Origin: Candidatus Aegiribacteria sp. | GTDB lineage: Bacteria > Fermentibacterota > Fermentibacteria > Fermentibacterales > JCC-6 | Length of the DNA: 64,000 bases | Assembly (NCBI GenBank): GCA_030594645.1 | Contig: JAUVEU010000001.1 | Coordinates: 81,405-145,404 of the forward strand | Reading direction: 5' to 3' | Shown here: piece after piece, positions 1 to 64,000 of the stretch | Position numbering within the stretch: position 1 is the first letter of the stretch | Layout of the letters: each line of letters opens with the position of its first letter | Position numbers and translations under genes: made by a program | Notes under the pieces: model-generated | Database searches by the model: none | Seen by the model: only the letters and a program-made list of their open reading frames with translations | What the model was told of the DNA's origin: nothing

Positions 1-12
1 CAATGCTTGCCA

Positions 13-798
13 TCAGGAATCCTCCGTTCCGAGGAGGCTGTCAGCCATGAGCTTTGCAAGTTCTTCAGGCTCTCCATGATGTATCTGTCCATCGGTGAAA
101 GTTTCAGGAGTTGCTATGCTCACTACTCTGGTTGGTGAACCATCAAGCCCAACCTCTTCCTCAGAGAGTTCAAGATCATTTTTCCCCCATACGGGAATCT
201 CTATTTTTCTTGCTCTCATTTTTCCTTTGAGTGATGGAAGCCTCGGAGTGTTTGCATCCTTGAGAATGGTAACGACAACGGGAAGCGATGACTTGATCAC
301 TTCACTGCCGCCCTCAACGTATCGTTCAGCTATGATGTGTTTCCCGGTAAGCTCTCTTACCTTCCCTACAAAGGTTATCTGAGGCCAGTCCAGTGATGCC
401 GCGATACTGGGGCCGGTCTGGGCGGTATCACCATCAATTGCCTGTTTGCCGGTCATTACTATATCGATATCACCCATCTTTTCCACAGCCTTTGCAAGCG
501 TATGACTGGTTGCCCAGGTATCAGCTCCTGCAAATGCTCTGTCTGAAAGAAGTATGGCTTCATCAGCTCCCATGGAAACCGCTTCTCGAAGCACCACTTC
601 CGCCTGTGGAGGCCCCATTGAAACGACGATTACGGTTCCGCCCAGCTCATCCTTCCATCTGAAGGCTTCTTCGAGAGCATATTCATCAAACGGGTTGAGT
701 ATGGATGGAACTCCCTCACGGATGAGAGTGCCGCGTTCTTCATCAATCCTTACTTCAGAGGTATCCGGAACCTGCTTTACAGCAACAACTATCCGCAT
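13..798 (-). CDS. etfB: Electron transfer flavoprotein beta subunit. An etfA start (ATGGCAAGC...) overlaps its stop at 11-13 and runs off the window.
   Basis: The 261 aa translation has typical EtfB motifs (MRIVVAVKQVPD, AMP-binding region). It sits downstream of the acyl-CoA dehydrogenase. The TGA stop overlaps an ATG on the minus strand at positions 13..11. Confidence 0.9.
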   Translation of the reverse strand: MRIVVAVKQVPDTSEVRIDEERGTLIREGVPSILNPFDEYALEEAFRWKDELGGTVIVVSMGPPQAEVVLREAVSMGADEAILLSDRAFAGADTWATSHTLAKAVEKMGDIDIVMTGKQAIDGDTAQTGPSIAASLDWPQITFVGKVRELTGKHIIAERYVEGGSEVIKSSLPVVVTILKDANTPRLPSLKGKMRARKIEIPVWGKNDLELSEEEVGLDGSPTRVVSIATPETFTDGQIHHGEPEELAKLMADSLLGTEDS

Positions 799-800
799 GA

Positions 801-1973
801 CTATTTCCCCCTGGCCGCCGTTTCCTTGATAAGCGCGGAAGCAATTACGCTTCGCTGAATCTGGTTCGTACCTTCATATATCTGAGTGATCTTCGCGTCG
901 CGCATCATCTTTTCAACAGGATATTCCTTCATATAACCGTATCCGCCAAGAATCTGCACAGCATCGGTAGTAACCTTCATCGCGACATCGCTGGCGAATA
1001 CTTTTGCCATTGCGGATTCCTTGTCATACTTCTTTTCTCCTGCATCGATCATTCTTGCGACACTGTACGTGAGTGCCCTTGCCGCTTCAATCTGTGTGTC
1101 CATATCGGCAAGCATGAACTGTATTCCCTGAAAAGAATCAATCCTCTGACCGAACTGCTTTCTCTCGGAAGCATATCTCGCGGCTTCATCAAGAGCTCCC
1201 TGAGCTATACCGATTGCCTGTGCAGCAACACCGGGGCGCGATCTGTTGAGAGTCTTCATGGCTACGATGAAACCGTAGCCCTCTCTTGAAATTAGATTCT
1301 CCTCCGGAATTCTGCAGTCTTCGAATATCAACTCCCGTGTTGCGGAAGCCCTGATACCCATCTTATCTTCCTTCTTGCCGTAGGAAAAGCCTGGTGTTCC
1401 ATCCTCTACGATAAAGGCAGAAAGCCCCCTTGCGCCTCTGGAAGAGTCTGTCAGGGCAATAACAGTATAAATCTGTGCCTCTCCGCCATTGGTAATCCAC
1501 TGTTTCGTTCCGTTGAGAACGTAATGATCACCATCTTTAATTGCCTTTGTCCTCACTCCGCCAGCGTCACTACCGGCATCCGGCTCAGTAAGAGCAAATG
1601 CTGCAAGTTTTGCACCCGATACCAGATCGGGAAGGTATTTTTTCTTCTGTTCTTCGGAACCGAAAATCATAATCGGCATCGCGCCAAGAGCATTAGCCGC
1701 AAAAGACAGGGCAATACCGCCACATGCTTTGCTGAGTTCCTCCGTAGCGATACATAACGCCATTGAACCGCCACCGAACATTTCAGCAGAACCACCGTAT
1801 TCTTCGGAGATGTAGATCCCGTGCAAACCGCCGTCAGACATAGCCTTCACTATCTCCCTTGGGAAGCGGTTCTCCTCATCAAGCAGGGCTCTGACCGGAA
1901 TGATATGCTTCTCAGCAATCCCGGCACAGATTTCTTTAATATCATTCAGTTCCTCAGAAAGGTAATAATTCAC
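801..1973 (-). CDS. Acyl-CoA dehydrogenase (butyryl-CoA dehydrogenase-like).
   Basis: ACAD family motifs are present (TEPDAGSD, GGYGY..EYPVEK, QIYEGTNQIQR). The longest ORF would run to 2075 but would overlap rnc. A GTG at 1973..1971 with a GAGAGGA Shine-Dalgarno site lies immediately after the rnc TGA stop, and the product then starts MNYYLSEEL, typical of ACADs. Confidence 0.85.
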   Translation of the reverse strand: MNYYLSEELNDIKEICAGIAEKHIIPVRALLDEENRFPREIVKAMSDGGLHGIYISEEYGGSAEMFGGGSMALCIATEELSKACGGIALSFAANALGAMPIMIFGSEEQKKKYLPDLVSGAKLAAFALTEPDAGSDAGGVRTKAIKDGDHYVLNGTKQWITNGGEAQIYTVIALTDSSRGARGLSAFIVEDGTPGFSYGKKEDKMGIRASATRELIFEDCRIPEENLISREGYGFIVAMKTLNRSRPGVAAQAIGIAQGALDEAARYASERKQFGQRIDSFQGIQFMLADMDTQIEAARALTYSVARMIDAGEKKYDKESAMAKVFASDVAMKVTTDAVQILGGYGYMKEYPVEKMMRDAKITQIYEGTNQIQRSVIASALIKETAARGK

Positions 1974-1974
1974 T

Positions 1975-2658
1975 TCAAACCATCCTCTCAATATTTTCAA
2001 TCGCTCTGGCAGCTGCCGCTTCGCGGGCTGCCTTGCGGGTTCGGCCGATACCCTGGCCAACCTCTGTTCCATCAATAATGACCGAAATAGCGAACACAGG
2101 ATTATGATCCGGTCCTGTGCTGGAAACCAGTCTGTATTCAGGGAGTGTCAGCCCTTTTGCCTGGCAATACTCCTGCAGAGCGCTCCTTGCGTCAGGCAAA
2201 GGATCGGTATCCGAATATTTCTGTAAAATCTCCCTATATAGAAATTCCTCTGCTGCCTTCAGACCTGAGTCCAGATAGATCGCCCCGATAACTGCCTCCA
2301 GAGCATCTGCTGCAATAGTATCGATTGCCCCTTCAGATGCGTCAAATCCGCTTCCAACCTGCACAAAATCGTTCAATCCGAGCCTTAGTCCGTGTCTGGC
2401 CAGATTCTGTTTCATGACAATTCTGATTTTCCTCCGGGTCAGGTGTCCTTCAGGCTCCTGAGGGTATTCAGCCATAAGGTACTCTCTGGTGACCAGTTCA
2501 AGTACCGCATCACCAAGAAACTCCAATCTTTCATAATTGTCTCCGGAGCTGATACCTTCAGTACAGGAACTGTGTGTAAGCGCTTTATCGAGAAGGTCCG
2601 GATTGCTGAACCTGTATCCCAGAGTTTTTTCCACCTCAGATACCGGATGCCCGGTCAT
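1975..2658 (-). CDS. rnc: Ribonuclease III.
   Basis: The RNase III signature ERLEFLGDAVL is present, with a dsRBD at the C-terminus. Length is 227 aa. Confidence 0.9.
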   Translation of the reverse strand: MTGHPVSEVEKTLGYRFSNPDLLDKALTHSSCTEGISSGDNYERLEFLGDAVLELVTREYLMAEYPQEPEGHLTRRKIRIVMKQNLARHGLRLGLNDFVQVGSGFDASEGAIDTIAADALEAVIGAIYLDSGLKAAEEFLYREILQKYSDTDPLPDARSALQEYCQAKGLTLPEYRLVSSTGPDHNPVFAISVIIDGTEVGQGIGRTRKAAREAAAARAIENIERMV

Positions 2659-2662
2659 TGGA

Positions 2663-3907
2663 TTATTCCCCCATGTACTTCTTCAGGGTAAGTGTAACGT
2701 TATGTCCACCGAAACCAAGCGAATTGGAAAGCGCATAGGTCAGTTCGGCTTTTCTGGCTTTACCCGGTACATAGTCCAGATCACATCCTTCATCAGGATT
2801 AATAAGAGTCGCGGTGGGAGGTACAATTCCATCCCTCAGAGCAAAAGACGTGAATATTGCCTCTATAGCACCGGCAGCACCAAGCATGTGTCCAGTAACT
2901 GATTTGGTCGAAGAAACCATTATTCTTTTTGCTATTTCCTCACCAAGAGCCGCTTTTATCGCCATTGTCTCGTTTATGTCGTTAAGCTTTGTGGATGTTC
3001 CATGGGCATTGATGTAATCAACCTGTTCAGGTACTATCCCGGCATCTTCCATGGCAAGTTTCATGGCTCTGGCTGAGCCCTCACCGCCCTCGGCGGGAGC
3101 TGTTATATGGTAAGCGTCACAGGTCATTCCCGATCCTGCAAGTTCAGCATAAATCTCAGCTCCTCTGTTCAGGGCATGCTCCAAATCTTCAAGGATCACA
3201 ACAGCACCACCCTCAGCAATGACAAATCCATCTCTATCCCGATCAAACGGTCTTGACGAGGTTTCAGGGTCATCATTGCGGGTTGACAGCGCTTTGAGAG
3301 CACAGAATCCACCGACTCCGGTAAGAGTCATCGGGGCTTCCGATCCTCCCGCAAGTATCGCGTCAGCCCTGCCGAGTCTGATCATATCTGCGGCGATAGC
3401 AATAGCGTGTCCACTTGAAGCGCAGGCGGTTACTGTGGCAAAATTCAAACCTTTGGCTCCAATATCAATGCCGACTCTTCCAGCCGCGATATTACTGATC
3501 ATCATCGGACAGAAGAATGGATTGATTCGTCTTACTCCCCGCTCCATAGCAACTTTATGCTCTCGTTCAAGTGTAGTGATTCCACCTATGCCCGAACCGA
3601 CAATTACACCAAGCCTTTCAGGGGAGATGTTTCCCTCAAGCCCTGAATCAGCGAATGCTTCTCTGGATGCGATCATGGCAAACTGGGTATATCTATCTGT
3701 TCTTTTTGCAAGTTTAGGGTCTAAATAATCAAGAGGATCGAAATTCTTTACTTCTCCAGCGATTTGACTGGGGAATTCTTCCGGATCAACAAGGGTCATT
3801 CTTCTAACCCCGCTGCGTCCGGCCAGGACGTTCTTCCAGCTTTCAGGAACTGCCAGACCAACAGGACTGATAGCGCCAACACCAGTAATCACAATACGTT
3901 TCCTCAT
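2663..3907 (-). CDS. fabF: Beta-ketoacyl-ACP synthase II.
   Basis: 414 aa. It shows the KAS II N-terminus (MRKRIVITGVGAISPVG) and an active-site Cys region (ATVTACASSGHAIA), with HGTSTKLND and GHMLGAAG motifs. Confidence 0.92.
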   Translation of the reverse strand: MRKRIVITGVGAISPVGLAVPESWKNVLAGRSGVRRMTLVDPEEFPSQIAGEVKNFDPLDYLDPKLAKRTDRYTQFAMIASREAFADSGLEGNISPERLGVIVGSGIGGITTLEREHKVAMERGVRRINPFFCPMMISNIAAGRVGIDIGAKGLNFATVTACASSGHAIAIAADMIRLGRADAILAGGSEAPMTLTGVGGFCALKALSTRNDDPETSSRPFDRDRDGFVIAEGGAVVILEDLEHALNRGAEIYAELAGSGMTCDAYHITAPAEGGEGSARAMKLAMEDAGIVPEQVDYINAHGTSTKLNDINETMAIKAALGEEIAKRIMVSSTKSVTGHMLGAAGAIEAIFTSFALRDGIVPPTATLINPDEGCDLDYVPGKARKAELTYALSNSLGFGGHNVTLTLKKYMGE

Positions 3908-3968
3908 AGAATTCGTCCCCTGTTCTTATACCGTTCTGAACAGAACCAGTCTATTTACAGTACCGCAC

Positions 3969-3997
3969 CGCAGTAAACATTTTCCTGCGGTGCGCAC
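3969..3997 (-). promoter_or_regulatory. Stem-loop between acpP and fabF (GCACCGCAG-loop-CTGCGGTGC), a possible partial terminator or attenuator.
   Basis: A 9 bp perfect inverted repeat with an 11 nt loop lies directly 3' of the acpP stop. No U-tract follows it. The position matches the acpP-fabF attenuator known in other bacteria. Confidence 0.3.
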
Positions 3998-4018
3998 CGT
4001 GCGAATAAAGCAGTTCCT

Positions 4019-4255
4019 TTAATCGAGACCCTTTTCCTTGAGATAATTCACTACCTTACCAACCGTAGTAAGCTTGGTCGCTTCATCTTCATCGATCCTG
4101 AGTCCGAAAGCATCTTCGAATCCCATTATAAGTTCGTACTGATCAATGGAATCCGCACCGAGGTCCGTATCAAACTGAGCTTCAGGTGTTACCTGCTCAG
4201 GTTTTACACCAAGCTTGTCAATTATGATTTCAGCCACACGGTTTTCAAGTGACAT
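4019..4255 (-). CDS. acpP: Acyl carrier protein.
   Basis: 78 aa. The phosphopantetheine attachment motif is present (LGADSID), and the protein is acidic. Confidence 0.92.
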   Translation of the reverse strand: MSLENRVAEIIIDKLGVKPEQVTPEAQFDTDLGADSIDQYELIMGFEDAFGLRIDEDEATKLTTVGKVVNYLKEKGLD

Positions 4256-4268
4256 ATTTTGTCCTTTC

Positions 4269-4991
4269 TCAGGTTGTCAATCCACCATCTACAGGAAGTA
4301 CTACCCCGGTAATATATGCGGAAACGTCATCAAGAAGAAAATGCACCGCATCCGCAACATTACCCGGCAATCCCATTCTCTTCATGGGAACTCTGCTGGA
4401 ATAGTCCTCCCGAACCCCATCCGAAAGCTCACTCGTCATTTCTGTCTCGATGAATCCTGGAACAATTGCGTTCACGCGGATATTCCGTGCCGCGAATTCG
4501 CGACATAAAGCTCTGGTCATGCCGATAAGTCCTGCTTTGGTAGATGCGTAATTCGCCTGTCCGGCAGCTCCCAGTAATGCCACAACAGATGAAATATTAA
4601 CAATCGATCCTGCCTTCTGACGCAGCATTCCACGGGAAAAAGCCCGGCACATCAAAAAAGCACCTGTGAGATTTACATTCAGAACAGTATCCCAGTCAGA
4701 TTTTTTCATTCGCATAATAAGACCATCACGGGTGATTCCTGCATTGTTCACCAGGCCGAATACAGGGCCGAGTTCTTTCTCGATCCTGCCTGCGGTATCA
4801 TTTACAGCATCTTCATCTGTAATATCGAGTACGCAGGGAGTGAATAAATCGCCAAGCCGTTCTGATGCCAGGTTCAGATTGTCCTCAAGAATATCACAGC
4901 CTGCCACTGACCATCCGGAGTTGACAAGCTTTTCTGAAATCGAGAAACCAATACCCCTGGCAGCACCTGTTACTACAACCAGTCTGTTCAC
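4269..4991 (-). CDS. fabG: 3-oxoacyl-ACP reductase (SDR family).
   Basis: 240 aa with a TGAARGIG Rossmann motif and a Y/K catalytic pattern (NYASTKAG). It lies in the fab cluster. Confidence 0.9.
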   Translation of the reverse strand: MNRLVVVTGAARGIGFSISEKLVNSGWSVAGCDILEDNLNLASERLGDLFTPCVLDITDEDAVNDTAGRIEKELGPVFGLVNNAGITRDGLIMRMKKSDWDTVLNVNLTGAFLMCRAFSRGMLRQKAGSIVNISSVVALLGAAGQANYASTKAGLIGMTRALCREFAARNIRVNAIVPGFIETEMTSELSDGVREDYSSRVPMKRMGLPGNVADAVHFLLDDVSAYITGVVLPVDGGLTT

Positions 4992-5001
4992 TGTACCCCC
5001 C

Positions 5002-5991
5002 TCATTCTTCCCAGTGCAGTATCATTCCACCCCAGGTCAGCCCCGCACCAAAAGCAGCAAGCACAACCGTGTTAGGAGTGCTGATTGTTCCATCTCTCAT
5101 AGCTTCATCGAGTGCCATAGGGATGGAAGCCGCGGATGTGTTGCCGTATTTCTGGATATTTATGTAAACCTGTTCGGGTCTGAGTTCAAGAGCCCTTGCT
5201 GTTGCGTCTATAATCCTGAGATTCGCCTGGTGCGAAATGAGAAGATCAACATCTTTCTTTTCTGTGCCATCTTTCTCGAGAGCTTTCATACACGAATCAC
5301 GCATTGCTCTTACTGCATGCTTGAATATTCTGGAACCATCCATGTGAATCGTGTGTTCGATAAGGTCAACCGTCTCGTGAGAAGCTGGTTTTCTGGCTCC
5401 ACCCCCCGGTTGAATGAGATGCTTCCCCAGTGAACCGTCACTGCCCCAGTGCCACCCACCCAGTCTTCCGCCTGGTCCTTCCGATGACACGGCTACCGCT
5501 CCGGCTCCGTCACCAAAGAGAATACAGCTGGTGCGGTCGCTCCAGTTTGTAATTTTTGTCAGACAATCGGCACCTACCACTATAATCCTGTCCAGTATTC
5601 CGGATTCGATAAATGCTTTCGCCTGAACAAGACCGTAGATAAACGCGGTGCATCCTGCTTCAAAATCGTAAGCCGGTACTGCACCGATACCAAGCCTGTC
5701 AGCCACAAGCGCAGCAGTTGACGGGAAGTAAAAATCCGGTGTTACTGTACCAACAATAATGCCCTGTACATCCTCGGGATTCCAGCCGGCATCCTTCATA
5801 GCTCTTTCAACGGCAACTGCTACAAGGTCCGATGTAGCAGTATCGTCATCTGTTTTCCTTCGTTCTTTAATTCCGGTCCTGGTCGTAATCCATTCATCTG
5901 TAGTGTCAACGATCTTCTCAAGATCGGCATTTGTCAGCACTCCATCAGGCACTTTATGACCAGTTCCAACGATATAGGCGTTCCTACTCAC
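5002..5991 (-). CDS. fabH: Beta-ketoacyl-ACP synthase III.
   Basis: FabH motifs are present (active Cys in DFEAGCTAF, HQANLRII, AAFGAGLTWG). The start is called at GTG 5991..5989 with a GGAGA Shine-Dalgarno site just after the plsX stop. The longer ORF to 6081 would overlap plsX. Confidence 0.88.
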   Translation of the reverse strand: MSRNAYIVGTGHKVPDGVLTNADLEKIVDTTDEWITTRTGIKERRKTDDDTATSDLVAVAVERAMKDAGWNPEDVQGIIVGTVTPDFYFPSTAALVADRLGIGAVPAYDFEAGCTAFIYGLVQAKAFIESGILDRIIVVGADCLTKITNWSDRTSCILFGDGAGAVAVSSEGPGGRLGGWHWGSDGSLGKHLIQPGGGARKPASHETVDLIEHTIHMDGSRIFKHAVRAMRDSCMKALEKDGTEKKDVDLLISHQANLRIIDATARALELRPEQVYINIQKYGNTSAASIPMALDEAMRDGTISTPNTVVLAAFGAGLTWGGMILHWEE

Positions 5992-6004
5992 TATTTCTCC
6001 AATC

Positions 6005-7030
6005 TCACGACATCGTATCTTGAATTTCCTTTTGAATCCGTTCTTTGACCCCGCTCCGACAAAAATCGCAGGAAGCAACAATGGCGTTCTTTATTGCCTT
6101 TGAACTGCTGCTTCCGTGAGCTACAATTGATACTCCATTAAGACCAAGGAGGGGAGCCCCGCCATATTCAGCGGAGTCCAGTCTCTCCCAGAGTTTTGAA
6201 AAGGAATGCCGCATAAGAAGGTAACCGGCTCTTGAGGCCCAGTGACGTTTCATTTCCAGGTAAAGAGATCCTCCAACAAGGTCTGCAATGGACTCAAAGG
6301 TTTTAAGGAGAACATTACCAACAAACCCGTCACATACTACAACGTCAGCTTCTCCTTTTAAAATTCCGTCGCCTTCTATATATCCCTGAAAATTCAACTT
6401 CGAAACAGCCAGCATTTCATGTACTTCCTGAATAATCGCAGGACCCTTTGATTTCTCCGTCCCGACATTCAGGAGAGTTATTCTGGGACTGTCAATTCCG
6501 AATACACATCTTGAATAGGCATCTCCCATAAGCGCAAATTGAAGAAGCTGCTCTGATTTGCACCCGATATTTGCCCCTACATCCAGTACGACTGTCGGAT
6601 TATTCTGGCTGGGGAGTGAAGCAGCAATTGCCGGACGGGGAACCCCCTTTATTCTTCCGAGAGCAAAAAGACTTGCAGCCATCATTGCGCCGGTATTACC
6701 CGCACTGACCATTGCCTGCACAAGCCCCTTTTTCTGGAGTCCAGCCATTACAAGCATTGAACTGTCCGGCTTATTCTTAAGGGATTCAGCCGGATGATCA
6801 TCCATTGTAATAACCTGAGAGGCATGCTGAATTGATATTGGAAGCCGAGCACCTCCCCTGCGGGAAAGCAACCTTGCAAGCAAATCTCTGTCTCCTACGA
6901 GAATCAGGGATACCTTCTCAGTAACCAGACGGTGGCATTCCCTGAAAAACAATACTGCTCCGTCAACTACTACAGAAGGTCCGTTGTCTCCCCCCATAGC
7001 ATCAATCGCGATGGTAAGTGCATCAGGCAC
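6005..7030 (-). CDS. plsX: Phosphate acyltransferase PlsX.
   Basis: 341 aa. The PlsX N-terminus (IAIDAMGGDNGP) is present, and the gene sits between rpmF and fabH as in the canonical cluster. Confidence 0.9.
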   Translation of the reverse strand: MPDALTIAIDAMGGDNGPSVVVDGAVLFFRECHRLVTEKVSLILVGDRDLLARLLSRRGGARLPISIQHASQVITMDDHPAESLKNKPDSSMLVMAGLQKKGLVQAMVSAGNTGAMMAASLFALGRIKGVPRPAIAASLPSQNNPTVVLDVGANIGCKSEQLLQFALMGDAYSRCVFGIDSPRITLLNVGTEKSKGPAIIQEVHEMLAVSKLNFQGYIEGDGILKGEADVVVCDGFVGNVLLKTFESIADLVGGSLYLEMKRHWASRAGYLLMRHSFSKLWERLDSAEYGGAPLLGLNGVSIVAHGSSSSKAIKNAIVASCDFCRSGVKERIQKEIQDTMS

Positions 7031-7069
7031 GGAGAAATTCCCGGGTTCCGGAAAAGATACTGCAGATGA

Positions 7070-7252
7070 TTACTTCTCCTCCGGCTCTATAACCTGTCTG
7101 CCATCATAGAATCCACAATGTTTACATACTCTGTGCGGAAGTCTTGGTTCACCGCATTGAGGACAATTGCTTGTTGATTTAGCTTTAAGAGCGTCGTTAG
7201 CCCTGCGTTTATCTCGTCTGGTTGATGAATGTCTTCTTTTAGGTACTGGCAT
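7070..7252 (-). CDS. rpmF: 50S ribosomal protein L32.
   Basis: 60 aa, starting MPVPKRRHS..., with a CxxC...CxxC zinc ribbon. Confidence 0.9.
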
Positions 7253-7329
7253 TGTTCCTTCTCTTTCACTGCATTAACAGGGTGTAACTGTCTTCATGTA
7301 CAAAAAATGTTCGACTTTACAAAGTATAC

Positions 7330-7758
7330 TTAAATATAACTAATTCCACGGCAGTCCGGTGTACAGAGCGGCTTCCCCGGAATTGATAAAAGTATGGCTT
7401 CTCTGACAGCATCAAGAATACTGAATCCTCCCCCCAGAATAACGGGTTCCGAGTCTAAATCATCAGAGATACTTTCGTCCCATGAATAGACTCTGTAAAT
7501 TTCCTCGGTAATCGGAAAACTCACTTCTTCAAGGCACCTCGCACAGGGCAAAACAAATACCGCATCCAGAATACCGCGACATATGATACCCCTATCCTCC
7601 AGATCAACTTCCAGATCAATGAATGCCTGACCATCCCCCGGTTTTACATTTTCTATGTCCCAGTCAATCTCCCTGAGTGAAAGTTCAAATATCCCCTTAT
7701 TGATCCCGTGAGATAGACTTTTCATGTTGATGGTCAGTGAAACCGTATCCATCTTCAT
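7330..7758 (-). CDS. yceD: YceD/DUF177 family protein (large-subunit rRNA accumulation protein).
   Basis: 142 aa. It lies immediately upstream of rpmF, which is the conserved yceD-rpmF-plsX arrangement. There is a C-terminal Cys pair (CARCLEEV...CTPDC). Confidence 0.8.
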   Translation of the reverse strand: MKMDTVSLTINMKSLSHGINKGIFELSLREIDWDIENVKPGDGQAFIDLEVDLEDRGIICRGILDAVFVLPCARCLEEVSFPITEEIYRVYSWDESISDDLDSEPVILGGGFSILDAVREAILLSIPGKPLCTPDCRGISYI

Positions 7759-9155
7759 TGAGTGTCGCTCTGTATATCTGTGTTCTCAATCACTGTGTTT
7801 AACAGCCTGTCTCTTTCAACCGGTGTATTAGCTTGAGCATATATTCTTGCAAGCGGCTCAGTTCCGCTTAATCTTAAAAGAACCCAGCTGTCGTTCTCAA
7901 GGAGAAATCTGACACCATCAGTATGGTCAACTGATAAGACGGAACTGCCCGCGATTTTTGAAGGAATCGATTCGAAGAAATTCTCAATCAGAAATTCTCT
8001 CAGCCGATCATCAAGCTGCAGATCAATTCTTGAAACGTGTACTCTGCCGTACCTGAGCCAGAGTTCCTCAAGCTGTGCGGCCAGCCCCTTTCCTCTGGCA
8101 CATACCATTTCAGCTGCCAGAAGGCAGGCCAGAACACCATCCTTCTCAGGGATATGACCTTTTATTGACAACCCGCCGCTTTCTTCTCCTGCTAGAATAA
8201 CATCAGTTTCAAGCATTCTGCCACCAAGATACTTGAATCCAACAGGAGTAACCTCAATCTCCAGGTTGTGAGCATGAGCGACTCTGTCAATAAGGCTTCC
8301 AGTTGTGACTGATCTAAGTACAAGACCCTTCATTTCCTTCTTCTCGATCAGATATTCCAGAAGTAACGGTAAGAAATCATGAGGGGAAACGAAGCATCCA
8401 TTTTCATCGATAAGTCCGAAGCGATCAGCATCACCATCCGTCGCAATTCCCAGAGACGCGCCACTCTTAATAACCTGTGAAGCAAGATCGACCGTTCCGG
8501 TTATCCCAGGCTCAGGGTGCTGCCGTCCGGCAAATAGCGGATCACGCTTCCCGTTAATGACTCTTACTGCTGCTCCAAGATCAACCAGTATTCGATCAAG
8601 AAGTCCGGAACCGGCTCCGGAAAAGGCATCGTAAACAACCCTCAGACCGCCCTGCCGAAAAACATCTTCATCAAGGTAGTCCAGAATCGTTCCCGTATAA
8701 GCTCGCAGTAAATCATCAGTCGATACCGACCCTGTTGCACTGGAGGGTCGGACTTCTGTCTCAATCAGCTCCTCGATCACACTGGTAGTCTTATCTCCTG
8801 CGGGTCCACCATGCGAGGGAGAAAATTTAATACCGTTATACAATGGTGGATTGTGGCTTGCAGTAAAGTTTATTACACCGCCATGTCCGCCAAGTCTGCA
8901 TTCGTGAGAGAGAACTGGAGTGGGTGTGGGACGATCGGCAAGCACTACATGAAAACCATATTCTGACATTCGCAAGGCTGTGGATTCTGCAAGTTCAGGT
9001 GAAAGAAAACGGCAGTCCCCACCTACAACAATACTTGTATGCCCCTCCCGCTGCAGAAGAACCGCTATTGCGTCAGCGACACGGTTTACTTTTTCCCATG
9101 TAAACTCCTTCGCAATAACTCCCCGCCACCCTGAAGTACCGAATTTTATCTTCAC
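7755..9155 (-). CDS. Phosphoglucomutase/phosphomannomutase (alpha-D-phosphohexomutase family).
   Basis: 466 aa. It carries the GTSGWRG N-terminus, the TASHNP active-site serine loop and a GDGDADR metal-binding loop. Confidence 0.85.
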   Translation of the reverse strand: MKIKFGTSGWRGVIAKEFTWEKVNRVADAIAVLLQREGHTSIVVGGDCRFLSPELAESTALRMSEYGFHVVLADRPTPTPVLSHECRLGGHGGVINFTASHNPPLYNGIKFSPSHGGPAGDKTTSVIEELIETEVRPSSATGSVSTDDLLRAYTGTILDYLDEDVFRQGGLRVVYDAFSGAGSGLLDRILVDLGAAVRVINGKRDPLFAGRQHPEPGITGTVDLASQVIKSGASLGIATDGDADRFGLIDENGCFVSPHDFLPLLLEYLIEKKEMKGLVLRSVTTGSLIDRVAHAHNLEIEVTPVGFKYLGGRMLETDVILAGEESGGLSIKGHIPEKDGVLACLLAAEMVCARGKGLAAQLEELWLRYGRVHVSRIDLQLDDRLREFLIENFFESIPSKIAGSSVLSVDHTDGVRFLLENDSWVLLRLSGTEPLARIYAQANTPVERDRLLNTVIENTDIQSDTQ

Positions 9156-10633
9156 TACTCACCTTCCCGAAATAACACCAGCGCTCTCTGAACCGTTTCA
9201 TCGTGAGGTGTCATGGCTACGTAGAAAGTCTTCCTGTCATAGATTCGAGCAGCAATTTCCGCGAATAGAGCCCTCTCGATATAAAACAGATTTTCTTCAA
9301 ATTCTCCGGATTCCCATTCCAGATCTTCTTCATCCAGGAATTGCTTGAACTCCGCCATACAAGTGCTATCAGGCCAGAAATCCTCTGGAATGTCATGGTC
9401 AAGAACGTAATCTGTCGCAAAGCTAAAGAACATCGATCCAATGATGAGTTCCGCCGGCAGAGATCCGATGATTTCAGGAGATTCGATGGTGATGTCCGGA
9501 AGAATTCCCCAGTCCGCAAGGCTGTCTTCCTCGGGGCTACTCATGAAATCGTCGGACAGGGTTCTGTCAATATTTCTTCCTTCAGGTGTAAAGTATCTCG
9601 CTGTAGTAAGTTTGACTCCGTAATGTCCAAGATTGTGAAAATCACCAAGATCTATCAATGTTTGAACGGATCCTTTTCCAAAAGTTCTGTTTCCGATAAG
9701 AGTACCTGCGCCATGATCCTGAATAGCTCCCGCCAGAATCTCAGACGAGCTTGCGCTCCCTCCATCAACTAGAATAATAAGTTCTCCGGTGAAAGTGGGT
9801 CCCTTCGAAGTGAAGTACTGGTGTTCTCCGACTGCATTACCTCTGGTAGAAACAACAAGTGTTCCAGCAGGGAGAAATAAGTCAGCAATATCAATCGCTG
9901 CTGAGAACAGGCCACCAGCATTTCCCCTTATATCAAGTATCAGATATTCAGTGCCCTGAGTAATAAGATCTTGAAGAACTGCTCTTACTTCCTTCGCAGA
10001 CTCTTCTCCAAATCTTGATAGCCGAATAAATCCGGTAGTATCATCAATCATGAATCCTGCAGTAACCGATGGAAGATCTATAACATCTCTCACGATCTCG
10101 AATTCAAGGGAATCTGGCGAGCCTGGCCGGACAACCGTGAGATTCACAGTGCTTCCTCTTGGCCCTCTTATCTGCATAACTGCATTATCCGTTGTGATTC
10201 CTTCTGTGGAGTTTTCGTCAATCTCAACGATTCTGTCTCCTGCTTTCATGCCAGCCTGAAAAGCAGGGGTACCTTCGAGCGGAGATATCACTGTAAGCCA
10301 TTCATCTCTGATTCCAATTGTAATCCCAACACCTTCAAAAGAACCTGTCAGTTGTATCCTGAGATTCTCATAGTCCTCCGGATCCAGAAGAACACTGTTC
10401 GGATCAAGAGATTCCAGCATGCCTCTGAGAGCAGCCTCGATCAATTCTACTGATTCAACTGGATCAACGTATGTTACTGAAGTTCTGGAGAATACTTCCA
10501 TAAACAGTTCAATGGAGGAACTCGTTGAAACCGAGTCATATGCGATCGCGGAGGGAAGAACCATCAGTCCACCGGCAAGCAGAAGACCACCAGCGAATAT
10601 GACTGTCACCCAGCCTGGCAGGAACTTTTTCAT
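9155..10633 (-). CDS. Carboxyl-terminal processing protease (peptidase S41, CtpA-like).
   Basis: There is an N-terminal transmembrane segment, a PDZ region (GDRIVEIDEN) and the S41 active-site serine motif (GGSASSSEILAG). An extra C-terminal domain of about 130 aa follows. Confidence 0.85.
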   Translation of the reverse strand: MKKFLPGWVTVIFAGGLLLAGGLMVLPSAIAYDSVSTSSSIELFMEVFSRTSVTYVDPVESVELIEAALRGMLESLDPNSVLLDPEDYENLRIQLTGSFEGVGITIGIRDEWLTVISPLEGTPAFQAGMKAGDRIVEIDENSTEGITTDNAVMQIRGPRGSTVNLTVVRPGSPDSLEFEIVRDVIDLPSVTAGFMIDDTTGFIRLSRFGEESAKEVRAVLQDLITQGTEYLILDIRGNAGGLFSAAIDIADLFLPAGTLVVSTRGNAVGEHQYFTSKGPTFTGELIILVDGGSASSSEILAGAIQDHGAGTLIGNRTFGKGSVQTLIDLGDFHNLGHYGVKLTTARYFTPEGRNIDRTLSDDFMSSPEEDSLADWGILPDITIESPEIIGSLPAELIIGSMFFSFATDYVLDHDIPEDFWPDSTCMAEFKQFLDEEDLEWESGEFEENLFYIERALFAEIAARIYDRKTFYVAMTPHDETVQRALVLFREGE

Positions 10634-11301
10634 CTATTTTTCTCCTCCGTTTTAATCGATCTTCTTGCGATAAGACTGATCACTCTACTTAAAATGATTT
10701 CGTCCTGTTGGACGGGGTTCAACATCGCATCCACTACGAAGTACCTGCTTTCCGATTTGGCCATATCAAGATACATCTGTCTGACACGTCTGTGAAAAGC
10801 AATATCCTCAAGTTCAATTCGATCGCGCTTCCGACCTTGCCTCATGAGCCGTCTGAAGCCTTCCTCAGGATCAATATCAAGCAGTACTGTCAAATCGGGG
10901 GTAAGACCTCCGGTAGCAAGCCTGTTCGACTCCTTCACCGGTTCTGATGGAAGTCCCCTTCCTCCGATCTGATAGGCATACGTTGCGTCTGAGTACCGCT
11001 CGCAGATAACATGCTGCCCCGATTCGAGCGCCGGTCTGACGATAAGTTCAACATTCGAGGCTCTGGAGGCCAGGTACAGCATCAGTTCAGTCAAAGGTGG
11101 TACTTTAAGATCGGGATCAAGCAGTATTGACCGTATTTTCTCAGATGCAAAAGGCCCCCCCGGTTCACGGGTATGAACAACATCAATACCACTCTTCTCA
11201 AGTGAATCGATAAGTGTCAGACACCTTGATGATTTACCCGCTCCCTCAACACCTTCAAAGGTGATGAAGCAGCCTGTAGAACCGTCGGAATCTCTATCCA
11301 A
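10630..11301 (-). CDS. tmk: Thymidylate kinase.
   Basis: A P-loop (FEGVEGAGKSS) and the DRY-like lid motif (ICERYSDAT) are present. Length is 223 aa. Confidence 0.88.
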   Translation of the reverse strand: MDRDSDGSTGCFITFEGVEGAGKSSRCLTLIDSLEKSGIDVVHTREPGGPFASEKIRSILLDPDLKVPPLTELMLYLASRASNVELIVRPALESGQHVICERYSDATYAYQIGGRGLPSEPVKESNRLATGGLTPDLTVLLDIDPEEGFRRLMRQGRKRDRIELEDIAFHRRVRQMYLDMAKSESRYFVVDAMLNPVQQDEIILSRVISLIARRSIKTEEKNR

Positions 11302-11309
11302 GATTTATT

Positions 11310-12431
11310 CTATTTCTTCGTCTTCTTCTCAGAAGCCGTCTTTTCCTGCTTTTTCTGTCCAAACTCCGTGATATACTCCTCGGTCATCCTTCTGCACTGA
11401 TCATCGTAATACTGAATGGGAGGAGTTTTAAAGAAGTAGGATGACGGAGCTTCGACTGCTCCGGAAAGTCCGTTATCCAGAGCGAGTTTTGCGCATCTTA
11501 CCGCATCTATGATAACTCCAGCCGAATTCGGGCTGTCCACAACTTCAAGTTTGGCTTCAATATTCAGTGAAACCTCACCGAAACTGGTACCTTCCATTCG
11601 GATATAACACCATTTTCTGTCATCGAGCCATGGTATGTAATCGCTGGGACCGATATGAACGTTCCTTGGTTCAAGTCCGCCGGGAAGCTGTGAAGTTACC
11701 GCGTTTGTCTTGGATATCTTCTTGCTTTCAAGTCTTTCACGCTCAAGCATATTCAGGAAATCGGTATTACCGCCGACATTCAACTGGTATGTGCGGTCAA
11801 GCCTTACACCCCTGTCTTCGTAAAGGCGGGTCATGACTCGGTGCAGGATCGTAGCTCCCACCTGACTCTTGATATCGTCACCGAAAACGGGAAGTCCCTT
11901 ATCACGGAACCTCTTCTGCCAGTATTCCTCGCTGGCGATAAATACGGGAATAGCATTCACAAACGCGCAGCCGGCTTCAAGTATCTGTTCAACGTACCAT
12001 TTTGTCGCTTCTTCGCTCCCTACCGGAAGATAACTTACAACAACATCTGTTTTTGTCTCTTTGAGAATACCAACAATGTCAGATGTGGGGCCGGGCGCTT
12101 TTACAATAACTTCCTTCAGATACTTTCCAAGACCGTCATGCGTCATTCCTCTTTGTACCTTAACACCAATTTCAGGAACATCGCATAGTTTCACCGTACA
12201 GTTGGGATCAGCGAATATCGCTTCGCTGATATCCTTGCCAACCTTGGTGACATTGATGTCAAACGCAGCAGAGAATTCAATATCATTAATGTGATATCCG
12301 CCGAGGTTGACGTGCATAAGCCCCGGGACCTTGTCATGATCAGAGGTTTTTCTATAGAACTCCACACCCTGAACAAGACTGCTTGCGCAGTTTCCGACTC
12401 CAATTATCGCTACTCTTACTTTCTTGGACAT
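11310..12431 (-). CDS. Myo-inositol-1-phosphate synthase (inositol-3-phosphate synthase).
   Basis: 373 aa. It has the bacterial/archaeal MIPS N-terminus ([18 protein letters not shown]) and a central NAD-binding and catalytic region ([21 protein letters not shown]). Confidence 0.85.
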
Positions 12432-12482
12432 TCATTGCCTCCCTGAAGGGATTGAAACGTAATTGTAGACGACTTTACGGGA

Positions 12483-13097
12483 TTATTCCTCATCAGTTGA
12501 AATCTCCCTGCCGTCCCTGAATACTTTTACCATTCTCTGACCGGCTGTGAACCATGTTCCTACAGCTAATATGGCCAGTGCAAGCACTATAGCTCTTGTG
12601 TCCCATAATCCCGAAACAACAAGACCCATTATAAGCAATATGAGCCTTTCTGTCCGAGTGACAAGCCCCACTGAGCATGAAAGATTCACTCCTTCAGCTC
12701 TGGCTCTGACATAGCTTACCATGAACGAGCCGCCGATCGCGGCCGGCACAAGGTAAATCAGCTCATGATGAGCGGCTCCCGCTTTTCCAGCAAGAATAGC
12801 CGCAAACATGAATAGCTCACCTATGCGATCACAGCTGGAATCAAAAACTGCTCCAGCTTTACTCTCTATACCCTGCCTGCGCGCAAGTTCCCCATCCATA
12901 GCATCAAGAATGCTACCTGTGATGAAAACCGCGACACCGGCAATATACTTTCCGTCCCAGACAAGCCACGAGGCAACTATTGTAAGAAGAAGACCAAGTG
13001 CCGTAACCGTAAACGGACTTACTCCTGCTAAAACCAGCAGTCTGATAATGGGAATCAGAAGATTTCTACCGGCATTTCTAATACTTTCCAGGTTCAA
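12483..13097 (-). CDS. CDP-alcohol phosphatidyltransferase, likely a phosphatidylinositol-phosphate synthase partner of MIPS.
   Basis: 204 aa membrane protein. It carries the CDP-OH-P transferase motif (DAMDGELARRQG...AVFDSSCDR) and lies immediately downstream of MIPS. Confidence 0.8.
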   Translation of the reverse strand: MNLESIRNAGRNLLIPIIRLLVLAGVSPFTVTALGLLLTIVASWLVWDGKYIAGVAVFITGSILDAMDGELARRQGIESKAGAVFDSSCDRIGELFMFAAILAGKAGAAHHELIYLVPAAIGGSFMVSYVRARAEGVNLSCSVGLVTRTERLILLIMGLVVSGLWDTRAIVLALAILAVGTWFTAGQRMVKVFRDGREISTDEE

Positions 13098-13157
13098 ATA
13101 ACCTCCTGGGAATCGTTCTGTAAAAGCAATGTAAAATAGGAACGGGAGCGGGAATCG

Positions 13158-13865
13158 TCAATCAAAGTAATCTTCACCGAGTTCCTTCCCGCCAACAACA
13201 AGTGTGATCTCTCCCCGCACCTTTCTGTCACCGAATCGCTTGATAACATCGGTAATATTCCCTCGAATATACTCCTCGTGTACTTTTGTTATTTCCCTTG
13301 CGATACAGACAGGTCGATTACCTAAAACCCCATGCATCTCTCCCAGATACTTCAGGAGATGATGAGGACCAATGAAATATACTATTGAACCACTATAAGA
13401 AGACATCTCTTCAATTTTTCTCTTTCTGGCTCCTATTTTTCTGGGAAGGAAACCCTCAAACGCAAATCTGTCCACTGGAAGACCGGATCCGACAAGTGCA
13501 GTGGTAACGGCTGTTGGACCTGGAATAACTTCAATCCGGTATCCTTCACGCAACGCAATTCTGACAGCTTTAAACGACGGATCTGAAATCCCGGGCATAC
13601 CTGCATCCGAGACAAGAGCGACTGTCAATCCATTTTCAAGGAATTCTTTTAACTGAGGAAGCCTTCCGGCAGCATTATGATCATGGTAACTGTACAGTCT
13701 CTTCGTTTCATTTACAAATTTTGCCGTTCTGCGAGTATCCTCGGCAAACACAGCTGATGCGTTCTCAATTGCCTCAACCGCACGGGGGGACATGTCCCCC
13801 AGATTGCCTATAGGAGTGGCAACCAGTACAAGCTTTCCAGCCTTTTTTGAGATGCCGGTTATCAC
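13158..13865 (-). CDS. rsmI: 16S rRNA (cytidine1402-2'-O)-methyltransferase.
   Basis: The tetrapyrrole-methylase fold N-terminus (LVLVATPIGNLGD) is present. 235 aa. Confidence 0.88.
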   Translation of the reverse strand: MITGISKKAGKLVLVATPIGNLGDMSPRAVEAIENASAVFAEDTRRTAKFVNETKRLYSYHDHNAAGRLPQLKEFLENGLTVALVSDAGMPGISDPSFKAVRIALREGYRIEVIPGPTAVTTALVGSGLPVDRFAFEGFLPRKIGARKRKIEEMSSYSGSIVYFIGPHHLLKYLGEMHGVLGNRPVCIAREITKVHEEYIRGNITDVIKRFGDRKVRGEITLVVGGKELGEDYFD

Positions 13866-14113
13866 GGGGCGCTCTTATTCCGCTCGCTGGTTCGATCAAG
13901 CAGTCTCTGCTGAAGGCTCTGTATGCTGTCGGCAAGCTTATCGGTCTCTTCGATGTTCTTCTCAATAATCACATTGAAAACATCACCCTCACGCGAATGG
14001 TCAGGAAGATAATCCGCAGGAAGAAGCCACATGTGTCCTTCTTTTGTAACAAGAACGGCAATCTCCTCTTCAATCCTGTCAAGCGAAACAAGAAGCTCTC
14101 TGTTTTCTGGCAT
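13862..14113 (-). CDS. DUF3006-like small protein.
   Basis: A DUF3006 pattern is present (IAVLVTKEG..LLP...LP...REGDVF). The start is called at ATG 14113 with a TTGGAGGAAT Shine-Dalgarno site. The longer ORF to 14212 lacks an RBS. Its stop overlaps the rsmI start (ATGA). Confidence 0.5.
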   Translation of the reverse strand: MPENRELLVSLDRIEEEIAVLVTKEGHMWLLPADYLPDHSREGDVFNVIIEKNIEETDKLADSIQSLQQRLLDRTSERNKSAP

Positions 14114-14298
14114 ATTCCTCCAATCGAACAAATATACAACCAATCGATAATTACGACGATTAACAGTTGAAGGAATGTCTACCGCTTCTCCAGACTCTAT
14201 TGGTACCGGCATCCCTCATTGGTGAGGTTATGGTTCTATTCAAAGTGCTTCAAAGAGTGCTTGAGAACCTTTTCATGTTTCAGCCGGACTGCCCACTG

Positions 14299-15627
14299 TT
14301 ATGCGAACGGAGCCAGGCAGAGTGCATTCTGTATCTTATCGCGTTGTATTGAGGCTACTCCCACTTCATCCGCATAGTCCCTCCAGCGCGATACAACCTC
14401 TCTCACTTCGCCAATTATTGTCTTAACCCGCTCGTGTTTCATTGAAGCAGCCCTGGCGCACATCCTGAAATCTTCCATCGTGAAGTTAGCTCGCTTTCCG
14501 TTCATAGTCATCTGGTGACTGGATGTCCATTTCCCTCCCGGCTGGAAACTGTACGCCATGTCGAAGGCGGGTGCAAGCGACCATTTCCCGGATCTGTTCA
14601 TCAGAAAAGCAATATTCTTGACATGGTCATCCTGGTTTCGGGCAACGATATTGAATACCATCCGTCGAAACTGCTCCTCTACCGCACTGTGAGGCAGTCC
14701 GAGCCGCCGAATAACCTGATATGCCTGCTCATAGCTGTATGCACCGGCCTTGTTAAGATCGAAATGAGCCATCGCAGCAAGGGATTGCATATGGAGCTTC
14801 CCACCGTCAGGCAGCCGGTCGAATCGGCGGGTCATGAAGTGCCGACGGCCACTTTCCTCGAAGAGTCTGCACTCGCTCATCGTGATACCAGAGTCTCTTG
14901 CCATCCTGTGATAAGCATACTCGATGGCCCCGTATCCCTGGGGATCTTCCAGATCCTTATCCTTGTTGCCGCTGACTCCGTCGAACTTGAGAATCCAGTA
15001 CTCGAAACCCTCTACTGCCTTGACCTGACCAGAGCACACTTCGTTGGACTCAGGATTCCAGGCAATCACGGCTTTCGCGCGAGCCCCACCTGCGGATGTT
15101 CCAACTCTAAGGATATCTCTCATTGTATCAGCTTTGCATTTATCTGCAAATGTACCTCGCAAGTTGTCCCGATTCCTGAGAATATCGGACGCCAATTTAA
15201 CCAGTCGATCCACGTGAAGACGGGTTCTCCTTCCGGGCTGTGGACCCATGATGGGAAAGAACTCCAGAGCACCCATTCCCCTCGTTCCAGTGTAGCACAG
15301 GCGTTCCACCGCATTGAACGACTCCGGTGTCCTTCCCTGCGTAGCCAGCCATGCATCAATCAGAGTATTGCCAAACTGGTCAGGTAACGAGTCCGCCAGA
15401 AGACCCGGCAGACCATGAAAGGTGATCAACGGAAGTGCTGAAAACGCATAGACCCGCTCGGACAGCGGCATCATAAGCGGCGCAATCTGAATATCGCTTC
15501 GGGAAAACGACGGTTCATACTGGAATGACGCCGTCTCAGCACTCTCCTCCAGCGCCACCGCACCGATGGTACTACCCCATAGTCTCACCTCGGCAACCGT
15601 GCTCATTCCTGATCTCCCCAGTGCCAT
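14299..15627 (-). CDS. hipA: Type II toxin-antitoxin HipA-family serine/threonine kinase toxin.
   Basis: 442 aa. HipA N-terminal and C-terminal domains are present, including the catalytic loop RNQDDHVKNIAF. Local GC is clearly above the window average. Confidence 0.88.
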   Translation of the reverse strand: MALGRSGMSTVAEVRLWGSTIGAVALEESAETASFQYEPSFSRSDIQIAPLMMPLSERVYAFSALPLITFHGLPGLLADSLPDQFGNTLIDAWLATQGRTPESFNAVERLCYTGTRGMGALEFFPIMGPQPGRRTRLHVDRLVKLASDILRNRDNLRGTFADKCKADTMRDILRVGTSAGGARAKAVIAWNPESNEVCSGQVKAVEGFEYWILKFDGVSGNKDKDLEDPQGYGAIEYAYHRMARDSGITMSECRLFEESGRRHFMTRRFDRLPDGGKLHMQSLAAMAHFDLNKAGAYSYEQAYQVIRRLGLPHSAVEEQFRRMVFNIVARNQDDHVKNIAFLMNRSGKWSLAPAFDMAYSFQPGGKWTSSHQMTMNGKRANFTMEDFRMCARAASMKHERVKTIIGEVREVVSRWRDYADEVGVASIQRDKIQNALCLAPFA

Positions 15628-15956
15628 TTTTCATCTGATTTTACTGCACGTTTGGAGGAAGCTCTCCTTCGATCCTTCCCTTTCAGCCTCAGCAGCTCCA
15701 TTGGTCTGAGGCCTGTTTCAGGAACCAGGCGGTCTACTCCATCTATAAGTTCCAGGACGCGCAGCAGACGAATAAGTGTAGACATCTGAATGTCTCTACC
15801 AGCCTCAATTCGTTCGACTGTTCGCTTGCCCAGCCCAGCCTGCTCGGCTGCATCCGCCTGGGTAATCCCCAGATCCAGACGCCTGCGCGCGATGCGACGG
15901 CCCAGTTCTTCCAGTACCGTTTCAGGCGTCATCTGTTTCTCGATTTTCATTACCAT
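15603..15956 (-). CDS. hipB: HipB-like XRE-family HTH antitoxin.
   Basis: 117 aa with an HTH (LGITQADAAEQAGLGKRTVERIE). It overlaps the hipA start by 25 nt. Confidence 0.8.
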   Translation of the reverse strand: MVMKIEKQMTPETVLEELGRRIARRRLDLGITQADAAEQAGLGKRTVERIEAGRDIQMSTLIRLLRVLELIDGVDRLVPETGLRPMELLRLKGKDRRRASSKRAVKSDEKWHWGDQE

Positions 15957-16198
15957 GACCTCCTGGAAGCAAATTAGTGAATGCTACCATCTCTTCTCGT
16001 AATATACGGCGAGTAATACGTCTGACAAGCTGTAACTCGCACTATGATGCGATATATCTATTCAATTTGTCGTCATATGTGAAGACAGTACTCTTGATTC
16101 ATTAATGAGTAATCGCCAGATATTACTAGTTGTCTGCGGCAATAGCGCTTACTCGACACTAACGACGACTTACGGAAAGAATGCACACTTAAAAACCA

Positions 16199-16262
16199 TC
16201 CGGGGACATCCACTCTATGGTGGGTGTCCCCAAAAAACATGACGCTCTGCTGCGTGTCCCCG
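16199..16262 (+). repeat. Left copy of a ~65 bp inverted element pair (GGGGACATCCAC-TCTAT-GGTGGGTGTCCCC hairpin, then A6CATGACGCTCTGCTGCGTGTCCCCG).
   Basis: This is a near-identical reverse-complement match to 20691..20758, with 2-3 mismatches over about 62 nt. It contains a 12 bp stem with a G.U wobble and three GGGGACA/GTGTCCCC units. It sits at the 5' end of the radical SAM gene. Confidence 0.75.
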
Positions 16263-16356
16263 CAACAAACGTACAATCAAAGTTTGCAAACAGCAATTGA
16301 GGAATGTATTTTCGGGGCGCGTGCTAAACCACGGGAAAGGAATATTTTGAAAACCG

Positions 16357-17765
16357 TACTTGTCTACCCAAGGTACAACTGGATCGAGTACAACGGCCTG
16401 GCTGAACCAATAGGGGTGCTTCACCTCGTCAGCGCGCTGCGACTGGCCGGACAGGATCCAGTATATGCAGATTACTCCTTTTGCAAGAACCTGGATGAAC
16501 TTGATGATCTCTTTGTGAACGCGGGCATGATTTGTATTGCTGTATCAGCAGCTGCAAAACTGGATCGAGCCAGAATCGTTACTGATCACCTGCGGAAAAT
16601 CAATCCTGATGCTTTCTTCGTAGCGGGAGGAGCATATCCAAGCATCTTCCCGGAAAAGTCAATCGAAGAAATGAATGTGGACTGTGTACTTGTCGGTGAA
16701 GCCGAGGAATCCATGGTCGAACTGGCGGAAATCATTGAAAAAGGCGGGGATTTCAGGGAAATCCGCAATCTTGTCTACCGAAATACAGATGGCGAATACG
16801 TAATCAATCAAAGGCGACCTGTGGTAGCTGACCTGGACACAATTCCTTTTCCCGCGAGGGATGTCGTTGATTACGATTCCTATTTCAAAGAAGGCATGGC
16901 CGAATACGGCATGGTTACTACAAGAGGATGCCCTTTCAAATGCATTTACTGCAAACCAAGCACAGACCTCATTTTCGGTGGAGGAATACGATACAGAAGC
17001 GCGGAGAATGTTGTAGAAGAGATTATCGAACTTGCCTCTTTGAGAAATGAGAATTGCCTGAGAATCTTCTTCAAGGATGATACCATCACAATGCATCCTA
17101 CTTCATGGTTTGAGGAATTCAGGGACGGTCTCCGGAATGCAGATATTTCACTTGAATGGCACTGCAACAGCAGAGTCGATACCGTAACCCGTGACAAGGT
17201 CAGGGTAATGGGAGAAAGCGGTTGCCACTGCATCTCGTTCGGTGTTGAGAGCGGAAGTCAGAGAATCCTTGATTTCTATAAGAAAGGTACTACTCCGGAT
17301 CAGGCAGTTGACGCCTTCGAGTGGTGCCATGAATTCGGTATAGAAGCCACCGCCAATCTGATGATAGGTCTGCCGCTTGAAACAGAAGATGATATTCAGG
17401 CAACGTACGACCTTCTTAAGAAACTCAAACCGGATGATATTATCGTCTACTTCTCCACAGCCATCCCGGGGCGATACATACACGAATGGGCAGTGGAAAA
17501 TGATTACCTCGCATGCGACACCAATCCCGAACTTCTTGATCCCGCAAGGAACAGAGCCCATGAAGTCATGAACATGCGTCTTCCTAACCTTTCCGTTGAT
17601 GACGTCATATCATGGAAACACAAGATGGAGCGATACAGAAGCTGGAGAAAAGTAACCAGTTTCAGCAACATACAGAGGTGGGTTGAGGAGCTTCTCGATG
17701 ACCCTGCGCCAGCATCAAAAAAAGCGGGGCGTGTACTGAGAGGATTCCTCGGCCAGGGCGATTAG
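16357..17765 (+). CDS. B12-binding domain radical SAM protein (class B radical SAM).
   Basis: It has an N-terminal cobalamin-binding Rossmann-like domain and a radical SAM CxxxCxxC motif (TTRGCPFKCIYC). The start is uncertain. TTG 16357 with a GGAAAGGAA RBS gives MKTVLVYP. In-frame ATG 16239 and GTG 16224 lie inside the repeat element and would add about 40 aa. Confidence 0.78.
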
Positions 17766-17774
17766 ACATAACGG

Positions 17775-18104
17775 TTGTTAGGGGGCAACAGCAGCATGAG
17801 CATACAATTCAGAAAGAATATCATAATCTTTTGCGGGGCGCTGGTTCTTCGGATAGTATTGGTAACAACTGAGGTATTCTTGAACTTCACAGGCTTCGCA
17901 CTGCATGCTGTTTATGCAATTCTGATACTGTCCATGTTTGTGTTGATCTGGCTTGTTAATTACCCTCTTGTCGCAGAACTCAAAAACAAAGTACTTCGGT
18001 TTTTATCGTGCAGTGGAATAGCTTTGCTACTCACCGGCATGTTCGTGTTGGCTATCGCAATTCAAGGCACTCTTTTCAAGCTCTTAATAAAAGGTTCTTT
18101 TTAA
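17775..18104 (+). CDS. Small hypothetical membrane protein (3-4 TM helices).
   Basis: 109 aa hydrophobic ORF lying between the radical SAM and beta-helix genes. It gives no homology signal. Confidence 0.4.
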   Translation: MLGGNSSMSIQFRKNIIIFCGALVLRIVLVTTEVFLNFTGFALHAVYAILILSMFVLIWLVNYPLVAELKNKVLRFLSCSGIALLLTGMFVLAIAIQGTLFKLLIKGSF

Positions 18105-18119
18105 CATTCCTGAACAATT

Positions 18120-18413
18120 ATGGATCTGTTACTAACAAAAGCTTTTAAGCACGCACCTCGATCCTGTCATTCATCAAGGAATTTGAAATTTAAAAGGCAG
18201 CAAGTTAAGGCTTATCACTCCCCACATATTGCCGGGAGTGAGCACAGCCACTCGAGGTCCGAATTGAAGAGGGCGTTTCATGAGGCGATGTCCCGGCTCC
18301 AGCAGACGGTCCCGAATTACATCAAAGGTCTACCATCGTTCCGGGAAGGGTCGAAACTCAAGCTTGAGGAAATATGTGATGCGGTCGAAAGCCTGGTTGA
18401 ATATCTTGCATAG
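18120..18413 (+). CDS. Hypothetical small basic protein.
   Basis: 97 aa ORF that is co-oriented inside the cassette. No recognisable domain. Confidence 0.3.
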   Translation: MDLLLTKAFKHAPRSCHSSRNLKFKRQQVKAYHSPHIAGSEHSHSRSELKRAFHEAMSRLQQTVPNYIKGLPSFREGSKLKLEEICDAVESLVEYLA

Positions 18414-18555
18414 GGATTTGGATAACCATATCCTGAAAGTATGCGTGTTGCAGTTAGCACTTTTCAGAAGTAGGTTGCAGTCAGTGAATTATCCTGGCTA
18501 ATTGGAATAATCAGCTGGATGAGAGACGCCGGAGTATTTTCAGAGGGGATAGTAT

Positions 18556-20175
18556 ATGCGAATACTACAAATTATCGTAAAAACAATTTTAATCATTTTA
18601 CTTATTCCCTGTTTAAGCTGGGCAGCAACCTACTATGTAGATCAGAATCATCCTGAATCCAGTGATACAAATCCAGGTACAGAATCATTACCGTGGCTAA
18701 CGATTCAGAAAGCTGCCAATACGATTATTGCAGGTGACACGGTGTACATCAAAGAAGGAATCTACAATGAGCAGGTTATACCACAGAATTCAGGAAGTTC
18801 CGGAAACCACATTACATATCTTGCTTATCCTGGCGACACCATCACAATTGATGGCACCGGTATACCATTGCCGGATTGGTATGGAGTGTTTGATATCACA
18901 GGCAAAAGCTATATCAAGGTTTCAGGGTTAAGAGTAATTAACTCCACAGATTCTGGAATTCTTGCATGGGAATCAGATCATATCACAATCGAGAATAACT
19001 ATACCTATAATACGGTTTCCTCAGGCATCGGCGTCTGGATTTGCTCCAATATAATTATTGATGGCAATGAGGTTGAGCTTGCCTGTAATGATGGTATGCA
19101 GGAATGTATTACAGTGGCTGTCACCGATACTTTTGAAGTCATGAATAATCATGTTCACCATGGAGGTCCCGGGACTAATGGAGGCGAGGGTATTGATGCA
19201 AAGGATGGAAGTTCAAACGGGATAGTTTATAAAAACTATGTGCACGATATGAATTCGAACAGATTGGGTATTTATGTAGATGCGTGGGACAAACACACCT
19301 ATAATATTGATGTCTATCAGAATACTGTACATAATTGTGCTCATGGTATTACCGTAGCTTCCGAGGCAGGCGGTCTTCTTGAAAACGTCAGAATTTATAA
19401 CAATATCGCTTACGATAATGAGGAAGTTGGAATCTGGATTGCTAACTGGTCGTTGGCACCACAGCAACCAATGAAGGATATTTTTGTGATAAACAACACC
19501 CTTTACAACAATGGGAATGAATGGGGTGGCGGAATAAATGTGATGAATTCGGATGCGGAGTATGTTGTCATAAGAAACAACATTTGTAGCCAAAACCTGT
19601 CATTTCAAATCGTAATAGAAGATGCCCCGCAAAATCTCTTTGTTGACCATAATTTAATCGATGGGTTTCGTGGATATCCGGGAGAGATTTTCGGCAGCGA
19701 CAGTGTAGTAGGAGATCCTTTGTTCGTGAATTCAGCGGAAGCCGACTTTCATCTGCAGATAAATTCACCTGCCATAGATAGAGGTTCATCTGTTGATGCA
19801 CCGAACTTCGATTTTGATGGAAATACACGACCTCAAGGTGCTGGATATGATATTGGCGCTTATGAATATCTATTGACCGGTGTTGATGAACAATCCAATG
19901 GAACACAATTGATGTTCAGGCTATATCCAAATAATCCAAATCCGTTCAATTCCGCAACTAGAATATCGTACTACATTCCAAGCTCATGTTATGTGACATT
20001 AACCATCTACGATCTTTCAGGCAGGGCAGTTCAAACTTTAGTGAATGAAAGCCAAACTACCGGCAGCCGTTCAGTCGATTTTGATGGCGGTAATCTTTCC
20101 AATGGCGTTTACTTCTACCAGTTGAAAGCAGGCAATGAGTTCGTTGAGACAAGGACTATGATATTGTTACGATAG
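18556..20175 (+). CDS. Secreted right-handed parallel beta-helix (pectate-lyase-fold) protein with a T9SS C-terminal sorting domain.
   Basis: There is a signal peptide and many Asn-ladder repeats (IYNNIAYDN, VINNTLYNNGNEWGGG, IRNNICSQN). The C-terminal Por/T9SS CTD reads LYPNNPNPFNSATRISYYIP...TIYDLSGRAV...NGVYFYQLKAGN. The gene is AT-rich relative to its surroundings. Confidence 0.8.
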   Translation: MRILQIIVKTILIILLIPCLSWAATYYVDQNHPESSDTNPGTESLPWLTIQKAANTIIAGDTVYIKEGIYNEQVIPQNSGSSGNHITYLAYPGDTITIDGTGIPLPDWYGVFDITGKSYIKVSGLRVINSTDSGILAWESDHITIENNYTYNTVSSGIGVWICSNIIIDGNEVELACNDGMQECITVAVTDTFEVMNNHVHHGGPGTNGGEGIDAKDGSSNGIVYKNYVHDMNSNRLGIYVDAWDKHTYNIDVYQNTVHNCAHGITVASEAGGLLENVRIYNNIAYDNEEVGIWIANWSLAPQQPMKDIFVINNTLYNNGNEWGGGINVMNSDAEYVVIRNNICSQNLSFQIVIEDAPQNLFVDHNLIDGFRGYPGEIFGSDSVVGDPLFVNSAEADFHLQINSPAIDRGSSVDAPNFDFDGNTRPQGAGYDIGAYEYLLTGVDEQSNGTQLMFRLYPNNPNPFNSATRISYYIPSSCYVTLTIYDLSGRAVQTLVNESQTTGSRSVDFDGGNLSNGVYFYQLKAGNEFVETRTMILLR

Positions 20176-20241
20176 AAAATGGCTCCGCATAACAATGCAA
20201 ATCAACCTGACAGCAAAGAATTAGGGATGTGGGTTTCACCA

Positions 20242-20664
20242 CTACTTGCCAGGATTCTTCATTCTCCCGAAGATCAGTATCGAAATCCCCGTTCCTGCAG
20301 TAAGCCCTGTTAGAGTACGAAGTATGTTGCTGCTTTCATACGCTGTTTCGCTCTGAACGACACCATCTATGATCAGAGGAATGAGAAACAGTACTCCGAT
20401 CCAGAACGGGATTCGAATGGTATTGGGATACATGAAGGAAATCCCGACAGCAAGGCCGAACCAGAAGGCGGTACACCTTGCGCAGAGTCCGCTCGTTCCC
20501 CATGGCATTTGTATGCATCTTTCAGGTAATCTGTGACAGGTAGCCGACAGAATCGGATCGAAGATCTCTCCGGTTTTTCCCAGGACAGGGAAAGCGACTG
20601 ACAGGAGGAAGAATATTGCGGCGGGGACACCGAGCAGGAGAGCAAGGGTTGTTCTACCCTTCAT
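20242..20664 (-). CDS. DUF2085 family membrane protein.
   Basis: 140 aa with a CHR...R...CARCT motif and 4 TM helices. Its ATG overlaps the stop of an 18-codon uORF inside the right repeat copy (ATGA). Confidence 0.7.
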   Translation of the reverse strand: MKGRTTLALLLGVPAAIFFLLSVAFPVLGKTGEIFDPILSATCHRLPERCIQMPWGTSGLCARCTAFWFGLAVGISFMYPNTIRIPFWIGVLFLIPLIIDGVVQSETAYESSNILRTLTGLTAGTGISILIFGRMKNPGK

Positions 20665-20690
20665 GATTGTCCTAACTTAAAGATTTTAGT

Positions 20691-20758
20691 ACACGGGGAC
20701 ACGCAGCAGAGCGACATGTTTTTTGGGGACACCCACCATACAGTGGATGTCCCTGTGT
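20691..20758 (-). repeat. Right copy of the inverted element pair; it is the reverse complement of 16199..16262.
   Basis: Its reverse complement reads AGGGACATCCACTGTATGGTGGGTGTCCCCAAAAAACATGTCGCTCTGCTGCGTGTCCCCG. It ends 27 nt upstream of the DUF2085 start codon. Confidence 0.75.
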
Positions 20759-20795
20759 TTCAAAATGTTTAAATGTTAGGCCCGGCCCCCAAATG

Positions 20796-22397
20796 TTAAG
20801 GCTCGTCAATCCAGATGATCCTGGTCTGGTTGTCAGGGATGATCTCACCAAGCAGAGAAATGTATCCCGTGACAGCGTCCATCAGAGTCACGCCGACAGG
20901 TACTGATTCATGCTCCAGCATGATATCGTAACCGATATTACCAATAGCAAGGTAACCGGTGGTAACGAACCTGTAAATCATTTCAGGATCGAATGGTTCG
21001 CCGCCTATCAGCATATCTCCTATCTTCTCTCCATCTGGCATCGCCTGATTTCTGATTGCTGTAAGACCGCCGATCTCCATATCACGACGACGTCCCTGCA
21101 TTCCCGTTTCAAGGATTTCCTTGAGTTCCGCTCCGCTCAGTTCGAAAACGAAGAGATCCTCCTCAAATGGAATCGCCTGATATACAATTCTGGGCGTGAT
21201 CAGCCCTCTGGGTATTGCGGCTCTGATACCACCCCGGTTCATCAGAGCAACATCCGTATCAGTGCTCCAGAGCATTGCGTCAGCTACAAGCCTGCCCATA
21301 GGATGCTCGGCATTTCCCCTTGGTATCTGCTCGTTGGCCTCACCGATTATTTCATCCATACCGGCTTCAGCAATGATTCTGAAATTCTCTATCAAATCCG
21401 CGATTTCCTGATCAGGCCAGAATTCATCATGGAGAAGGCTTATATATTCCTCTCCTTCAGGAAGATCGTAGCCAATGAGTGTACCTGATTCGGTATCGAT
21501 AGCCAGCCTGATTCTTCCAATACCTGTTCCATTGGCGTATCCCTGAACCACAATTGTATGGTTTACCGGGCTTACCCATGGTTCTGCAAAACCCAGATGA
21601 ATATGTCCTGAGACGATAAGGTCTATTCCTGAAACCAGACAAGTCAGTTCTACATGGTTCATGCAGAAGTCCTTGGTGTATTCCTCGCCGGCGTTCCATG
21701 CGTCGTACACCCTCTCCAGATACTTGTCAGTGTCTCTGGGCTGACCCAGATGCGAAACGAGAATAATCAGATCGGCTCCCTGCTCCTCTACTTCCCGTAT
21801 GTACCGCTCAGTAGTTTCCACTTCATTGAGAAAGATGTAACTCCCGAGAAGTTCAGGCGTAACCAGTCCATATGTATCAGTCGTATTAAGTCCTATGAAA
21901 GCGATTTTCACACCTTCATAATCCAGAATTTCATATGGCAGAACAGGAGCGGGTATTTCCCCTGTGGTAGAATCCACGAAGTTGGCGCAGATCACAGGGA
22001 AATCAGCCTGTTCGGAAAGATCTATGGCATTATCTGCTCCGTCATCAAAATCATGGTTGCCGAGGGTTATCATGTCATACCCGATTGCATTCATCCATTC
22101 GATGATAAGCTTTCCACTTTCATAATTTCCGGTAGGTGTTCCCTGGTAGATATCACCAGCATCGATCAGCAGGCAGTACTCCCCGTTTTCCAGGCACTCT
22201 TCACGGACTCCATCAACATAAGCGCTTATATATGCGCCTCCGCCTATCATTGGCGGAAAATCAGGATTGAGAAACGAGGCTTCTCTTGGAACGATTCCTC
22301 CGTGTATATCATTGGTATGCAATATATTGAGATATATTGTACCGGCACTTACAGGAAGAATGATTCCCAGTAGCAGTATTGGCAGCAGTCTTTTCAC
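20796..22397 (-). CDS. Secreted bifunctional metallophosphatase / 5'-nucleotidase (UshA-like).
   Basis: Calcineurin-like phosphoesterase motifs are present (ILHTNDIHGG, GNHDFD), followed by a 5'-nucleotidase C-terminal domain. The start is called at GTG 22397 with a GGCGGGAG Shine-Dalgarno site after the upstream TAG stop, giving the signal peptide MKRLLPILLLG. Confidence 0.85.
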   Translation of the reverse strand: MKRLLPILLLGIILPVSAGTIYLNILHTNDIHGGIVPREASFLNPDFPPMIGGGAYISAYVDGVREECLENGEYCLLIDAGDIYQGTPTGNYESGKLIIEWMNAIGYDMITLGNHDFDDGADNAIDLSEQADFPVICANFVDSTTGEIPAPVLPYEILDYEGVKIAFIGLNTTDTYGLVTPELLGSYIFLNEVETTERYIREVEEQGADLIILVSHLGQPRDTDKYLERVYDAWNAGEEYTKDFCMNHVELTCLVSGIDLIVSGHIHLGFAEPWVSPVNHTIVVQGYANGTGIGRIRLAIDTESGTLIGYDLPEGEEYISLLHDEFWPDQEIADLIENFRIIAEAGMDEIIGEANEQIPRGNAEHPMGRLVADAMLWSTDTDVALMNRGGIRAAIPRGLITPRIVYQAIPFEEDLFVFELSGAELKEILETGMQGRRRDMEIGGLTAIRNQAMPDGEKIGDMLIGGEPFDPEMIYRFVTTGYLAIGNIGYDIMLEHESVPVGVTLMDAVTGYISLLGEIIPDNQTRIIWIDEP

Positions 22398-22410
22398 AAT
22401 CTGCTCCCGC

Positions 22411-23643
22411 CTAGATATCAAACACACGGCTGATGGAGAACATGAGCCTTGTGTCTGTTTCCTCTATTGTCAGGCTGTCACCGGAGGTAAAGGAAGGTAA
22501 ACCGGTTATCTCTGTCTGTTTCCACCGGTCAGGCGAGAAACTGGCTCCCATGTCCAGGTTCCAATCACCTATGTGAAAGCCCATCCCTGCAGTAAAGCTC
22601 ATTCTATCCAGTGAGCTGCTCAAGGGAGAGCGGTCGTAGCCAAATCCAAACCTGGCAACAGGTCCGCCTGGAAGCGTGTTCTCAACACCGGCGTGTACTC
22701 CCCAGGAGTTGAAAAGACCGAGATTCTCGTCCTCATACTCCATTGAGCCGTCAGGACTCCAGTAGAATTCACCAGTAAATCTGGACTTCAGACTGTTTCC
22801 GGGAATGTAAATGGAACCAAACCTTACTGTCATGGGAATGTCCAGATCATAATCGGTATCTGAGAAAGTGTTCCAGGATACAGGATCACCTGTTTCTTCC
22901 GGAGAGAAAGAAAGCGGCATCGGATATTCAACCGCTGCGCTTATGAAAACTCTCCTGTCCGGTATGAATAGGATGGAACCCCTGGTCACAATACCTGAAA
23001 CGGTTTCCTCACGTTGGGAGAGGATTCCTTCCTGCGTGGGATCAACATGCATTACTTCCCATGTTACATCTCTTGACCCCGTGATGTATCCTCCTGCAAA
23101 CCCGAAAGCAAGAACCTCGGACGGTGAAAAAGCAACTGCCAGATCAAACTCGTTCCTGATGCCGGATATCTCGAGATTTTCCTCGCCTGTTTTAACATAG
23201 GAATCGTCCCGCACAGTTCTTCCATAACTGTAAGTGAAAGTGCCTGGAACCCTCCATCCGGCGGCAAACGATAAAGCCTCTGGAAGTCCCGCAATGTTCC
23301 GGAAAGCAACTGCGGCACCTCCTGGAACGAAAACAAGGTTCTTGTTGAAAGCATATTCGGATTCACCGATTGAACTGCCGAAAATGTCATAGATCCTTCT
23401 CGTTCTTTTCTCAACAGCGTAGTCCAGACCCGCCGCGATCTCCACCTGAAGACCTTCTTCGGCAATTGCCAGAAGCGCAGGGTTTTCAAGAACCCCGAGA
23501 GCGGATACATCAAGAAAACCGCAGTTCCCCATGCCAAGAGCACTGGCTGAACCGGGCGTTCCTGTTTCACCAAGCCACATAACTTCTGGGAGCCCTGCGG
23601 TAATCGCCATTAATGAAATTATTCCTGCTGCAATGATATTCAT
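22411..23643 (-). CDS. Outer-membrane beta-barrel protein (FadL/PorV-like), hypothetical.
   Basis: 410 aa with a signal peptide, alternating beta-strand patterning and an aromatic-rich C-terminal strand (RLMFSISRVFDI). Confidence 0.55.
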   Translation of the reverse strand: MNIIAAGIISLMAITAGLPEVMWLGETGTPGSASALGMGNCGFLDVSALGVLENPALLAIAEEGLQVEIAAGLDYAVEKRTRRIYDIFGSSIGESEYAFNKNLVFVPGGAAVAFRNIAGLPEALSFAAGWRVPGTFTYSYGRTVRDDSYVKTGEENLEISGIRNEFDLAVAFSPSEVLAFGFAGGYITGSRDVTWEVMHVDPTQEGILSQREETVSGIVTRGSILFIPDRRVFISAAVEYPMPLSFSPEETGDPVSWNTFSDTDYDLDIPMTVRFGSIYIPGNSLKSRFTGEFYWSPDGSMEYEDENLGLFNSWGVHAGVENTLPGGPVARFGFGYDRSPLSSSLDRMSFTAGMGFHIGDWNLDMGASFSPDRWKQTEITGLPSFTSGDSLTIEETDTRLMFSISRVFDI

Positions 23644-23655
23644 ATTTCCTCCACC

Positions 23656-26088
23656 CTACCAGCGGAAATCAAGCTGACATCGGATGCCATAATCTGTTAC
23701 ATGATCGTTGAAATCCCTCACCGGACTGTTCGGATCACCCTCGTAATAAAAGCTGTCATCGGGATCAGGCCTGTAAAGACCGGTGCGGGGATAGAAAGTG
23801 TCCTTTCTGAGTACCCTGAGCCTGAGCTGCAGGTTATCAGACAAAATATTCTTGATGGTTACATAGAATTTGGTTCCATCTCCATCAAGGAAATCTATTC
23901 CAGTATCCTCGAACTCCCACTGACTCATACCGTCCGTGGACCATAGAGTCGTTCCACCAAGAACAGACAGATTCTCACTGAAGTTGTGTTCCCATCTCGC
24001 GGAGATGTAGCCACCGGACAGAAGCCGGTCATCACCATATCTTGGATTTGGAGTAAGTTCAACCATTCCGTACCGGAGCCTGACGTCAAAGTAGTCATGT
24101 CCGGTGGGAAGGAAAAAGGTTCTGAAGGTGAATTCCTGCGTACGCGATGTGGTTGGAATCACGTCATGCATTTTGGTTTTCTCCTGGTATTTGCATTTCA
24201 ATCTGAACCTGACAGGAAAAACAGGGCGATACTCGATCTCCCCCTGAAATCTGTAATTATCAAATCCCCATGGCAGAGAACGCCATATATCAAGATACAC
24301 TTTCGGGAATGTTATCTGCCTGCTCAACTGGAAACGGCTTTCAATGTAGACACCCTCTTCGGGCTTTGGTGTCGGCCATTCCGCAAGCTGCGAAGTAAGC
24401 GGGTCGTTGAGGTAATATGGTTTCTCAAAAACGGTATCATCGTATCTGAGCTGTTCCGCAAATCCACGGTTGTATGGATTAGTAAAGCCGATATCGTAGT
24501 GTCTCCAAATACCGAGCAGATAGAAATAGTCATTCTGCCACCTGGCCCTTGCGAGCGTGGCAATCGACTCGTTATCCTGCCGGACGAATTCTCCCTCAAG
24601 GCTGAAATTATCCAGAATTGTCTGAGCTGAGAAAGCAAGATAAGAGGATGAATTCCCTGCTGCAAGAACATCGTATTCCGGACATTCCCATGGTTGCGCA
24701 TCACCTGGAATATCCATGGTTCCTGAATCCGGAATGAGAGAATCACTGTAGGAAATATTCATGCCGCCTATACCGATCGCGGTCCCGCAGGGAAGGATTC
24801 CTCCAAGGTCAAAGAAACCGTACCCTCCATAAGTTGTTTCCTTTATCACATCAGCATATGGAGAAGTACGTGCAGAAGACATTATCAGAATATTCGGTGT
24901 TCCATCAATGTCTCTTACAGCGTCTCTTGATGCCGATGAATAGAATCCGTATCCAAGGAAAGGTCCCTCATGCATTTCCACGGCTCCACCGATCAAGGCG
25001 AACTGACGTGTTGAGGTAAGATCCGGATATAGTCCCCATGTACCGTAAGTGGAGCGGTACCAGAGCTCATCTGAATTATTCACCATCAGTCCCTGACCAA
25101 GTGATAGATTGTAATTTCCAAGTACGACCTGGTTCACAATACCGATGTTCTCCATCGATACAAAAACTTTGGCGACATCAAACCTTTGATTAAGGTCACC
25201 GAGATCCATATCCGATATCAGATCGAATCCAGCTGTGGAATTTCTTCCCCTGGAGAACCTTGTTCCACCCCGGAACCTGTCTCCAAATCCGACACGTACC
25301 CTGTGCTCCCAGCCGGTAACGTTCTGTGCTCCGAGAAGCTCTTCGTACTCGCTGTCGATTCTTTCAGCCCAGGCCACGCTGTCAGAGTCGGTATATCCTC
25401 TTTCACCGGTTTCTATGTCGTACTTCGCGGATCGAAGGCTGTTGAGCATTTCATATAATCCATCCTCATCAGATGATCTCCCGTCACCGCCATCGACAAC
25501 AACCCTGTAACCGCCGAAGAAATCCATAGAACTCAGGTCAAGTTCGCGGGTTGAAACGTAATCCCGCATATTCCTGTAGCCATAGTAACTCAGGTAATCC
25601 GCGTTTCGGAGTGAGGTAACGCTCGAAACAGGGCCAAGAGTGTTCAGTCTTCGCTCGACAGCCACCGCATCAATCAGACTTACTCTGTCCAGACTTCGGA
25701 GCTGCCACGAAGTTGCTGAATTAATCGGCAGAGGATGCAGAAGGTAATGCTCCCAGAGGTCTACAGCAGCGTCACCAGGGCCGTCCTCTGTAGCAAGTCT
25801 TTCCATTATTTCCAGTATATCGCTGGAAATTCTCCCTTCAGAAGGAGGGACAACCACGCAGTTACCGCGAAGCCACTGCAGTTCCACAGTCGTAAAACCA
25901 GGAATTTCCATAATATCGTAAATATTGAGAAGACCCCCTGTTTCATAAATGAAATCATAGAGGTCAGAGGCCTGTTGAGAATTCAATCCCTCAAGCGCCT
26001 GCAATTCCTGAAGAGATGCGGTATTCAGATCAAATCCGTTCGGGACAGACAAGCCAATAGCAACCGCCAGTATTAAACTAGAAACCAT
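23656..26088 (-). CDS. Large outer-membrane protein with two N-terminal helix-hairpin-helix (ComEA-like) motifs and a C-terminal beta-barrel-like region.
   Basis: 810 aa with a signal peptide. The HhH motifs are DLNTASLQELQALEGLNSQQASDLYDFI and PINSATSWQLRSLDRVSLIDAVAVERR. A long Gly/Tyr/Asp-rich beta region follows, ending ...RCQLDFRW. Confidence 0.6.
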   Translation of the reverse strand: MVSSLILAVAIGLSVPNGFDLNTASLQELQALEGLNSQQASDLYDFIYETGGLLNIYDIMEIPGFTTVELQWLRGNCVVVPPSEGRISSDILEIMERLATEDGPGDAAVDLWEHYLLHPLPINSATSWQLRSLDRVSLIDAVAVERRLNTLGPVSSVTSLRNADYLSYYGYRNMRDYVSTRELDLSSMDFFGGYRVVVDGGDGRSSDEDGLYEMLNSLRSAKYDIETGERGYTDSDSVAWAERIDSEYEELLGAQNVTGWEHRVRVGFGDRFRGGTRFSRGRNSTAGFDLISDMDLGDLNQRFDVAKVFVSMENIGIVNQVVLGNYNLSLGQGLMVNNSDELWYRSTYGTWGLYPDLTSTRQFALIGGAVEMHEGPFLGYGFYSSASRDAVRDIDGTPNILIMSSARTSPYADVIKETTYGGYGFFDLGGILPCGTAIGIGGMNISYSDSLIPDSGTMDIPGDAQPWECPEYDVLAAGNSSSYLAFSAQTILDNFSLEGEFVRQDNESIATLARARWQNDYFYLLGIWRHYDIGFTNPYNRGFAEQLRYDDTVFEKPYYLNDPLTSQLAEWPTPKPEEGVYIESRFQLSRQITFPKVYLDIWRSLPWGFDNYRFQGEIEYRPVFPVRFRLKCKYQEKTKMHDVIPTTSRTQEFTFRTFFLPTGHDYFDVRLRYGMVELTPNPRYGDDRLLSGGYISARWEHNFSENLSVLGGTTLWSTDGMSQWEFEDTGIDFLDGDGTKFYVTIKNILSDNLQLRLRVLRKDTFYPRTGLYRPDPDDSFYYEGDPNSPVRDFNDHVTDYGIRCQLDFRW

Positions 26089-26908
26089 AAGTCACCCCGG
26101 CCTGGTGAGTCAGGTCGAGCTGAGGATGCGTTATTACAGCGTATTCCACTGTAATACCTCTGATTGTTGTATTCAACCCTCCGGATATTGAGACCGGATT
26201 ACTCTGAACCCCTGCCAGGATGTTCACAGAGCCAAGGGGAAGAGCCTGGCCTACATGTATGCGTAAACCATTGAAATCCCTGGAGAAAGTCAATGCCGAA
26301 ATCATTCCGGTGACCGGTTCGTACCTGAGACCTGCGTCTATTCTTCTTCGGAGATATTCTCCACTTTCACCCAGTCTTGCCTGGAAAGGGTTCCTGATGG
26401 AGGCAGCGAGCATCCACCTTCTGTACATTCTAACCTGAAATCCCGCATTGACCGCGAAAGTGCTCGCGCTTCCGTACTCGGAAACACCATCAGAAATAAC
26501 AGCTCTGCAGAAAACAGGCTGGAGACCGAAAGACATATCTTTGGTAAGCATTCCGGCAAAGGTTATCGCCGCCATCTGTTCATTGTAGAGATCACCGCCG
26601 AAATAGCGAATGCTTGCTCCGCAGACCCAGGATTCACTTATCGGAAAGGCTCCATCGATTCCGTATGTTCCGAAATCCATATTCGTAAAAGGGAGCCTGC
26701 CTGATATGGTTACAGATGAAGATGTGCTTCCCGCTATGGATGCGGGGTTGAAAAGAAGCGCTCCGGTTCCATACAGCACAACTCCCGTTCCGCCCATGCC
26801 CTGCGATGTGATCCCTATTTCCATTTCCTCAAATGCCGCCCACGACTGCCCTGCAATGATCAGAAGGGCAAACAGAACCGTAGTCGTTCTCAAATACATT
26901 ATTGCCAC
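26078..26908 (-). CDS. Outer-membrane beta-barrel protein, hypothetical (PorP/PorQ-like size).
   Basis: 276 aa with a signal peptide ending SWA-AFEE, beta-strand patterning and a C-terminal GVTYGF. Confidence 0.5.
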   Translation of the reverse strand: MAIMYLRTTTVLFALLIIAGQSWAAFEEMEIGITSQGMGGTGVVLYGTGALLFNPASIAGSTSSSVTISGRLPFTNMDFGTYGIDGAFPISESWVCGASIRYFGGDLYNEQMAAITFAGMLTKDMSFGLQPVFCRAVISDGVSEYGSASTFAVNAGFQVRMYRRWMLAASIRNPFQARLGESGEYLRRRIDAGLRYEPVTGMISALTFSRDFNGLRIHVGQALPLGSVNILAGVQSNPVSISGGLNTTIRGITVEYAVITHPQLDLTHQAGVTYGF

Positions 26909-26909
26909 C

Positions 26910-27944
26910 TCAATTCAGGGGAGTTGCTACGACGAGAGTTTCAGTCGTTGAAAAGTGCTTTCCATCAGAGTCCACGCCTTCAAGGAGAAGCACATAAGGT
27001 CCGAGTGGAAGAATTTTGTTGTAATCGTCTTTTCCATCCCACTGAACAACGTCACCGGCTGGACGGGATTCCGCGAGATGAGTCACGGCTCTTCCCGATC
27101 TGTCAAAAACAGTAAGAGTAAAACGCATTCCGGCAGGACCGCCGTATTCAAGATTAACGGTTTCGCCAAGTACCGGAGCGAATGGATTACCGGTAAGAAC
27201 TGTAAGGTGAAAACCATCATAAATCGATGGCTGGTATACTTCCAGATCAGTCTGATATCTTGGAAGTAACTGGTATCCGCTATTATAAGGAGGTTCTGAA
27301 TCGTATTGCCCGCCGATGCCAAGCATGAACAGACGGGTACCGGCAGCGATATTGGAAACACTGATTCCAGTAGACTCGTTTACACGAACTGCAACTGAAG
27401 TCTGTCCGTTCCAGACGTTGAAATTGTATCCGCCCCCCGCAGACTCAGGATCATTGGCTACTGTAACCCATTGGGATAGCGAACTGTTTCCCAGAGCGAG
27501 AAGCTGACCTTCGATGCTTTCTGAAACTCCCTGATTCAAAGCCAGCTGAAGCGGCTGAGGCTCACCGGGATGATCGATGTAAACAAAATCCGAAGGTGAA
27601 TCGGGGGATATCTCGGTAAGACCGTTGTACTGCATGATCTCTCCGGTTATCCTCCATTCGTCCCCGGCTTCGATGACTCCCGGACTCGCTGAGCTGTAAG
27701 CGTATACATTTATTCCAGCTGTTTCATCCTGAACATAGAAACTCAGCCCTGTTTCGGAGAACAGCGTTCCCTCACATGTCGCGACCCCTTCTATGGTGAG
27801 GATTTCTCCAAGGTGATCTGGAATTCCATCACCGTTGAGGTCTTCTCTGGCTTCAGCAATCGAAACCGTCTGAGCACCGGCTAATCCTGCAAACAGGATT
27901 AACATCAGAACCGGGAAACTTCTTATCATCGTCTCCCCTTTCAC
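26910..27944 (-). CDS. Secreted protein with an OB-fold-like N-terminal region and a C-terminal FlgD-Ig/T9SS-type sorting domain.
   Basis: There is a signal peptide. The OB-fold-like nucleic-acid-binding pattern is GEILTIEGVATCEGTLFSETGLSFYVQDETAGINVYAY...GDEWRITGEIMQYNGLTEI. The C-terminus reads RFTLTVFDRSGRAV...VLLLEGVDSDGKHFSTTETLVV. Confidence 0.5.
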   Translation of the reverse strand: MKGETMIRSFPVLMLILFAGLAGAQTVSIAEAREDLNGDGIPDHLGEILTIEGVATCEGTLFSETGLSFYVQDETAGINVYAYSSASPGVIEAGDEWRITGEIMQYNGLTEISPDSPSDFVYIDHPGEPQPLQLALNQGVSESIEGQLLALGNSSLSQWVTVANDPESAGGGYNFNVWNGQTSVAVRVNESTGISVSNIAAGTRLFMLGIGGQYDSEPPYNSGYQLLPRYQTDLEVYQPSIYDGFHLTVLTGNPFAPVLGETVNLEYGGPAGMRFTLTVFDRSGRAVTHLAESRPAGDVVQWDGKDDYNKILPLGPYVLLLEGVDSDGKHFSTTETLVVATPLN

Positions 27945-27958
27945 AAGTGAATTAACTG

Positions 27959-29308
27959 TCAGTCAAGTTCGGAACCAAGCTCGGCATCTGCAAGGATGGC
28001 AGCTCTGGATAGAGCTTCTTCGGCACTCATTCTTCCATAGAGAGCAATCTCCACCGCCTCCGAAAGAAAAAGCCTTCCATCATACCAGAATGTCTGCTGT
28101 GGTTCGAACTGCGCGTATTCAATCTGTAGCATTACGTCTTCAAGACCGGGATACTCCACAAAGCGTTCCTGTATTTCAGGTTCCTCGATAGAACTGCGTG
28201 TAGCGGGAATATATCCGGTGGCAGCGCTCCATCTGGCCTGCTGACGAGGCTCTGTGAACCATTTGATGAACTCCCAGCCTGCTTCTATTTCATCAGGATC
28301 CGATTTAAAGAGAATAACATTCGTTCCCGCTATTATTACAGCCTGCTCCAGGTAAGCCGGAAGAGGAGCTATCCCCAGTGTAAAAACATATTCTCCATTT
28401 TCCTCCCTGCGCTGAAAGGTCTTTTCCATAAATGCAAGCGAAACCGTAGATCCCTGCACAAGACCAACGAGACCCTCCGCAAAATCGTTCTGATGTGTAT
28501 AACCGGAAGAAATCCTTGCGGAACCATCGGTATGTATCAGATCTATCATGAATTGAAGAGCCTCTATACCAGCCTGCGACGCAAACGCGGTTCTTGACCC
28601 GTCTTCAGACAGCAGAGATCCGCCACCCTGAAGAAGAAGGTTTTCGAACATACCCACACTGGGAGTGAATGCCGTTCCCCATCGATCAACATCGTCAAGC
28701 AGATCACCATCATTGTTGCCATCAACGGTAAGAGCGATCAGCAGATTGCGGTATTCGTCTCTTGTTGCTGCTGGTTCAAGGTTCAGACTGTCCATAAGCT
28801 CAACATTGTAATAGACAGCCTGCGCGCTTTTGTTGAAAGGAAAACTGTAGATTCTTCCGTCAAACGTATTATTCAGTCTGAAAACAGGGAAAAAATCGTT
28901 ATACCATCTGTCTGTAACATCCGGTGTATCAAGCTCCATGAGAGAGTCCAGAGGTACAAGGGCATTCCCTCTTATCAGCTGAGATGTCCAGGTTTCGTAT
29001 GCCTGTGCAACAACCGGGGTATCACCGGCCATGACGCTTGCCAGTATTTTCTGACAAAGGGCTCTGTAATTCCCCATGCTGACAGGAATAACTTCGATAT
29101 CCGGATGGGTAGCATTGAATTCGGCTACAAGTGAATCCTCCATGAATTCACCCAGAGGTCCGCCCATCGCGTGCCAGAACAAAACCTGAACAACACTGTC
29201 ATCGGCCTGTTCATTATTACCGCAGGCGAGCAGAATCAGGAGAAAGAAAAGTAAAAGAAAATGGTGTTTGATAAGATCAACCCCCCGAAATATCAAATTG
29301 AAACTCAT
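27959..29308 (-). CDS. ABC transporter substrate-binding lipoprotein (solute-binding protein family 1).
   Basis: 449 aa with a lipobox (LLACGNN). The SBP_bac_1-like fold is indicated by regions such as VLFWHAMGGPLGEF and FPFNKSAQAVYYN. No permease or ATPase gene is adjacent. Confidence 0.78.
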   Translation of the reverse strand: MSFNLIFRGVDLIKHHFLLLFFLLILLACGNNEQADDSVVQVLFWHAMGGPLGEFMEDSLVAEFNATHPDIEVIPVSMGNYRALCQKILASVMAGDTPVVAQAYETWTSQLIRGNALVPLDSLMELDTPDVTDRWYNDFFPVFRLNNTFDGRIYSFPFNKSAQAVYYNVELMDSLNLEPAATRDEYRNLLIALTVDGNNDGDLLDDVDRWGTAFTPSVGMFENLLLQGGGSLLSEDGSRTAFASQAGIEALQFMIDLIHTDGSARISSGYTHQNDFAEGLVGLVQGSTVSLAFMEKTFQRREENGEYVFTLGIAPLPAYLEQAVIIAGTNVILFKSDPDEIEAGWEFIKWFTEPRQQARWSAATGYIPATRSSIEEPEIQERFVEYPGLEDVMLQIEYAQFEPQQTFWYDGRLFLSEAVEIALYGRMSAEEALSRAAILADAELGSELD

Positions 29309-29363
29309 GGGAGTATAATACCTGAATGATTCTCCTACCAGATATTATTCACAGCAGATAGCG

Positions 29364-29618
29364 TCAGTCTTCCTGGCAGCACTTCCCTGATGCACAACTG
29401 TCCGGTTTGCTGTCAGATCCGCAACAGCTCGATCTTGAATTAGCATAGTCAGTTGCGTGAAATCCCGCCCCTTTGAAGATAATACCTGAACCGGTTCCTA
29501 TCAGCCGCTCTACTTCGCAGCCGCATTCAGGGCATGTTTTAATTGAATCATCACTCATCTGATGGAACTCTTCAAATTTGTGACCGCACTTTTTACATTT
29601 GTACTCATACGTTGGCAT
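29364..29618 (-). CDS. FmdB-family zinc-ribbon protein.
   Basis: The protein starts MPTYEYKCKKCGHKFE and contains CPECG, a Cys-rich tail. Confidence 0.7.
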   Translation of the reverse strand: MPTYEYKCKKCGHKFEEFHQMSDDSIKTCPECGCEVERLIGTGSGIIFKGAGFHATDYANSRSSCCGSDSKPDSCASGKCCQED

Positions 29619-29914
29619 TATTCTGATTCCTTCTTGGTTCTCTTCACAATATTATCTATCATGCTTATCGCCCCTGCAGGACATGCTGCGGCGCATGCGC
29701 CACATCCAGCACACCCCTTCTTAACGGAGGCTGCTCGATTCCTTCCAACTCTGATTCTTCCATAGTAACAGACGGATTCACATTCACCGCATCCCTTACA
29801 AAGCTCCTGTTTTACTGCAGCCCTGCGCAAAGGATGAGGTTTCCTCCAGATTCCTTTTCCGGGATAACCTTCAGCCGTATCCCGCTTGAGAATGTCCAGA
29901 ACGCCCATCTTCAA
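29618..29914 (-). CDS. 4Fe-4S dicluster ferredoxin-like protein.
   Basis: Two CxxCxxCxxxC(P) motifs are present (CKGCGECESVC and CAGCGACAAACP). Confidence 0.7.
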   Translation of the reverse strand: MKMGVLDILKRDTAEGYPGKGIWRKPHPLRRAAVKQELCKGCGECESVCYYGRIRVGRNRAASVKKGCAGCGACAAACPAGAISMIDNIVKRTKKESE

Positions 29915-30267
29915 ATCCTTTCAGAACTTAGTACAGGCAAGAATCATTCCAGTTAATATGCACCTATTATTACCTTATTGTCAACAACTTACAATCCCAG
30001 TCATCAGATGGAAAGGAGAATGGCGCCAATTTGACATAACAGATGAATCCGATTTAAGTACAATATTGCAGATGGAAAGAGATCCATTTTTCTATCGGTC
30101 GATATCCCACTATTTATGATTTATCTACTACGATCCAACTTATTACTGGACGCCAGGATGATCTGACATTAGTTTTTATTATAATAACATTCTTTTAACT
30201 GGTGAGGTTTAGAACTCTCTCTTGTTTAATGAATTAATACTTATCATTTAATGAAAGAAGAAATCGA

Positions 30268-31149
30268 ATGAAAAATTTTATCTTCATTGCTTTTATTGCT
30301 TTATCGATTTTGTCATCAGCAGGTGCCGTATCTTTATCCCCCTCTACTGAAGGTTTATCTCCGGATGATAGATCTGATGGGTCAAAAGGCGGCTCATTGA
30401 TAGCTGAGATCGCGGGACCATCCAATTGGGCACAAGTTTGGGGAGTTGCTTATCACGACGACCATAACATGCTTTATGTCAGCAGTAAACTCGATGACGA
30501 GGTAGCATACGGGGCTTACTCAGGCGGGAGGATAGTAACATGGACAGTGTTCGACAATGTTGAAGCTGTTTGCGGCCTGGGATGCTATCAGGATGATCTG
30601 CTCTTCGCATTGACCTGGAGTAATCCCCTGCATCCGGTACCATATTACCTGTATACCTGGAATCTCGATGCTTCCGGAGTACCGCTGCTTCCTGCAGATG
30701 TGTATGAACTTGGCACCCCTTTCACAGGCTCCCTGGGTGGATGTGAATGGGATGGAGAATATCTTTGGATTGTAGACAACTATACAAATTGTGATATATA
30801 CAAGTATGATGTGAGTACGCATTCAGTGATGAGTAATTGGACATACAGTGAACCGGGGGGCATTGGTATCGCATGTGTCTGGATTACGGGTGACATCAGA
30901 ATCTGGATAAGTGACTGGTACGGCGGCTACAAACTCTCGGAACATTCAGAAACCGGAGTTCTGACCGGGTTGAGTTACAGCATTATCACTAGCCCTCTCG
31001 ATATCGCGTACAAATACGATATGAATTTTGACGGTCCGGGATTTTTCGTTGGAAATTGGTTTGCAAGCACGGTAGATTTTTATGACCATTACCCGATGAC
31101 ACTGGATAGTTCTACGTGGGGCTGCATAAAAGCTGGTTTTGTTGACTAA
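30268..31149 (+). CDS. Hypothetical secreted protein.
   Basis: 293 aa with a signal peptide, rich in W/Y/G. It lies in an AT-rich island that switches to the plus strand. Confidence 0.5.
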   Translation: MKNFIFIAFIALSILSSAGAVSLSPSTEGLSPDDRSDGSKGGSLIAEIAGPSNWAQVWGVAYHDDHNMLYVSSKLDDEVAYGAYSGGRIVTWTVFDNVEAVCGLGCYQDDLLFALTWSNPLHPVPYYLYTWNLDASGVPLLPADVYELGTPFTGSLGGCEWDGEYLWIVDNYTNCDIYKYDVSTHSVMSNWTYSEPGGIGIACVWITGDIRIWISDWYGGYKLSEHSETGVLTGLSYSIITSPLDIAYKYDMNFDGPGFFVGNWFASTVDFYDHYPMTLDSSTWGCIKAGFVD

Positions 31150-31245
31150 ATGATGCTAAGGATTACCATCAGAAAAAGCCTTTGATCATGATAGCAACTG
31201 ATTTATATTCAGTTAGTCTACAAATACAATTGTGATTGGTTTACT

Positions 31246-31788
31246 ATGTTATCAGGGATTACTATTGCTATTCTTTCGCTTCTGAATATCACAGCCTGTT
31301 CTGATATTCAACATTCAGATTTGCAGCCCGGTTCAATAATTGCATTCGAAGAAAACGAATTAGAACCCACATCAGCACCCATCAATGTTGCGGATATACT
31401 TCAGGGAGTATGGCTGGTTTCATACCTCGATGATGATTTGAATCCTGTAAGGCTTGGAATTCTACTTATGGACAGCACTGAATATCAATTCATCCATTAT
31501 CCATCTGTTACGATTCCACCCTGGTACAGTTCAAGATTCAGTTTTGTCAGGAACCTGCATGGATCAGTCGAATTCGGGTATTTGCCTGAGACCGGTCAAA
31601 CAGGCTCAAATGTCTCAGCCAGACCTGATGACATACTGAGCGGGTTTAATAACCATGCTACTCTTGTTACGTGCCGGTTCGATGATGGCGAAGAATTCTA
31701 TATTATTCTGGATCTTGACGGAATGGAATTGTATTTCCATGGAATGCTGTCTGAGATTCAGCTTTATCATATTTATAAGAACATCTGA
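31246..31788 (+). CDS. Hypothetical lipoprotein.
   Basis: 180 aa with a lipobox (LLNITAC). Confidence 0.45.
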   Translation: MLSGITIAILSLLNITACSDIQHSDLQPGSIIAFEENELEPTSAPINVADILQGVWLVSYLDDDLNPVRLGILLMDSTEYQFIHYPSVTIPPWYSSRFSFVRNLHGSVEFGYLPETGQTGSNVSARPDDILSGFNNHATLVTCRFDDGEEFYIILDLDGMELYFHGMLSEIQLYHIYKNI

Positions 31789-31857
31789 GATCAGTCAGAT
31801 GATCTGAAATGACTGTTTCAGAACCGGGAACGATGTAATAACCGAGGAGGTAAAGTT

Positions 31858-32100
31858 ATGACAATGGTAGAAGTCCGTGAGATGCTGTTCTGGTGCTCGA
31901 TCATAAATATGGGGCTTCTGGTACTGATGTTCCTTGCGTTTCTTACAGCTGGAAAATGGATCTGCAGGATCCACGGAAAGATGTGGGGTCTCCCTGAGGA
32001 GCAGGTTCGTCTTTCAATTTACAGGGCAATGGCCACTTACAAGATGCTGGTCTTCATCCTCAGCGTCGTCCCATACGTAGCGCTCCGGATAATCGGGTGA
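31858..32100 (+). CDS. Small hypothetical membrane protein.
   Basis: 80 aa with 2 TM helices. A strong GAGGAGG Shine-Dalgarno site lies 7 nt upstream. Confidence 0.4.
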   Translation: MTMVEVREMLFWCSIINMGLLVLMFLAFLTAGKWICRIHGKMWGLPEEQVRLSIYRAMATYKMLVFILSVVPYVALRIIG

Positions 32101-32142
32101 ATCTGCCTTAACTCTGCATATACCGGAAATAGCTGATACGGA

Positions 32143-32173
32143 ATAAGAATTCCTATTCTTATGCTTTTGTATT
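32143..32173 (+). terminator. Putative intrinsic terminator (ATAAGAAT-tcct-ATTCTTAT followed by GCTTTTGTATT).
   Basis: An 8 bp perfect A/T-rich stem is followed by a T-rich tract on the plus strand. It sits between the convergent genes ending at 32100 and starting at 32215. Confidence 0.35.
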
Positions 32174-32214
32174 AATTATTTTTAAATACCTTGCAACAGT
32201 GATGAGCATGATGA

Positions 32215-33297
32215 TTACAGGTTTTCGGAAACGCGTCTGATAGAAACTGGTGACCCTTCTTTGACTCTGAACTGGCCTTCGACAATCACAGAATCAGTTA
32301 TTTCAATCCCGGATAGTATCTGTGCCATTCCACCACTTCTTATACCTATCTCTACAGACCTTATCGATGTAATCCCATTCTCCACAACAGCAACATAAAA
32401 ACCGGAGCCTGTTCTTCTTAAAATATTTTCGGGAACCAGTAGAACATCTTCAACGATCTCGGTTATGATACATACTCTTCCGCTCATTCCCGATCTCAGT
32501 CTGCCATCCGGGTTGTGAAATGTAATTCTCGTTGGAACTTTCCCGCTTACTGGATCCACAGAACTTGATACAGCAGTAACAATTCCAGGAAAGGATTCAC
32601 CGTAGAGCACCTGAACTGTCACATAGGCAGGAAGCCCAACGGAAAGGTCGAAAAGGTAGATTTCAGGGAGCATTATCTGAGCGGATATTTCAGATGTATT
32701 TGAAATACTGAGTAATGGCTCTCCTGAAACAGTATTGCCTGTTCGAGCCCAGATCCTTCCAACTTTTCCTGAAAAAGCCGCCGTTACATAAGCACTGGAT
32801 TGGCTGCTTCTGGTAAGAGCGTAGACTGCATACGCCTGATTAAGATTTTCCCTGGTGATCGATGCTGCTGCCCTGGCATCTTCCATTTGCTGCTCACTTA
32901 CAGCACCTGCCTGGTAAAGTCCAGATAATCTGTCGAAGGTTGTCTGTGCGTTGTCAGCATATGCTTTTGCAACACTGACAGAGGCGTTTGCAGCAATGGT
33001 TTCAGCATTAACTCCCTGATCGGAATCAAGCTTCACAAGATGCTGCCCGGCAGTCACCGAGTCACCTTCCACGACAAGAACCTCTTCGATCCGCCCCGGC
33101 ACCGTTGCATAGACAAGAGTCTCTTCTATTCCTTCGAGCCTTGTGTCCACATATATGGCTGCGGATATGGAGGAAATCTCCGGAGATGCAACAGAGACAT
33201 TTATTACAGGCAAATCCAGTTCTTCCTCTGATCCACATGCTGCTATCATGAGAATAAGAATTAAGACTGATCTCAAACGGAAACTGGTTCGTTTCAT
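32215..33297 (-). CDS. Efflux RND transporter periplasmic adaptor subunit (MFP).
   Basis: 360 aa lipoprotein (MIAACGSEE). Biotinyl/lipoyl-like and beta-barrel MFP domains are present. Confidence 0.85.
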   Translation of the reverse strand: MKRTSFRLRSVLILILMIAACGSEEELDLPVINVSVASPEISSISAAIYVDTRLEGIEETLVYATVPGRIEEVLVVEGDSVTAGQHLVKLDSDQGVNAETIAANASVSVAKAYADNAQTTFDRLSGLYQAGAVSEQQMEDARAAASITRENLNQAYAVYALTRSSQSSAYVTAAFSGKVGRIWARTGNTVSGEPLLSISNTSEISAQIMLPEIYLFDLSVGLPAYVTVQVLYGESFPGIVTAVSSSVDPVSGKVPTRITFHNPDGRLRSGMSGRVCIITEIVEDVLLVPENILRRTGSGFYVAVVENGITSIRSVEIGIRSGGMAQILSGIEITDSVIVEGQFRVKEGSPVSIRRVSENL

Positions 33298-34622
33298 ATA
33301 TTCTCCTCCGGTTCTGTGTTGAACTGGAGATCCGGGTCCAGTATACCCATAGCCCTTGCAACATGTCCTTCGGCAATTCTCAGTTTGTAAAGAGCTGAAG
33401 CTAAGTTTGTTCTTGCAGATGTAAATGCCAGAAAAGCCTGATCCATATCGAGTCTTGTGATTGTCCCGGCTTCGTATGAAACTATCGCTATCTCCGTGGA
33501 TTCCTGTGCCTGTCTCAGAGTGTATGATGTGGCATCTACACTCTCTTTTGCCTCTATCAGACTGTTCCAGGCCTGCAACAGAAACAATGAGGTCGCCTGC
33601 CTGAGAGATCCTGCATTAGCTTGATAAGCCAGCCGATCTGCCCTGGCGGAATTGTATCCGGCAATATCATTCAATCCATTGAAGAGAGGTATCTGGATCA
33701 TCACAGAGGCGCACAGGTTTCTCTCATAATCATCTGAAGTAAAATGCCAGTCATCACGCATTGCATGGTAGTTAAAATCGGTTTGAAGGATAAGAGAAGG
33801 ATAGAAAGCAGCTGAAGCCATTGACACCTGCGCGTTCCCTATTTCTTCCATTATTGCTGCGGTTACCAGGTCAGGATTGCTATTCAACATTATTTCACAG
33901 GCTTCTTCATACGTTTCAGGCAGAATGAAAAACGGAACGGTTTCCAGACTACCATCCGGTTTCACAGACACATCATCGGATAGACCAAGCGCTACTGCAA
34001 AACTGGCTATTGCATGATGTAATCCGCTTCGAGCCGCGATTTCATCAGGTTTCCTGTTTTCCCAGGCTACTTCACTTTGAAGTAATTCAAACCGTGAGAT
34101 AATGCCTGCTTCAAAACGGGCCTGTGCTACTTCAAAACCCTCCTCAGCAATAGTCAAGGCTTCTTCTGATACCATAACCATTTCCTGTGCGAGAAGAACT
34201 CCATAAAATGCTTCTATTACGTCAAGAACAACATCCTGTTCTACAGAAGTTAATTGACTGACAAAGAGGTTTTCAGTCTCAACCGACAACCTGTAACCGG
34301 CAGGACCCTGAGGAATGAAAAGGGGGATATCCACGCTTATCCCTGCGTATGAGACATATTCAGAACCCATGGGAATCGAACCCATCCCGGCAACCTCAAT
34401 CACCTGAACATCATAGTCGCGTATGAAACTAAGATTCGCATTAACAGAAGGGAGGAACCAGAGTTCAGCATTGCGTCTGTCCCAGGTAGAACTCTCCAGA
34501 GTACTCCTTGCTGCCATCAGGTCATTACGTTTCTCAAGTGCAGCTCTGATTGATTCCTCCAGCGTAAGAGAATGTGCCGTTCCGCATATAAGCAGGAATG
34601 TCAATATATCGGATGATTTCAC
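33294..34622 (-). CDS. TolC-family outer-membrane efflux protein.
   Basis: TolC repeats are present. The start is called at GTG 34622..34620 with a GAAGAAGG Shine-Dalgarno site, sharing one base with the RND TAG stop (TAGTG) and giving the signal peptide MKSSDILTFLLICGTAHS. The longer ORF to 34736 overlaps the RND gene. Confidence 0.85.
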   Translation of the reverse strand: MKSSDILTFLLICGTAHSLTLEESIRAALEKRNDLMAARSTLESSTWDRRNAELWFLPSVNANLSFIRDYDVQVIEVAGMGSIPMGSEYVSYAGISVDIPLFIPQGPAGYRLSVETENLFVSQLTSVEQDVVLDVIEAFYGVLLAQEMVMVSEEALTIAEEGFEVAQARFEAGIISRFELLQSEVAWENRKPDEIAARSGLHHAIASFAVALGLSDDVSVKPDGSLETVPFFILPETYEEACEIMLNSNPDLVTAAIMEEIGNAQVSMASAAFYPSLILQTDFNYHAMRDDWHFTSDDYERNLCASVMIQIPLFNGLNDIAGYNSARADRLAYQANAGSLRQATSLFLLQAWNSLIEAKESVDATSYTLRQAQESTEIAIVSYEAGTITRLDMDQAFLAFTSARTNLASALYKLRIAEGHVARAMGILDPDLQFNTEPEENI

Positions 34623-37600
34623 TACCGTACCTTCTTCCATCGACCAAGTAATGAGTATAGAACTGGAAGAACGACAAGAGACAGAACAGTTGAGACAATA
34701 AGGCCACCTGAAACAACCCTGGCCATTGGAGCCCACATTCCACCGCTTTCACCGGTTCCGAGAGAAAGCGGCAACATGGCAAATATTGTTGTCATGGCAG
34801 TCATCAATATCGGGCGTATTCTTGCCTTTGCCGCGAGAATGACTGCTTCTGTTGCATCAATTCCATTTTTCCTCTGTCTGTTGGCAAAGTCCACAAGTAC
34901 TATTCCATTGTTAACCACGATTCCTATCAGCATCAGAACACCGATCAATGCAGTAACTGTTAGAGTTGTTCCTGTGATTAGAAGAGCCCAGATAACACCA
35001 ATGAAGGCAAATGGAACAAGAAATATGATAATGAACGGCTCCAGGAAGGATTCGAACTGGCTTGCCATAATCATATAAACCAGGATGCCGGCAACAAGAA
35101 TAGCGATAATCATTCCTTTGAATGATTCTCTCTGTTCAGCCGTCTCACCACCCAGTACTACTCTGTGATCGCCCAGATCGAGGGTGTCGAGCATTTCCTC
35201 TACATCAGACACAACAGAGCCCAGAGAGCGGTCTTGAATGCCGCATCTGACGGTCGCCAGCCTGCTTTGATTCTCATGTTCTATTGCCCTGGGTATTAAC
35301 CTGCTCTCAAAACTTCCCCAGACATCCAGGGGTGAGCCCAGAATTGTCAACCCGAGTATTTCTTCTCTGCTCATTACGAAACTGCTGTCAATCTGAAGAT
35401 GAATATCAATTTCCCTGCCGGCTTCGTAGAGTACCGAGGGATTTGACCCAAGCAGACCCAGTTGGAGTTCCACTGCAAGATCCGCACTTGATAAATTCTG
35501 AAGTCTGAGAGTTACATCATTCGGTACGAAAGCAATCTGAACAATTTCCTTTTCCAGCGTTGAGTGCAAATCAACAACACCTTTGATATCTTCCATTTCC
35601 CTCATTACAATTCCTGCTGTTTCTCTGAGATCATCAAGATCGTTTCCGAAAATATCTATTTCAATCGGCCAACCCCCTCCAAGGGGATCTCCTGCATTGA
35701 ACTCAACATTGATACCGGGAATTTCTTCAAGAGCTTCCCTCAGTAAATGCTCATACTCCGCCATCACTCTGGATCTGCTTTCACTGTTTGAAAAAAAAGG
35801 CCTTACCTCTATTTCGTTCGTGGCACTTGTTCCTCCAAAAAGCGCAGCATTGCCTGTATTCCTGCCAAGGGTTGTGTAAATGTGTTCCAGGTCAGCAGGC
35901 TCAATTGCAGATATGAGTACTTCCTCGATTATTCTTGCAGTACTGTCGCTTGATTCAAGCGTTGTACCGGTTGCCCTGCTGATGAGAATTTCCATTCTTC
36001 CTTGATCAGCAGTCGGCATGAACTCTGTGGGGATAAATCCCAACATGAACAGCGACGCGATAAATACTGCAACTGTTGTTAAGAGTACGGATAGACGGTG
36101 TCCGGTTGCCCACTCAACTAGAAGTGAATAGCGCTTCTCTAAAGATTCAAATGCGCTGTCCAGGATATTCCCTGCCCCGGTTTTCCTGTACGATTGCAGT
36201 TTCCTCATCCTCGACGAGAAGAGGGGGATGAGGGTAAGAGCCACAAACAGCGATACTGCAAGACTGAAACTTACAGTAAGGCTCATATCTCTGAAAAGTA
36301 AACCAACGATACCGGGCAGTAAAAGAATTGGGATAAATACGGCTATTGTTGTCAGTGTCGAAGCTGTTATTGCCATTCCGACCTCACTTGCTCCCTGGAT
36401 CGAGGACTCAACAAGATTCAGGTTCCGTTCGCGGAGTCTGTGAATATTTTCAAGCACTACTATCGAGTTATCCACAACCATCCCGATTGAAAGACCAAGA
36501 CCTGCAAGAGATATGAAATTAAGATTCACACCGACGAAATACATCGCAGCAAATGTGGCGGCTATCGACAAGGGCATAGAGAGTGAAATAATTATTGACG
36601 CACCCCAGGATCGCAAAAACATGAAAAGTATGAGAGCAGCCGCAACAATCGACAGTATGCCGATCGTAAAAAGATTACGCATGGATCGTCTGATGAAATC
36701 CCCGAAACTGCTGACTATCTGTATTTCGATCTGACCGCCATACGAAGAATCGATATTTTCAAGAGTTCTTTCAACATTATCGCAAACTTCTGTTGTATTG
36801 GAACCTGGTCCTTTTCTGATAACGCAGAAAATGGTCGGTTGTCCGTCAAGCCGCGTATGGGTTTCTCTTTCTTCGTGACCGTCATAAACATGGGCTATGT
36901 CTCCGAGCAGTATGTTTTCTCCTCCGGCACACTGTCCTACAAGAGTATTTCTGATCTGATCCACACTATGGAAACCTGACTCGATTGAAAGCGTCAGCGT
37001 CAAACCTCCGGTTTCCAGATCTCCTGCGGGAGTATCTGTTCCAAAAGCGCTGAGTAACCGCTCCACATGGGTCATCGTAAGACCATATGACGAAAGCAGT
37101 ACAGGATTCACATCAACACGTACCTGTCGAACAAAACCGCCTTGAGTTGAGATATGACCAACCCCCTGAGTTCTGCCGATTATCGGCACTATCTCTTCTT
37201 CGACTGTCCAGCGGAGATCTGTCATACTCATACAGTCGCTGGAAAAGGAAAGCTCCAGAATTGGAGCATTGTCAGAAGCCAGAGCGAAGATGTAAGGATC
37301 AAGGGCCTCTGACGGCAGCTGAGATTTTACTTCATCAAGGACTTCTCGAATCCTGTCTTCCGACTCTTTCATATCGGCAGTTGAGCTGAACTCAATTGTC
37401 ACCATGCTTGTTCCGCTGGAGGAAACCGAGTTAATGCTTTCTACATCCTCAACCGTGGAAACAGCACTTTCAATCACTTCCGAGATCAGAGTTTCTATTT
37501 CTTCCGGACCCGCGCCTCTCATTGACGTTATAACCATAACAGTGGGAAGCTGTATTTCCGGGTAAAAGTCAACGCCAAGATTGAGAACGCCAAACACCCC

Positions 37601-37672
37601 TATGCCAAGCATGGCAAAAAATATCATGAGAAACGTGACTTTTCGCCTGACTGCAAGCTGCGGAAGATTCAT
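34622..37672 (-). CDS. Efflux RND transporter permease (HAE1/AcrB family).
   Basis: 1016 aa with 12 TM helices and two large periplasmic loops. AcrB-family conservation is evident. Confidence 0.92.
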   Translation of the reverse strand: MNLPQLAVRRKVTFLMIFFAMLGIGVFGVLNLGVDFYPEIQLPTVMVITSMRGAGPEEIETLISEVIESAVSTVEDVESINSVSSSGTSMVTIEFSSTADMKESEDRIREVLDEVKSQLPSEALDPYIFALASDNAPILELSFSSDCMSMTDLRWTVEEEIVPIIGRTQGVGHISTQGGFVRQVRVDVNPVLLSSYGLTMTHVERLLSAFGTDTPAGDLETGGLTLTLSIESGFHSVDQIRNTLVGQCAGGENILLGDIAHVYDGHEERETHTRLDGQPTIFCVIRKGPGSNTTEVCDNVERTLENIDSSYGGQIEIQIVSSFGDFIRRSMRNLFTIGILSIVAAALILFMFLRSWGASIIISLSMPLSIAATFAAMYFVGVNLNFISLAGLGLSIGMVVDNSIVVLENIHRLRERNLNLVESSIQGASEVGMAITASTLTTIAVFIPILLLPGIVGLLFRDMSLTVSFSLAVSLFVALTLIPLFSSRMRKLQSYRKTGAGNILDSAFESLEKRYSLLVEWATGHRLSVLLTTVAVFIASLFMLGFIPTEFMPTADQGRMEILISRATGTTLESSDSTARIIEEVLISAIEPADLEHIYTTLGRNTGNAALFGGTSATNEIEVRPFFSNSESRSRVMAEYEHLLREALEEIPGINVEFNAGDPLGGGWPIEIDIFGNDLDDLRETAGIVMREMEDIKGVVDLHSTLEKEIVQIAFVPNDVTLRLQNLSSADLAVELQLGLLGSNPSVLYEAGREIDIHLQIDSSFVMSREEILGLTILGSPLDVWGSFESRLIPRAIEHENQSRLATVRCGIQDRSLGSVVSDVEEMLDTLDLGDHRVVLGGETAEQRESFKGMIIAILVAGILVYMIMASQFESFLEPFIIIFLVPFAFIGVIWALLITGTTLTVTALIGVLMLIGIVVNNGIVLVDFANRQRKNGIDATEAVILAAKARIRPILMTAMTTIFAMLPLSLGTGESGGMWAPMARVVSGGLIVSTVLSLVVLPVLYSLLGRWKKVR

Positions 37673-38763
37673 GGTTTTCCCACCACAATTACGCTGTCAC
37701 CATCTGCAACAATGTCATGCCCGAGCACAATTATGCTGTCACCCGGTCGCAGCCCCGACAGTATCTCATACATTCCATTGTTTGAGATTCCGGTTTCTAC
37801 GGTACGAACAGATGCAAATCCGTTACGAACAACAGATATTTCCCATCCATCGTTAATCATTCTCAATACTGATTCTCTAACCACCAGAGTACTGTCTCTT
37901 TCTTCAAGTACTATGGATATTGTTCCCGTCATCCCTGTTCGCAGTATTGCGTCCTGATTGGGAATTCTTACTCCTGCAGATAGAAGCCCTGAAGTCTGAT
38001 CAATCATTGATGCTGTTGAATACACAACACCCTCGAAGACACTATCCGGTAGTATTGTAGGTTGAAAATACGCGGTAAGCCCCGGTTTTATGAACTGAAG
38101 GTGTTCTTCTGATAGAAAGACTTCCGCAGTTACTGATTCTGAATTCGATATGCTTAGAAGTGGACCTGTAGCCATATCACCCTTGCAGGCCCAGATCCTT
38201 ACAATCGATCCGTCAAAAGGCGCAGTTATACATCTATTTTCTTCTTCACTGACTGCTCTCATATATTCCGCCTGCGCAATTTCAACTTCGGCGTCAGCTG
38301 CATCCACTGAAGTTATCGCATCATCCAGCTCCTGTCGTGCTATTCCTCCTTCTTCAAAAATACTCACTGCTCTGTTGTAGTTATTCATGGCAATTTCGTG
38401 GCTTACCTGTGCTGCAATCAGAGCAGCTCCTCTGTTTTGAACAAAGGCTTTATTTACTTCATCTGTTTTAAGAGTTATGAGCAAAGTTCCTTCGCTTACA
38501 GTATCACCTTCTGATACATATATCTCTTCAATTTCAGAATTTGCAATCGCTGTTAATGTCGCGTCTTCCACTCCTTCCAGTCTTGCTGAAGCGTAAACCA
38601 GCCTTCTGATCTGTTCGTTTCTTACAACTTCTATCGTCACTGGAATTGCATTCTTCTCTTCAATTTCATCTTTACCGCAGGCTACTGTAATCAGGATAAG
38701 AAAAGTCAGCATAGAGGAAACAGCCTTACTGAACGATTTTGTTCGTACGTTCGTTCTATTCAT
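37669..38763 (-). CDS. Efflux RND transporter periplasmic adaptor subunit (MFP).
   Basis: 364 aa with MFP domain architecture. It overlaps the RND start by 4 nt. Confidence 0.85.
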   Translation of the reverse strand: MNRTNVRTKSFSKAVSSMLTFLILITVACGKDEIEEKNAIPVTIEVVRNEQIRRLVYASARLEGVEDATLTAIANSEIEEIYVSEGDTVSEGTLLITLKTDEVNKAFVQNRGAALIAAQVSHEIAMNNYNRAVSIFEEGGIARQELDDAITSVDAADAEVEIAQAEYMRAVSEEENRCITAPFDGSIVRIWACKGDMATGPLLSISNSESVTAEVFLSEEHLQFIKPGLTAYFQPTILPDSVFEGVVYSTASMIDQTSGLLSAGVRIPNQDAILRTGMTGTISIVLEERDSTLVVRESVLRMINDGWEISVVRNGFASVRTVETGISNNGMYEILSGLRPGDSIIVLGHDIVADGDSVIVVGKP

Positions 38764-38880
38764 AACGATGTGTTCTGCACAAATCTGTTCATTTGAAGCC
38801 CCCTGTCAGATGAAACTTATTCAGACTGCATCAGGTTTCGAGCTTTATTACGTTGATAAACCACTTCCGGAAGTCACCGC

Positions 38881-39357
38881 TCAGTATCCCATATCCATAG
38901 GCAGCATCAATTCTTCGTCTTCAAGTATGAAACTTGCATCATCAAATCCCGGCGCCCCGGACAATATGCTCCCTCTTACACCGTTTGATATACAGTACCC
39001 CTCCTTAGGCCCGAAGAGATTCATGTTCATTTCTCCATCTTCGTTCTCATCATGAAGTGCCGATACTGCATACTCTCCGAAGGTAAGATCATCGAATACG
39101 AACTGAACGGATTCCCCTTCAATAACCGACATAACTCTCCTGAAGGCTTTTTCCTGATCCCTGGGAAAACCATCCTCCGATGCCCAAAGCTCCACTCTAA
39201 CGTATCCATCACAGTTACGCAGAGCTTCAATCGAAACTACGATAGTTCCTGTCTGTTCCTCCGCACCGGATTCTGGTTCCCCTTCTTCGCCAAGAGCTAT
39301 CACAGGCGCAAGAAGAAGAATCAGTAGCATTCCTTTAATCACAATTCTCACTTTCAA
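38881..39357 (-). CDS. DUF2141 family secreted protein.
   Basis: 158 aa with a signal peptide. The DUF2141-like motif is HDENEDGEMNMNLFGPKEGYCISNG. Confidence 0.55.
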   Translation of the reverse strand: MKVRIVIKGMLLILLLAPVIALGEEGEPESGAEEQTGTIVVSIEALRNCDGYVRVELWASEDGFPRDQEKAFRRVMSVIEGESVQFVFDDLTFGEYAVSALHDENEDGEMNMNLFGPKEGYCISNGVRGSILSGAPGFDDASFILEDEELMLPMDMGY

Positions 39358-39422
39358 AGCATTACTCTTTTCCGTTTGATGTTTATGTATTCACTTGCTG
39401 CAATTCTATGAAGAGATAGTTC

Positions 39423-39434
39423 GAACGATCGTTC
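39423..39434. promoter_or_regulatory. Perfect 12 bp palindrome GAACGATCGTTC, a candidate TetR operator.
   Basis: It lies in the 199 bp AT-rich gap between the tetR stop and the start of the DUF2141/efflux operon. Confidence 0.3.
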
Positions 39435-39556
39435 TATACATATTTCATGAATTTGTTCCTGTCAAGATGTATTATCCGATAAAAACTTTTATGACAGGAA
39501 TGTCATTTCGAATCACTTTTACTTGCAGAATTGTCTGAACGCGTTGATATGACCTG

Positions 39557-40204
39557 TTACCGGTCTTTGTCCCATCCGGGAACAAGGCATCCTTCAAGAA
39601 GAATCTTCCAGGCACTGTCTATATATTCCATATCTATTTCAGGAGATTTATCATCTTCACTATTAAAGAAATCAAACCTTTTCTTTGAAAGAAACCAGAA
39701 TTCACAGAAAGCTGCATACATTGTAAGAATAAACCTTGGTTTAACATCGCTCCTGACAATACCAGATTCCTGCAATTTAATAATACCATTAATAAATAGC
39801 TCTGCCTTACTCTCCATTTGATCAGGGCATTCAACATGCATATTTTGTTCAGCATAAATCCATGCGATCATCTGCATATATCCCGGTTTTTTCATAAGAA
39901 TATCAAAGTAGCTGCCGGAACCAATCGCCATTTCGCGTACTTTTTCAATGGTCAAGCTAGAATCAATAATAGAATGCATTTTTTGCATCATCTCGTCTTT
40001 TTGAAAACCATGCAGCAGAGACTCATGCCATAGTTTTTCTTTCGATTTAAAATAGTAGTAAATCAAGCTTATTGTGACGTTTGCCCTGCTTGCTATGGAT
40101 CTTATGGATGTGCCTGAAAACCCGTTCTTTGCGAACAATTCACCTGCTGTTTCCAGGATCGCATTTCGTCTATCGATATTCAATCTACTGCCCTGTTCAG
40201 ACAC
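39557..40204 (-). CDS. TetR/AcrR family transcriptional regulator.
   Basis: The N-terminal HTH reads LFAKNGFSGTSIRSIASRANVTISLIYYYFKSKEKL. 215 aa. Confidence 0.85.
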   Translation of the reverse strand: MSEQGSRLNIDRRNAILETAGELFAKNGFSGTSIRSIASRANVTISLIYYYFKSKEKLWHESLLHGFQKDEMMQKMHSIIDSSLTIEKVREMAIGSGSYFDILMKKPGYMQMIAWIYAEQNMHVECPDQMESKAELFINGIIKLQESGIVRSDVKPRFILTMYAAFCEFWFLSKKRFDFFNSEDDKSPEIDMEYIDSAWKILLEGCLVPGWDKDR

Positions 40205-40363
40205 CCGTCACCCCTCTGCTGGTTTGTAGCCGGTATCACAAATATCATAATAATCATATTGTCAGATCGAGCTAATGTCAGGGCAGTGTAAACCCAGGGG
40301 AAGTAGCCGGCATCAAGTCCACAAACTACCTTCCTCAACTCGGGAGAAACAGCAGAGAAAACG

Positions 40364-41380
40364 CTATTGTATCTCCGGTGGTTCTTTATCGGCAAGCTCG
40401 CTGACCTGGGATGTTGTTACGCCCTCACGAATGGCTGCTATCAGCCCGACAAGAATTATCGGTACGAACTGCGTAGTATGGAAGAGTAATGCAAATATTC
40501 TGGTGTCTTCCACTGTTATTCCCACAAGACCAGGCAGTACAAGCACAAGGGCACCATGTACTGTTCCGGTTCCCGCAGGGGTGGGGATAAGCATTCCGAG
40601 GCCGGCCAGAATCAGAACAAGCAGAGGATAATACCAGAGCACTTCGAGGTGCATTGCGCTGAATACCGGCAGAACCGAAAGGGCCAGGGTTCCCCAGACA
40701 CAGAGTGAGTAGAATGCCACCTGAATGATCTCTCTCAAGTTTTTCAATACTTCAAGACCGTGAGAGAAGGAAACAAGCAACCGCTTAATTTTCTCTGAAA
40801 ATGAGTTTAGTCCGACCCATCTGAAAGGGGCGGAGATCGCTGCCGCTGCCTGTTCCTTCCACCTCCGGAGAGAAAGAAGCATCAGGAGAACAACGAAGTA
40901 GAGTAACGCGGCTCCAATCAACCCAAGCCTGATAGCAGTATCAAGTTCCGTCCACAGAACAGCCAGAACGATAAGAGTCATGGTGGCCAGAGTAAGCCCA
41001 TCGAATATCCGTGCAAGCACCACGGTGGCAAATGAGGATACTCTGGGTACTGAAGTCCGCCTTGAAAGGAGAAGTGCTCTGAGGATTTCACCAACTCGTC
41101 CGGGAAGCAGAGCATTAACCATGAAACCTGTAAGAAGAGGCCCTGACGCGTCTTTCATTGAGACCTCTGCCAGTGGAGATAGAAGGAGACGCCATCTTAA
41201 TATTCTGAAGAAATAGCTCAATGCGAGCGGAGGAAGAACTAGAAGCAGTACGGGCCAGGACATCTCCCCGAGAGAAGACATAAGCTGAACCATGTCCATT
41301 TTCCGGTAAGTGAGGAACAGGGCGATTCCTGCTACTATTATTCCCGGGATCAGGTGTTTCCAGATAGCGTGCTTTTTCAA
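40364..41380 (-). CDS. Lysylphosphatidylglycerol-synthase-TM-like / UPF0104 flippase-like membrane protein.
   Basis: It has 8 TM helices and a TIGR00374-like pattern (LRWRLLL..., LLPGRVGE). The start is called at TTG 41380 with a GGGACGGA Shine-Dalgarno site, 1 nt after the gmhA stop. The longer ORF to 41440 overlaps gmhA. Confidence 0.65.
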   Translation of the reverse strand: MKKHAIWKHLIPGIIVAGIALFLTYRKMDMVQLMSSLGEMSWPVLLLVLPPLALSYFFRILRWRLLLSPLAEVSMKDASGPLLTGFMVNALLPGRVGEILRALLLSRRTSVPRVSSFATVVLARIFDGLTLATMTLIVLAVLWTELDTAIRLGLIGAALLYFVVLLMLLSLRRWKEQAAAAISAPFRWVGLNSFSEKIKRLLVSFSHGLEVLKNLREIIQVAFYSLCVWGTLALSVLPVFSAMHLEVLWYYPLLVLILAGLGMLIPTPAGTGTVHGALVLVLPGLVGITVEDTRIFALLFHTTQFVPIILVGLIAAIREGVTTSQVSELADKEPPEIQ

Positions 41381-41381
41381 A

Positions 41382-41957
41382 TCAGCGATCCGTCCCGGAT
41401 GTACCTGTACATGCCTTTTCAACTGCCGAGCATATGGCATGTCCTGCTATAAGAAGCTCTTCCTGTATGTGACTGGTCTCGGTTGAGGTTGCTTTTACGG
41501 CAACATCGGCTTTTTGCGCGATGGCTCCCCCGTCACTGCCGGTGAACCCTACGATCTTCATGGATTTTCTTCGAGCTTCCACAACAGCTTTAATTACGTT
41601 TCGCGAATGTCCGCTTGTCGATATGGCAATCAGAACGTCTCCGGGTTTTCCCAGTGCCTGAAGCTGCCTGGCAAATATCTCTGAAAAATCGTAATCATTT
41701 GCTATGGCAGTAACAATAGCAGTATTGGCCGTAATCGCTATGGCTGGAATAGCATCCCGTTCAAGCCGGAATCGGCCGATCAATTCACCTGCCAGGTGCT
41801 GAGCATCTACAGCACTCCCGCCGTTCCCACAGAGGAAAATCGTTCCGCCGGAAAGAACAGATTCCACACATATATCGGACGCTTTTTCAATCATCTCACA
41901 GTTAAGCGAAGCAATCGAAGCCTTAGCGGTTTTTATGTATTTCTCTATTTCAGTCAT
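41382..41957 (-). CDS. gmhA: D-sedoheptulose-7-phosphate isomerase (SIS domain).
   Basis: SIS-domain motifs are present (LCGNGGSA.DAQH and ISTSGHSRN). 191 aa. Confidence 0.85.
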   Translation of the reverse strand: MTEIEKYIKTAKASIASLNCEMIEKASDICVESVLSGGTIFLCGNGGSAVDAQHLAGELIGRFRLERDAIPAIAITANTAIVTAIANDYDFSEIFARQLQALGKPGDVLIAISTSGHSRNVIKAVVEARRKSMKIVGFTGSDGGAIAQKADVAVKATSTETSHIQEELLIAGHAICSAVEKACTGTSGTDR

Positions 41958-42760
41958 TTACTTATCCTCCATTTTTCAACCGCGTCCCATACTTGTTGTA
42001 ATTCCATACCTCTTGATGTGGCCAGTACTGAATAGGCAGGTCTTGGTGCATCAAGATCAAGCTGTGCCCAGGTTGTTTCCTGAATTGTGCCGTTTACATA
42101 TTCCGCAAGCATAGTGGCGAGTTCGAATGGAGTCACCCCGGGATTGCTGGCAAGATGAAAAAGGCCGAACCTGCCACTGATAATAATCTTCATAACCGCT
42201 TCGGCAAGATCAGGCGCGTAGGTCAGGCAGGCAATCTGATCGGTAACAGCTGTAATCAGAGCATTTTCCGACAGCATTCTCCAGAAATACGGAACCATTC
42301 CCATCGATTCTGAAAACAGCCAGGAAGTTCTTATAACAATATTATCGGCAAACCCGCTAAGAGCTTCGGATTCTCCCTGAAGTTTGCTTTCTCCGTAAAT
42401 GTTGGCAGGTGATGGAGTATCATCCTCAAGAAATGGCTGAACACGGTCATACCTGCCATTGAAGACATGATCGGTTGAGAAGGTCACAAGTTTCCTGCCG
42501 GTGCGGGCAAGATTTCCGACTCCGTCTCTGTGTACTCTATAGGCCAGTTCCGGTCTTCTCTGACAAAGGTCGACATCTGTAACAGCTGAACAGTTTATGA
42601 TCCACTCTGGATCGGTTCTGTCAACTGCTCTCTGAACTGATTCCAGTTCGGTGATATCCACATCAGGAAGATCAACACCTTCCGCTTCATTTTCCAGCAG
42701 ATTCATAAACATGGAGCCCAGCTGCCCATTTGCACCGGTTATCAGAAATTTCTTCTTCAC
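41954..42760 (-). CDS. rfbD: dTDP-4-dehydrorhamnose reductase.
   Basis: An RmlD substrate-binding fold is indicated by GANGQLG and YGESK. It overlaps the gmhA start with ATGA. Confidence 0.85.
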   Translation of the reverse strand: MKKKFLITGANGQLGSMFMNLLENEAEGVDLPDVDITELESVQRAVDRTDPEWIINCSAVTDVDLCQRRPELAYRVHRDGVGNLARTGRKLVTFSTDHVFNGRYDRVQPFLEDDTPSPANIYGESKLQGESEALSGFADNIVIRTSWLFSESMGMVPYFWRMLSENALITAVTDQIACLTYAPDLAEAVMKIIISGRFGLFHLASNPGVTPFELATMLAEYVNGTIQETTWAQLDLDAPRPAYSVLATSRGMELQQVWDAVEKWRISK

Positions 42761-42778
42761 TTTTCCTCTTTATTCAAA

Positions 42779-43603
42779 TCATGTCATCAGCGGAAGCTGC
42801 GGTAATTCACAGTTGTTAAGAACTGTTTCAGGCATTTTTCCCGTAAGCAGATTGTAAGCGCCTGGAGCCACTCTGTCTACCTTATGTTTTAGTTCTTCTG
42901 AAAGCAGATTGTCACCGGGGTGATGTGCATCCGAAGAAAGAACGTGAACCATACCGGATTCAATAAGCCTCCAGGCTGTTTCAGCTGTCACTCCTGTTCC
43001 GGAAAGGCTTTTGGCGCAAACCTGAATACCCGCTCCCATCTCTGAAAGCCTGCTTATCCTTTCCGGACGAGTCCGGCACCATGAGTATCTCTCCGGATGG
43101 GCAAGCAGCGGTCTGAATCCCTGTCTTAAAACGGCTCTGATTCTAAATAGCGCAAATATCCATGGCATGTTGAATGAATGTTCAACCAGTACCCATGATG
43201 TTCCCGGAAGGCACAGAACATCAAGAGCATTCGCTGATGGTTTCCACCTGTCAAGCATTACTTCTCTTGCGGCAAGAACAGAGAATTCATCCTCTATTCT
43301 CGATCTGTTGGCAAAGGAAAGAAATTCAAGTATTCTTTTTGATTGAGAACTGAACACTCTTCCGCTGGTCGAAAGACGAAAATGAGGGGTTGCTACTAAA
43401 ACAGCGGGACGGGTCATCTGTTCTTTCATCTGACTGAAAAGTTGAGTGGATTCTTCCCAGGTTGCAGGGCCATCATCAACACCAGGAACAATATGACAGT
43501 GAAGGTCTATTAACTGTTGAATGGATGCCTCCTGACCGGGTAGATGACTGAATACTGTGGAGGGGAATATAGCCACGGCGATGAGTATTGTAATATCTGT
43601 CAT
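42779..43603 (-). CDS. CpsB/YwqE-type PHP-domain protein-tyrosine phosphatase.
   Basis: Motifs LIDLHCHIVPGVDDGP and SSDAHHPGDN are present. The start is called at ATG 43603, giving a signal/TM segment followed by the PHP domain. The upstream 50 codons of the longer ORF are Ser/Pro-rich and low-complexity. Confidence 0.75.
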   Translation of the reverse strand: MTDITILIAVAIFPSTVFSHLPGQEASIQQLIDLHCHIVPGVDDGPATWEESTQLFSQMKEQMTRPAVLVATPHFRLSTSGRVFSSQSKRILEFLSFANRSRIEDEFSVLAAREVMLDRWKPSANALDVLCLPGTSWVLVEHSFNMPWIFALFRIRAVLRQGFRPLLAHPERYSWCRTRPERISRLSEMGAGIQVCAKSLSGTGVTAETAWRLIESGMVHVLSSDAHHPGDNLLSEELKHKVDRVAPGAYNLLTGKMPETVLNNCELPQLPLMT

Positions 43604-44030
43604 TCTTGCTATACTGATTTTAGTTCCCGCAGCGCATGCGAACGAGGAAAGAGCTCTTGAACGCCTGATGGATGTTGTGTCAGGTCTTGAGGAACTTGGG
43701 GATGAGATGATCGGTGAACCTGTTACGGGAAACCTGACCCTCGGAAACACGATCTCCCGCGAATTGGTATTCGCCAGGGAATTTATGTACTTCCTCTACA
43801 TCTGGTCAGATTCATATTTCCATACCATCGAGTTCTGGCTGGAGAATTCTTCAGGTGATGTACACAGCATGGCGTATGGGGGTAATGCAACCCTGGCCGT
43901 TTTCCCGGACACAACGGGAAAATGGACACTCAAAATACTTCTCCATGAAGGAGCATTTTCGGATTCCGCGTCATATGCAGCTGTCATTTTCAGAGCACCG
44001 CGATATATCAAGTACTTTGATTCTGAGTAG
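43581..44030 (+). CDS. Hypothetical small secreted protein (opposite strand).
   Basis: It has a signal peptide (MSIVISVILAILILVPAAHA-NEE). It fills a 400 bp gap between two minus-strand genes. Its 5' end would overlap the CpsB start by about 23 bp. Confidence 0.35.
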   Translation: MSIVISVILAILILVPAAHANEERALERLMDVVSGLEELGDEMIGEPVTGNLTLGNTISRELVFAREFMYFLYIWSDSYFHTIEFWLENSSGDVHSMAYGGNATLAVFPDTTGKWTLKILLHEGAFSDSASYAAVIFRAPRYIKYFDSE

Positions 44031-44652
44031 TTTTCCTGATCAATTGCTCTGATTCCATCTGGGGGAAAATCTTAAGAACAGCGGATGAATCTTTCCGCCC
44101 GTGCAGAATAATGTGACCTGCCGGTTTTCCTGCAGAACCCACCGGTTGAAGTATTTCCGGAGTAATTCCTGCTGACTGACACCCAAGGATCATTCTCGGC
44201 AGAAGAGCGGGTCTGTTGATCATGATGAACACACCCCCTGAAATCAGCAGGTGTGCGGAGGCTCTGATAAAATAGTAGAGGAGCATATCTGAACCTGACC
44301 TTGAAATTCGTCGAGTTTTTTCAGGGCTGCTCCTGCCGGATGTGTTCCGTCCGAATGGAGGATTCATAATTACCGCATCAGCGATTGCACCGGTAAGCAC
44401 ACATGGAACTGCTTCAACATCGCAGCATATGCCTGACAGGTCAAGCTGTTTTCTCCGGAGTTCATCAGAACCGGTCATCATTTGAAGCAATTCTATCTGA
44501 AGTTCAATTCCGATCCATCTGCAATCCGCGTTCAGTGTAGAGGAAGCCAGAATTGCGCCGCCGGTTCCACAACCGAGTTCGATCACGACTGAACCGGGAG
44601 AAACATCAAGAGAACATGCGAGAAGCAGTGTATCCGTTGTCACAGATGTCAT
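44008..44652 (-). CDS. Class I SAM-dependent methyltransferase with an NPPF motif (N6-adenine / HemK-TrmN6-like).
   Basis: SAM-binding (VIELGCGTGG) and catalytic (DAVIMNPPFG) motifs are present. Confidence 0.75.
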   Translation of the reverse strand: MTSVTTDTLLLACSLDVSPGSVVIELGCGTGGAILASSTLNADCRWIGIELQIELLQMMTGSDELRRKQLDLSGICCDVEAVPCVLTGAIADAVIMNPPFGRNTSGRSSPEKTRRISRSGSDMLLYYFIRASAHLLISGGVFIMINRPALLPRMILGCQSAGITPEILQPVGSAGKPAGHIILHGRKDSSAVLKIFPQMESEQLIRKTTQNQST

Positions 44653-44701
44653 TTATTCATGATACGTTCTAATATCGGCGGGATTGGCAACTGATTCGCT
44701 G

Positions 44702-45316
44702 CTACCTGTAAGTAGCCTTTGCTACACCCCATGTGAATTGTCCTTCGGTATAATCTTCCGGCCTGTAATCAAACCATCTTTTTATCGACCATAATCCGTA
44801 ATTGTCCTCAATCATGAGAAATATCACCCGTCCTCTGGCCGGGTTGTCCCATCCGCAATGCTCACTGCCGGCGGCTACAATTTCATAGTCCCGATATATC
44901 TCGGCTGAATCGGATGGAGCCGTAGGATCTTGATGCTCGGCAACAGTGTTCATGATGAAGGACGCCTTGGTGGAATCCGGGAATCCCGAGCCTTCAATCG
45001 CGGCAAAAATATTAAGTACTGTGTTCTGCTCAACTTCATAGTCCCAGTTACTGAAATCCCATGAGCCTCCCCACTCCTCTATATCAGCATCATCCGCCAG
45101 AAACATGTAGGAGGAATCACAGCATGCCATGAACATCGAGATGGATCTGCCTTCAAAGGAATTCGAAAGGTTCAGTATCACTGTGGAAGGGGCATATGGC
45201 TGATACCAGGGAATGTCATCATCGGTTGGATATTCAGGGTCTCTTGGACCGAAAAATGAACATGAGCCGGCAAGAAGCAGGGCTGAAACGCTTGACAGAA
45301 TGAGCAGAGTTTTCAT
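44702..45316 (-). CDS. Hypothetical lipoprotein.
   Basis: 204 aa with a lipobox (LLAGSCS). It is acidic and Trp/Tyr-rich. Confidence 0.5.
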   Translation of the reverse strand: MKTLLILSSVSALLLAGSCSFFGPRDPEYPTDDDIPWYQPYAPSTVILNLSNSFEGRSISMFMACCDSSYMFLADDADIEEWGGSWDFSNWDYEVEQNTVLNIFAAIEGSGFPDSTKASFIMNTVAEHQDPTAPSDSAEIYRDYEIVAAGSEHCGWDNPARGRVIFLMIEDNYGLWSIKRWFDYRPEDYTEGQFTWGVAKATYR

Positions 45317-45331
45317 TTGTTCACCTTCAGT

Positions 45332-47158
45332 TTAGAACTGGTAATTAAGTCCGACAGCAGCCCTCCAGTAACTTTGTCTGTCATCCCTGGAATAGAAAGT
45401 CCTGGTTACGCGGAGGGACAGAATCCCATTATTCAGATTCATTCTCGTCCGAAGCCCGACATGGTGCATGTGCTCGATCAGCGAAGAATTACCGGAGGCT
45501 ATATAGTTCCTCCGAGAGTACTCCCATGCATAACTGGGAGTGAGCCCTATTTTTCCGCCGACATGAAAACCCATATTGAAGGTAATGGTATTGTTAATTA
45601 CCTCCTCGGATCTGCTGAAAACCGAGTTGTCAAAACTTCCCTGATCCTGGAATCTGAATGTGTTGGAAACACCCAGAGTAGTGCTGTCTTCTGCCACTCT
45701 CTGGAACGATGTTGTTGAAACAAGTCTTCTGAACAGCAGGTCTGATCCTGAAGTACCAATCTCCGGGAAAAGAAATGTTGTGTAATCAGCGCTGATCTTG
45801 ATTGATTCCTGCAGTGTCCAGTTACCCCCCGGAAAATACCTGAATCCGGGGTTGAAACTGTATGTGGATGAAATCTTGCTGTTCGCGGATTGCTCCGCCA
45901 TCAGATAAACAGTTTTTCTGCTCTGTCCCTGGATACTCGCATCCAAAGTTACTTTACTGCTGAGCGGGATTTCCGCGGAAAGTGAGAGAACTTCCCTCAA
46001 TTCATCGCGATCGTTGTTATCCCTGTATATATTCCCAAAGGTATCAGTCCATTCTCCGAATGTATCAAACCTGTTGAGCTGAATCAACCGCTCAAATGTA
46101 ATCCGGCTGTCCCCAGGAGTGTATTGAAGGTTGGAGGAAAAGACTCTGTCATCACTGATATCGTATATATCGTAAAGTATTGTATCCGGGGGAGCTGTAC
46201 GCTTTCTATCTTTGTGACTGATCGAACGCGAGAGAGACATGGTCAGTTGAAGATCATCAATTATCTGATATCGCAGGGAGGAGGAAATATTACGCCTTCG
46301 CTCCAGTCTGTCACGTACATCACCCTCTGAACTGGTGGAGTCAGGGTCATCCTCTTCCCAGAAACGATCCATGTAATCCCATCCGGTAGTAATCTCCATA
46401 CTCAGATACTCAAATGGCATTGGTACTACAAAAGAAAGATCACTGTACCAGTCATTCTGCCAGAGACTCTGGGCCGAATCATGATATGCGGTGGACTGCC
46501 TTGATGCTCCAGCCTGAGCGGTAAGATTGCCGCCGTTGAAAACGCTCGGAAATCCGTAACTCAGCCTGGCGGTAAGCTTATCCCTTCCCGTATCCGTCTG
46601 ATGCCCGCGTGTTCTTTGTTCTCCGAATGTAAGATTCCCGTTAAGAGTACTGAAAATGTTCTTGCTAAGGGAGATGTCGACACCGCTCACTCCTCCCTGA
46701 TCATGACCCGATATTGTGCTGTCTCCGGATGGATTTATGTAATCCACGAAATGGGCTCCAAGTTTCATATCAATCGACAGCCATGATGCCGGAGAATAAC
46801 GTATCTGACCGGAAGTAGTATTATTCAGTTGATCCCGAATCATTGTGCCATATCTCTCTTCAGTGCTGATGTTTCTGGAGAGATTTATTCCGAACTCCAA
46901 TCCGGGTCTGGGCTGAAAGGTAACACTCGCGGATCCGACGCGACCTTCTAGAAATCTATGGAGGTCCAGATTCTTCTGAGCTGAAAATGAAGCGCTGGCA
47001 TTCATTGTGATCCTGGATGTGAGCTGATGCACCAGTGATATTGAATTAATAAGTTTACTGCTTTCTTTGAATTGCTCAAGCTCGATGTCATATCCCACTG
47101 AAACAGCGTTGAGTACTGAAACAAACAGAATAAGCAGTAATACGACTGATTTCTTCAT
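45332..47158 (-). CDS. Large outer-membrane beta-barrel protein, hypothetical.
   Basis: 608 aa with a signal peptide, amphipathic beta-strands and a C-terminal GLNYQF. Confidence 0.55.
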   Translation of the reverse strand: MKKSVVLLLILFVSVLNAVSVGYDIELEQFKESSKLINSISLVHQLTSRITMNASASFSAQKNLDLHRFLEGRVGSASVTFQPRPGLEFGINLSRNISTEERYGTMIRDQLNNTTSGQIRYSPASWLSIDMKLGAHFVDYINPSGDSTISGHDQGGVSGVDISLSKNIFSTLNGNLTFGEQRTRGHQTDTGRDKLTARLSYGFPSVFNGGNLTAQAGASRQSTAYHDSAQSLWQNDWYSDLSFVVPMPFEYLSMEITTGWDYMDRFWEEDDPDSTSSEGDVRDRLERRRNISSSLRYQIIDDLQLTMSLSRSISHKDRKRTAPPDTILYDIYDISDDRVFSSNLQYTPGDSRITFERLIQLNRFDTFGEWTDTFGNIYRDNNDRDELREVLSLSAEIPLSSKVTLDASIQGQSRKTVYLMAEQSANSKISSTYSFNPGFRYFPGGNWTLQESIKISADYTTFLFPEIGTSGSDLLFRRLVSTTSFQRVAEDSTTLGVSNTFRFQDQGSFDNSVFSRSEEVINNTITFNMGFHVGGKIGLTPSYAWEYSRRNYIASGNSSLIEHMHHVGLRTRMNLNNGILSLRVTRTFYSRDDRQSYWRAAVGLNYQF

Positions 47159-47970
47159 TGCAGATTCTCCGCGAGTCTGATAAACATCTCGGGTTTTAGC
47201 TGCTCTGCCCTCAGGCCTGGATCGATTCCTGTTCTGGTCAGAATCTCCAATGACTGATCACGGCCTAAAACCGGCGTCAGATTGTTGAGAATGGTTTTCC
47301 TCCTGGAAGAAAAAGATATATTTACAATTCTTCTGAATTCACTGAACAGCTCGCGAGAAACCATCGGCTCGGATCGTTTCTCAAGAACCACAACCCTTGA
47401 ATAAACCGCAGGAGTCGGATAAAAATCCTCCGGGTCAGCATCAAGAAGTGTGCGTACAGTATAATACGGCCATATCTTCAAAGCCAGTTTTCCGTACTGC
47501 TTTCCCCCGTCTAACGTAGACAGCCTTATGGCAACTTCCCTTTGAAGCATCAGGACTGCTTTCTGTACCTGATCAAAGCCCTCTTCAAGCATTCTGAACA
47601 GTATTGGAGAAGATATCGAATAAGGAAGATTACCCGCAACTGTATGAAACGGAAATCCAGGCAAAGCTTCGGGATTCACAGTGAGAATATCACCTCTTGT
47701 CACTGAAAGGGCTTCATCTTTGAACCTTTTTCGGAGAACATCAACCATTTCAGGAGAAATTTCTACTGCGGAAAGAGATCCGCAGCGACCAAGCAGTTTT
47801 TCAGTAAGAGCACCTAAACCGGGACCGATTTCAAGAACGCTTCCGGCCGTTGAGACTTCCTCAGCGATCCTTGCAGCAATATAACCGTTAACAAGAAAGC
47901 TCTGCCCGAGTTTTCGATTCGGGGTAACTCCTGCTTTCTTCAGAAATTGACGCAACTCTGTGATAAACAT
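47155..47970 (-). CDS. rsmA: 16S rRNA (adenine1518/1519-N6)-dimethyltransferase.
   Basis: The KsgA motif LGQSFLV and the SAM-binding site VLEIGPGLGALT are present. The start is called at ATG 47970, which overlaps the upstream TAA (TAATG). The longer ORF to 48114 overlaps the upstream gene. Confidence 0.88.
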   Translation of the reverse strand: MFITELRQFLKKAGVTPNRKLGQSFLVNGYIAARIAEEVSTAGSVLEIGPGLGALTEKLLGRCGSLSAVEISPEMVDVLRKRFKDEALSVTRGDILTVNPEALPGFPFHTVAGNLPYSISSPILFRMLEEGFDQVQKAVLMLQREVAIRLSTLDGGKQYGKLALKIWPYYTVRTLLDADPEDFYPTPAVYSRVVVLEKRSEPMVSRELFSEFRRIVNISFSSRRKTILNNLTPVLGRDQSLEILTRTGIDPGLRAEQLKPEMFIRLAENLQ

Positions 47971-49217
47971 TATCCTCTGATCCTCAGTGGAAGGTTTATC
48001 TTCAAAGCGTAAGCAGCAACTGATTTCATATCTGCTCCGGGATAGCGAACAGCTGTAAGCCTGGTTCTGCATACTTTCCTTGAAAGCTGAATGAATTTCT
48101 GCAGATTGTCCCACGCTGAATCATTTTCCGGGACGCATACAGCATTGTATTCTTCCATATCAGAAGCGTTGAGACTTATACTGACATCATCGAAAGGTTC
48201 GAGAAGCCCGAGGGTTTCTTCAGGAGACAATCTCTCCAGACATAGACCGTTTGTATTGAGCCGAACAGAGAAACCTTTTTCCGCAACTGTTTTCGCGAGA
48301 GCTTGCAGAAGCTCCGGCCTCATGGTTGGCTCACCGTATCCGCAGAAAACGATTTCTTCAGCCCATTCCGGCTGAAGCGCACCGACAATGTCCTTGAGTG
48401 CCTTGAAAGAAGGCTCTTCGTGGTGCTTCAGATAATACCCGCCTATACCGTCGGTCCTGTCTTTAACACAGAAAAGGCAATGATTAGTGCATCTGCCTGT
48501 AATATTCATGTATATCCTGTTATAGAGCATGTATACAAGATCCGTTCTGGCCACAGGCGCGAGTTGAAAAGCACGAAGCGAATTATCAAGAAGTATCTTC
48601 GAAGCAGAAAGCATATCCATATTCCACAAATCTGCAAGGACACCGGCCGTGTGTATAACATAGGAAGGTTCATTTCTTTTTCCACGAACTGGCTCAGGTG
48701 TCAGGTAAGGGGCATCTGTTTCAACAAGAACCTGTTCTTTCGGCAACAAACCTGCCAATTTCCTGAGTCTGTCATTCCGCCTGTATGTGAGCGGCCCTGC
48801 GAACCCTATGAAGAACCCTCTATCAGCTGCCTCCTGAGCAACCTTATCAGGTCCGGTATAGCAATGCATAATTACCGGTACTTCGGGATTCTCGCCCAGA
48901 ACATCCAGGACAGTTTCTTCTGCATCTCTTGAATGCACTATCAGTGTCAATCCGAAAATCTCCGCCAGATGAATATGTTTCTCGAAAAGCTCAATCTGGA
49001 GCGAAGCGGAAACCCTCTTATGAAAAAAGTCCAGTCCTGTTTCTCCCACAGCGATAACTCCGGGGTATAGTACTGTCCTTGCGATGTCAGTGAGCATATC
49101 AGCAGAGTTGATATCTGCTTCATTCGGATGGATTCCGGCAGCTGCGAATACCCCCTGATACTTCCCGGATAATTGTGCAGCCTTCCGACTGCTTTCCGGT
49201 GTTATTCCCGGAACCAT
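47970..49217 (-). CDS. TatD-family hydrolase fused to a TatD-associated radical SAM domain. The true start lies upstream of the first ATG, and the coding region likely extends to about 49313-49328.
   Basis: The N-terminal part has the TatD fold (GIHPNEAD, ETGLDF, HSRDA, MHCYTG). The C-terminal part has a radical SAM motif (CTNHCLFC) resembling the tatD-linked rSAM family. The in-frame upstream sequence encodes the TatD N-terminal motif GFFDTHCHL with no ATG, GTG or TTG start. Confidence 0.75.
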   Translation of the reverse strand: MVPGITPESSRKAAQLSGKYQGVFAAAGIHPNEADINSADMLTDIARTVLYPGVIAVGETGLDFFHKRVSASLQIELFEKHIHLAEIFGLTLIVHSRDAEETVLDVLGENPEVPVIMHCYTGPDKVAQEAADRGFFIGFAGPLTYRRNDRLRKLAGLLPKEQVLVETDAPYLTPEPVRGKRNEPSYVIHTAGVLADLWNMDMLSASKILLDNSLRAFQLAPVARTDLVYMLYNRIYMNITGRCTNHCLFCVKDRTDGIGGYYLKHHEEPSFKALKDIVGALQPEWAEEIVFCGYGEPTMRPELLQALAKTVAEKGFSVRLNTNGLCLERLSPEETLGLLEPFDDVSISLNASDMEEYNAVCVPENDSAWDNLQKFIQLSRKVCRTRLTAVRYPGADMKSVAAYALKINLPLRIRG

Positions 49218-49315
49218 TATCCTGGTAACGTTGAACTTGTCCGCATTTGAAAGAACACGCTCAAGATCATCATCATATCGCTCATCACAGAGATGACAGT
49301 GTGTATCGAAAAAAC

Positions 49316-50590
49316 CTACATTCTCCAGATCAGATCCTCCCTGGCAGGTCCTGTGGAAATTGCTTTGATGGGTACTCCGATAAGCTTCTCAATGAACAGT
49401 ACATACTGTTTCGCATTTTCAGGCAGAGTTTCCCAGTCCCGTTCTCCGGAAATGTTTTCTTCCCAGCCGGGCAGAGTCTCGTATACAGGGGTATGATTCC
49501 CCAGTCTTGCCCCTGTTTCGAACAGTGTGAGATCTGTTTCAGGGTCAAGTACGTACTTCTTGCAGACTTTCAGTTCCGGTATACCGCTCAGCACATCCAG
49601 AAGCGTTAGAGCAGTCCAGGTGCATCCATTTATCCTGGCCGTGTAATTCGTCAGAACGGCATCAAACCACCCGCATCTTCTGGGTCTTCCTGTAGTTGCG
49701 CCATATTCGTTTCCCTGCTCTCTGATTTGTTCGCCGAGCGCGCAGGTAAGCTCAGTGGGAAACGGTCCGTTCCCTACCCTGGTGGAATAGGCTTTCATGA
49801 CTCCGACAACTTCATCAATCCTTACCGGTCCTATCCCGAGACTGGTGCATGCCGCTCCCGCTACACACGAACCGCATGTAACAAAGGGATATGTGCCATG
49901 ATCAGGATCAAGAAGAGTTCCCTGTGCTCCTTCAGCGATAACGGAACCATCATTGTCCAGTATTCTTGCCAGAAGAAGAGATACATCCTCAGCATATTCA
50001 ACAAGTTTCAGAGATATACTGTTGAAAATTTCCACTTCACTGTTGAGAGATCTTATCTCATCTTCAGATAGATCAAGTGTTTTCAGGCAATCTTCGGTTA
50101 TCAGCGCGGATTTCTCCAGGAATATGTCCGGCATCGCAGCATCCTCCAGCCGGATACCTTTCCGCATGAATTTCCGGACATATGTCGGGCCGATTCCTCT
50201 ATATGTAGTTCCTATTGCTGAAACGCCTCTTTCACCTTCATTTTTTTTCTCGAAGTACTTGCCAGCAGGATGTACAAGATGCACTTTTCCGGAAATAGAA
50301 AACCTGTCCGAGATCGAGATTCCGTTTGTTTCCAGTGTCTTGATTTCATCCATCAGGGCTGCAGGGTCCAACACACATCCGGCGCCAATGATTCCAAGGG
50401 GATCAGGGTGAATCAGTCCGCTCGGAAGCTGGTGGAGAGCAATCCTGCGCCCTCCTGTTTCAACGGTATGCCCCGCGTTCGCACCCCCTGAAAACCTCGC
50501 CACTGCATCAGCGGTTCCAGAAAGGTGATCAACCATTTTTCCCTTGCCTTCATCTCCCCATTGCAACCCTGTTAATATGGTCGCCGGCAT
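49316..50590 (-). CDS. purA: Adenylosuccinate synthetase.
   Basis: The protein starts QWGDEGKGK and has the GGANAGHTV P-loop. 424 aa. Confidence 0.92.
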   Translation of the reverse strand: MPATILTGLQWGDEGKGKMVDHLSGTADAVARFSGGANAGHTVETGGRRIALHQLPSGLIHPDPLGIIGAGCVLDPAALMDEIKTLETNGISISDRFSISGKVHLVHPAGKYFEKKNEGERGVSAIGTTYRGIGPTYVRKFMRKGIRLEDAAMPDIFLEKSALITEDCLKTLDLSEDEIRSLNSEVEIFNSISLKLVEYAEDVSLLLARILDNDGSVIAEGAQGTLLDPDHGTYPFVTCGSCVAGAACTSLGIGPVRIDEVVGVMKAYSTRVGNGPFPTELTCALGEQIREQGNEYGATTGRPRRCGWFDAVLTNYTARINGCTWTALTLLDVLSGIPELKVCKKYVLDPETDLTLFETGARLGNHTPVYETLPGWEENISGERDWETLPENAKQYVLFIEKLIGVPIKAISTGPAREDLIWRM

Positions 50591-50600
50591 GATAATCCTT

Positions 50601-51170
50601 TCATTTTGAGACAGCCTGGAAAAGCCATTTTTTCAATTCCTTTATCCCTGATCCCGTAATTGATGACACTGGAATTACAGGCCCCATATCCTGAGCTTTT
50701 CTGACCGCTGAAGCAAGTTTCCCCTTTTTCAGTTTATCCGATTTAGTAAGCGCAATTACATATGGTCTCCCCCGGTTCTTCAGGAACTCAACCATTTCCA
50801 TATCAATAGGGAGACACGGATGTCTTGCGTCAACCAGCAGCACAACTCCCCGTAGAGGCAATCTTTCCATCAGATAGGTCATGATCCAGCCGGCCCACTC
50901 TGCGCGATTCTTTGATGGTGCCCGAGCATATCCGTATCCGGGAAGATCTACAATGTAGTAACTGCCGGAAACCGAGTAAAGATTGAGAAACTGTGTGCAG
51001 CCCGGTCTGGAACTTGTCCGGGCTACGGCTGTGCCCCCGTTCAATCTGTTAAGAAGTGATGATTTACCCACATTGGATCGACCGGCAAAAGATACTTCAG
51101 GCAGCCCGTCTTGGGGTAGACTCCCGGAACCGGGACAACTTCGAAGAAATTTAACATTCATTAAAGACAT
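50601..51170 (-). CDS. engB: Ribosome biogenesis GTPase YsxC/EngB.
   Basis: The G1 motif GRSNVGKSS and a DLPGYG motif are present. 189 aa. Confidence 0.85.
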   Translation of the reverse strand: MSLMNVKFLRSCPGSGSLPQDGLPEVSFAGRSNVGKSSLLNRLNGGTAVARTSSRPGCTQFLNLYSVSGSYYIVDLPGYGYARAPSKNRAEWAGWIMTYLMERLPLRGVVLLVDARHPCLPIDMEMVEFLKNRGRPYVIALTKSDKLKKGKLASAVRKAQDMGPVIPVSSITGSGIKELKKWLFQAVSK

Positions 51171-51187
51171 TACTTAATAAAGTCGTT

Positions 51188-52450
51188 TCAGCCGGCTTTT
51201 CCGGTTTCCTTCTTTTTCCGGGATCTGACAATCCTCGGTTCTGATTCCCCTCTGATCACAGCAGGAGAAACCACGAGTTTGCTCACATCATCAAGATCAG
51301 GCAGATAGTACATCGGTTCCAGAAGTACATTCTCGATTACGGAACGTAATCCCCTGGCTCCGGTGCCAATCTTTTTCGCTGTCTGCGCAACTTCTTTGAG
51401 GGCACTTTTTGTAAACTCAAGTTTTACATTCTCGAGTTCAAAAAGGTATTCGTACTGCCGTACAAGGGCATTCCTGGGCTTTGTAAGAACGTTGACAAGA
51501 TCATCAATATCCAGATCATCAAGTGCCACATGAACGGGCAGTCTGCCGACAAGTTCGGGAACCAGGCCATATCTGACCAGATCATGCGGTTGAACGTTAG
51601 TCATAATATTGGTGTCACTGTCAACAACTGTGTTGATAGATGCACTGAATCCCATTGAGCTTTTTTTAAGACGTTTCTCTATGATCTTTTCCAGATCATT
51701 GAATGCGCCACCACAGATGAAGAGGATATCGCTGGTATCTACGAGAATATTATCCTGATAAGGGTGTTTCCTGCCACCCTGAGGAGGTACGCTTGCAACA
51801 GTTCCTTCAATGATCTTCAGAAGAGCCTGCTGTACTCCCTCACCGGACACATCCCTTGTAATAGATGGATTCTCAGACTTTCTCGAAATTTTATCAAGTT
51901 CGTCTATATAGATGATACCCTGTTGCGCGGCAAGAACATCCATGTCAGTAACCTGAAGCAGTCTGAGCAGGATGTTCTCGACATCCTCTCCGACATACCC
52001 CGCTTCTGTAAGTGTGGTAGCATCCGCTATTGCAAAAGGAACATCCAGTATTCGAGCCAGAGTCTGCGCCAGAAGCGTCTTTCCGACGCCTGTGGGCCCC
52101 ATCAGGAGAATATTGCTTTTCTCGAGTTCAACATCCCCGGAATTGTTTCTGGATCGCAATCTTTTGTAATGGTTGTAAACGGCAACCGAAAGAACCTTTT
52201 TGGCCTGCTCCTGACCGACCACATATTCATCCAGCTGCGCCTTTATCTCGGAAGGAACAGGCAGGATCTCCTTTACGAGTTCCGGAACCTCGGGCTTGAT
52301 GTCCTTTTCAATCTCAACCAGTTCGTTGCAGTACCTTATACACTCATCGCAGATATGAACACCGGGGCCCTGTATCAGCTGCTTGACCTCAGCAATTGAT
52401 CTTCCACAGAATGAACACTTTTTTTCCTTACCCATAATATTTCCCATCAA
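51188..52450 (-). CDS. clpX: ATP-dependent Clp protease ATP-binding subunit ClpX.
   Basis: It has an N-terminal C4 zinc finger (CSFCGR...CDEC), Walker A (GPTGVGKT) and AAA+ motifs. Confidence 0.92.
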
Positions 52451-53034
52451 GTCCTGGATAAAAGCATGTTGTCGACTATACCGTAATCAACCGCTTCCTG
52501 TGCGCCCATCCAGAAGTTCCTGTCAGTATCCGTGGTTATTCTTTCGAGCGACTGCCCTGTATGCTCAGCAAGAATAACATTCAGTGTTTCCTTCAGTTTA
52601 GTAATCTCCCTCGCCTGTATCTCTATATCTGTGGCCTGCCCCTGGGCTCCCCCCATTGGCTGATGAATCATCACTCTGGCATGAGGAAGAATGTTCCGTT
52701 TGCCCTTCGCGCCTGCAGCCAGAAGGACTGCTGCCATACTTGCGGCAGTACCCATACAGAATGTAGCTATCGGTGGTTTAATGAACTGCATTGTATCGTA
52801 AATAGCAAGCCCTGATGAAACCATGCCTCCAGGGCTGCTGATATACATGTTGATGTCCTTTTTGGAATCCTCTCCTTCAAGAAACAACAACTGGGCAACA
52901 ATCAGGCTTGCGGTCTGACCGGTCATGGTATCACCTACAAATATGATCCGCTCCTTCAGAAGGCGTGAATAAATGTCGTAGGATCTTTCCCTGTTTCCTT
53001 CTCGCTCTACAACAAACGGTATGATAGATGGCAT
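52447..53034 (-). CDS. clpP: ATP-dependent Clp protease proteolytic subunit.
   Basis: The catalytic Ser region GTAASMAA, the His region HQPMGG and the ClpP fold are present. Confidence 0.92.
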
Positions 53035-54311
53035 CAGGATTGCTCCTCTTCCTTGGATATTTCCTTATCCGGTTCTGCTCCGTTATCCTCAACACCTATC
53101 CAGTGCCAGGATGACTCCGGTTCCTCCACGGAAGTATCCTTGTCTTTTCCCTTTCGGGGGTCTTTTTCGATGATATCTGCACGATCAAGGATAAGTTCCA
53201 CAGCTTTTCTGTTTCTGAGTCTGTCCAGAACGGATGCAGCCGATTCCTCAGGATTCTTTTCAGTATCAATATCCTCTTCAGTGATTTCGATATTTTCCTT
53301 CAAAGCAACGGCTCTGAGTACAAGGAATTCCCGAACCTTCTTCAGAGCAAGTTCTTTTGTCGCTTCTCTGGTTTCCTGGCCGGGTTCTTCTTCCCCAAGC
53401 CTTTCAAGGTAGTCCTGTGTCAGATTATCTACCATATACACAGGCGGGTCGAACGGGTTGCTTTCCAGAAGACTGTCGATGGCTTCTCTTTCTTTAAGAA
53501 ATATTATTTCCTGATCGTAGCGATTTCTGACGCTTTCCTCAACTTTTTTTCGGAGATCTTCCAAACTGTCAACGTCGGCTGCTTTCTTTGCAAATTCATC
53601 GTTAAGCTCGGGAAGAACAGGGTGTCTGATGTCCGTTATCCTGAACTTATGAACAGGATGAAGGTTATCCCCTGTATCATTATCCATCCTGGCCAGGAAC
53701 TGTGTACCGACTGCAGTTCCCAGAACCAGTTCATCAAAACCGGTACCAATCTGCGACTCTCCGATTCTTACACTGAACTTCTGCGGTTCTCCCGAATCCC
53801 CGTCCGGTACAGCTTCAAGCAGCACAAGGTCACCTTCTTCAGATGGTCTGTCAACTGTTTCAAAGCTGACCATTTTATCACGGAATGAATCTATCGTATT
53901 TTCTACTGCGGTTTCAATATCAAGTGAAGGCAGCTCTATTTTAACACCATCGATGCCTGAGGGTTCAGGGGTTTCATAGAGTGAAAAGGTCATTTCGAAA
54001 GAGTACGCTTTCTCCTCCGAAGGAAGCTCAATCTTTCCATCAGGATCGTTATCATCAAGTATCCAGTCTTCTTTTTCAAGCATTTCCGAAGTGAGTTCCC
54101 GCCTGACGATATCAGCGACTTCCGCCTTTATTATATTTCCATACTGCTTTTCAATAATAGACCGTGGAATCTTACCTGGTCTGAACCCCGGTATTTCAAG
54201 ATTTTTTGTAATCTGCTTGCGAATATCACGGAAATGAGATGATATTCTGTCTGATGATTCCGTAAAACATACGATTCTTCTGTTCTCTTCTGACTTCACA
54301 ATGTCATACAT
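53034..54311 (-). CDS. tig: Trigger factor.
   Basis: A ribosome-binding N-domain (GFRPGKIP), a PPIase region and a C-domain are present. The start is called at ATG 54311 with an AAGGAAAG Shine-Dalgarno site. The longer ORF to 54362 overlaps tRNA-Leu. Confidence 0.88.
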
Positions 54312-54332
54312 CAGTTGTTCTTTCCTTTGAAG

Positions 54333-54419
54333 TGGTGCGAGAGGGGGGACTTGAACCCCCACAAGCCCAGCTTACCAGATCCTAAATCTGGCGCGTCTGC
54401 CAATTCCGCCACTCTCGCA
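54333..54419 (-). tRNA. tRNA-Leu (anticodon TAG), encoded CCA, long variable arm.
   Basis: The reverse complement folds as GCGAGAG acceptor / GGCGG..AGACGCGCC D-arm / CCAGA-UUUAGGA-UCUGG anticodon arm (UAG) / long variable arm / GGGGG-UUCAAGU-CCCCC T-arm / CUCUCGC-A-CCA. Confidence 0.85.
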
Positions 54420-54547
54420 ATCAATGATCAGTAAATGTGCAACCGCCAAATATGCACGGATAAAACATTTCCGTCAAAGATCATAATCCCGGAAGCAGGA
54501 ATCGTCTTTATCGCGATCCTGGAGGGGAACATACAATCAGTTTATCG

Positions 54548-55234
54548 TTAATCCTGTTCAGGGCGGTACTGCTCCCTTACAAGAGCAGCCTCATCACTCT
54601 CAGGATATCTGTTGAGCAGAAGATCAAAGAGACGGTCTCTCTCGAAAGGAGCGCTGTGAGAACCGTAGATATCAGCTGCCCTGAATATTGCTCCTGCAGC
54701 CCATTCGGAACCTGGATACATGTAATACAGGGCTACCAGATCCTCTATGGCACGATGCGATTGTCCTGTTGACTCCCAGCAGATAGCCATGTAATACAAA
54801 GCGTCATCAGCAAGAGAAGAGGTCGGGTATTTCTCATGAAGTTCCATGAATCCACGTGCTGATATCTCGAAACTCCCCTGTTGGAACTGCCTGTAAGCCT
54901 CTTCGTAGAGAAGTCTGGCGTCGGGTCCGGAGACAGGATCCAGTTCAGTGATTCCACCCGTACTGCCAAGCCTGGTCAATGCAAGAGCAAGTTCGTCAGC
55001 AATAGCGGTAAGCCTCTCGATCTCAGAGGAAGTCCGGGAGCCTGACTGAGCCTGAAGCCCTCTCAGAAGATTCTCATTCTCTTTCATGGCCTGGGTCAGA
55101 GAATCGATTTCAACCCGCATCTCCGACTGCCCGGTTTCAATGTCAACGATTTCCTCCGGAGTATGAACCCAGAAACCAAGACATCCGGTGAATGTAAGTG
55201 ACAGAAAAACCGCAGTAATAATTCCTCGAATCAT
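54548..55234 (-). CDS. ybgF: Tol-Pal system protein YbgF/CpoB-like (coiled coil plus TPR).
   Basis: It has a signal/lipobox N-terminus, a coiled coil and TPR-like repeats. It lies directly downstream of pal. Confidence 0.6.
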   Translation of the reverse strand: MIRGIITAVFLSLTFTGCLGFWVHTPEEIVDIETGQSEMRVEIDSLTQAMKENENLLRGLQAQSGSRTSSEIERLTAIADELALALTRLGSTGGITELDPVSGPDARLLYEEAYRQFQQGSFEISARGFMELHEKYPTSSLADDALYYMAICWESTGQSHRAIEDLVALYYMYPGSEWAAGAIFRAADIYGSHSAPFERDRLFDLLLNRYPESDEAALVREQYRPEQD

Positions 55235-55235
55235 A

Positions 55236-55778
55236 TCAGTTTCCTGGAAGAACTCTGAAGTGAGCTCTCCTGTTCAAAGCCCAGGCCTGTTCGGTATGAG
55301 CTGGATCAAAGGGGCGTTCCTTGCCGTAACTGACAAACTGAAGTCGGGTGGAAGCTACGCCGTAGTTAACAAGATAGTTATAAACAGAAAGAGCTCTGTT
55401 CTCTCCAAGAGCAAGGTTGTAATCAATAGTGCCTCTTTCGTCACAGTGACCCTCGATAAGGATTCTGAATCCTGGTGTTTCCAGCATATAGGACGAGTTC
55501 TGCATCAGTATGTCAAGAACTTCAGGTGACAATTCGTCACTGTCGTAGCTGAAAAATACATCGTTCAGATTTTCCTGGTGAACGAGAAGCAGTTCCATAC
55601 CGGACAGCAGCGTATCTGTTTCCCATACTCCCGTAAGAGTATCCGCGAATTCTTCTATAAAAACAGTGGTTGTATCATCTCCGTCCGGAATAGTGTCATC
55701 CGGTCTGCAGCCCGAGATGGACATTGCAAGCACAAGCATAAAGGATACGGCAAGCGCCGTTGTCAATCGAACTCTCAT
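55236..55778 (-). CDS. pal: Peptidoglycan-associated lipoprotein (OmpA-family C-domain).
   Basis: The OmpA-like domain reads EGHCDERGTIDYNLALGENRA, with a lipobox (AMSISGC). The start is called at ATG 55778 with an AAGGAAGGA Shine-Dalgarno site after the tolB stop. Confidence 0.85.
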   Translation of the reverse strand: MRVRLTTALAVSFMLVLAMSISGCRPDDTIPDGDDTTTVFIEEFADTLTGVWETDTLLSGMELLLVHQENLNDVFFSYDSDELSPEVLDILMQNSSYMLETPGFRILIEGHCDERGTIDYNLALGENRALSVYNYLVNYGVASTRLQFVSYGKERPFDPAHTEQAWALNRRAHFRVLPGN

Positions 55779-55815
55779 TATAATCATCCTTCCTTTCATG
55801 GGAGTAATGATCGAA

Positions 55816-57021
55816 TTATTTGAATCCAAGCGGTGACCATGTCGGACAGTAACTCTCACCGCTCAAGGAAAGCTTTCTCACTGTGAGCCTGTTAAGTTCC
55901 AGCACGAAAACACCACGTTGTCCATCCATATCGCTGCTGAAGGCAATATGCCTTCCGGTAGGGCCCCATACAGGATCTTCATTTAGAGATCCTTCGAATG
56001 TAACCTGGCGGATGTTGGAGCCGTCAGCGTCCATGACGAATATGTGAAAATTTCTCCCGACCCGGGCGGTATATGCTATTCTGTCCCCATCGGGCGACCA
56101 TGACGGACTGTCACAGTACGAATGGGATCGAGTTGCTCTCATGGCTGTTCCGCCTGAACTGTCCATAATATAGAGCTGTGGATATCCAATTCTGTCACTG
56201 GTAAAGACAATCTGGCTTCCGTTGGGGGAAAAACTTGCTGAGGTTTCAATGGATCCTCTGAGCGTAAGACGATTGGTCTCACCGGACGCGGGGTCAAGCA
56301 CGTAGATATCCACATTACCGCCCCTGGAAAGTGTCAGTGCAATCGACTCGCCATCAGAACTCCAGGCGGGTGAGGAGTTGAGCCCCGGACTTGATAGAAT
56401 ATTCCTTGCTGAAGCATCCGAAAACCTGTAGCACCATAGATCACCATTACCGGACTGAAAGGATGTAAACGCTATTCTGTCACCATCGGGCGACCATGCC
56501 GGAGTTGTAATAACTTCATCATCCGTCATGACATGTCTTTCTGATCTGGGATCCATTGATTTGACCGCCAGAGCGTAGCTGGAACCGGTTCTGGTTATAT
56601 AGGAAATCCAGGTGGAAGCAATTCCGTTTTCTCCGGTAAGGTCATATACAAGATCATCAGCAAATGCATGTACAAGCGAGTAGACTGTACTCCCCGAGTA
56701 GTTCCTGGCCAGAAGCGCTTCCCCGCCCGAAAAAACTTCTGCCCTGAGCTCGATTCCATCGGTTGTACTCCTGACCTCAACCGTTACTTCGGCGTAACCA
56801 TCATCCTTAGTTATAAGGAGACCGGAAAAATCGATATCCTCCCGCAGCTGTTCTCTCGTTATGTCTGCAATACCTCTGTCACCGCTTACATTGATGGAAA
56901 CGGGAATGCATTCAGCGCCTACAGGTGTCATGGGAATAAAATCATCTGCCAGTACAGTTCCAATGCAGATCAATAAGAACATTAGCATGCCCGAAATCCT
57001 CATCTGTTCACTCCGGTCCAA
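55816..57021 (-). CDS. tolB: Tol-Pal system beta-propeller protein TolB.
   Basis: It has a TolB N-domain and WD-like beta-propeller repeats (SPDGDRIAF, SPNGSQIVF). 401 aa. Confidence 0.88.
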   Translation of the reverse strand: MDRSEQMRISGMLMFLLICIGTVLADDFIPMTPVGAECIPVSINVSGDRGIADITREQLREDIDFSGLLITKDDGYAEVTVEVRSTTDGIELRAEVFSGGEALLARNYSGSTVYSLVHAFADDLVYDLTGENGIASTWISYITRTGSSYALAVKSMDPRSERHVMTDDEVITTPAWSPDGDRIAFTSFQSGNGDLWCYRFSDASARNILSSPGLNSSPAWSSDGESIALTLSRGGNVDIYVLDPASGETNRLTLRGSIETSASFSPNGSQIVFTSDRIGYPQLYIMDSSGGTAMRATRSHSYCDSPSWSPDGDRIAYTARVGRNFHIFVMDADGSNIRQVTFEGSLNEDPVWGPTGRHIAFSSDMDGQRGVFVLELNRLTVRKLSLSGESYCPTWSPLGFK

Positions 57022-57721
57022 GAAATTCTATATTAATGATTGCCGGGATATTTCTTCCCGGCGGCATCGGGGGAATCTGCGCTCTTGACAATGCGCTTTC
57101 CACAGCTCTGTCAAACGCTGATGTCCCACTTTTCCTGACAACCTCAATCTCAGATGTACCATCCGGATTGACTATTAGAATTACCCTGTATGACCTTTCC
57201 GGTTCCACAGATGTTCTGTACCCTCTTCTTACTGCATTGAAAACTCTTGACTCGTATGTTCCGGGGCCTGGAGCTCCTGAGCCGGCTGCCCCTTCCCCAC
57301 TGACAGATACAAACTCTGATGCTTCAACGGGATCCTGAACCTCTGATTCCTCGTGGGCCTCATCCAGTGGCTGTTCTTCAGGAACATCTTCCACAGGATC
57401 AGGAATCTGCTCTTCTGTCTCCTGCGGATCAATTATCTGTTCTTCTGTAACTTCGGGTACCGAAACCTCAATCGCAACTTCAGCCGGGTTTTCAGCAGGA
57501 TGCACTATATCCGGAGGTGAAGATGTCATTTCATTCGAAGTTAATGTGACCATGTTTACCATAATGGCATCACCACCGCCGGGAGGCACTATTATGCTGC
57601 TCGAAGAAGTAATCAGTCCAACCACTAAAATAAGCACGTGTCCTGCTATGACAAAAATGACATCTCTACGGCTGAGGAAGTAACTTTTCCTTTCGAAAGG
57701 TCTGGAATCAGTGAATTTCAT
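57008..57721 (-). CDS. tolA: TolA/TonB-family energy transducer (C-terminal TonB-like domain).
   Basis: It has a TM anchor, an acidic Pro/Glu-rich spacer and a TonB_C-like C-terminus. The start is called at the internal ATG (MKFTDS...) just overlapping tolR. Confidence 0.65.
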   Translation of the reverse strand: MKFTDSRPFERKSYFLSRRDVIFVIAGHVLILVVGLITSSSSIIVPPGGGDAIMVNMVTLTSNEMTSSPPDIVHPAENPAEVAIEVSVPEVTEEQIIDPQETEEQIPDPVEDVPEEQPLDEAHEESEVQDPVEASEFVSVSGEGAAGSGAPGPGTYESRVFNAVRRGYRTSVEPERSYRVILIVNPDGTSEIEVVRKSGTSAFDRAVESALSRAQIPPMPPGRNIPAIINIEFLGPE

Positions 57722-58130
57722 CCGTTTCCAATCTCGATTCCTGTATAAGCCCCACATTGAGATAACCACCGCTGCCAAGTTCGGTCAGGGCGTTCGCAAC
57801 CACCTCATATCTTACATCCCTGTCTGCCCTGACAAAGGCTTCGGAACGGCCGGAATTATGAGCTGCTTCAGCAATATCCGAAAGATCCTCCAGCAGAACC
57901 TGCTCACCGGAAATGGCCAGATTGCCATAGGCGTCGATCTCGAGAACCAGTGACTCGTCGGGATCAAGGCTGCTCAGAATCCTTCCCTCATGAGAAGACG
58001 GAGGAGTAATATCCGCACTTCGCTGCATCACCGGAGATGTCAGCATGAAAATCACCAGCAAAACAATGGTGACATCCACCAGATTCGTTACATTGATTTG
58101 GGAGAACTGCTTATACCTGGTTCGTATCAT
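57708..58130 (-). CDS. tolR: Biopolymer transport protein ExbD/TolR.
   Basis: The ExbD/TolR N-terminal TM pattern NVTNLVDVTIVLLVIF is present. 140 aa. Confidence 0.85.
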   Translation of the reverse strand: MIRTRYKQFSQINVTNLVDVTIVLLVIFMLTSPVMQRSADITPPSSHEGRILSSLDPDESLVLEIDAYGNLAISGEQVLLEDLSDIAEAAHNSGRSEAFVRADRDVRYEVVANALTELGSGGYLNVGLIQESRLETDEIH

Positions 58131-58795
58131 TCAAGACTGCCTCTTCTACAGACGTCCACCAGTTCAGAAAGGAACCGATCCATATCTCCTGCAAGTGAAT
58201 TTATCCTTCCAACAACGAAGTTATGGAAAATATTTGCGGGTATCGCAGCCAGCAATCCTGCTACAGTTGTTGTCAGCGCTGCTGCAATACCAGCTCCCAC
58301 TGCGCTGAGATCAGCAACTCCAAGTTCCCTCATTCCTATAAAACTCGACAAAACCCCCCATACGGTACCAAGCAATCCAAGAAGAGGAGCTACACTTGTT
58401 ACAGTTGCAAGCAGTCCTATATTCCGCTCACGCTGGGCAAGATCCTCTCCTGCCTCCCGCTCAAGGGCGCTGGACAGGCTGGATGCTTCCTCGATAGAAA
58501 GGGGTTCTGTAATCCCTCTATCGGTTCTTCTCTGAAGAAAACGGCCCGCCTCAGCGTACATTCGCGCAAGCGGCCCTATCTCATTGTTCCTGCTCCAGAA
58601 TTCCCCACCAGGCGGTCTGCCTGTTGTCCTCAGTGCATCCATAAAGATTTTCGATGAACTGAGAATCGCTCTGAATTCCCGGATTTTCGCTATTGCAACG
58701 GCCCATGAACCAACCGAAAGGACAGCAATAATCACAAGAATGAGTTGGGTGACAATATCAGCCTGACCGACTATCTCAATAACTTTCCCTATCAA
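58127..58795 (-). CDS. tolQ: MotA/TolQ/ExbB proton channel.
   Basis: It has 3 TM helices and the conserved C-terminal region GLLGTVWG. Confidence 0.88.
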   Translation of the reverse strand: MIGKVIEIVGQADIVTQLILVIIAVLSVGSWAVAIAKIREFRAILSSSKIFMDALRTTGRPPGGEFWSRNNEIGPLARMYAEAGRFLQRRTDRGITEPLSIEEASSLSSALEREAGEDLAQRERNIGLLATVTSVAPLLGLLGTVWGVLSSFIGMRELGVADLSAVGAGIAAALTTTVAGLLAAIPANIFHNFVVGRINSLAGDMDRFLSELVDVCRRGSLE

Positions 58796-59076
58796 TACTG
58801 TTCCTCCTTCAGTGCTGCAATGGCTTCAATTTCAACAAGAGCGCCCAACGGCAGCTTCGAAACCGCGACAGCAGACCTCGCGGGAAAGGGTACCATAAAT
58901 CTCCTGGAATATATATCATTCACAATTGCTGAATCAGATATGTCTTCAAGATACAGGTTAATCTTCACAACGCTGTCCATGTTTGAACGGTCTTTCGCGT
59001 CATTCAGGCTCCTCTTTGAAATGAACATATACAGTATATACATACAAAGATACTTATCTGTTCCAATATATTTCAA
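58792..59076 (-). pseudogene. RidA (YjgF/L-PSP) family remnant; only the C-terminal ~60 aa of the domain is present.
   Basis: The C-terminal RidA signature is present (VVKINLYLEDISD..VNDIY...FPARSAVAVSKLPLGALVEIEAIA), but the N-terminal ~60% of the fold is absent. The encoded N-terminal 30 aa are unrelated, and the adjacent DNA is very AT-rich. Confidence 0.55.
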
Positions 59077-59117
59077 ATTCCTTTTCCGGTATCATCACGA
59101 TCTACAAATACTCATTG

Positions 59118-60236
59118 TTATTTTCTACTACACTTTGTACACTTCATTTGTGAATCCAGCAGTGAACCACAAATTTCGCAGACGGGCCTGCCCAGATTGT
59201 TTGCTACTGGCCGAGATACTGGAACAGCTACCCCTTGAAACAGGATTGAAAATCTGATGATAATCACTCCTAGTAAGATATATCCTATACATACATGTAA
59301 TGATAGAACAATATGACTTAGAATACTTGTGGGGTTTGCATGAATATCCCCAAAACCAAGAGTAGTCATTGTAACAATAGAAAAATAAATACTCCTTACG
59401 AATCGAAGTAAAGAACTACTCTCAATACCTCCTGAGTCCTTTATAAGCCAAGGATACAAGTAATATATTACTCCAAATATCACTGTATTTGCACAGAATG
59501 ATATTATTATCCTGATTGTAGACTGCCCATAATCACTCATGAGCCAGAATATCCTAGCTGGCCAAGATAGATATGGATGCATTTTATACCAATCCTGCCA
59601 GTGACCACGCCTTATATTTCCCTCTAATTTCATTCGGAGCCTTGGTTCAATTCGCATTGAACCTAATGCAACACCAGTAAAATCAGTGAGTCTATCGCAA
59701 TGTTTCGTCCATAGCTGTGTTTCACTATCTACTATCGCAGACTCAAAGGTAGCTCCTTCTATTCTTGATCCATTCAAATCTGCGCTTTTAATATTTGCGT
59801 CACCAAAATCTGTATCTCTTATATCGGCATAATCGAGACATACTCCTACCATCTCTGCATCAATAAATACTGCCCTCCGGAAACAAGTATTTTTAAGAAA
59901 TGCGTTATCAAGATGAGCACCAGTAAAATTTGCATCACTGAAATCACCACTATCGAGGTTACTCCATTCCATTTCGGAATACCCAAGATCTACTCCAGAT
60001 AATGTAAATCCACTTAAATCCGCAGCCTCAAGAAGAATGGAAAGAGATGATCCATTAACAGAATCGATAATTGCAGATTGTCTCCATTCATTCCATTCTG
60101 ATACATTATGCTGCACAGAACAATTTTTTAGCATTTCATACTGCTCAGGGCTAAAAAGCCTTGCAGTTCCGCAAATAGGACATACTAAGGTTTGCGCCTC
60201 AATCTCTTTAAAACAGTTCCTGCACGGAGCCCTCAA
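59118..60236 (-). CDS. Pentapeptide-repeat protein fused to a K+-channel-like pore domain, with N- and C-terminal zinc ribbons.
   Basis: The N-terminus has CxxC...CxxC. There are about 8 pentapeptide repeats (A(D/N)LSG / ANFTGAHLDNAFLKN). A TM helix, a pore helix with a selectivity-filter-like TTLGFGD and a second TM helix follow. The C-terminus has CEICG...CTKCSRK. Confidence 0.7.
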   Translation of the reverse strand: MRAPCRNCFKEIEAQTLVCPICGTARLFSPEQYEMLKNCSVQHNVSEWNEWRQSAIIDSVNGSSLSILLEAADLSGFTLSGVDLGYSEMEWSNLDSGDFSDANFTGAHLDNAFLKNTCFRRAVFIDAEMVGVCLDYADIRDTDFGDANIKSADLNGSRIEGATFESAIVDSETQLWTKHCDRLTDFTGVALGSMRIEPRLRMKLEGNIRRGHWQDWYKMHPYLSWPARIFWLMSDYGQSTIRIIISFCANTVIFGVIYYLYPWLIKDSGGIESSSLLRFVRSIYFSIVTMTTLGFGDIHANPTSILSHIVLSLHVCIGYILLGVIIIRFSILFQGVAVPVSRPVANNLGRPVCEICGSLLDSQMKCTKCSRK

Positions 60237-60525
60237 TATTCCCTCTATGATAATTTCCTCCCCAGTGTACAGTGTACATCTCAGTCAGAATATATACATT
60301 TTGCTAACAGGTGACTTTATAAAAGGAATCTTGATTTCAAAGTGTTCCGGGTATTTTCCCGAAACACCATATTCGTCCCAATAATACCTCCGATTCCTGC
60401 CTGAAACTGAGCATACTGCCCGAAACAACTACCTGTCAACAAAGCCAGCAGCAGATAATATTTCGGACCCCCACATAAGGACACACCTGCCTCCTGAAGC
60501 TGGTCACAGAGATTTCAACCGACTT

Positions 60526-60960
60526 CTATCTTCGGCATATCATCCTGCCATGGAACTGATATTCGCGAATGGAAGGGCTCGCAGACCAGCTCCAGCGGCT
60601 CTGGCGGGGGTACCTGTGATGCAGGAAATGCAGCCTGAGCATCTTCGGAACACTCCATACCCAGTGCCTGTGTGGAACAGGTCTGAAGAGTTCTTCCTCA
60701 AGGAAGATTGAAAGGTCCAACGACTTCCTCTTCGAACAGAATGGGCAGAACCCATTGCACTTGCAGGAAAAGGCCCTCAGATACTCAGCACCGCAGTCTT
60801 TGTAGCGAATCCTCTCAAAGCCGTAGTGATTATCTCCGCATTTCAGGTACTTTTCTATTACTTCATCTGTGATAGGGAGCTTCCCCTGAAACCTGTTTCC
60901 TGAGGGAGAGAAATCGTTTCATCTTCATGGAAGCTGACTGCAGTTGTCCGGGTATGGCTC
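60526..60960 (-). mobile_element. IS91-family (HUH Y2 rolling-circle) transposase remnant: an N-terminal zinc-binding region only, frameshifted and truncated.
   Basis: The translation ...HYGFERIRYKDCGAEYLRAFSCKCNGFCPFCSKRK...PHRHWVWSVPKMLR matches the IS91 transposase Zn-binding N-domain. The likely N-terminus MKMKRFLSLRKQ lies in another frame. The HUH/Y2 catalytic core is absent. Confidence 0.5.
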
Positions 60961-61144
60961 TTTGCATCTGACATATGCTGTGATAACGAGAAACAGGGCT
61001 TTCATTGAAGGCTATAAGGCCTACAGGAAGTGGAGACAAAACCGGTGAAAAGGGTGCGTACATTATATCTCTGTGAATTCATAAAGGTCGTTCAGTCACA
61101 GCGACCAGCAGGATTTCCGGCACGGCCAGGTTGTTGAGCGTGTT

Positions 61145-62539
61145 TTACCTCATCAACAGGGTGGTGAATAAACGTATCTCCGGGCGCCGGACACTTACAT
61201 CCGGGTAATCCTCGTAAATACGATCGGCCAACATGAGCTGGTATTCGGCGCCAATACTCCAGTTCTTGTTCAGGGGAACGGCCAGCCGTGCCGTGGATAT
61301 CGATATATGATGGTCGGACCGGTTTCCATTTACCGTGTGAATGAAGTTCTGCTCGTGGCTGACGGAAAGCAAATGGTGGCCGTTGCTGATGAACTCCGCG
61401 GTGAAATAGGCGGTGACACCGGGACCGTAATCGTAGTCGCGCCCGCTGAGATTCGGATAATTGCTGGTGGAAGCCCCCAGTATAATGGCGCTCAGATCCA
61501 GACAGGTGCGCAGTTCCAGTCCGGATTCGGTCTCGAAGCGTGAGAGCAGGCCCCCACCCAGGCTCTGGGAGCCGAAGTCAAATTGATTACTGTTGAAATA
61601 GTCAAAGTGATGCCAGACGGCCAGGATGTGGGAGGCGTTGTCAGTTTCACTGATGAAGGTACCGGCCAGCAGACCATTGCTCTGGACCCGACCGATCAAA
61701 CTTTTGTCGCCAAAATTCAGCTGCAGATCCAGATCGAAGTGGTCGTAGGGGCTGTTCATATCACCGAAGAAAGGATCGCCGTAGTCGAACTGAAAGTGCG
61801 TGTAGACCCGGGTGGTGTCGTAATCCCACACCATGTGTTCGCCTGTTTGACGCACGCCGATATCCATTTGTGAGCGGTAATTCAGGGCGAATCGTTCGAC
61901 GCTGTTGGGGTAGCGGCGGGAAGCGTCACCGTCGATCAAACGGTTAAAGCCGCCAACGGGATTGATGGCAAATCCGGCGATCTCCCGCCAGGTGCGCTCG
62001 CTGCCGCTGGCGCGGTTGTCCAGTACCATTTTACTGAAGCGGTGCAGTATTTCACCCATACCGGTGCCACCCATACTGGTGGCGATCCAGTCGTTCATGC
62101 TTGGATGATGGGTTTCTCCGAAATACTCCCACAGAAAGCTGCCGGCAAATGTGAAGGGAACAGACTCCCAGAACGAATAGCCGTTGCTGCGGGCAGCGTT
62201 GAAATATAGGCTGCCGTGGTACGGATGGGCGTACTGGTTTGTATCGAAGTTGTTGTCGTCCCATTCGAAACCGTTGGTCAGGTTTTCCTTCCAGCTGTTG
62301 AAACCAATGCGGAAGCCCTCCCCCCCGCCCTCTCGAATGTAGCGATTAAGGGACCAGACCAACGTGTTAATGCCTATCACTTCAACAGTCGTCCGAAGGA
62401 AGTTTTTGTCCATGAGTAAGGTATCTTCCAGGGCCGAGGGTGTGTTCCGGTTCGGGTCAATGGGCTCGGCGGCCGCTGAACCTGACGAAAACCGGCCCAG
62501 CAGGCTGACGGTGATGAGCAGTGTCGTGATTTTCTTCAT
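61145..62539 (-). CDS. Hypothetical secreted protein (DUF3943-like).
   Basis: 464 aa with a signal peptide, rich in W/Y/F/D/N. GC is markedly higher than in the rest of the window. Confidence 0.5.
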   Translation of the reverse strand: MKKITTLLITVSLLGRFSSGSAAAEPIDPNRNTPSALEDTLLMDKNFLRTTVEVIGINTLVWSLNRYIREGGGEGFRIGFNSWKENLTNGFEWDDNNFDTNQYAHPYHGSLYFNAARSNGYSFWESVPFTFAGSFLWEYFGETHHPSMNDWIATSMGGTGMGEILHRFSKMVLDNRASGSERTWREIAGFAINPVGGFNRLIDGDASRRYPNSVERFALNYRSQMDIGVRQTGEHMVWDYDTTRVYTHFQFDYGDPFFGDMNSPYDHFDLDLQLNFGDKSLIGRVQSNGLLAGTFISETDNASHILAVWHHFDYFNSNQFDFGSQSLGGGLLSRFETESGLELRTCLDLSAIILGASTSNYPNLSGRDYDYGPGVTAYFTAEFISNGHHLLSVSHEQNFIHTVNGNRSDHHISISTARLAVPLNKNWSIGAEYQLMLADRIYEDYPDVSVRRPEIRLFTTLLMR

Positions 62540-63738
62540 GAGTTAAACAGTGAGATCCCACCGAAAACATGGCCTTCGGTAGTGGATCGGGTATGGGGTG
62601 CGTACTCGAGAAAGACGGTGCTGAAACCGATACCGCCAATCAGGGAAAAACTGTTTGTAAGCCGATAATCGGCAAAAAGACGCATTTGCAGGGCATAATG
62701 CAGCTCGTCGTTAATCAGGGAATCGTCGTAGTCACCGGGGATGACATGCAGATATCCGGCATCTGCGGTGAGCCCCAGTTCAGGGCTGATCGGGAACAGG
62801 CGTCCGAAGTGCCACCCAAGGAAAGCGGAGTTCACTGCGTCGGAAGCCTGATCGGAAAACCCAAGGGAAATCACCGAGGACCAGTTGTTGACAATGGTTC
62901 GCAGTCCGATGTTGTACAGGGACAGATTGCTGGCGTACACCACACAGTTGACCCGCCCGTCATCTGTCAGGTTTACCAGACCCACGGGTACTCCGGCAAT
63001 TCGTCGGGAGATGTTGACAGCTCCAAATTGTACGCCGGACATGTCTTCGGTAATATTGAGCAGACCGATTTGAACACCTTTCAGCCGGTCTGCATAGTTC
63101 AGCATCGCTGTCTGCAGGCCGAAAGTCTCGGACCCGGCAAAATTCATGATGCCCGCCAGCTGCATTCCGCCAAAAGTCCTGACATTGACGTTAGCTATCG
63201 AACTGATCTGAAGAACTCCGCCCGAGCAATCGTTGAGATTCATCAGGCCGCTGAACTGGACACCGCGGAAACCCTTGCTGGTGTAATTCAAAATTCCTGA
63301 AAACTGGACACCGGTAAAAAAGTCCTGGTGGAAATTGACAAGGCCGGAAAACTGGATTCCGGCAGCCGGGCCCTGGTGGACCTGGACCCCGTTGTTGATG
63401 GAAATACCGGTGAAAGAGCCTCCTATCTGGCTGTAGAGCCCGGTCAGCTGTACTCCGGAAAAACGTCCTTCGGTGATGGAAACCACACCGCAGGCATCGA
63501 AACCGGTAATGTTGCCGGAGCGCCCGAAAATCAAGCCCAATCGAACACTGGTGTCAGTTTCAGGGTTGGGACTGGTGGCCAGGGGGTGAAATATTTGCAG
63601 ACTGATTGGATGGTAACCCGCGCCCAGGCAAGCCTTTGGAGCCGACATCGCGGTAAAGGCGATTACAGTGAAAAGAAAAACAGAAGCTATATTCTGTCTG
63701 AACCATCGGCACCTGTGATTTGACCTATTTTTAAGCAT
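62536..63738 (-). CDS. Secreted tandem-repeat protein of about 12 repeats of ~19 aa (consensus G-V/M-Q-F/L-S/A-G-L/I-x-N).
   Basis: Repeats include GVQLTGLYSQ, GIQFSGLVNF, GVQFSGILNY, GVQFSGLMNL, GMQLAGIMNF, GVQIGLLNIT, GVQFGAVNIS and GVPVGLVNLT. The C-terminal ~130 aa region is non-repetitive. High GC. Confidence 0.5.
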   Translation of the reverse strand: MLKNRSNHRCRWFRQNIASVFLFTVIAFTAMSAPKACLGAGYHPISLQIFHPLATSPNPETDTSVRLGLIFGRSGNITGFDACGVVSITEGRFSGVQLTGLYSQIGGSFTGISINNGVQVHQGPAAGIQFSGLVNFHQDFFTGVQFSGILNYTSKGFRGVQFSGLMNLNDCSGGVLQISSIANVNVRTFGGMQLAGIMNFAGSETFGLQTAMLNYADRLKGVQIGLLNITEDMSGVQFGAVNISRRIAGVPVGLVNLTDDGRVNCVVYASNLSLYNIGLRTIVNNWSSVISLGFSDQASDAVNSAFLGWHFGRLFPISPELGLTADAGYLHVIPGDYDDSLINDELHYALQMRLFADYRLTNSFSLIGGIGFSTVFLEYAPHTRSTTEGHVFGGISLFNS

Positions 63739-63799
63739 AGGAATATACTACTTGACAAAGAATGTTGCCGCCATTGTATCTTTCTGTTAGAATGATTAA

Positions 63800-64000
63800 A
63801 TGCACATATTTACCAAACATTGTTACGTGCGGTGGCTGTTCCCGGTGGGCCTGGTTTCTGCCCTTCTGTGTCCCGGGACCCTGGCCGATGATCATAACCG
63901 TAACGGCTGGTTCGTCGGAGTGGGCTACGGTTATGGCCGCAGCATCATCAAGGCCGGCAATGCCCAGGAGTATTCCTATCAAGACGGGGCTACTCCGCAA
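63800..64000 (+). CDS. Outer-membrane beta-barrel protein (OmpA-N / porin-like), 5' partial, running off the window.
   Basis: ATG 63800 gives MHIFTKHCYVRWLFPVGLVSALLCPGTLA-DDHNRNGWFVGVGYGYGRS, a signal peptide followed by a typical first beta-strand of small OMP barrels. The opposite-strand ORF 63731..64000 has no such features. Confidence 0.45.
   Translation, partial: MHIFTKHCYVRWLFPVGLVSALLCPGTLADDHNRNGWFVGVGYGYGRSIIKAGNAQEYSYQDGATPQ

Follow-up and report, generated by a model that had tools for sequence, protein, structure and literature searches.

Probable patchwork origin of a gene interval with a class B radical SAM enzyme, a beta-helix protein and a DUF2085 protein in Candidatus Fermentibacteria

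The class B radical SAM enzymes nearest by sequence to the one described here, HpnJ, PhpK, QCMT (the MCR glutamine C-methyltransferase, PDB 9CCB), BchE and AprD4, join an N-terminal B12-binding domain to a CxxxCxxC radical SAM core. Among right-handed parallel beta-helix carbohydrate-active enzymes are GH120 XylC, the GH136 lacto-N-biosidase LnbX, PL9 Pel9A, the PL9 rhamnogalacturonan lyase and PL6, while for DUF2085 (PF09858) we found no family member of known function in the literature. REP/BIME-type repeats and palindromic operator sites form stable GC-rich intergenic hairpins whose stem ends are conserved and which occur in long and short forms and as tandem half-sites.

Here we analyse a window of 64,000 nucleotides from a Candidatus Fermentibacteria (Aegiribacteria-like) chromosome, in which similar proteins and hairpins lie close together (Table 1). 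A sequence-only reading had tentatively joined the radical SAM enzyme, small membrane ORFs, a T9SS beta-helix protein and DUF2085 into a module for modifying surface glycans or lipids, or else into a small biosynthetic cluster. The three named proteins are all present, as Pfam and NCBIfam matches with small corrections. Our comparisons suggest, with a probability of roughly 0.8, that they were inherited, gained and lost separately and form no dedicated modification module; the interval would be a patchwork of three units with separate histories, in a variable place at which two conserved blocks of the chromosome converge.

Table 1. Coordinates of the features in the window
Feature	Position	Strand	Basis or remark
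HipBA-bearing insertion specific to this genome, GC 0.51-0.54	14145..16201		homology breaks vs L007/L008
HipA toxin	14299-15627	-	Pfam HipA_C, Couple_hipA
HipB-like HTH antitoxin	15603-15956	-	Pfam HTH_31
Left hairpin copy: GGGGACAUCCAC, loop, GGUGGGUGUCCCC, then AAAAAACATGACGCTCTGCTGCGTGTCCCCG	16202..16262	+	5' of radical SAM gene
Conserved promoter-like stretch 5' of radical SAM gene, TTTGCAAACAGCAATTGAGGAATGTATTTTCG	16281..16332	+	kept in L007, L008, L073
Orphan class B (B12-binding) radical SAM enzyme, 472 aa	16347..17765	+	Pfam, NCBIfam, conservation across Fermentibacteria
102-aa protein, three predicted transmembrane helices (by eye), genus-specific	17796..18104	+	starts 30 nt 3' of radical SAM stop codon
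Spacer unique to window, holds most of ORF 18120-18413 (97 aa)	18205..18544		no homology in relatives
Right-handed beta-helix protein, 539 aa, predicted T9SS export	18556..20175	+	Pfam/NCBIfam, AlphaFold, Foldseek, relatives
DUF2085 membrane protein, 140 aa, Cys-rich stretch (CHRLPERC...CARC)	20242..20664	-	PF09858, full-length match, 72 bits
Right hairpin copy	20694..20753	-	between 5'-nucleotidase stop codon and DUF2085 start codon
Conserved operon ended by DUF2085	20796..29308	-	domain searches; gene order kept in relatives
5'-nucleotidase, operon member	20796-22427	-
410-aa outer-membrane-like protein, operon member	22411-23643	-
810-aa HhH protein, operon member	23656-26088	-
344-aa and 276-aa proteins, operon members	within 20796..29308	-
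Solute-binding protein, operon member	27959-29308	-

The radical SAM enzyme and its orthologues

The enzyme shares the architecture of the class B family, with matches to PF02310 (B12-binding, 41.1 bits) and PF04055 (Radical_SAM, 90.3 bits), and cysteines C195, C199 and C202 of the CxxxCxxC motif are invariant among 25 orthologues. The start that agrees with the orthologues is a TTG at 16347, versus 16357 as read earlier. Unlike HpnJ, PhpK, QCMT and BchE, it stays far under all curated equivalog cut-offs: its best NCBIfam match, the HpnJ model, aligns nearly full length (residues 62-437) and yet scores 170 bits against a cut-off of 578, ahead of PhpK (134 against 600), the QCMT family (128 against 360), BchE (125 against 481) and HpnR (78 against 650), with TsrM-like models far below HpnJ. 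Among solved structures, QCMT 9CCB (E 2e-25) and AprD4 6FD2 come closest. Judged by its sequence, the enzyme is outside every characterised clade, and the profile search proposed earlier places it with neither the BchE- nor the TsrM-like enzymes.

Its orthologues occupy 62 loci in GTDB Fermentibacteria at 60-76% identity; the group hardly extends beyond Fermentibacteria, outside which identity falls below 50%. Clades in a neighbour-joining tree agree with the gene contexts, a pattern that suggests vertical inheritance accompanied by rearrangement. One context runs FTCD, transketolase, FAD oxidoreductase, the radical SAM gene, an LpxL-type acyltransferase and a second B12 radical SAM gene; another places the gene between an acyl-CoA ligase with a Wzx-type flippase and ParE/ParC; and a paralogue clade at 61-66% identity is followed by GT2, DegT and a formyltransferase. 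Many of the genes that recur beside it (transketolase, ParE/ParC, PmbA/TldD) are unrelated and have housekeeping roles. Lipid or glycan genes often adjoin the orthologues in other Fermentibacteria, so that an envelope lipid or glycan is a plausible substrate by sequence context. To that extent the earlier suggestion of a surface lipid or glycan stands as plausible for the enzyme. By guilt-by-association, we could speculate that a membrane lipid or glycolipid is the substrate of its cobalamin-dependent radical chemistry, which would most likely be C-methylation. The first unit of the patchwork would be a phylum-wide, vertically inherited orphan enzyme, with the 102-aa membrane protein as its putative partner in this genus.

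Matches to this 102-aa protein (tblastn/blastn) are limited to L007, L008 and L073/L074, the L numbers denoting loci of relatives. Of the small membrane ORFs named earlier, this one, kept in genus relatives, stands. The 97-aa ORF does not: it has no relative in a set of 1.84 billion representative proteins and no match in Pfam, NCBIfam or PADLOC, its spacer has neither blastn homology in relatives nor an Rfam match, and it is probably not a gene. The stretch 5' of the radical SAM gene is promoter-like in its resemblance to sigma-70 and Bacteroidetes-type consensus sequences; it was not among the promoters listed by a scan of the sequence.

The beta-helix gene, the DUF2085 operon and the proposed module

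The beta-helix protein carries a signal peptide, a Pel9A-like N-terminal cap, Beta_helix and choice-of-anchor Q domains, and a type A T9SS C-terminal domain (PF18962, 35.8 bits; TIGR04183, 37.5 bits). Its AlphaFold model (pLDDT 91.6), searched with Foldseek, resembles carbohydrate-active enzymes, namely GH120 XylC, GH136 LnbX and PL9 Pel9A (E 3e-11 to 1e-8), at 14-18% identity and TM-scores of about 0.5 to the solved enzymes. At sequence level, PDB entries match no more than the N-terminal 50-75 residues, and the score against the PelN equivalog is 35, with a cut-off of 740. On this modelled fold the protein is probably a polysaccharide hydrolase or lyase. The gene is AT-rich and compositionally distinct, as had been noticed, with a GC content of 0.40-0.41 against about 0.46-0.50 in most of the surrounding sequence, and a 450-nt gap separates it from its upstream gene. 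The core of the protein is 60-75% identical in Bacteroidales, WOR-3, Thermoplasmata, Pacearchaeota and Anaerolineae, while a gene-sized unit (18545-20186) recurs at about 90% nucleotide identity in L077 and L079 beside different neighbours. Close relatives have the gene, lack it or carry it elsewhere, and in L074 a different T9SS gene takes its place. These distributions argue that it is a horizontally acquired, independently mobile accessory gene. This second unit would encode a secreted or surface-displayed enzyme that breaks down external polysaccharide.

The DUF2085 gene does converge on the beta-helix gene, as described earlier. Compared with other PF09858 proteins, this one is specifically terminal in a conserved 5'-nucleotidase/HhH/outer-membrane-protein operon: seven distinct loci, in which it is 57-100% identical, have it in last place behind the 5'-nucleotidase gene, and relatives with this order are L072, L073/74, L075/76, L077/78, L080 and L081. 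By this conserved order, DUF2085 is the final gene of the adjoining operon. As the third unit, it would work with the solute-binding, HhH and outer-membrane proteins and the 5'-nucleotidase.

The idea of one functional module draws on the adjacency of the genes, on the upstream element common to the radical SAM gene and DUF2085, on the uncharacterised nature of the enzyme, and on the closeness of these two genes in other members of the genus. However, DUF2085 lies within 10 kb of the enzyme in 0 of the 62 orthologue loci, where beta-helix matches are partial at best, and it is tied to a different operon. The beta-helix gene comes and goes or relocates, has homologues scattered across phyla, and encodes a fold like that of degradative enzymes. 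Moreover, in the sister genome L073 the equivalent of 16333-17738, almost the whole radical SAM ORF, is cleanly deleted, whereas the promoter region, the final 27 nt of the gene, the 102-aa gene, DUF2085 and the hairpins are retained. In JAGLOY01, DUF2085 lies on contig 5 and two radical SAM copies on contigs 74 and 81. The gene-neighbourhood comparison that the earlier reading had proposed thus largely rejects the three-gene module, which we regard as very improbable.

The variable segments and the hairpin element

The patchwork reading also agrees with where the sequence varies. DUF3006/rsmI and the nucleotidase operon, which flank the interval, are conserved, and the genes that they enclose differ in L075 and L081. 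By blastn against relatives, the variable parts are 14145-16201 and 18205-20264. The first is the HipBA insertion: homology to L007 and L008 stops at 14143/14144 and restarts at 16280 and 16202, respectively, no HipA or HipB match was found in related loci, and by these breaks the insertion is recent.

The shared upstream element reported earlier is real and conserved across the genus. Its arms (16203-16262 and 20694-20753) are 60 nt long, inverted and 97% complementary, with 0 such repeats expected by chance, and the left copy has a folding energy of -30.9 kcal/mol (z-score -4.9). It is tempting to see these arms as the ends of a mobile cassette or non-autonomous transposon with cargo genes, given the terminal inverted repeats, the adjoining toxin-antitoxin pair and the variable composition. 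But in relatives the radical SAM gene and DUF2085 stay at these chromosomal sites and each has a copy of the element to itself, the varying parts do not coincide with the repeat-bounded unit, and we found neither a transposase nor, by inspecting the sequence, a target-site duplication. We consider a mobile cassette most improbable, and the 60-nt copies were rejected as its ends because the element sits at both sites in relatives.

Orthologous copies at the left site take the long form in L008 and the short form in L007, with the stem kept through different bases; at the right site L072 has the long form, L074 the short form and L077 extra half-sites, while the element is absent in L075. The two copies in the window are identical at 58 of 61 positions, against only 52-54 of 62 positions between each copy and its own orthologous copy in a relative, which argues for recombination between them. 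The element would be older and genus-wide, located 5' of the radical SAM gene and DUF2085, its copies here made nearly identical probably by gene conversion. Such homogenisation, the 97% identical inverted arms, and the orientation of the enclosed genes against almost all others in the window also speak for a 4.4-kb segment that can invert, with arm recombination deciding which of DUF2085 and the radical SAM gene follows the nucleotidase operon. Yet all nine independent junction-spanning contigs have the same orientation, with the order DUF3006, element, radical SAM gene in L007 and L008 and nucleotidase, element, DUF2085 in L001, L002, L072, L073, L074, L077 and L078. Some relatives carry only a 28-30-nt hairpin form, and no recombinase was found among ORFs of at least 150 aa over about 10 kb on each side. 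We regard inversion as very improbable, and gene conversion within a patchwork remains our preferred account.

As for function, the hairpin could be a shared cis-regulatory site, either an operator for one DNA-binding protein or an RNA element, that co-regulates the radical SAM/102-aa pair and DUF2085 in the genus. Across five distinct relatives it lies 5' of both genes and is oriented alike with respect to each, its stem is preserved by different bases (GCA/TGC versus CCAC/GTGG), GGGGACA motif clusters outside coding sequence are restricted to these two sites plus one other lineage across 1.2 Mb of Fermentibacteria loci, and the extra half-sites of L077 are direct, as in operator arrays. On the other hand, unrelated intergenic regions of L003/L009, in another genus, hold repeated hairpins with the same GGGGACA...TGTCCCC ends and different interiors, a more REP-type (repetitive extragenic palindrome) trait; the element is missing from more distant relatives, domain searches of neighbouring ORFs revealed no regulator gene, and Rfam gave no match. 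Like REP/BIME repeats it is a stable, GC-rich intergenic hairpin; unlike them, it has only two copies in 64 kb, both 5' of particular genes, and lacks the GTAG-type motif to which RAYT (REP-associated tyrosine transposase) enzymes respond, and no RAYT gene was seen. We treat co-regulation as a tentative idea, less probable than not by a clear distance. It is compatible with a patchwork origin of the region. Within the genus the radical SAM/102-aa pair and DUF2085 remain 2-5 kb apart, both with the same hairpin element, and a genus-limited regulatory or functional link may connect them.

A variable spot between two conserved blocks

The sequence-only reading had joined a B12-binding radical SAM enzyme, a secreted beta-helix protein and a DUF2085 membrane protein in one module for the modification of a surface glycan or a secreted product. 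The genes it named are present, the ORF listing and the profile searches agreeing with its identifications, and the nearest relatives of all these proteins are from Candidatus Fermentibacteria (Aegiribacteria, Sabulitectum, Fermentibacteraceae). The module itself is largely rejected, the evolutionary histories of its genes being independent of one another. Using tblastn with the window proteins, we found DUF2085 at 0 of 62 radical SAM orthologue loci, so the co-location whose conservation was to be checked is absent from all of them, and the beta-helix protein gave only short partial matches there. The beta-helix gene is known from three different contexts, and the radical SAM gene is deleted in a locus from a sister lineage. 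In that locus (L073), sequences equivalent to 16281-16332 are joined to those equivalent to 17739-18204 (blastn), a clean deletion of nearly the whole radical SAM ORF. What remains is the hairpin and the promoter-like region upstream, the final 27 nt of the ORF, and the genes for the 102-aa protein and DUF2085. The junction (L073 12440-12560, where 16333-17738 of the window would stand) is a natural knockout of this copy of the gene and lends itself to comparison with lineages that have it.

Features of the region and its flanks (window coordinates)
Feature	Position	Strand	Description
myo-Inositol-1-phosphate synthase and CDP-alcohol phosphatidyltransferase	11310-13097		adjoining genes
Palindrome	13786-13799		within rsmI
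HipA/HipB block	14145-16201		GC 0.51-0.54
Hairpin element, left copy	16203-16262		5' of radical SAM gene
Radical SAM enzyme	16347-17765	+	472 aa; start set by alignment with 24 orthologues
102-aa protein	17796-18104		30 nt past radical SAM stop; three transmembrane helices by eye
ORF	18120-18413		97 aa; no family match
Variable core	18205-20264		from blastn against close relatives
Beta-helix protein	18556-20175		beta-helix repeats, choice-of-anchor Q domain, type A T9SS C-terminal domain
DUF2085	20242-20664	minus	converges on beta-helix gene
Hairpin element, right copy	20694-20753		5' of DUF2085
Nucleotidase operon	20242-29308	minus	solute-binding protein, ~340 aa, ~275 aa, 810-aa HhH, 410-aa outer-membrane-like, 5'-nucleotidase, DUF2085

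Comparison with related loci explains how these genes came to lie side by side. The two with the most similar radical SAM enzymes, L007 (97% identical) and L008 (92%), are homologous to the window through rsmI and DUF3006; the homology ends at 14143/14144 and returns at 16280 in L007 and at 16202 in L008. Because it breaks and resumes past the HipBA block, these 2,057 bp are a recent insertion in this genome. The block sits exactly between DUF3006 and the left hairpin element and has no counterpart in L007 or L008. Its two genes overlap and combine HipA kinase domains (HipA_C, 178 bits; Couple_hipA, 68 bits) with an adjacent HTH antitoxin (HTH_31, 41.5 bits), as in type II toxin-antitoxin systems; the PADLOC search for defence systems gave weak HipA-like matches only. 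A different toxin-antitoxin-like pair (NTP_transf_2 and a 147-aa protein) is inserted beside DUF2085 in L077, and in L080 an FAD oxidoreductase is inserted ahead of DUF2085.

In more distantly related loci (L075 and L081), the conserved flanks are the same, DUF3006/rsmI at one end and the nucleotidase operon plus DUF2085 at the other, and the genes between them are a C25 T9SS peptidase, a GHMP kinase and an aldehyde:ferredoxin oxidoreductase. The region is therefore a variable spot between two conserved blocks, and the space between them seems to collect accessory genes; since the flanks enclose unrelated genes elsewhere and the variable blocks differ, the repeat-bounded segment is not a mobility unit. 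A transposon or mobile cassette is what its ends bring to mind, as they form a 60-nt inverted repeat that is 97% complementary (0 expected by chance). However, in relatives neither the radical SAM gene nor DUF2085 has moved, each comes with a separate copy of the element, and the blocks that vary are the HipA/HipB block and the variable core rather than the unit bounded by the repeats; in addition, no transposase domain was found and no target-site duplication is visible at the ends. The same repeats could flank invertible DNA (an inverton or shufflon), which is unlikely, as all nine junction-spanning contigs (9/9) have one orientation and no recombinase was found among ORFs of at least 150 aa within ~10 kb on each side. 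The main value of the analysis is thus a correction: the attractive cassette with its cargo is ordinary genome patchwork, its genes are further members of kinds already known, and the region should no longer be treated as a module for biosynthesis or modification. A search of 1.84 billion representative proteins gave zero relatives for ORF 18120-18413, which is unlikely to be a gene. An Rfam scan of 15000-22000 (E up to 1) found no known riboswitch or small RNA, the cobalamin riboswitch included.

The radical SAM enzyme and its neighbourhoods

Both domain profiles place the radical SAM enzyme in the class B superfamily: PF02310 (B12-binding) scores 41.1 bits against a cut-off of 32.1 at residues 56-167 of the long ORF, and the PF04055 core scores 90.3 bits in the Pfam search. 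The CxxxCxxC motif for the [4Fe-4S] cluster (C195, C199, C202) is unchanged across 25 orthologues, and cobalamin binding and SAM cleavage are putative functions. A longer ORF, from GTG 16224 or ATG 16239, was rejected: the orthologue starts correspond to TTG 16347, a codon served by a GGAAAGGAA ribosome-binding site. Profile placement among known clades, proposed as a check by the sequence-only reading, put the enzyme outside each of them. The best curated equivalog and nearest model is HpnJ (hopanoid-associated radical SAM, TIGR03471), yet its score of 170.3 bits is far under the cut-off of 577.6, and BchE (125.4 bits), HpnR (78.2) and TsrM-like (27.4) also miss theirs (481, 650 and 500, respectively). 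The PhpK and QCMT family models score below HpnJ too, and no hopanoid genes occur in the orthologue neighbourhoods surveyed. The nearest solved structures are AprD4 and 9CCB (E 2e-25), the latter being QCMT according to a 2026 review (PMC12931638).

The 62 GTDB Fermentibacteria loci carry orthologues of 60-76% identity, while outside the phylum identity is <50%. Clustering of the genes neighbouring these orthologues defined contexts that are clade-specific. In context A (~25 loci), FTCD, transketolase and a divergent FAD-binding oxidoreductase precede the radical SAM gene and PmbA/TldD follows, often with an LpxL-type acyltransferase and a 30%-identical paralogous B12 radical SAM enzyme in between. 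Context B (~15 loci) consists of an FGE-sulfatase-like protein, an acyl-CoA ligase, a Polysacc_synt flippase, the radical SAM gene and ParE/ParC. Context C (~10 loci) has a short gene on the opposite strand (cluster c12, ~163 aa), then a ComEC-like protein and sugar ABC permeases. In context D, which belongs to a paralogue clade of 61-66% identity, the radical SAM gene is followed by GT2, DegT and a formyltransferase. A neighbour-joining tree groups the window enzyme with those of L007 and L008, sister to the context-A genomes, and gene context tracks clade. Because context follows clade, the gene is best described as vertically inherited with rearrangement, not as cassette cargo. Our literature search on radical SAM enzymes of Fermentibacteria found nothing relevant, and this phylum-wide, vertically inherited class B enzyme has no characterised relative.

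One clade holds the most informative arrangement. At L006 9487-11831, and at ~11.4-13.8 kb in L024, L028-L030, L032 and L036, the divergent FAD-binding oxidoreductase precedes the orthologue, and a homologue of LpxL-type lipid A acyltransferases and the second B12 radical SAM gene (30% identical) come after. This arrangement is the best contextual clue to a lipid substrate so far. The HpnJ family acts on a glycolipid. Since an acyltransferase, a flippase, an acyl-CoA ligase and a glycosyltransferase recur nearby and HpnJ is the nearest model, we tentatively suggest, with a probability of about one in three, that an envelope lipid or glycolipid is the substrate of the enzyme's cobalamin-dependent radical chemistry. 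The recurrent LpxL-type acyltransferase, second B12 radical SAM enzyme, FAD oxidoreductase, ligase and flippase suggest that this uncultured phylum has membrane lipid or glycolipid chemistry yet to be explored. As a separate observation, ~3-5 kb from the radical SAM gene in the window, the myo-inositol-1-phosphate synthase gene adjoins that for a CDP-alcohol phosphatidyltransferase, a pair that is kept in L008 and suggests inositol phospholipid synthesis.

The beta-helix protein and the DUF2085 operon

The beta-helix gene had been described as AT-rich, and it is, with a GC content of 0.40-0.41 against ~0.46-0.50 for most of the rest outside HipBA. Its product, taken for T9SS cargo, carries a predicted type A sorting domain at residues 461-534, both tail profiles scoring above cut-off (PF18962, 35.8 bits against 27; TIGR04183, 37.5 against 23), and in the AlphaFold model (pLDDT 91.6) residues 467-537 form a C-terminal beta-sandwich. 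Judged by eye, the protein begins with a signal-peptide-like stretch (MRILQIIVKTILIILLIPCLSWA|ATYY), and residues 2-15 are helical in the model. The Por_Secre_tail domain occurs on many other proteins in related loci. In the fold search with the predicted structure, carbohydrate-active hydrolases and lyases resembled the model most (GH120 XylC, GH136 lacto-N-biosidases, PL9 Pel9A and rhamnogalacturonan lyase, PL6 lyases), at 14-18% identity, while sequence matches to PDB entries cover the N-terminal cap only. The protein lacks a full-length match to PL9 (Pel9A/PelN): the Pfam Pel9A-like match is limited to residues 22-78, NF041899 (PelN) scores 35 bits against a cut-off of 740, and the Foldseek TM-scores against 1ru4 are 0.48 and 0.63, with 18% identity. 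Secreted polysaccharide-degrading enzymes are typical T9SS cargo. Such an enzyme is the most economical reading of the protein, and we somewhat favour export by the T9SS and a role in depolymerising an external polysaccharide.

The gene is also mobile accessory DNA. A ~440-aa core is 60-75% identical to proteins of Bacteroidales, WOR-3, Thermoplasmata, Pacearchaeota, Anaerolineae and Aminicenantes, and these relatives have different C-terminal anchors. At the nucleotide level, the unit found elsewhere at ~90% identity is 18545-20186, that is, from ~11 nt before the ATG to 11-47 nt past the stop. The copy in L077 (563-2200) adjoins an extra 481-aa T9SS gene and an MNT/HEPN-like pair, and that in L079 lies in a wholly different neighbourhood; in L073 and L074 the gene is absent and the site is held by the 481-aa T9SS gene only. 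What moves is thus one ORF in size (18545-20222 in the window; 9996-11658 and 13340-13674 in L079). Because the C-terminal domain of the T9SS gene next to it in L079 is encoded by the same sequence, at 86% nucleotide identity, there is a hint that shared T9SS tail sequences may serve as recombination substrates.

DUF2085 (PF09858, 72 bits against a cut-off of 25, profile positions 1-89 of 90) belongs elsewhere. It is the last gene of the same series in seven distinct loci, at 57-100% identity, and gaps within this nucleotidase operon are down to 19-27 nt. Genome JAGLOY01 has two copies of the radical SAM gene, on contigs 74 and 81, and carries DUF2085 on contig 5. We infer that DUF2085 acts with the HhH/outer-membrane-protein/5'-nucleotidase operon; our literature search on DUF2085 gave three incidental mentions, with no known function. 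The operon is kept across Aegiribacteria-like genomes (L072-L081). Its ~340- and ~275-aa proteins are without a known domain, the 810-aa protein has a ComEA-like HhH motif, the 410-aa protein gives a weak BamG-like beta-barrel match, and the nucleotidase is a 5'-nucleotidase/metallophosphatase. The operon could be a system for scavenging extracellular nucleic acids or nucleotides.

The hairpin element

The upstream element that the radical SAM gene and DUF2085 had been said to share is real, each copy having the same orientation relative to the gene it precedes. It consists of a 12-bp GC-rich hairpin (GGGGACAUCCAC, loop, GGUGGGUGUCCCC) followed by ~30 nt that close with a second GUGUCCCC, and its folding energy is -31 kcal/mol (z-score -4.9). 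On the radical SAM side, L008 has the long form and L007 the hairpin only; on the DUF2085 side, L072 has the long form, L074 the hairpin only and L077 extra direct half-sites, while L075 lacks the element. The stem is kept in all copies, and its inner part in relatives reads GCA/TGC at the radical SAM side and CCAC/GTGG at the DUF2085 side. In the window, both copies have the DUF2085-type stem and agree with each other at 58 of 61 positions, whereas each agrees with its own orthologue at 52-54 of 62. Since the window copies resemble each other more than their orthologues, gene conversion between the inverted copies probably took place in this lineage. As a genus-specific element common to two promoter-proximal regions, it offers a small, testable case of concerted evolution and possibly of co-regulation.

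The element may serve both genes as an operator or RNA site, or it may be a REP-like repeat of low copy number. Co-regulation of the radical SAM gene and DUF2085 within the genus is a residual possibility, and we regard as improbable the stronger proposal that the GGGGACA...TGTCCCC hairpin is an undescribed cis-regulatory operator or RNA site coupling the radical SAM/102-aa pair to DUF2085. If this were true, the Cys-rich membrane protein DUF2085 would conditionally partner the radical SAM enzyme, perhaps supplying metal, cobalamin or substrate, and the near-identical inverted copies would be maintained by selection or recurrent recombination, possibly with occasional inversion. An intrinsic terminator was rejected: A's follow the stem on one strand and T's come before it on the other, and a terminator scan made no call. 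The ATG within the element (16239-16262; 20694-20717; L072 9953-10003) opens a short ORF, M-S/T-L-C-C-V-S-P..., whose TGA stop shares bases with the ATG of DUF2085 both in L072 and in the right copy, and which in the left copy runs in frame into the radical SAM gene. This ORF was also rejected as a gene, having a length that varies (8-18 codons), only nonsynonymous differences in L072 and no ribosome-binding site.

A metagenome-wide exact search with a conserved 20-mer of the element gave two matches, both coincidental and on unrelated high-GC contigs. Across 1.2 Mb of Fermentibacteria loci, intergenic GGGGACA clusters occur only at the two sites and in hairpins of L003 and L009. The sole other cluster is the perfect palindrome GGGGACATGTCCCC inside the rsmI coding sequence, which encodes GDMSP and is also present in L007; its match to the half-site of the hairpin is probably coincidental. 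The hairpins of L003 (13836-14030 and 16200-16360; the same in L009), which is from a different genus of Fermentibacteria, are tandem and intergenic, with GGGGACA...TGTCCCC ends and different interiors, and precede a DUF5128 gene and an Fe-dependent repressor/FeoAB operon. They may represent a phylum-wide family, of either REP-like elements or binding sites.

Follow-up and report, generated by a model that had tools for sequence, protein, structure and literature searches.

In the window, the 64,000-nucleotide stretch of DNA that was analysed, five consecutive and translationally coupled genes, here called g1 to g5, lie in the same orientation on the minus strand between positions 20796 and 27944. 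All of these open reading frames were recovered with their translations at the positions given by the initial annotation: g1 (26910-27944, 344 aa as annotated), g2 (26078-26908, 276 aa), g3 (23656-26088, 810 aa), g4 (22411-23643, 410 aa) and g5 (20796-22427, 543 aa as annotated). Just upstream of g1, as had also been noted, lies a gene for a lipoprotein solute-binding protein (27959-29308, minus strand, 449 aa). Two starts most likely differ from the annotated ones: the ATG at 27929, which follows the ribosome-binding site GGGGAG and gives a protein of 339 aa, the length of most homologues, would replace 27944 in g1, and the GTG at 22397, preceded by GGGAG, would replace 22427 in g5. From the solute-binding gene to g5 the gaps are 29, 1, -11, 12 and 13 nt, g2 starting 1 nt past g1 and overlapping g3 by 11 nt.

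Further upstream on the same strand, Pfam and NCBIfam matches identify an FmdB-type zinc ribbon gene (29364-29618) and a 4Fe-4S ferredoxin gene (29618-29914). The gaps between the ferredoxin, FmdB and solute-binding genes are -1 and 55 nt, and the first two probably share a transcription unit with the genes from the solute-binding protein to g5. Most Fermentibacterota loci have them ahead of the solute-binding gene as well. Within the operon no terminator or promoter reached significance; g5, for which separate transcription had been considered, begins 13 nt past g4, has a ribosome-binding site of its own and lacks a separate promoter. The best match to an operon promoter is a sigma-70-like TTGACA-18-CATATT (29955-29984, minus strand, 10 of 12 positions matched) in the AT-rich stretch of 350 bp that precedes the ferredoxin gene, a candidate only, as such sites are no more numerous in the region than expected from shuffling.

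g1 encodes a secreted protein that combines two OB folds in tandem with an Ig-like sorting domain of the T9SS type at the C-terminus; its signal peptide ends at about AGA|QT. Its relatives, some of which carry the JGI name 'YhcR'-like, are mostly 334-339 aa long. Since g1 itself falls below the Pfam thresholds for the OB fold, DUF5689 and the sorting domain, these assignments rest on its relatives and on an AF2 model (pLDDT 89.1). Residues ~25-240 (27225-27872, minus strand) form the OB tandem, as seen from Foldseek matches of the model and Pfam matches in the family, where the tRNA_anti-codon OB domain was matched by 8 of 24 members and DUF5689 by 6 (best 1.6e-14). The top matches of the model in the PDB are the tandem-OB HIN domains of the HIN-200 proteins p204, p202, IFI16, AIM2 and MNDA, including dsDNA-bound ones (E from 1.9e-5, probability 1.0), and the OB folds of Teb1 and CST were matched as well. 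g1 also weakly matches ExeM/NucH in the N-terminal region of the latter. The predicted OB tandem thus resembles the DNA-binding modules of HIN-200 and RPA and appears related to DUF5689. The sorting domain, of FlgD-Ig or T9SS type-A-like character, spans residues ~245-344 (26913-27212, minus strand). In g1 alone it is matched weakly (FlgD_ig 3.2e-4, CHU_C 2.3e-3), while FlgD_ig was found in 23 of the 24 family members and Por_Secre_tail in 4 (best 1e-11), and Foldseek retrieves PorZ and PorU for this domain. The OB region has a net charge of -24 and a pI of 4.05, and every lineage shows the same strong acidity there (pI 4.05-4.8), which argues against simple electrostatic binding of DNA.

The largest gene, g3, encodes an outer-membrane protein of 810 aa in which two HhH modules precede a predicted barrel of ~24 strands; we propose that this protein is a nucleic-acid channel. 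The modules, of the ComEA/EEPD1 type, occupy residues ~18-178 (25555-26037, minus strand). The only Pfam match of the protein, HHH_3 (1.5e-8), scores 35.1 bits against a cut-off of 27; HHH_3 was also found in 10 of the 10 distant family members tested, and the family profile matches the tandem HhH of EEPD1 (9yi2, 4e-20, positions 13-166) and ComEA (8dfk, 5.5e-9). Folds of the HHH_3 type are also known from proteins without DNA binding, such as the PSII 12-kDa extrinsic protein, and the glycine-rich hairpins of the g3 motifs are partly degenerate (A1 consensus). In Fermentibacterota the HhH region is acidic (pI about 4.3, zero or one lysine), and in some WOR-3-type relatives it is basic; if the secreted proteome is acidic as a whole, this might explain the acidity both here and in the OB tandem of g1.

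The barrel of g3 covers residues ~185-810 (23659-25536, minus strand). In the AF2 model (pLDDT 83.5, pTM 0.80), DSSP assigns 24 long strands to residues 190-809, and the protein ends in a ...DFRW beta-signal. A Foldseek search of the PDB matched this barrel to generic large barrels alone (FimD/PapC ushers, SlpA, AlgE, BtuB, MtrB; E about 1e-7, low TM-score) and to no specific family, and the T9SS translocon SprA was absent from the top matches of the model. At E<=1e-30 the family comprises 157 representative clusters, named merely 'HhH domain-containing' or 'ComE-like'. The suspicion that an endonuclease domain might be hidden in g3 was not borne out: the sole extra element is a helical hairpin in the first barrel loop (residues 204-253), too small to be one. 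The HhH modules had been thought to be displayed at the surface, but their position ahead of a barrel with an even number of strands makes a periplasmic location most likely. This orientation of the N-terminus is also suggested by the C-terminal aromatic residue and by another member of the family (P0229), in which TPR repeats of a periplasmic type precede the HhH modules, and it would favour uptake over surface binding alone.

Both smaller membrane proteins are predicted barrels. g2 is a small PorV/PorQ-family barrel of the FadL fold: it matches PorV_fam at 2.5e-7, PorV/PorQ was matched by 21 of 22 family members (best 7e-26; PorV2 in 9 and PorQ in 4 of the 22), and the best solved match of its profile is PorV (6h3i_F, 6e-5). 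A g2 homologue adjoins g3 in every locus that reaches far enough. g4, a putative BamG/FadL(Toluene_X)-like barrel, matches BamG at 1.5e-5, with weak BamG matches in 18 of 22 family members and Toluene_X in distant homologues; its profile retrieves 9hjm_F (2.3e-11), BamG 9n2d_B (1.3e-8) and the FadL-family structures 3dwo and TbuX. The two are paralogues, as an hhalign comparison of g2 with g4 indicates (probability 97.9%, E 3.6e-13).

The last gene, g5, encodes a predicted UshA-family metallophosphatase/5'-nucleotidase in which Metallophos (5.6e-12) and 5_nucleotid_C (1.1e-27) both exceed the Pfam cut-off. It matches the UshA model at 9.1e-55 and the solved nucleotidase 3ivd over its full length at 3.9e-50, and its translation holds the motifs DIHG, GDIYQG, GNHDFD, SHLG and GHIH. 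A signal peptide is present and a T9SS tail absent, and the enzyme is presumably periplasmic. The solute-binding protein carries the lipobox LLAC and matches SBP_bac_8 (1.5e-34), SBP_bac_1 (9.3e-27) and the UgpB model (1.8e-25). Its best solved relatives are the Thermus thermophilus series 7c0f-7c19 (1.9e-37), followed by UgpB, which places it in the CUT1/UgpB-like phosphodiester-binding (UgpB/U3G) clade as judged by sequence. No permease or ATPase gene was found near its gene.

The five-gene arrangement is conserved far beyond chance, as all 61 Fermentibacterota loci show the genes in the same order and orientation; all six genes are present in 46, and g3 identity across these loci ranges from 53 to 95%. 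The solute-binding gene, with which the conserved cluster begins in this phylum, is directly upstream of g1 in 46 of the 61, the other loci ending at contig ends. Beyond Fermentibacterota, g2 and g3 are kept as a pair in WOR-3, TA06, Cloacimonadota and other metagenomic lineages, at g3 identities as low as 24%, and most of these relatives have g4 and an OB protein as well. In loci L059-L064, L069 and L071 an OB/DUF5689 protein with a sorting domain at its C-terminus is encoded upstream; L078, L079 and L082 have upstream an LTD+OB protein whose C-terminal half aligns with g1 over its full length. The 5'-nucleotidase is found in many relatives (L070, L072-L075, L079, L080, L084), a 188-aa PLDc_2 Nuc-like protein in L059 and L062, and Exo_endo_phos (EEP) nucleases in L078, L079 and L082. 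In L084 a metallohydrolase of the PHP/CehA-like type, itself bearing a sorting domain, precedes a second g2-like barrel. Two minimal loci, L081 and L083, hold g2-g3 alone with no nucleic-acid genes nearby.

The initial annotation is thus confirmed in its observations, which included the sorting-domain tail and OB fold of g1, the two ComEA-type modules and large barrel of g3, the smaller outer-membrane proteins g2 and g4, and the UshA-like character of g5; conservation of gene order, which it had proposed to check, extends across several uncultured phyla. Its interpretation as a whole, the surface capture and scavenging of DNA, is partly supported. The association with nucleic-acid genes in relatives speaks for it, but the step in which DNA would be degraded to nucleosides is incomplete as written, because no nuclease was found in the window or inside the 810-aa protein.

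From the folds and domains, the compactness of the operon, the synteny across phyla and the association with nucleases and nucleotidases, we infer the interactions, topology, substrate and direction of transport that follow. With moderate confidence, we favour an envelope apparatus that captures extracellular nucleic acid, carries it across the outer membrane and strips it of phosphate. PorZ docks on PorQ; in a similar way, the T9SS-type C-terminal domain of exported g1 might dock non-covalently into adjacent g2 and hold the protein at the surface, where its HIN-200/DUF5689-like tandem OB folds would bind DNA or RNA. The polymer or its fragments would cross the outer membrane through the wide ~24-strand barrel of g3, with g2 and the BamG/FadL-like g4 as likely partners, and the fused ComEA-like HhH modules would catch it in the periplasm, forming a tethered binding ratchet in place of free ComEA. 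Nucleases encoded elsewhere in the genome, and inside the locus in relatives, would release nucleotides to be dephosphorylated by periplasmic g5, and the UgpB-like lipoprotein may bind phosphodiester fragments, e.g. dinucleotides, for uptake through the inner membrane. This reading is supported by the compact operon, the synteny within and outside the phylum, the HhH matches, the probable periplasmic position of these modules, the fold of g1 with its likeness to known DUF5689 proteins of DNA utilisation and transformation (DdbD and the Riemerella system, see below) and the clade of the solute-binding protein, and is strengthened because the g2-g3-g4 core adjoins PLD-type or EEP nucleases and LTD+OB proteins in relatives. 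Against it count the lack of a nuclease gene both in this operon and in the Fermentibacterota version of the locus, the acidic OB and HhH regions, the partly degenerate HhH hairpins, the sub-threshold Pfam matches of g1 and the two g2-g3-only loci.

An unlikely alternative is a competence machine that replaces the type IV pilus, PilQ and free ComEA, g1-g4 bringing transforming DNA to the periplasm for ComEC and g5 recycling the nucleotides of the degraded strand. In competence, the classical receptor for DNA in the periplasm is an HhH domain of the ComEA type, and a ComM/YifB-type Mg-chelatase-like ATPase gene follows g4 in the WOR-3 locus L060, although in this single lineage only. The nearest experimentally studied analogue points the same way: transformation of Riemerella anatipestifer requires a DUF5689 protein, an outer-membrane barrel and an HhH protein, all of them essential (PMC8459023), and the feeding and transformation versions are stated to share an evolutionary origin in the paper on Ddb (PMC12478041). 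However, comEC, dprA and comF were found neither in the window neighbourhood examined nor in the annotated loci, and the genes are consistently linked to catabolic enzymes (5'-nucleotidase, PLD and EEP nucleases, PHP hydrolase) and, in Fermentibacterota, to the solute-binding protein.

We also consider it improbable that g2-g4 form a T9SS-related module without a DNA channel, which would export sorting-domain proteins or hold them at the surface; only the cargo would then have to do with nucleic acids (g1 and the nucleases and hydrolases of relatives), and DNA would be degraded extracellularly. Such a module would account for the PorV/PorQ-family character of g2, the likeness of g4 to BamG, which anchors a surface lipoprotein (PMC12611786), and the T9SS-type sorting domains of g1 and its relatives. 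It would also fit L084, in which the metallohydrolase with its sorting domain comes before another g2-like barrel, the PorU-like C25 peptidases a few kb upstream in L070 and L073, and the other cargo with a sorting domain encoded in the window (18556-20175). It leaves unexplained, however, the fusion of two ComEA-type modules to the barrel, seen in all family members tested, g5 and several nucleases that lack a sorting domain, the g2-g3-only loci without adjacent cargo and the absence of SprA among the top matches of g3.

General scavenging of organophosphates or polyanions of the Pho-regulon type appears quite improbable. Its substrates would not be specifically DNA (RNA, nucleotides, glycerophosphodiesters or polyphosphate), and the HhH and OB domains would bind another polyanion or be structural. 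A UgpB-like solute-binding protein and a UshA-like phosphatase are the classical phosphate-scavenging pair, and the acidity of both regions, the lack of a nuclease and the existence of HHH_3-type folds that do not bind DNA would be in agreement with such a function. On the other hand, relatives without the solute-binding protein retain the OB, HhH-barrel and nuclease genes, and the PLD-Nuc and EEP enzymes and the ExeM/NucH-like LTD+OB architecture are specific to nucleic acids. A chance cluster of unrelated outer-membrane protein genes, for which it could be said that each barrel alone gives weak database matches, is rejected as extremely improbable by the synteny data, namely the 61 colinear loci and a g2-g3 core kept across phyla, mostly with g4, in addition to genes that overlap or lie 1-13 nt apart.

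Returning to the favoured nucleic-acid uptake apparatus, the statement that no such locus had been described holds in part, as loci for the utilisation and uptake of DNA with DUF5689/HIN-like surface proteins are known in Bacteroidota (PMC12478041, PMC8459023). In Bacteroidales, the DNA-utilisation locus ddbABCDEF encodes a DUF5689 protein and a TonB-dependent transporter; DdbD, the DUF5689 partner of the DNA transporter DdbC, has been reported to resemble HIN domains (PMC12478041), to which the model of g1 is likewise closest. The apparent novelty is the type of channel, a barrel family with built-in HhH domains of which we could not find a description in the literature. In the Ddb and Riemerella loci the DUF5689 protein is accompanied by a TonB-dependent transporter, whereas the proposed channel of the present locus is of another family and has the HhH modules fused to it.

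The five genes at 20796–27944 belong to a compact gene string that runs on the minus strand from 29914 to 20796. It starts with genes for a 4Fe-4S ferredoxin (29618–29914) and an FmdB zinc-ribbon protein (29364–29618), followed by a lipoprotein solute-binding protein (27959–29308), the OB-fold protein g1 (26910–27944), the PorV/PorQ-like barrel g2 (26078–26908), the 810-aa helix-hairpin-helix (HhH) barrel protein g3 (23656–26088), the BamG/FadL-like barrel g4 (22411–23643) and the 5′-nucleotidase g5 (20796–22427), all on the minus strand. Reading of the junctions suggests revised start codons for g1 (ATG at 27929, preceded by GGGGAG) and g5 (GTG at 22397, preceded by GGGAG), with which the intergenic gaps from the solute-binding protein gene to g5 are 29, 1, −11, 12 and 13 nt. 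The sole sizeable non-coding stretch is a 350-bp AT-rich spacer upstream of the ferredoxin gene, where the best promoter-like site was also found. Within the operon, the counts from promoter and terminator scans were not above the shuffle expectation, and we took from the scans only that g5 lacks an evident promoter of its own. No Rfam match was obtained at E ≤ 1, and a riboswitch or other regulatory RNA, whether within the operon or close to it, was rejected. The AT-rich spacer also contains two minus-strand copies of an 11-nt direct repeat, CTTTCCATCTG (30005–30015 and 30069–30079, 64 nt apart), which was dropped as a candidate regulator site because it is absent from the corresponding region of every related locus.

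The flanking genes (a radical SAM enzyme, a beta-helix T9SS cargo protein, HipA and an RND efflux system) were considered unrelated to the locus. The right-handed beta-helix protein (18556–20175, pectate-lyase/NosD-like) carries a clear Por_Secre_tail domain, so the organism has other T9SS-type cargo. The HipA-like toxin kinase gene (14299–15627) and the complete RND efflux operon (32215–38763; two HlyD-type adaptors, AcrB and an outer-membrane factor) that flank the region are ordinary. The downstream DUF2085 was not counted in the locus because it is adjacent in close relatives only.

To establish how far the arrangement is conserved, one genome per species was scanned, which yielded 77 loci. 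The co-oriented five-gene cluster proposed in the initial annotation proved real: in Fermentibacterota the same genes occur in the same order and orientation in all 61 loci, with g3 identities of 53–95%, and all six genes, including that of the solute-binding protein, are present in 46 of the 61, the remainder being cut by contig ends. Several MAG contigs are 95% identical to this Candidatus Aegiribacteria member of the phylum. Gene order is also kept across phyla. WOR-3, TA06 and Cloacimonadota (g3 approximately 35–38% identical) retain g2-g3-g4, and the same order recurs in more distant metagenomic contigs with 24–27% g3 identity, where HMMs from which those sequences had been left out confirmed the g1-, g2- and g4-like genes. 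At its minimum, the invariant unit consists of g2-g3 (loci L081 and L083).

The description of g3 as two ComEA-type HhH modules fused to a large barrel-like region was borne out. The protein matches HHH_3 (PF12836) with 35.1 bits against a cut-off of 27, two consecutive HhH modules of its family profile align to human EEPD1 (4e-20), and one module aligns to ComEA structures (8dfk, 5.5e-9; 8dss, 2e-8). The comEA family models themselves are matched far below their cut-offs (TIGR01259, 20.9 vs 152 bits; TIGR00426, 15.8 vs 53 bits), and the hairpins are partly degenerate. In the predicted model (pLDDT 83.5, pTM 0.80), helices extend to residue 175 and are followed by 24 long strands ending in the C-terminal ...DFRW, with a helical hairpin (204–253) in the first loop; the HhH modules are thus fused to a barrel of approximately 620 aa. 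The model resembles generic barrels only (ushers, SlpA, AlgE, BtuB, MtrB), the matches to BtuB-/PirA-type barrels being generic and of low TM-score. As regards TonB-dependent transporter features, Pfam gave no match besides HHH_3 and the secondary structure of the model contains no plug. An endonuclease domain hidden in the 810-aa protein was likewise ruled out: Pfam found HHH_3 only, the PDB profile search returned only HhH proteins, and the model leaves no spare globular domain for a nuclease. The g3 family comprises approximately 157 clusters at 50% identity (E ≤ 1e-30), named just 'HhH domain-containing' or 'ComE-like', and HHH_3 was kept in 10 of the 10 distant members tested. A distant relative of 1251 aa (P0229) has an N-terminal extension of approximately 430 aa with periplasm-type TPR repeats ahead of the HhH modules and barrel, a layout that recalls the TPR-barrel polysaccharide exporters PgaA, BcsC and PelB. 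The initial annotation had the HhH modules displayed on the cell surface; judging from the even number of strands, the C-terminal aromatic residue and this TPR-bearing relative, they are probably periplasmic instead, which points to uptake.

The assignment of an OB fold to g1 agrees with the predicted structure (pLDDT 89.1), which comprises a signal peptide, two OB-type barrels (approximately 48–236) and a C-terminal Ig-like sandwich (246–339). A Foldseek search of the PDB placed dsDNA-binding HIN-200 domains (p204, p202, IFI16, AIM2, MNDA) on top, followed by tandem-OB telomere proteins; the tail was matched by PorZ and PorU. Among 24 aligned relatives of g1, FlgD_ig was found in 23, tRNA_anti-codon OB in 8, DUF5689 in 6 (best 1.6e-14) and Por_Secre_tail in 4. 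For the putative T9SS/FlgD-Ig tail of g1, support comes from these family matches and the modelled sandwich; scored alone, the tail of g1 remains below the cut-off of 27 bits (FlgD_ig, 21 bits; CHU_C, 18.4 bits). Similarly, Pfam gave no DUF5689 match at E < 0.1 in g1 itself, but the homologue in locus L059 passes the DUF5689 cut-off (43.4 vs 28.6 bits). A weak 80-residue match to the N-terminal region of ExeM/NucH (18.6 bits, cut-off 300) was also seen, Pfam found neither an EEP nor an LTD domain in g1, and homologues of g1 are labelled 'YhcR'-like by JGI.

Single-sequence PDB searches with g2 and g4 returned nothing significant, and matches to solved structures required profiles built from the loci. 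The 276-aa g2 matches the PorV/PorQ family NF033709 weakly (30.6 bits, below the cut-off of 90); the match was found in 21 of 22 orthologues, the best with 7e-26, and the top solved match of the profile is PorV (6h3i_F, 6e-5). The profile of g4, a FadL-type barrel, finds 9hjm_F (2.3e-11), BamG (1.3e-8), FadL homologues and PorV. With 24.3 bits against a cut-off of 250 for the BamG equivalog NF053685, g4 is classed by sequence as a FadL/BamG-like paralogue and not as a BamG equivalog. Homology between g2 and g4 was indicated by hhalign with a probability of 97.9%.

As for the enzymatic component, the reading of g5 as a UshA-like metallophosphatase/5′-nucleotidase was upheld: both Metallophos and 5_nucleotid_C exceed their Pfam cut-offs, the solved nucleotidase 3ivd is matched over the full length (3.9e-50), and the metallophosphatase motifs and a signal peptide can be read in the translation. 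By sequence it is a complete UshA-family 5′-nucleotidase with a signal peptide and without a sorting tail; a score of 186 bits against a cut-off of 600 sets it apart from the UshA equivalog. The lipoprotein encoded at 27959–29308, whose gene comes first in the conserved cluster throughout Fermentibacterota, is UgpB-like. It has a lipobox and falls into the UgpB-like branch of the CUT1 family, and its best solved relatives are the Thermus thermophilus structures 7c0f–7c19 (1.9e-37), then UgpB. We take 7c0f–7c19 to be the dinucleotide (U3G)-binding protein of T. thermophilus. The U3G-binding protein has been placed next to UgpB (PMC12718374). Neither the related loci nor the neighbourhood examined in the window contain an ABC permease or ATPase gene. 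The lipoprotein may therefore be an orphan binding component of the outer-membrane system, and could even be surface-exposed.

Several kinds of genes accompany the core. An OB-fold protein is encoded upstream nearly always: the 339-aa g1 type in Fermentibacterota; in WOR-3, TA06 and Cloacimonadota, proteins of 452–1130 aa that combine DUF5689 and OB folds with a sorting domain; and LTD+OB proteins, the C-terminal half of which aligns to the whole of g1, in L078, L079 and L082. Downstream, a 5′-nucleotidase is found in Fermentibacterota and in eight further loci (L070, L072–L075, L079, L080, L084), a Nuc-endonuclease-type PLDc_2 protein (188 aa) together with a half-nucleotidase in L059 and L062, and Exo_endo_phos nucleases in L078, L079 and L082. 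Downstream of the 5′-nucleotidase of L084 (12208–14345) lie genes for a PHP/CehA-like metallohydrolase with a FlgD-Ig tail and then a 266-aa g2 paralogue, and this second pair suggests that, as a rule, every tailed protein comes with a PorV/PorQ-like barrel of its own. In one WOR-3 lineage, a ComM/YifB-type Mg-chelatase-like AAA ATPase is encoded after g4 (L060, 12003–13118); L061, from a related MAG, has the same g1–g4 arrangement. WOR-3 loci without a g1 gene encode, a few kb upstream of g2, C25 peptidases resembling PorU and a peptidylarginine deiminase of the Porphyromonas type, all of them T9SS-tailed (L070, 447–4346; L073, 871–3198 and 3291–4994). Immediately after g4, two WOR-3/TA06 loci (L069, 6013–6657; L071, 11581–12189) encode the epoxyqueuosine reductase QueH, an adjacency that may be a coincidence or a link to nucleoside/queuosine salvage.

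Taken together, comparative genomics and structure prediction largely support the original reading of the cluster as a DNA capture and scavenging locus, subject to three corrections. We infer the function throughout, mainly because nucleic-acid-binding and nucleic-acid-hydrolysing proteins repeatedly accompany the core. Mechanistically, g1 would be displayed on the surface, where, as PorZ is by PorQ, it would be held through its sorting domain by the PorV/PorQ-like g2 and would bind nucleic acid. The conduit would be g3, whose probably periplasmic HhH modules would hold on to the entering polymer in the manner of ComEA while being attached to the channel, and g4 may serve as an accessory barrel, as BamG does to BamA (PMC12611786). 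The 5′-nucleotidase would take 5′-phosphates off the released nucleotides, and phosphodiester fragments are a possible ligand of the solute-binding protein. Degradation to nucleosides, as proposed initially, is incomplete for this locus, since none of the nine operon-region proteins contains a nuclease domain and the nuclease step is not encoded in the window. The charge of the proteins calls for a caveat. Every lineage has an acidic OB region (pI 4.05–4.8). In Fermentibacterota the HhH region is acidic as well and has hardly any lysine, but it is basic in some relatives. Secreted and envelope proteins of this organism (for example those at 18556–20175, 20796–29308, 30268–31149 and 33294–34736 in the window) are strongly acidic and lysine-poor (pI 4.1–4.7), which suggests salt adaptation and fits the saline habitats of Aegiribacteria. 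Such an acidic secreted proteome complicates charge-based arguments about DNA binding; since this acidity extends to the whole of it and the HhH regions of some relatives are basic, we treat acidity as a caveat and not as a disproof.

The same mechanics might instead serve competence, i.e. DNA uptake for a purpose other than feeding, a rival for which there is a precedent in Riemerella as well as the one ComM neighbour. In other bacteria ComM acts as a competence helicase, and the YifB homologue reportedly affects transformation of R. anatipestifer. Alternatively, the locus could be a module for T9SS-type sorting and anchoring that has nucleic-acid enzymes as its cargo by coincidence: a PorV/PorQ-like barrel is paired with a probable sorting domain and PorU-like peptidases occur nearby, but the obligatory fusion of HhH modules to the barrel is left unexplained. 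General organophosphate scavenging is a further alternative. A chance cluster of unrelated genes is excluded by the synteny.

Returning to nucleic-acid capture, we tentatively propose, while giving it somewhat less than even chances, that g2-g3, joined by g4 in most lineages, forms a third outer-membrane nucleic-acid conduit beside the type IV pilus/PilQ and DdbC-type routes: a TonB- and pilus-independent channel of approximately 24 strands with a fused periplasmic ComEA-like ratchet, to whose PorV/FadL-like partners an OB-fold receptor is tethered by way of a T9SS sorting domain, common to Fermentibacterota, WOR-3, TA06, Cloacimonadota and other uncultured lineages. DNA's passage through the outer membrane is understood for the pilus/secretin route, and the TonB-dependent transporters of Bacteroidota have been glimpsed only recently. 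If the proposal is true, a channel with a built-in ComEA-type module would solve the problem simply and in an energetically distinct way, and would provide a case in which the binding-ratchet model of uptake can be tested directly. In sediments, digesters and saline mats, where Fermentibacterota, WOR-3 and Cloacimonadota live, a major pool of P, N and C consists of extracellular DNA, and a conserved marker locus would let metagenomes reveal DNA-foraging or transformable populations. From the arrangement it further seems that nutrient-uptake complexes, and not just protein secretion, make use of PorV/PorQ-type barrels and T9SS sorting domains.

Several known systems share parts of this design. 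B. subtilis YhcR combines OB folds, a nuclease and a 5′-nucleotidase in a single wall-anchored protein. YhcR and ExeM/NucH have in common with our locus the association of OB-fold modules with a 5′-nucleotidase, and the LTD and EEP nuclease domains recur in its relatives; here, however, separate genes encode the modules, which are combined with an outer-membrane channel, and g1 lacks a catalytic domain. As in PorQ-PorZ and PorV-PorU, a gene for a PorV/PorQ-like barrel lies beside that of a protein with a probable T9SS-type C-terminal domain, and as in SprA-PorV a PorV-like barrel is obligatorily paired with a far larger one. Differently from these pairs, g2 is shorter (276 aa) and below the family cut-off, SprA has 36 strands vs approximately 24 plus HhH domains in g3, and the locus contains no PorK/L/M/N or SprA genes. 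BamG, of the same FadL-type fold family as g4, docks on the larger barrel BamA and anchors a surface lipoprotein (PMC12611786), which provides a precedent for the accessory-barrel role, although g4 is encoded in a specialised operon and not beside bamA. ComEA (PMC3879209, PMC9747964) shares the HHH_3-type HhH and, by inference, the periplasmic location and the role of retaining incoming DNA; it is, however, small, free or anchored in the inner membrane, and works with the type IV pilus and the PilQ secretin, whereas g3 carries two modules covalently on an outer-membrane barrel, scores far under the comEA cut-offs and is devoid of the lysines.

The closest described system is the DNA-utilisation locus ddbABCDEF of Bacteroides thetaiotaomicron (PMC12478041), to which the R. 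anatipestifer transformation genes RA0C_RS04915/04920 and that of the HhH protein RA0C_RS02645 are related (PMC8459023). The claim that no such locus had been described therefore holds in part: these loci are a partial precedent, while our literature searches returned no paper on the HhH-barrel family, and nothing specific on Fermentibacteria in connection with extracellular DNA or on Fermentibacter in connection with T9SS. DdbD, a DUF5689 protein similar to HIN/p202, partners an outer-membrane transporter (PMC12478041), and Riemerella likewise pairs a DUF5689 protein with such a transporter and additionally needs a separate, essential HhH protein (PMC8459023). Our locus shares with both a link to secreted or periplasmic nucleic-acid enzymes, a place in the FCB superphylum and, beside an outer-membrane barrel, a gene for a putative surface protein of the HIN-like tandem-OB type with DUF5689 relatives; Riemerella, with its periplasmic HhH protein, has the counterparts of all three ingredients. 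There are also differences. In contrast to the lipoprotein DdbD, g1 carries a signal peptide and a probable T9SS-type C-terminal domain and is below the DUF5689 threshold, and the ddb locus encodes three nucleases, whereas the window encodes none and the related loci have PLDc_2 or Exo_endo_phos proteins. In ddb and Riemerella, a TonB-dependent transporter made up of CarboxypepD_reg, Plug and a barrel of 22 strands serves as the channel; that of our locus, which may represent a new class, is a barrel of approximately 24 strands with no Plug or TonB-receptor match, to which the HhH modules are fused and two PorV/FadL-like barrels are added.

What the first reader, a model, noticed from the sequence alone, without database searches (positions are those of the whole stretch)
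23656..26088. Unusual architecture: tandem ComEA-like HhH motifs fused to a roughly 650 aa beta-barrel-like domain
ComEA-type HhH modules normally occur in small periplasmic or membrane-anchored competence proteins. Here two of them sit at the N-terminus of an 810 aa signal-peptide-bearing protein whose remainder has the Gly/Tyr/Asp-rich alternating pattern and C-terminal aromatic residue of a large outer-membrane barrel. This would place a DNA-binding module on, or through, an OM channel, which is reminiscent of a DNA uptake pore.
Basis: partly seen in the sequence, partly recalled or inferred. Interest (0 to 1): 0.55.

Follow-up and report, generated by a model that had tools for sequence, protein, structure and literature searches.

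The report
HhH-fused outer-membrane barrel, DNA-acquisition operon
This gene encodes a large outer-membrane barrel with two ComEA-like helix-hairpin-helix modules on its periplasmic end, and it sits in a conserved operon with a surface DNA-binding protein and a nucleotidase, so it is probably the channel of an undescribed type of extracellular-DNA uptake system in uncultured Fermentibacteria and related phyla.

Summary
The ORF at 23656-26088 (-) encodes 810 aa. It has a short signal peptide, a Pfam-significant HHH_3 module (aa 17-75), a second degenerate HhH module (aa 118-180; hhalign 96-97%), and a confidently modelled barrel of about 24 strands (aa 186-810; pLDDT 85.6). The protein ends in ...LDFRW.

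No Pfam or NCBIfam model and no PDB sequence matches the barrel. By fold it resembles only generic outer-membrane barrels, with ushers as the best hits.

The gene is the centre of a tight operon that is conserved in about 76 loci from Fermentibacteria, WOR-3 and Cloacimonadota, and in relatives only 24-27% identical. The order is:
- a solute-binding protein;
- a DUF5689-like protein with a HIN-200/tandem-OB DNA-binding fold and a probable T9SS C-terminal domain;
- a PorV/PorQ-family barrel;
- the HhH-barrel;
- a BamG/FadL-like barrel;
- an UshA-like 5'-nucleotidase, with EEP nucleases in distant relatives.

DUF5689 is the DNA-binding partner in the Bacteroides ddb DNA-utilisation locus and in the Riemerella transformation system.

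Best reading: this is the outer-membrane conduit of a DNA-acquisition system that lacks a TonB-dependent transporter or secretin gene in the locus. No function has been tested. HhH module 1 is acidic, so its DNA binding is not assured.

The parts
23656..26088 (-). Complete gene for the 810-aa HhH-barrel protein (includes the stop codon)
   Evidence: ORF list. Homologues at 24-95% identity. AF2 model with pLDDT 85.6.
26038..26088 (-). Short N-terminal signal-peptide-like hydrophobic segment (aa 1-17) with no basic residue
   Evidence: Sequence MVSSLILAVAIGLSVPN. Low-pLDDT helix at aa 2-12. Distant homologues have canonical signal peptides.
25849..26040 (-). HhH module 1 (aa 17-80), ComEA-type HHH_3, net charge -8
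   Evidence: Pfam HHH_3 E=1.5e-8. Profile hits to ComEA and EEPD1 structures. Charge analysis.
25738..25848 (-). Acidic helical linker between the two HhH modules (aa 81-117)
   Evidence: Helices 90-99 and 106-117 in the model. Net charge -7.
25549..25737 (-). HhH module 2 (aa 118-180). Degenerate, with no hairpin glycines, and highly conserved (LSYYGYRNMRD motif; D140 and A141 invariant)
   Evidence: hhalign against module 1: 96-97% probability, E about 1e-10. Conservation.
23659..25533 (-). Outer-membrane beta-barrel domain of about 24 strands (aa 186-810), ending in the C-terminal beta-signal ...LDFRW
   Evidence: DSSP of the AF2 model. Foldseek hits are only outer-membrane barrels, ushers best. 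Amphipathic alternation; the inferred lumen side has 30 K/R against 19 D/E.
25315..25488 (-). Acidic helical hairpin inserted between strands 1 and 2 (aa 201-258). By loop parity it lies on the extracellular or lumen side
   Evidence: Helices 211-227 and 234-254. Net charge -10. The placement is an inference from the loop-length pattern.
24361..24495 (-). Long, highly conserved loop between strands 13 and 14 (aa 532-576, NPYNRGFAEQ...PKP). Candidate constriction or partner-docking element
   Evidence: Invariant N537, P538, R541 and P563. Regional conservation 0.71.
23881..23934 (-). Most conserved segment of the protein (aa 719-736, DGMSQWEFEDTGIDFLDG), a short hairpin loop
   Evidence: Conservation 0.87. 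Invariant W724, F726 and D728.
24172..24213 (-). Strand 17 (aa 626-639) carrying a conserved basic ladder (R627, R629, K631, K633, Q635, K637) on the polar face
   Evidence: Alternation analysis and conservation.
26910..27944 (-). Upstream operon gene (344 aa). Secreted DUF5689-like protein with a tandem-OB/HIN-like DNA-binding fold and a C-terminal FlgD-Ig/T9SS-CTD-like domain
   Evidence: HMM of aa 22-242 lands on the Pfam DUF5689 regions of relatives. phmmer hits PF18942 proteins. AF2 pLDDT 90.2; Foldseek top hits are the p204/p202/MNDA/AIM2 HIN-dsDNA domains and Teb1. FlgD_ig and CHU_C hits.
26078..26908 (-). Operon gene (276 aa). PorV/PorQ-family FadL-fold outer-membrane barrel immediately upstream
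   Evidence: NCBIfam PorV_fam matches 20 of 21 family members, best E=7e-26. Adjacent in 67 of 71 loci.
22411..23643 (-). Operon gene (410 aa). BamG-like/FadL-fold outer-membrane barrel immediately downstream
   Evidence: NCBIfam BamG matches 15 of 20 members, best E=1.7e-11. The counterparts in distant loci carry Toluene_X. Adjacent in 67 of 68 loci.
20796..22427 (-). Operon gene (543 aa). Secreted UshA-like 5'-nucleotidase/metallophosphoesterase
   Evidence: Pfam Metallophos + 5_nucleotid_C. NCBIfam UshA-like. Downstream in 56 of 61 loci.
27959..29308 (-). First gene of the cassette (449 aa). Lipoprotein-type ABC solute-binding protein, weakly UgpB-like, with no adjacent permease
   Evidence: Pfam SBP_bac_8 and SBP_bac_1. 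NCBIfam UgpB at 89 bits, below cut-off. Conserved upstream in most Fermentibacteria loci and in L061 and L067.

Best explanation
The 810-aa protein is the central outer-membrane component of a conserved extracellular-DNA acquisition operon of Fermentibacteria, WOR-3, Cloacimonadota and relatives.

Proposed mechanism:
1. The upstream 344-aa protein has a HIN-like tandem-OB fold. It is exported, probably by the T9SS through its C-terminal domain, and held at the cell surface by one of the two FadL-fold barrels. This would resemble the way PorV, PorQ and BamG hold surface proteins. There it captures DNA.
2. DNA or oligonucleotides pass through the 24-stranded barrel. The inferred lumen carries a conserved excess of Arg/Lys.
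3. The two HhH modules are tethered at the periplasmic mouth. They receive the incoming nucleic acid as a built-in ComEA-like retention ratchet, or they gate the pore.
4. The periplasmic UshA-like 5'-nucleotidase, plus EEP nucleases in other lineages, converts the products to nucleosides and phosphate for import.

Shown here: the domain architecture, the barrel fold, the homology of the partner protein to DUF5689 and its HIN-like fold, the family assignments of the accessory barrels, and the conserved gene order.

Inferred only: channel activity, DNA binding by the HhH modules, the periplasmic location of the HhH modules (from the loop-length pattern), physical association of the three barrels, and nutritional rather than genetic use of the DNA.
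For: Architecture:
- HHH_3 is above the Pfam threshold, and the second module is homologous to the first.
- The AF2 model is confident and has 24 strands. Foldseek hits are only outer-membrane barrels, with the 24-stranded ushers on top.
- Turns after even-numbered strands are short and loops after odd-numbered strands are long or variable. This puts both termini on the periplasmic side.
- The polar faces of the strands carry 30 K/R against 19 D/E, with 21 conserved basic positions and an R-R-K-K-Q-K ladder on strand 17.

Context:
- Intergenic distances run from -17 to +14 nt.
- In 76 loci the PorV-like barrel is upstream in 67 of 71, the BamG-like barrel is downstream in 67 of 68, the OB protein is upstream in 57 of 64, and the nucleotidase is downstream in 56 of 61.
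- Homologues at 24-27% identity keep the order LTD+OB protein | ~292-323 aa ORF with no Pfam hit (matched by the PorV-like-barrel HMM in L002) | HhH-barrel | Toluene_X barrel | 5'-nucleotidase and/or Exo_endo_phos nucleases.
- The partner protein is DUF5689-like. Its model (pLDDT 90.2) best matches HIN-200 domains solved with dsDNA and the Teb1 tandem OB folds.

Literature:
- DUF5689 proteins are DdbD of the Bacteroides thetaiotaomicron DNA-utilisation locus, which is also HIN/p202-like (PMC12478041).
- DUF5689 is also in RA0C_RS04920, which is essential for Riemerella natural transformation. That system additionally needs an outer-membrane barrel and a separate periplasmic multi-HhH protein (PMC8459023). 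Those are the two functions fused in this protein.
- BamG and PorV show that FadL-fold barrels dock on larger barrels and hold surface proteins (PMC12611786).
Against: - There is no functional data for any member of the family.
- HhH module 1 has net charge -8 and a single basic residue (family mean -6). Module 2 has lost the hairpin glycines. HHH_3-fold proteins such as PsbU do not bind DNA (one search lists them as weak hits).
- I could not inspect model coordinates. Lumen openness, lumen charge and the position of the HhH modules (periplasmic or plugging the barrel) are inferred from the sequence pattern only.
- The three most conserved segments are long loops that may occlude the pore.
- The window operon has no nuclease, only a nucleotidase.
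- The barrel shows no detectable homology to DdbC or TonB-dependent transporters, or to any known DNA channel.
- The T9SS CTD assignment of the partner protein rests on sub-threshold hits.
Confidence: 0.55

Rival explanations
1. The protein is a scaffold rather than a channel. The barrel is plugged and serves as the membrane anchor of a surface DNA-capture and degradation complex. The HhH modules are periplasmic protein-protein interaction or anchoring domains. The degradation products (nucleosides or nucleotides) enter through the FadL-like barrel or through general porins.
For: HhH module 1 and the linker are acidic, and module 2 is degenerate. Module 2 and three long loops are the most conserved parts of the protein, which fits protein-protein interfaces or a plug. 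An acidic helical hairpin (net -10) could sit in a basic lumen. In BamG and PorV, FadL-fold barrels act as docking subunits (PMC12611786). The operon encodes a nucleotidase, so the transported species could be small.
Against: A 24-stranded barrel is much larger than an anchor needs to be. The conserved basic residues on the polar strand faces suggest a polyanion path. A ComEA-type module is invariably fused to the barrel across the whole family. Riemerella needs a barrel plus an HhH protein for DNA uptake (PMC8459023).
Confidence: 0.2
2. The locus is a dedicated natural-transformation (competence) uptake machine. The HhH-barrel replaces the PilQ secretin plus ComEA and delivers long dsDNA to ComEC for recombination, not for food.
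For: DUF5689 plus an outer-membrane barrel plus an HhH protein are all essential for transformation in Riemerella (PMC8459023). ComEA-type modules are hallmark competence parts. JGI names several homologues 'DNA uptake protein ComE-like'.
Against: The operon is consistently linked to catabolic enzymes: an UshA-like 5'-nucleotidase, EEP nucleases, and a solute-binding protein. Among the window ORFs that I scanned against Pfam there is no comEC, dprA or comF; several ORFs were not scanned. The related ddb locus is catabolic (PMC12478041). The two uses are not mutually exclusive.
Confidence: 0.15
3. The locus has nothing to do with nucleic acids. It is a T9SS-associated cargo-attachment or secretion module, or a transporter for another polyanion (polyphosphate, acidic polysaccharide), and the HhH and OB folds have been recruited for other ligands.
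For: The flanking barrels fall in the PorV/PorQ and BamG families. The partner has a CTD-like domain. The fold search of the barrel also hits the alginate and Pel exporters AlgE and PelB. The solute-binding protein is weakly UgpB-like.
Against: Six independent nucleic-acid-related domain types co-occur with the barrel across phyla: HHH_3, DUF5689/HIN-like OB, tRNA_anti-codon OB, LTD, Exo_endo_phos, and 5'-nucleotidase.
Confidence: 0.07

Closest known systems
ComEA (periplasmic competence DNA receptor; Pfam HHH_3 PF12836, TIGR01259/TIGR00426)
   Same: Module 1 matches HHH_3 above threshold, and the family profile matches ComEA structures 8dfk/8dss. The inferred location is periplasmic, where ComEA acts as a DNA-retention ratchet (established knowledge).
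   Different: ComEA proteins are small soluble or membrane-anchored proteins. Here two modules are covalently fused to a 625-aa outer-membrane barrel. NCBIfam ComEA scores are far below cut-off (20.9 against 152). Module 1 is acidic and module 2 lacks the hairpin glycines.
DdbCD of the Bacteroides thetaiotaomicron DNA-utilisation locus ddbABCDEF, and the homologous Riemerella anatipestifer RA0C_RS04915/04920 transformation genes (PMC12478041, PMC8459023)
   Same: Both have a surface DUF5689 protein with a HIN/p202-like fold encoded next to an outer-membrane barrel and nucleic-acid-degrading enzymes, in FCB-superphylum bacteria. Riemerella additionally needs a multi-HhH protein.
   Different: DdbC and RS04915 are annotated as TonB-dependent-type barrels with a carboxypeptidase-regulatory-like domain. 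The barrel here has no Plug, TonB_dep_Rec or CarboxypepD_reg match and carries fused HhH modules. It is flanked by two FadL-fold barrels. The DUF5689-like protein has a T9SS-CTD-like tail rather than a lipoprotein signal.
Chaperone-usher pore proteins FimD/PapC (24-stranded barrels)
   Same: These are the best Foldseek matches (E about 2.5e-7 to 1e-5). They have the same approximate strand number and they translocate a polymer across the outer membrane.
   Different: Sequence identity is 8-9% and TM-scores are only 0.3-0.46. There are no usher N-terminal, plug or C-terminal domains and no Pfam Usher hit. The resemblance is of general fold only.
PilQ secretin plus ComEA DNA-uptake route of competent Gram-negative bacteria
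   Same: The proposed job is the same: dsDNA crosses the outer membrane and is captured by a periplasmic HhH protein (established knowledge).
   Different: There is no secretin domain, the channel would be a monomeric barrel rather than a multimeric secretin, and the locus contains no type IV pilus genes.
SprA-PorV and BamA-BamG multi-barrel complexes of the FCB superphylum (PMC12611786)
   Same: In those complexes FadL-fold barrels of the PorV/PorQ and BamG families dock on a large barrel and hold surface-exposed proteins. The two barrels flanking this gene belong to those families.
   Different: The scores are below the curated cut-offs, so the flanking barrels are paralogues, not PorV or BamG themselves. 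The central barrel is unrelated to SprA or BamA. Physical association is only inferred.
Secreted nucleases with tandem HHH_3 modules (for example human EEPD1, PDB 9yi2, and bacterial multi-HhH EEP nucleases such as P0146)
   Same: They have tandem ComEA-type modules N-terminal to an effector domain. EEPD1 is the best PDB sequence match (E=5e-19, two stretches).
   Different: Their effector domain is an EEP nuclease, not a membrane barrel.

Membership tests
ComEA family (HHH_3 / TIGR01259 / TIGR00426) | HHH_3 helix-hairpin-helix domain detectable above the curated threshold | tested here: met
   Pfam PF12836: E=1.5e-8, 35.1 bits against cut-off 27, aa 17-75. The second copy is found only by hhalign.
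ComEA family (HHH_3 / TIGR01259 / TIGR00426) | Whole-protein match to the ComEA equivalog/subfamily models; a small protein of about 100-250 aa | tested here: not met
   TIGR01259 scores 20.9 bits against cut-off 152. TIGR00426 scores 15.8 against 53. The protein is 810 aa, and 625 aa of it are barrel.
ComEA family (HHH_3 / TIGR01259 / TIGR00426) | Sequence-independent DNA binding through the G-h-G hairpins and basic residues | not testable with these tools
   The hairpins read EGLN and PGFT in module 1 and have no glycine in module 2. Module 1 has net charge -8. EMSA is required.
Outer-membrane beta-barrel protein (BAM substrate) | N-terminal signal peptide | tested here: inconclusive
   There is a 17-residue hydrophobic N-terminus without a basic residue. 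Distant homologues have canonical signal peptides. No signal-peptide predictor was available.
Outer-membrane beta-barrel protein (BAM substrate) | Closed antiparallel barrel with an even strand number, amphipathic strands, and short periplasmic turns alternating with long external loops | tested here: met
   AF2 gives 24 strands at pLDDT 85.6. All Foldseek hits are outer-membrane barrels. Alternation analysis supports amphipathic strands. Coordinates were not inspectable, so barrel closure is taken from the fold matches.
Outer-membrane beta-barrel protein (BAM substrate) | C-terminal beta-signal ending in an aromatic residue | tested here: met
   The C-terminus is ...IRCQLDFRW. The family consensus is QLDFRW/QLDYxF.
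TonB-dependent transporter / DdbC-type DNA transporter | N-terminal plug domain, TonB box, 22-strand TonB_dep_Rec barrel (plus a CarboxypepD_reg domain in DdbC/RS04915) | tested here: not met
   There is no Plug, TonB_dep_Rec or CarboxypepD_reg hit at E<=0.1 in Pfam or NCBIfam. The barrel-only profile finds only proteins whose sole Pfam domain is PF12836. A direct comparison with a DdbC sequence was not possible.
ddb-like DNA-utilisation / Riemerella-type DNA-uptake locus | Adjacent DUF5689 (HIN/p202-like) surface DNA-binding protein | tested here: met
   The window protein itself is below the Pfam DUF5689 threshold. Its aa 22-242 HMM hits the DUF5689 regions of relatives at E 1e-35 to 1e-48. 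phmmer hits PF18942 proteins. Foldseek top hits are HIN-dsDNA complexes.
ddb-like DNA-utilisation / Riemerella-type DNA-uptake locus | Secreted nucleases encoded in the locus | tested here: inconclusive
   The window locus has only an UshA-like 5'-nucleotidase. Distant relatives carry Exo_endo_phos nucleases.
ddb-like DNA-utilisation / Riemerella-type DNA-uptake locus | Locus required for DNA depletion or transformation | not testable with these tools
   The organisms are uncultured. Genetics or heterologous expression is needed.
Chaperone-usher pore (Pfam Usher) | Usher barrel with a plug, and N- and C-terminal chaperone-binding domains | tested here: not met
   There is no Pfam Usher or PapC hit. 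Foldseek TM-scores are 0.3-0.46 at 8-9% identity.
Secretin (PilQ/GspD) | Secretin C-domain and N0/N1 domains | tested here: not met
   There is no Pfam Secretin hit, and no secretin appears among the top 50 listed Foldseek hits.

The most novel reading that the evidence does not exclude
This may be a previously unrecognised class of outer-membrane DNA translocon that uses neither type IV pili with a secretin nor TonB. A monomeric 24-stranded barrel would have covalently attached ComEA-like modules that ratchet or gate DNA at the periplasmic mouth. It would work in a three-barrel complex, flanked by PorV/PorQ-like and BamG-like subunits, which displays a T9SS-exported HIN-like DNA receptor above the pore. 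It would be the main route of eDNA entry in Fermentibacterota, WOR-3, Cloacimonadota and related FCB-group phyla.
Probability: 0.35. Interest if true: 0.85.

Novelty: new variant of a known kind. Interest (0 to 1): 0.68.

Why it matters
Extracellular DNA is a major phosphorus, nitrogen and carbon pool in sediments and anaerobic digesters, the habitats of Fermentibacteria, WOR-3 and Cloacimonadota. How most non-model phyla move DNA across the outer membrane is unknown. The two described routes are the secretin/type IV pilus machine and, since 2021-2025, the DUF5689 plus TonB-type barrel systems of Bacteroidota.

This locus keeps the DUF5689/HIN-like receptor but replaces the transporter with a different, uncharacterised barrel that carries its own ComEA-like modules. 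If it conducts DNA, three things follow:
- It defines a third architecture for outer-membrane DNA passage.
- It gives a genomic marker for DNA-foraging capacity in uncultured lineages.
- It offers a single-polypeptide system in which the ComEA-ratchet idea can be tested directly.

The fusion also supports a functional link between the barrel and HhH components that are genetically required but separate in Riemerella.

Tried and rejected
- Model coordinates are not exposed. I could not measure pore diameter or electrostatics, or see whether the HhH modules sit below or inside the barrel. I substituted strand-parity and alternation analyses.
I redid it with database homologues.
- PDB sequence searches with the single protein and with the family profile hit only the HhH region.
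- The barrel-only profile search against 5.8 billion proteins returned only family members, with no outgroup or annotated barrel family. It therefore neither linked the barrel to, nor separated it from, DdbC-type or TonB-dependent barrels beyond the absence of domain hits.
- The Rfam scan of the window found only a tRNA-Leu and no riboswitch upstream of the operon.
- The promoter and terminator scan gave no more sites than shuffled sequence. A TTGACA-18-CATATT site at 29984-29955 is only a hint.
- Literature searches for an HhH/ComEA-barrel fusion found none in the held library.
- I considered and rejected a soluble beta-sandwich repeat protein, LptD, BamA, a secretin and an usher (see the membership tests).


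Full report
**1. The observation**

The ATG at 26088 follows an in-frame TGA. A GGGGTGA motif lies 4 nt upstream, and the start overlaps the stop codon of the preceding gene by 11 nt. The N-terminus is therefore fixed, and translation is probably coupled to the upstream gene.

Pfam finds one domain, HHH_3, at aa 17-75 (E=1.5e-8, 35.1 bits against a cut-off of 27). NCBIfam finds only sub-threshold ComEA models. A family profile matches the solved ComEA structures and the tandem-HhH region of human EEPD1, and nothing else in the PDB.

A profile-profile comparison of the two segments gives 96-97% probability and E about 1e-10, so it is a real but degenerate HhH module. Its hairpin glycines are gone (LDRVSLIDA). 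Its LSYYGYRNMRD motif is nearly invariant.

**2. The barrel**

An AlphaFold2 model built on 46 homologues is confident (mean pLDDT 85.6, pTM 0.82). It is helical up to about residue 175. Then come one strand (190-200), an inserted helical hairpin (211-254) and 23 further long strands, ending at residue 809.

Foldseek against the PDB returns only transmembrane outer-membrane barrels. The 24-stranded ushers FimD and PapC rank first, followed by AlgE, SlpA, TonB-dependent receptors and MtrB. Identity is 8-10% and TM-scores are 0.15-0.46. The fold class is clear, but no solved relative exists.

Three features fit the canonical outer-membrane-protein topology:
- Connections after even-numbered strands are 2-9 residues long. 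Those after odd-numbered strands are long or variable, up to 58 residues.
- The strand number is even.
- The protein ends in ...QLDFRW.

Both termini are therefore periplasmic, which puts the HhH modules at the periplasmic mouth. This is an inference, because the coordinates could not be inspected.

The strands alternate hydrophobic and polar residues. The polar face, inferred to line the lumen, carries 30 K/R against 19 D/E. Twenty-one of its basic positions are conserved, and strand 17 carries an R-R-K-K-Q-K ladder.

The most conserved parts of the protein are three loops (aa 331-364, 532-576 and 719-736) and HhH module 2. This is unusual for an outer-membrane protein. It suggests that these loops form a constriction, a gate or a partner interface.

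**3. The family**

[quoted passage not shown] An exhaustive profile search finds 176 clusters at 50% identity with E<1e-30. A scan of species-representative genomes finds relatives in 217 species. The best 76 loci come from Candidatus Aegiribacteria, Fermentibacteria and Sabulitectum, WOR-3 and Cloacimonadota. The window is closest to Ca. Aegiribacteria (95% identity).

A barrel-only profile retrieves only proteins whose sole Pfam domain is HHH_3. The barrel therefore has no curated family, and among the complete sequences found it occurs only with the HhH N-terminus.

**4. The surroundings**

The gene is the fourth of six tightly packed minus-strand genes, with gaps of -17 to +14 nt:
- a solute-binding protein (27959-29308);
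- a 344-aa secreted protein (26910-27944);
- a 276-aa barrel (26078-26908);
- the HhH-barrel;
- a 410-aa barrel (22411-23643);
- an UshA-like 5'-nucleotidase (20796-22427).

I called ORFs in 78 related loci and searched them with iterated HMMs of the window proteins. Counting only loci with enough flanking sequence, the results were:

| Neighbour | Position | Loci |
|---|---|---|
| 276-aa barrel | immediately upstream | 67 of 71 |
| 410-aa barrel | immediately downstream | 67 of 68 |
| 344-aa-type protein | upstream | 57 of 64 |
| nucleotidase | downstream | 56 of 61 |

Most of the exceptions are ORF-calling artefacts or frameshifts.

The most distant homologues (24-27% identity, unknown phyla) keep the same order with partly different genes: LTD+OB protein | ~292-323 aa ORF with no Pfam hit (matched by the PorV-like-barrel HMM in L002) | HhH-barrel | Toluene_X (FadL) barrel | 5'-nucleotidase and/or Exo_endo_phos nucleases.

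**5. The partner proteins**

The 276-aa barrel family matches the NCBIfam PorV/PorQ family in 20 of 21 members (best E=7e-26). The 410-aa family matches BamG in 15 of 20 members (best E=1.7e-11). All scores are below the curated cut-offs, so these are paralogues of FadL-fold accessory barrels, not PorV or BamG themselves. In the T9SS and the Bacteroidota BAM complex, such barrels dock on a larger barrel and hold surface proteins (PMC12611786).

The 344-aa protein gives only weak OB-fold, DUF4131 and FlgD_ig/CHU_C hits on its own. Three further results identify it:
- An HMM of its aa 22-242 lands at E 1e-35 to 1e-48 on the segments that Pfam calls DUF5689 in the longer WOR-3 and Cloacimonadota orthologues.
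- phmmer reaches PF18942-annotated proteins directly.
- Its AF2 model (pLDDT 90.2) best matches HIN-200 domains solved with dsDNA (p204, p202, MNDA, IFI16, AIM2) and the Teb1 tandem OB folds.

The third result is the same similarity reported for DdbD, the DUF5689 subunit of the Bacteroides thetaiotaomicron DNA-utilisation locus (PMC12478041). DUF5689 is also the domain of RA0C_RS04920, which is essential for natural transformation in Riemerella anatipestifer. That system also requires an adjacent outer-membrane barrel and a separate periplasmic multi-HhH protein (PMC8459023).

The C-terminal 100 aa of the 344-aa protein resemble a T9SS sorting domain. A clear T9SS cargo lies nearby in the window at 18556-20175.

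**6. How it most likely works**

- The HIN-like protein is exported and held on the cell surface by one of the FadL-fold barrels, where it captures DNA.
- DNA or oligonucleotides pass the 24-stranded barrel along a basic path.
- The tethered HhH modules receive the nucleic acid in the periplasm, or gate the pore.
- The periplasmic nucleotidase, with nucleases in other lineages, produces nucleosides and phosphate.

The enzymes and the solute-binding protein favour nutrient acquisition. Use for transformation is not excluded.

The domain architecture, folds, homologies and synteny are shown here. Transport, DNA binding, complex formation and location are inferred.

The main caveats:
- HhH module 1 is acidic (net -8, family mean -6) with one basic residue, and the inter-module linker is also acidic (-7).
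- Module 2 lacks the hairpin glycines.
- The extracellular helical hairpin is acidic (-10).
- The conserved loops may plug the lumen.
- The window operon has no nuclease.

An alternative reading is that the acidic N-terminal parts act as a DNA-mimicking plug of a basic lumen. That is speculation.

**7. Comparison with known systems, and novelty**

In its logic the system is closest to DdbCD and the Riemerella machinery: a DUF5689 receptor, an outer-membrane barrel, nucleic-acid enzymes and an HhH function. It fails the membership test for the transporter, because it has no plug, TonB-dependent-barrel or carboxypeptidase-regulatory domain. It is not a ComEA family member as a whole protein, and it is not an usher or a secretin.

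I found no paper in the held library that describes an HhH-barrel fusion.

I file it as a new variant of a known kind, the DUF5689-type DNA-acquisition locus, built around an uncharacterised barrel family. The more novel reading is a locus without TonB-dependent-transporter or secretin genes, encoding a self-ratcheting DNA translocon in a three-barrel complex. I give that a probability of about 0.35.

**8. Limits**

- No DdbC sequence was available for direct comparison.
- The signal-peptide call is by eye.
- The iterated HMMs used for synteny could drift through shared C-terminal domains. I controlled for this by searching the N- and C-terminal parts of the 344-aa protein separately.

Noticed in passing
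window 18556-20175 (+): A 539-aa secreted right-handed beta-helix protein (Beta_helix/NosD/pectate-lyase-like, with a choice-of-anchor Q domain) carries a T9SS type A sorting domain above threshold. This shows that the organism uses type IX secretion.
   Followed up: partly
window 27959-29308 (-): A lipoprotein-type ABC solute-binding protein (weakly UgpB-like, 89 bits against cut-off 411) heads the cassette. It has no permease or ATPase gene nearby. It is conserved upstream in most Fermentibacteria loci and in two more distant loci, L061 and L067. Its ligand is unknown; a phosphorylated sugar or a nucleotide product is possible.
   Followed up: partly
window 29364-29914 (-), site at 29984-29955: A 4Fe-4S ferredoxin-like ORF (98 aa) and a Zn-ribbon ORF (84 aa) lie directly upstream of the cassette. 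The best sigma-70-like match of the region (TTGACA-18-CATATT) precedes them, so transcription of the cassette may start here. The scan was not better than shuffled sequence.
   Followed up: no
window 47970-49217 (-): A single 415-aa ORF combines a TatD-type DNase domain (starting at profile position 33) with a radical-SAM domain. It overlaps the KsgA/RsmA-like ORF at 47155-48114 by about 145 nt. This is either an unusual fusion or a start-codon or ORF-calling artefact.
   Followed up: no
window 14299-15627 (-): A HipA-type toxin kinase (HipA_C + Couple_hipA) sits between housekeeping genes. No HipB partner was looked for.
   Followed up: no
window 32215-38763 (-): A complete RND efflux operon with two HlyD-type adaptor genes flanking the AcrB-type pump and an OEP/TolC-type outer-membrane factor.
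   Followed up: no
window 45332-47158 (-); 30268-31149 (+); 31246-31788 (+); 20242-20664 (-): Four ORFs have no Pfam or NCBIfam match: one of 608 aa, two putative secreted or lipoproteins of 293 and 180 aa just upstream of the cassette on the other strand, and a 140-aa membrane protein just downstream of the nucleotidase.
   Followed up: no
P0122 (1251 aa), P0060, P0135 (relatives, not in the window): The family has architectural variants. P0122 has an N-terminal extension of about 430 aa, partly TPR-like by eye (not tested against Pfam), before the HhH modules. P0060 has a 24-residue insertion inside the first HhH hairpin. High-GC members have long Ala/Pro-rich leaders.
   Followed up: no
L061, L064, L067, L068 (WOR-3/Cloacimonadota loci), upstream gene: In these lineages the DNA-receptor gene is 1130-1160 aa long. 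It contains two or three copies of the DUF5689-like module, plus Big_5 Ig domains in at least L061. This implies a multivalent surface DNA binder.
   Followed up: partly
L002 1-1764 (-): In one distant locus a CarboxypepD_reg+Plug+TonB_dep_Rec transporter is encoded divergently just upstream of the cassette. It could be a DdbC-like transporter coexisting with the HhH-barrel, or a coincidence.
   Followed up: no
window 61145-62539 (-): A 464-aa protein with DUF3943, of unknown function.
   Followed up: no
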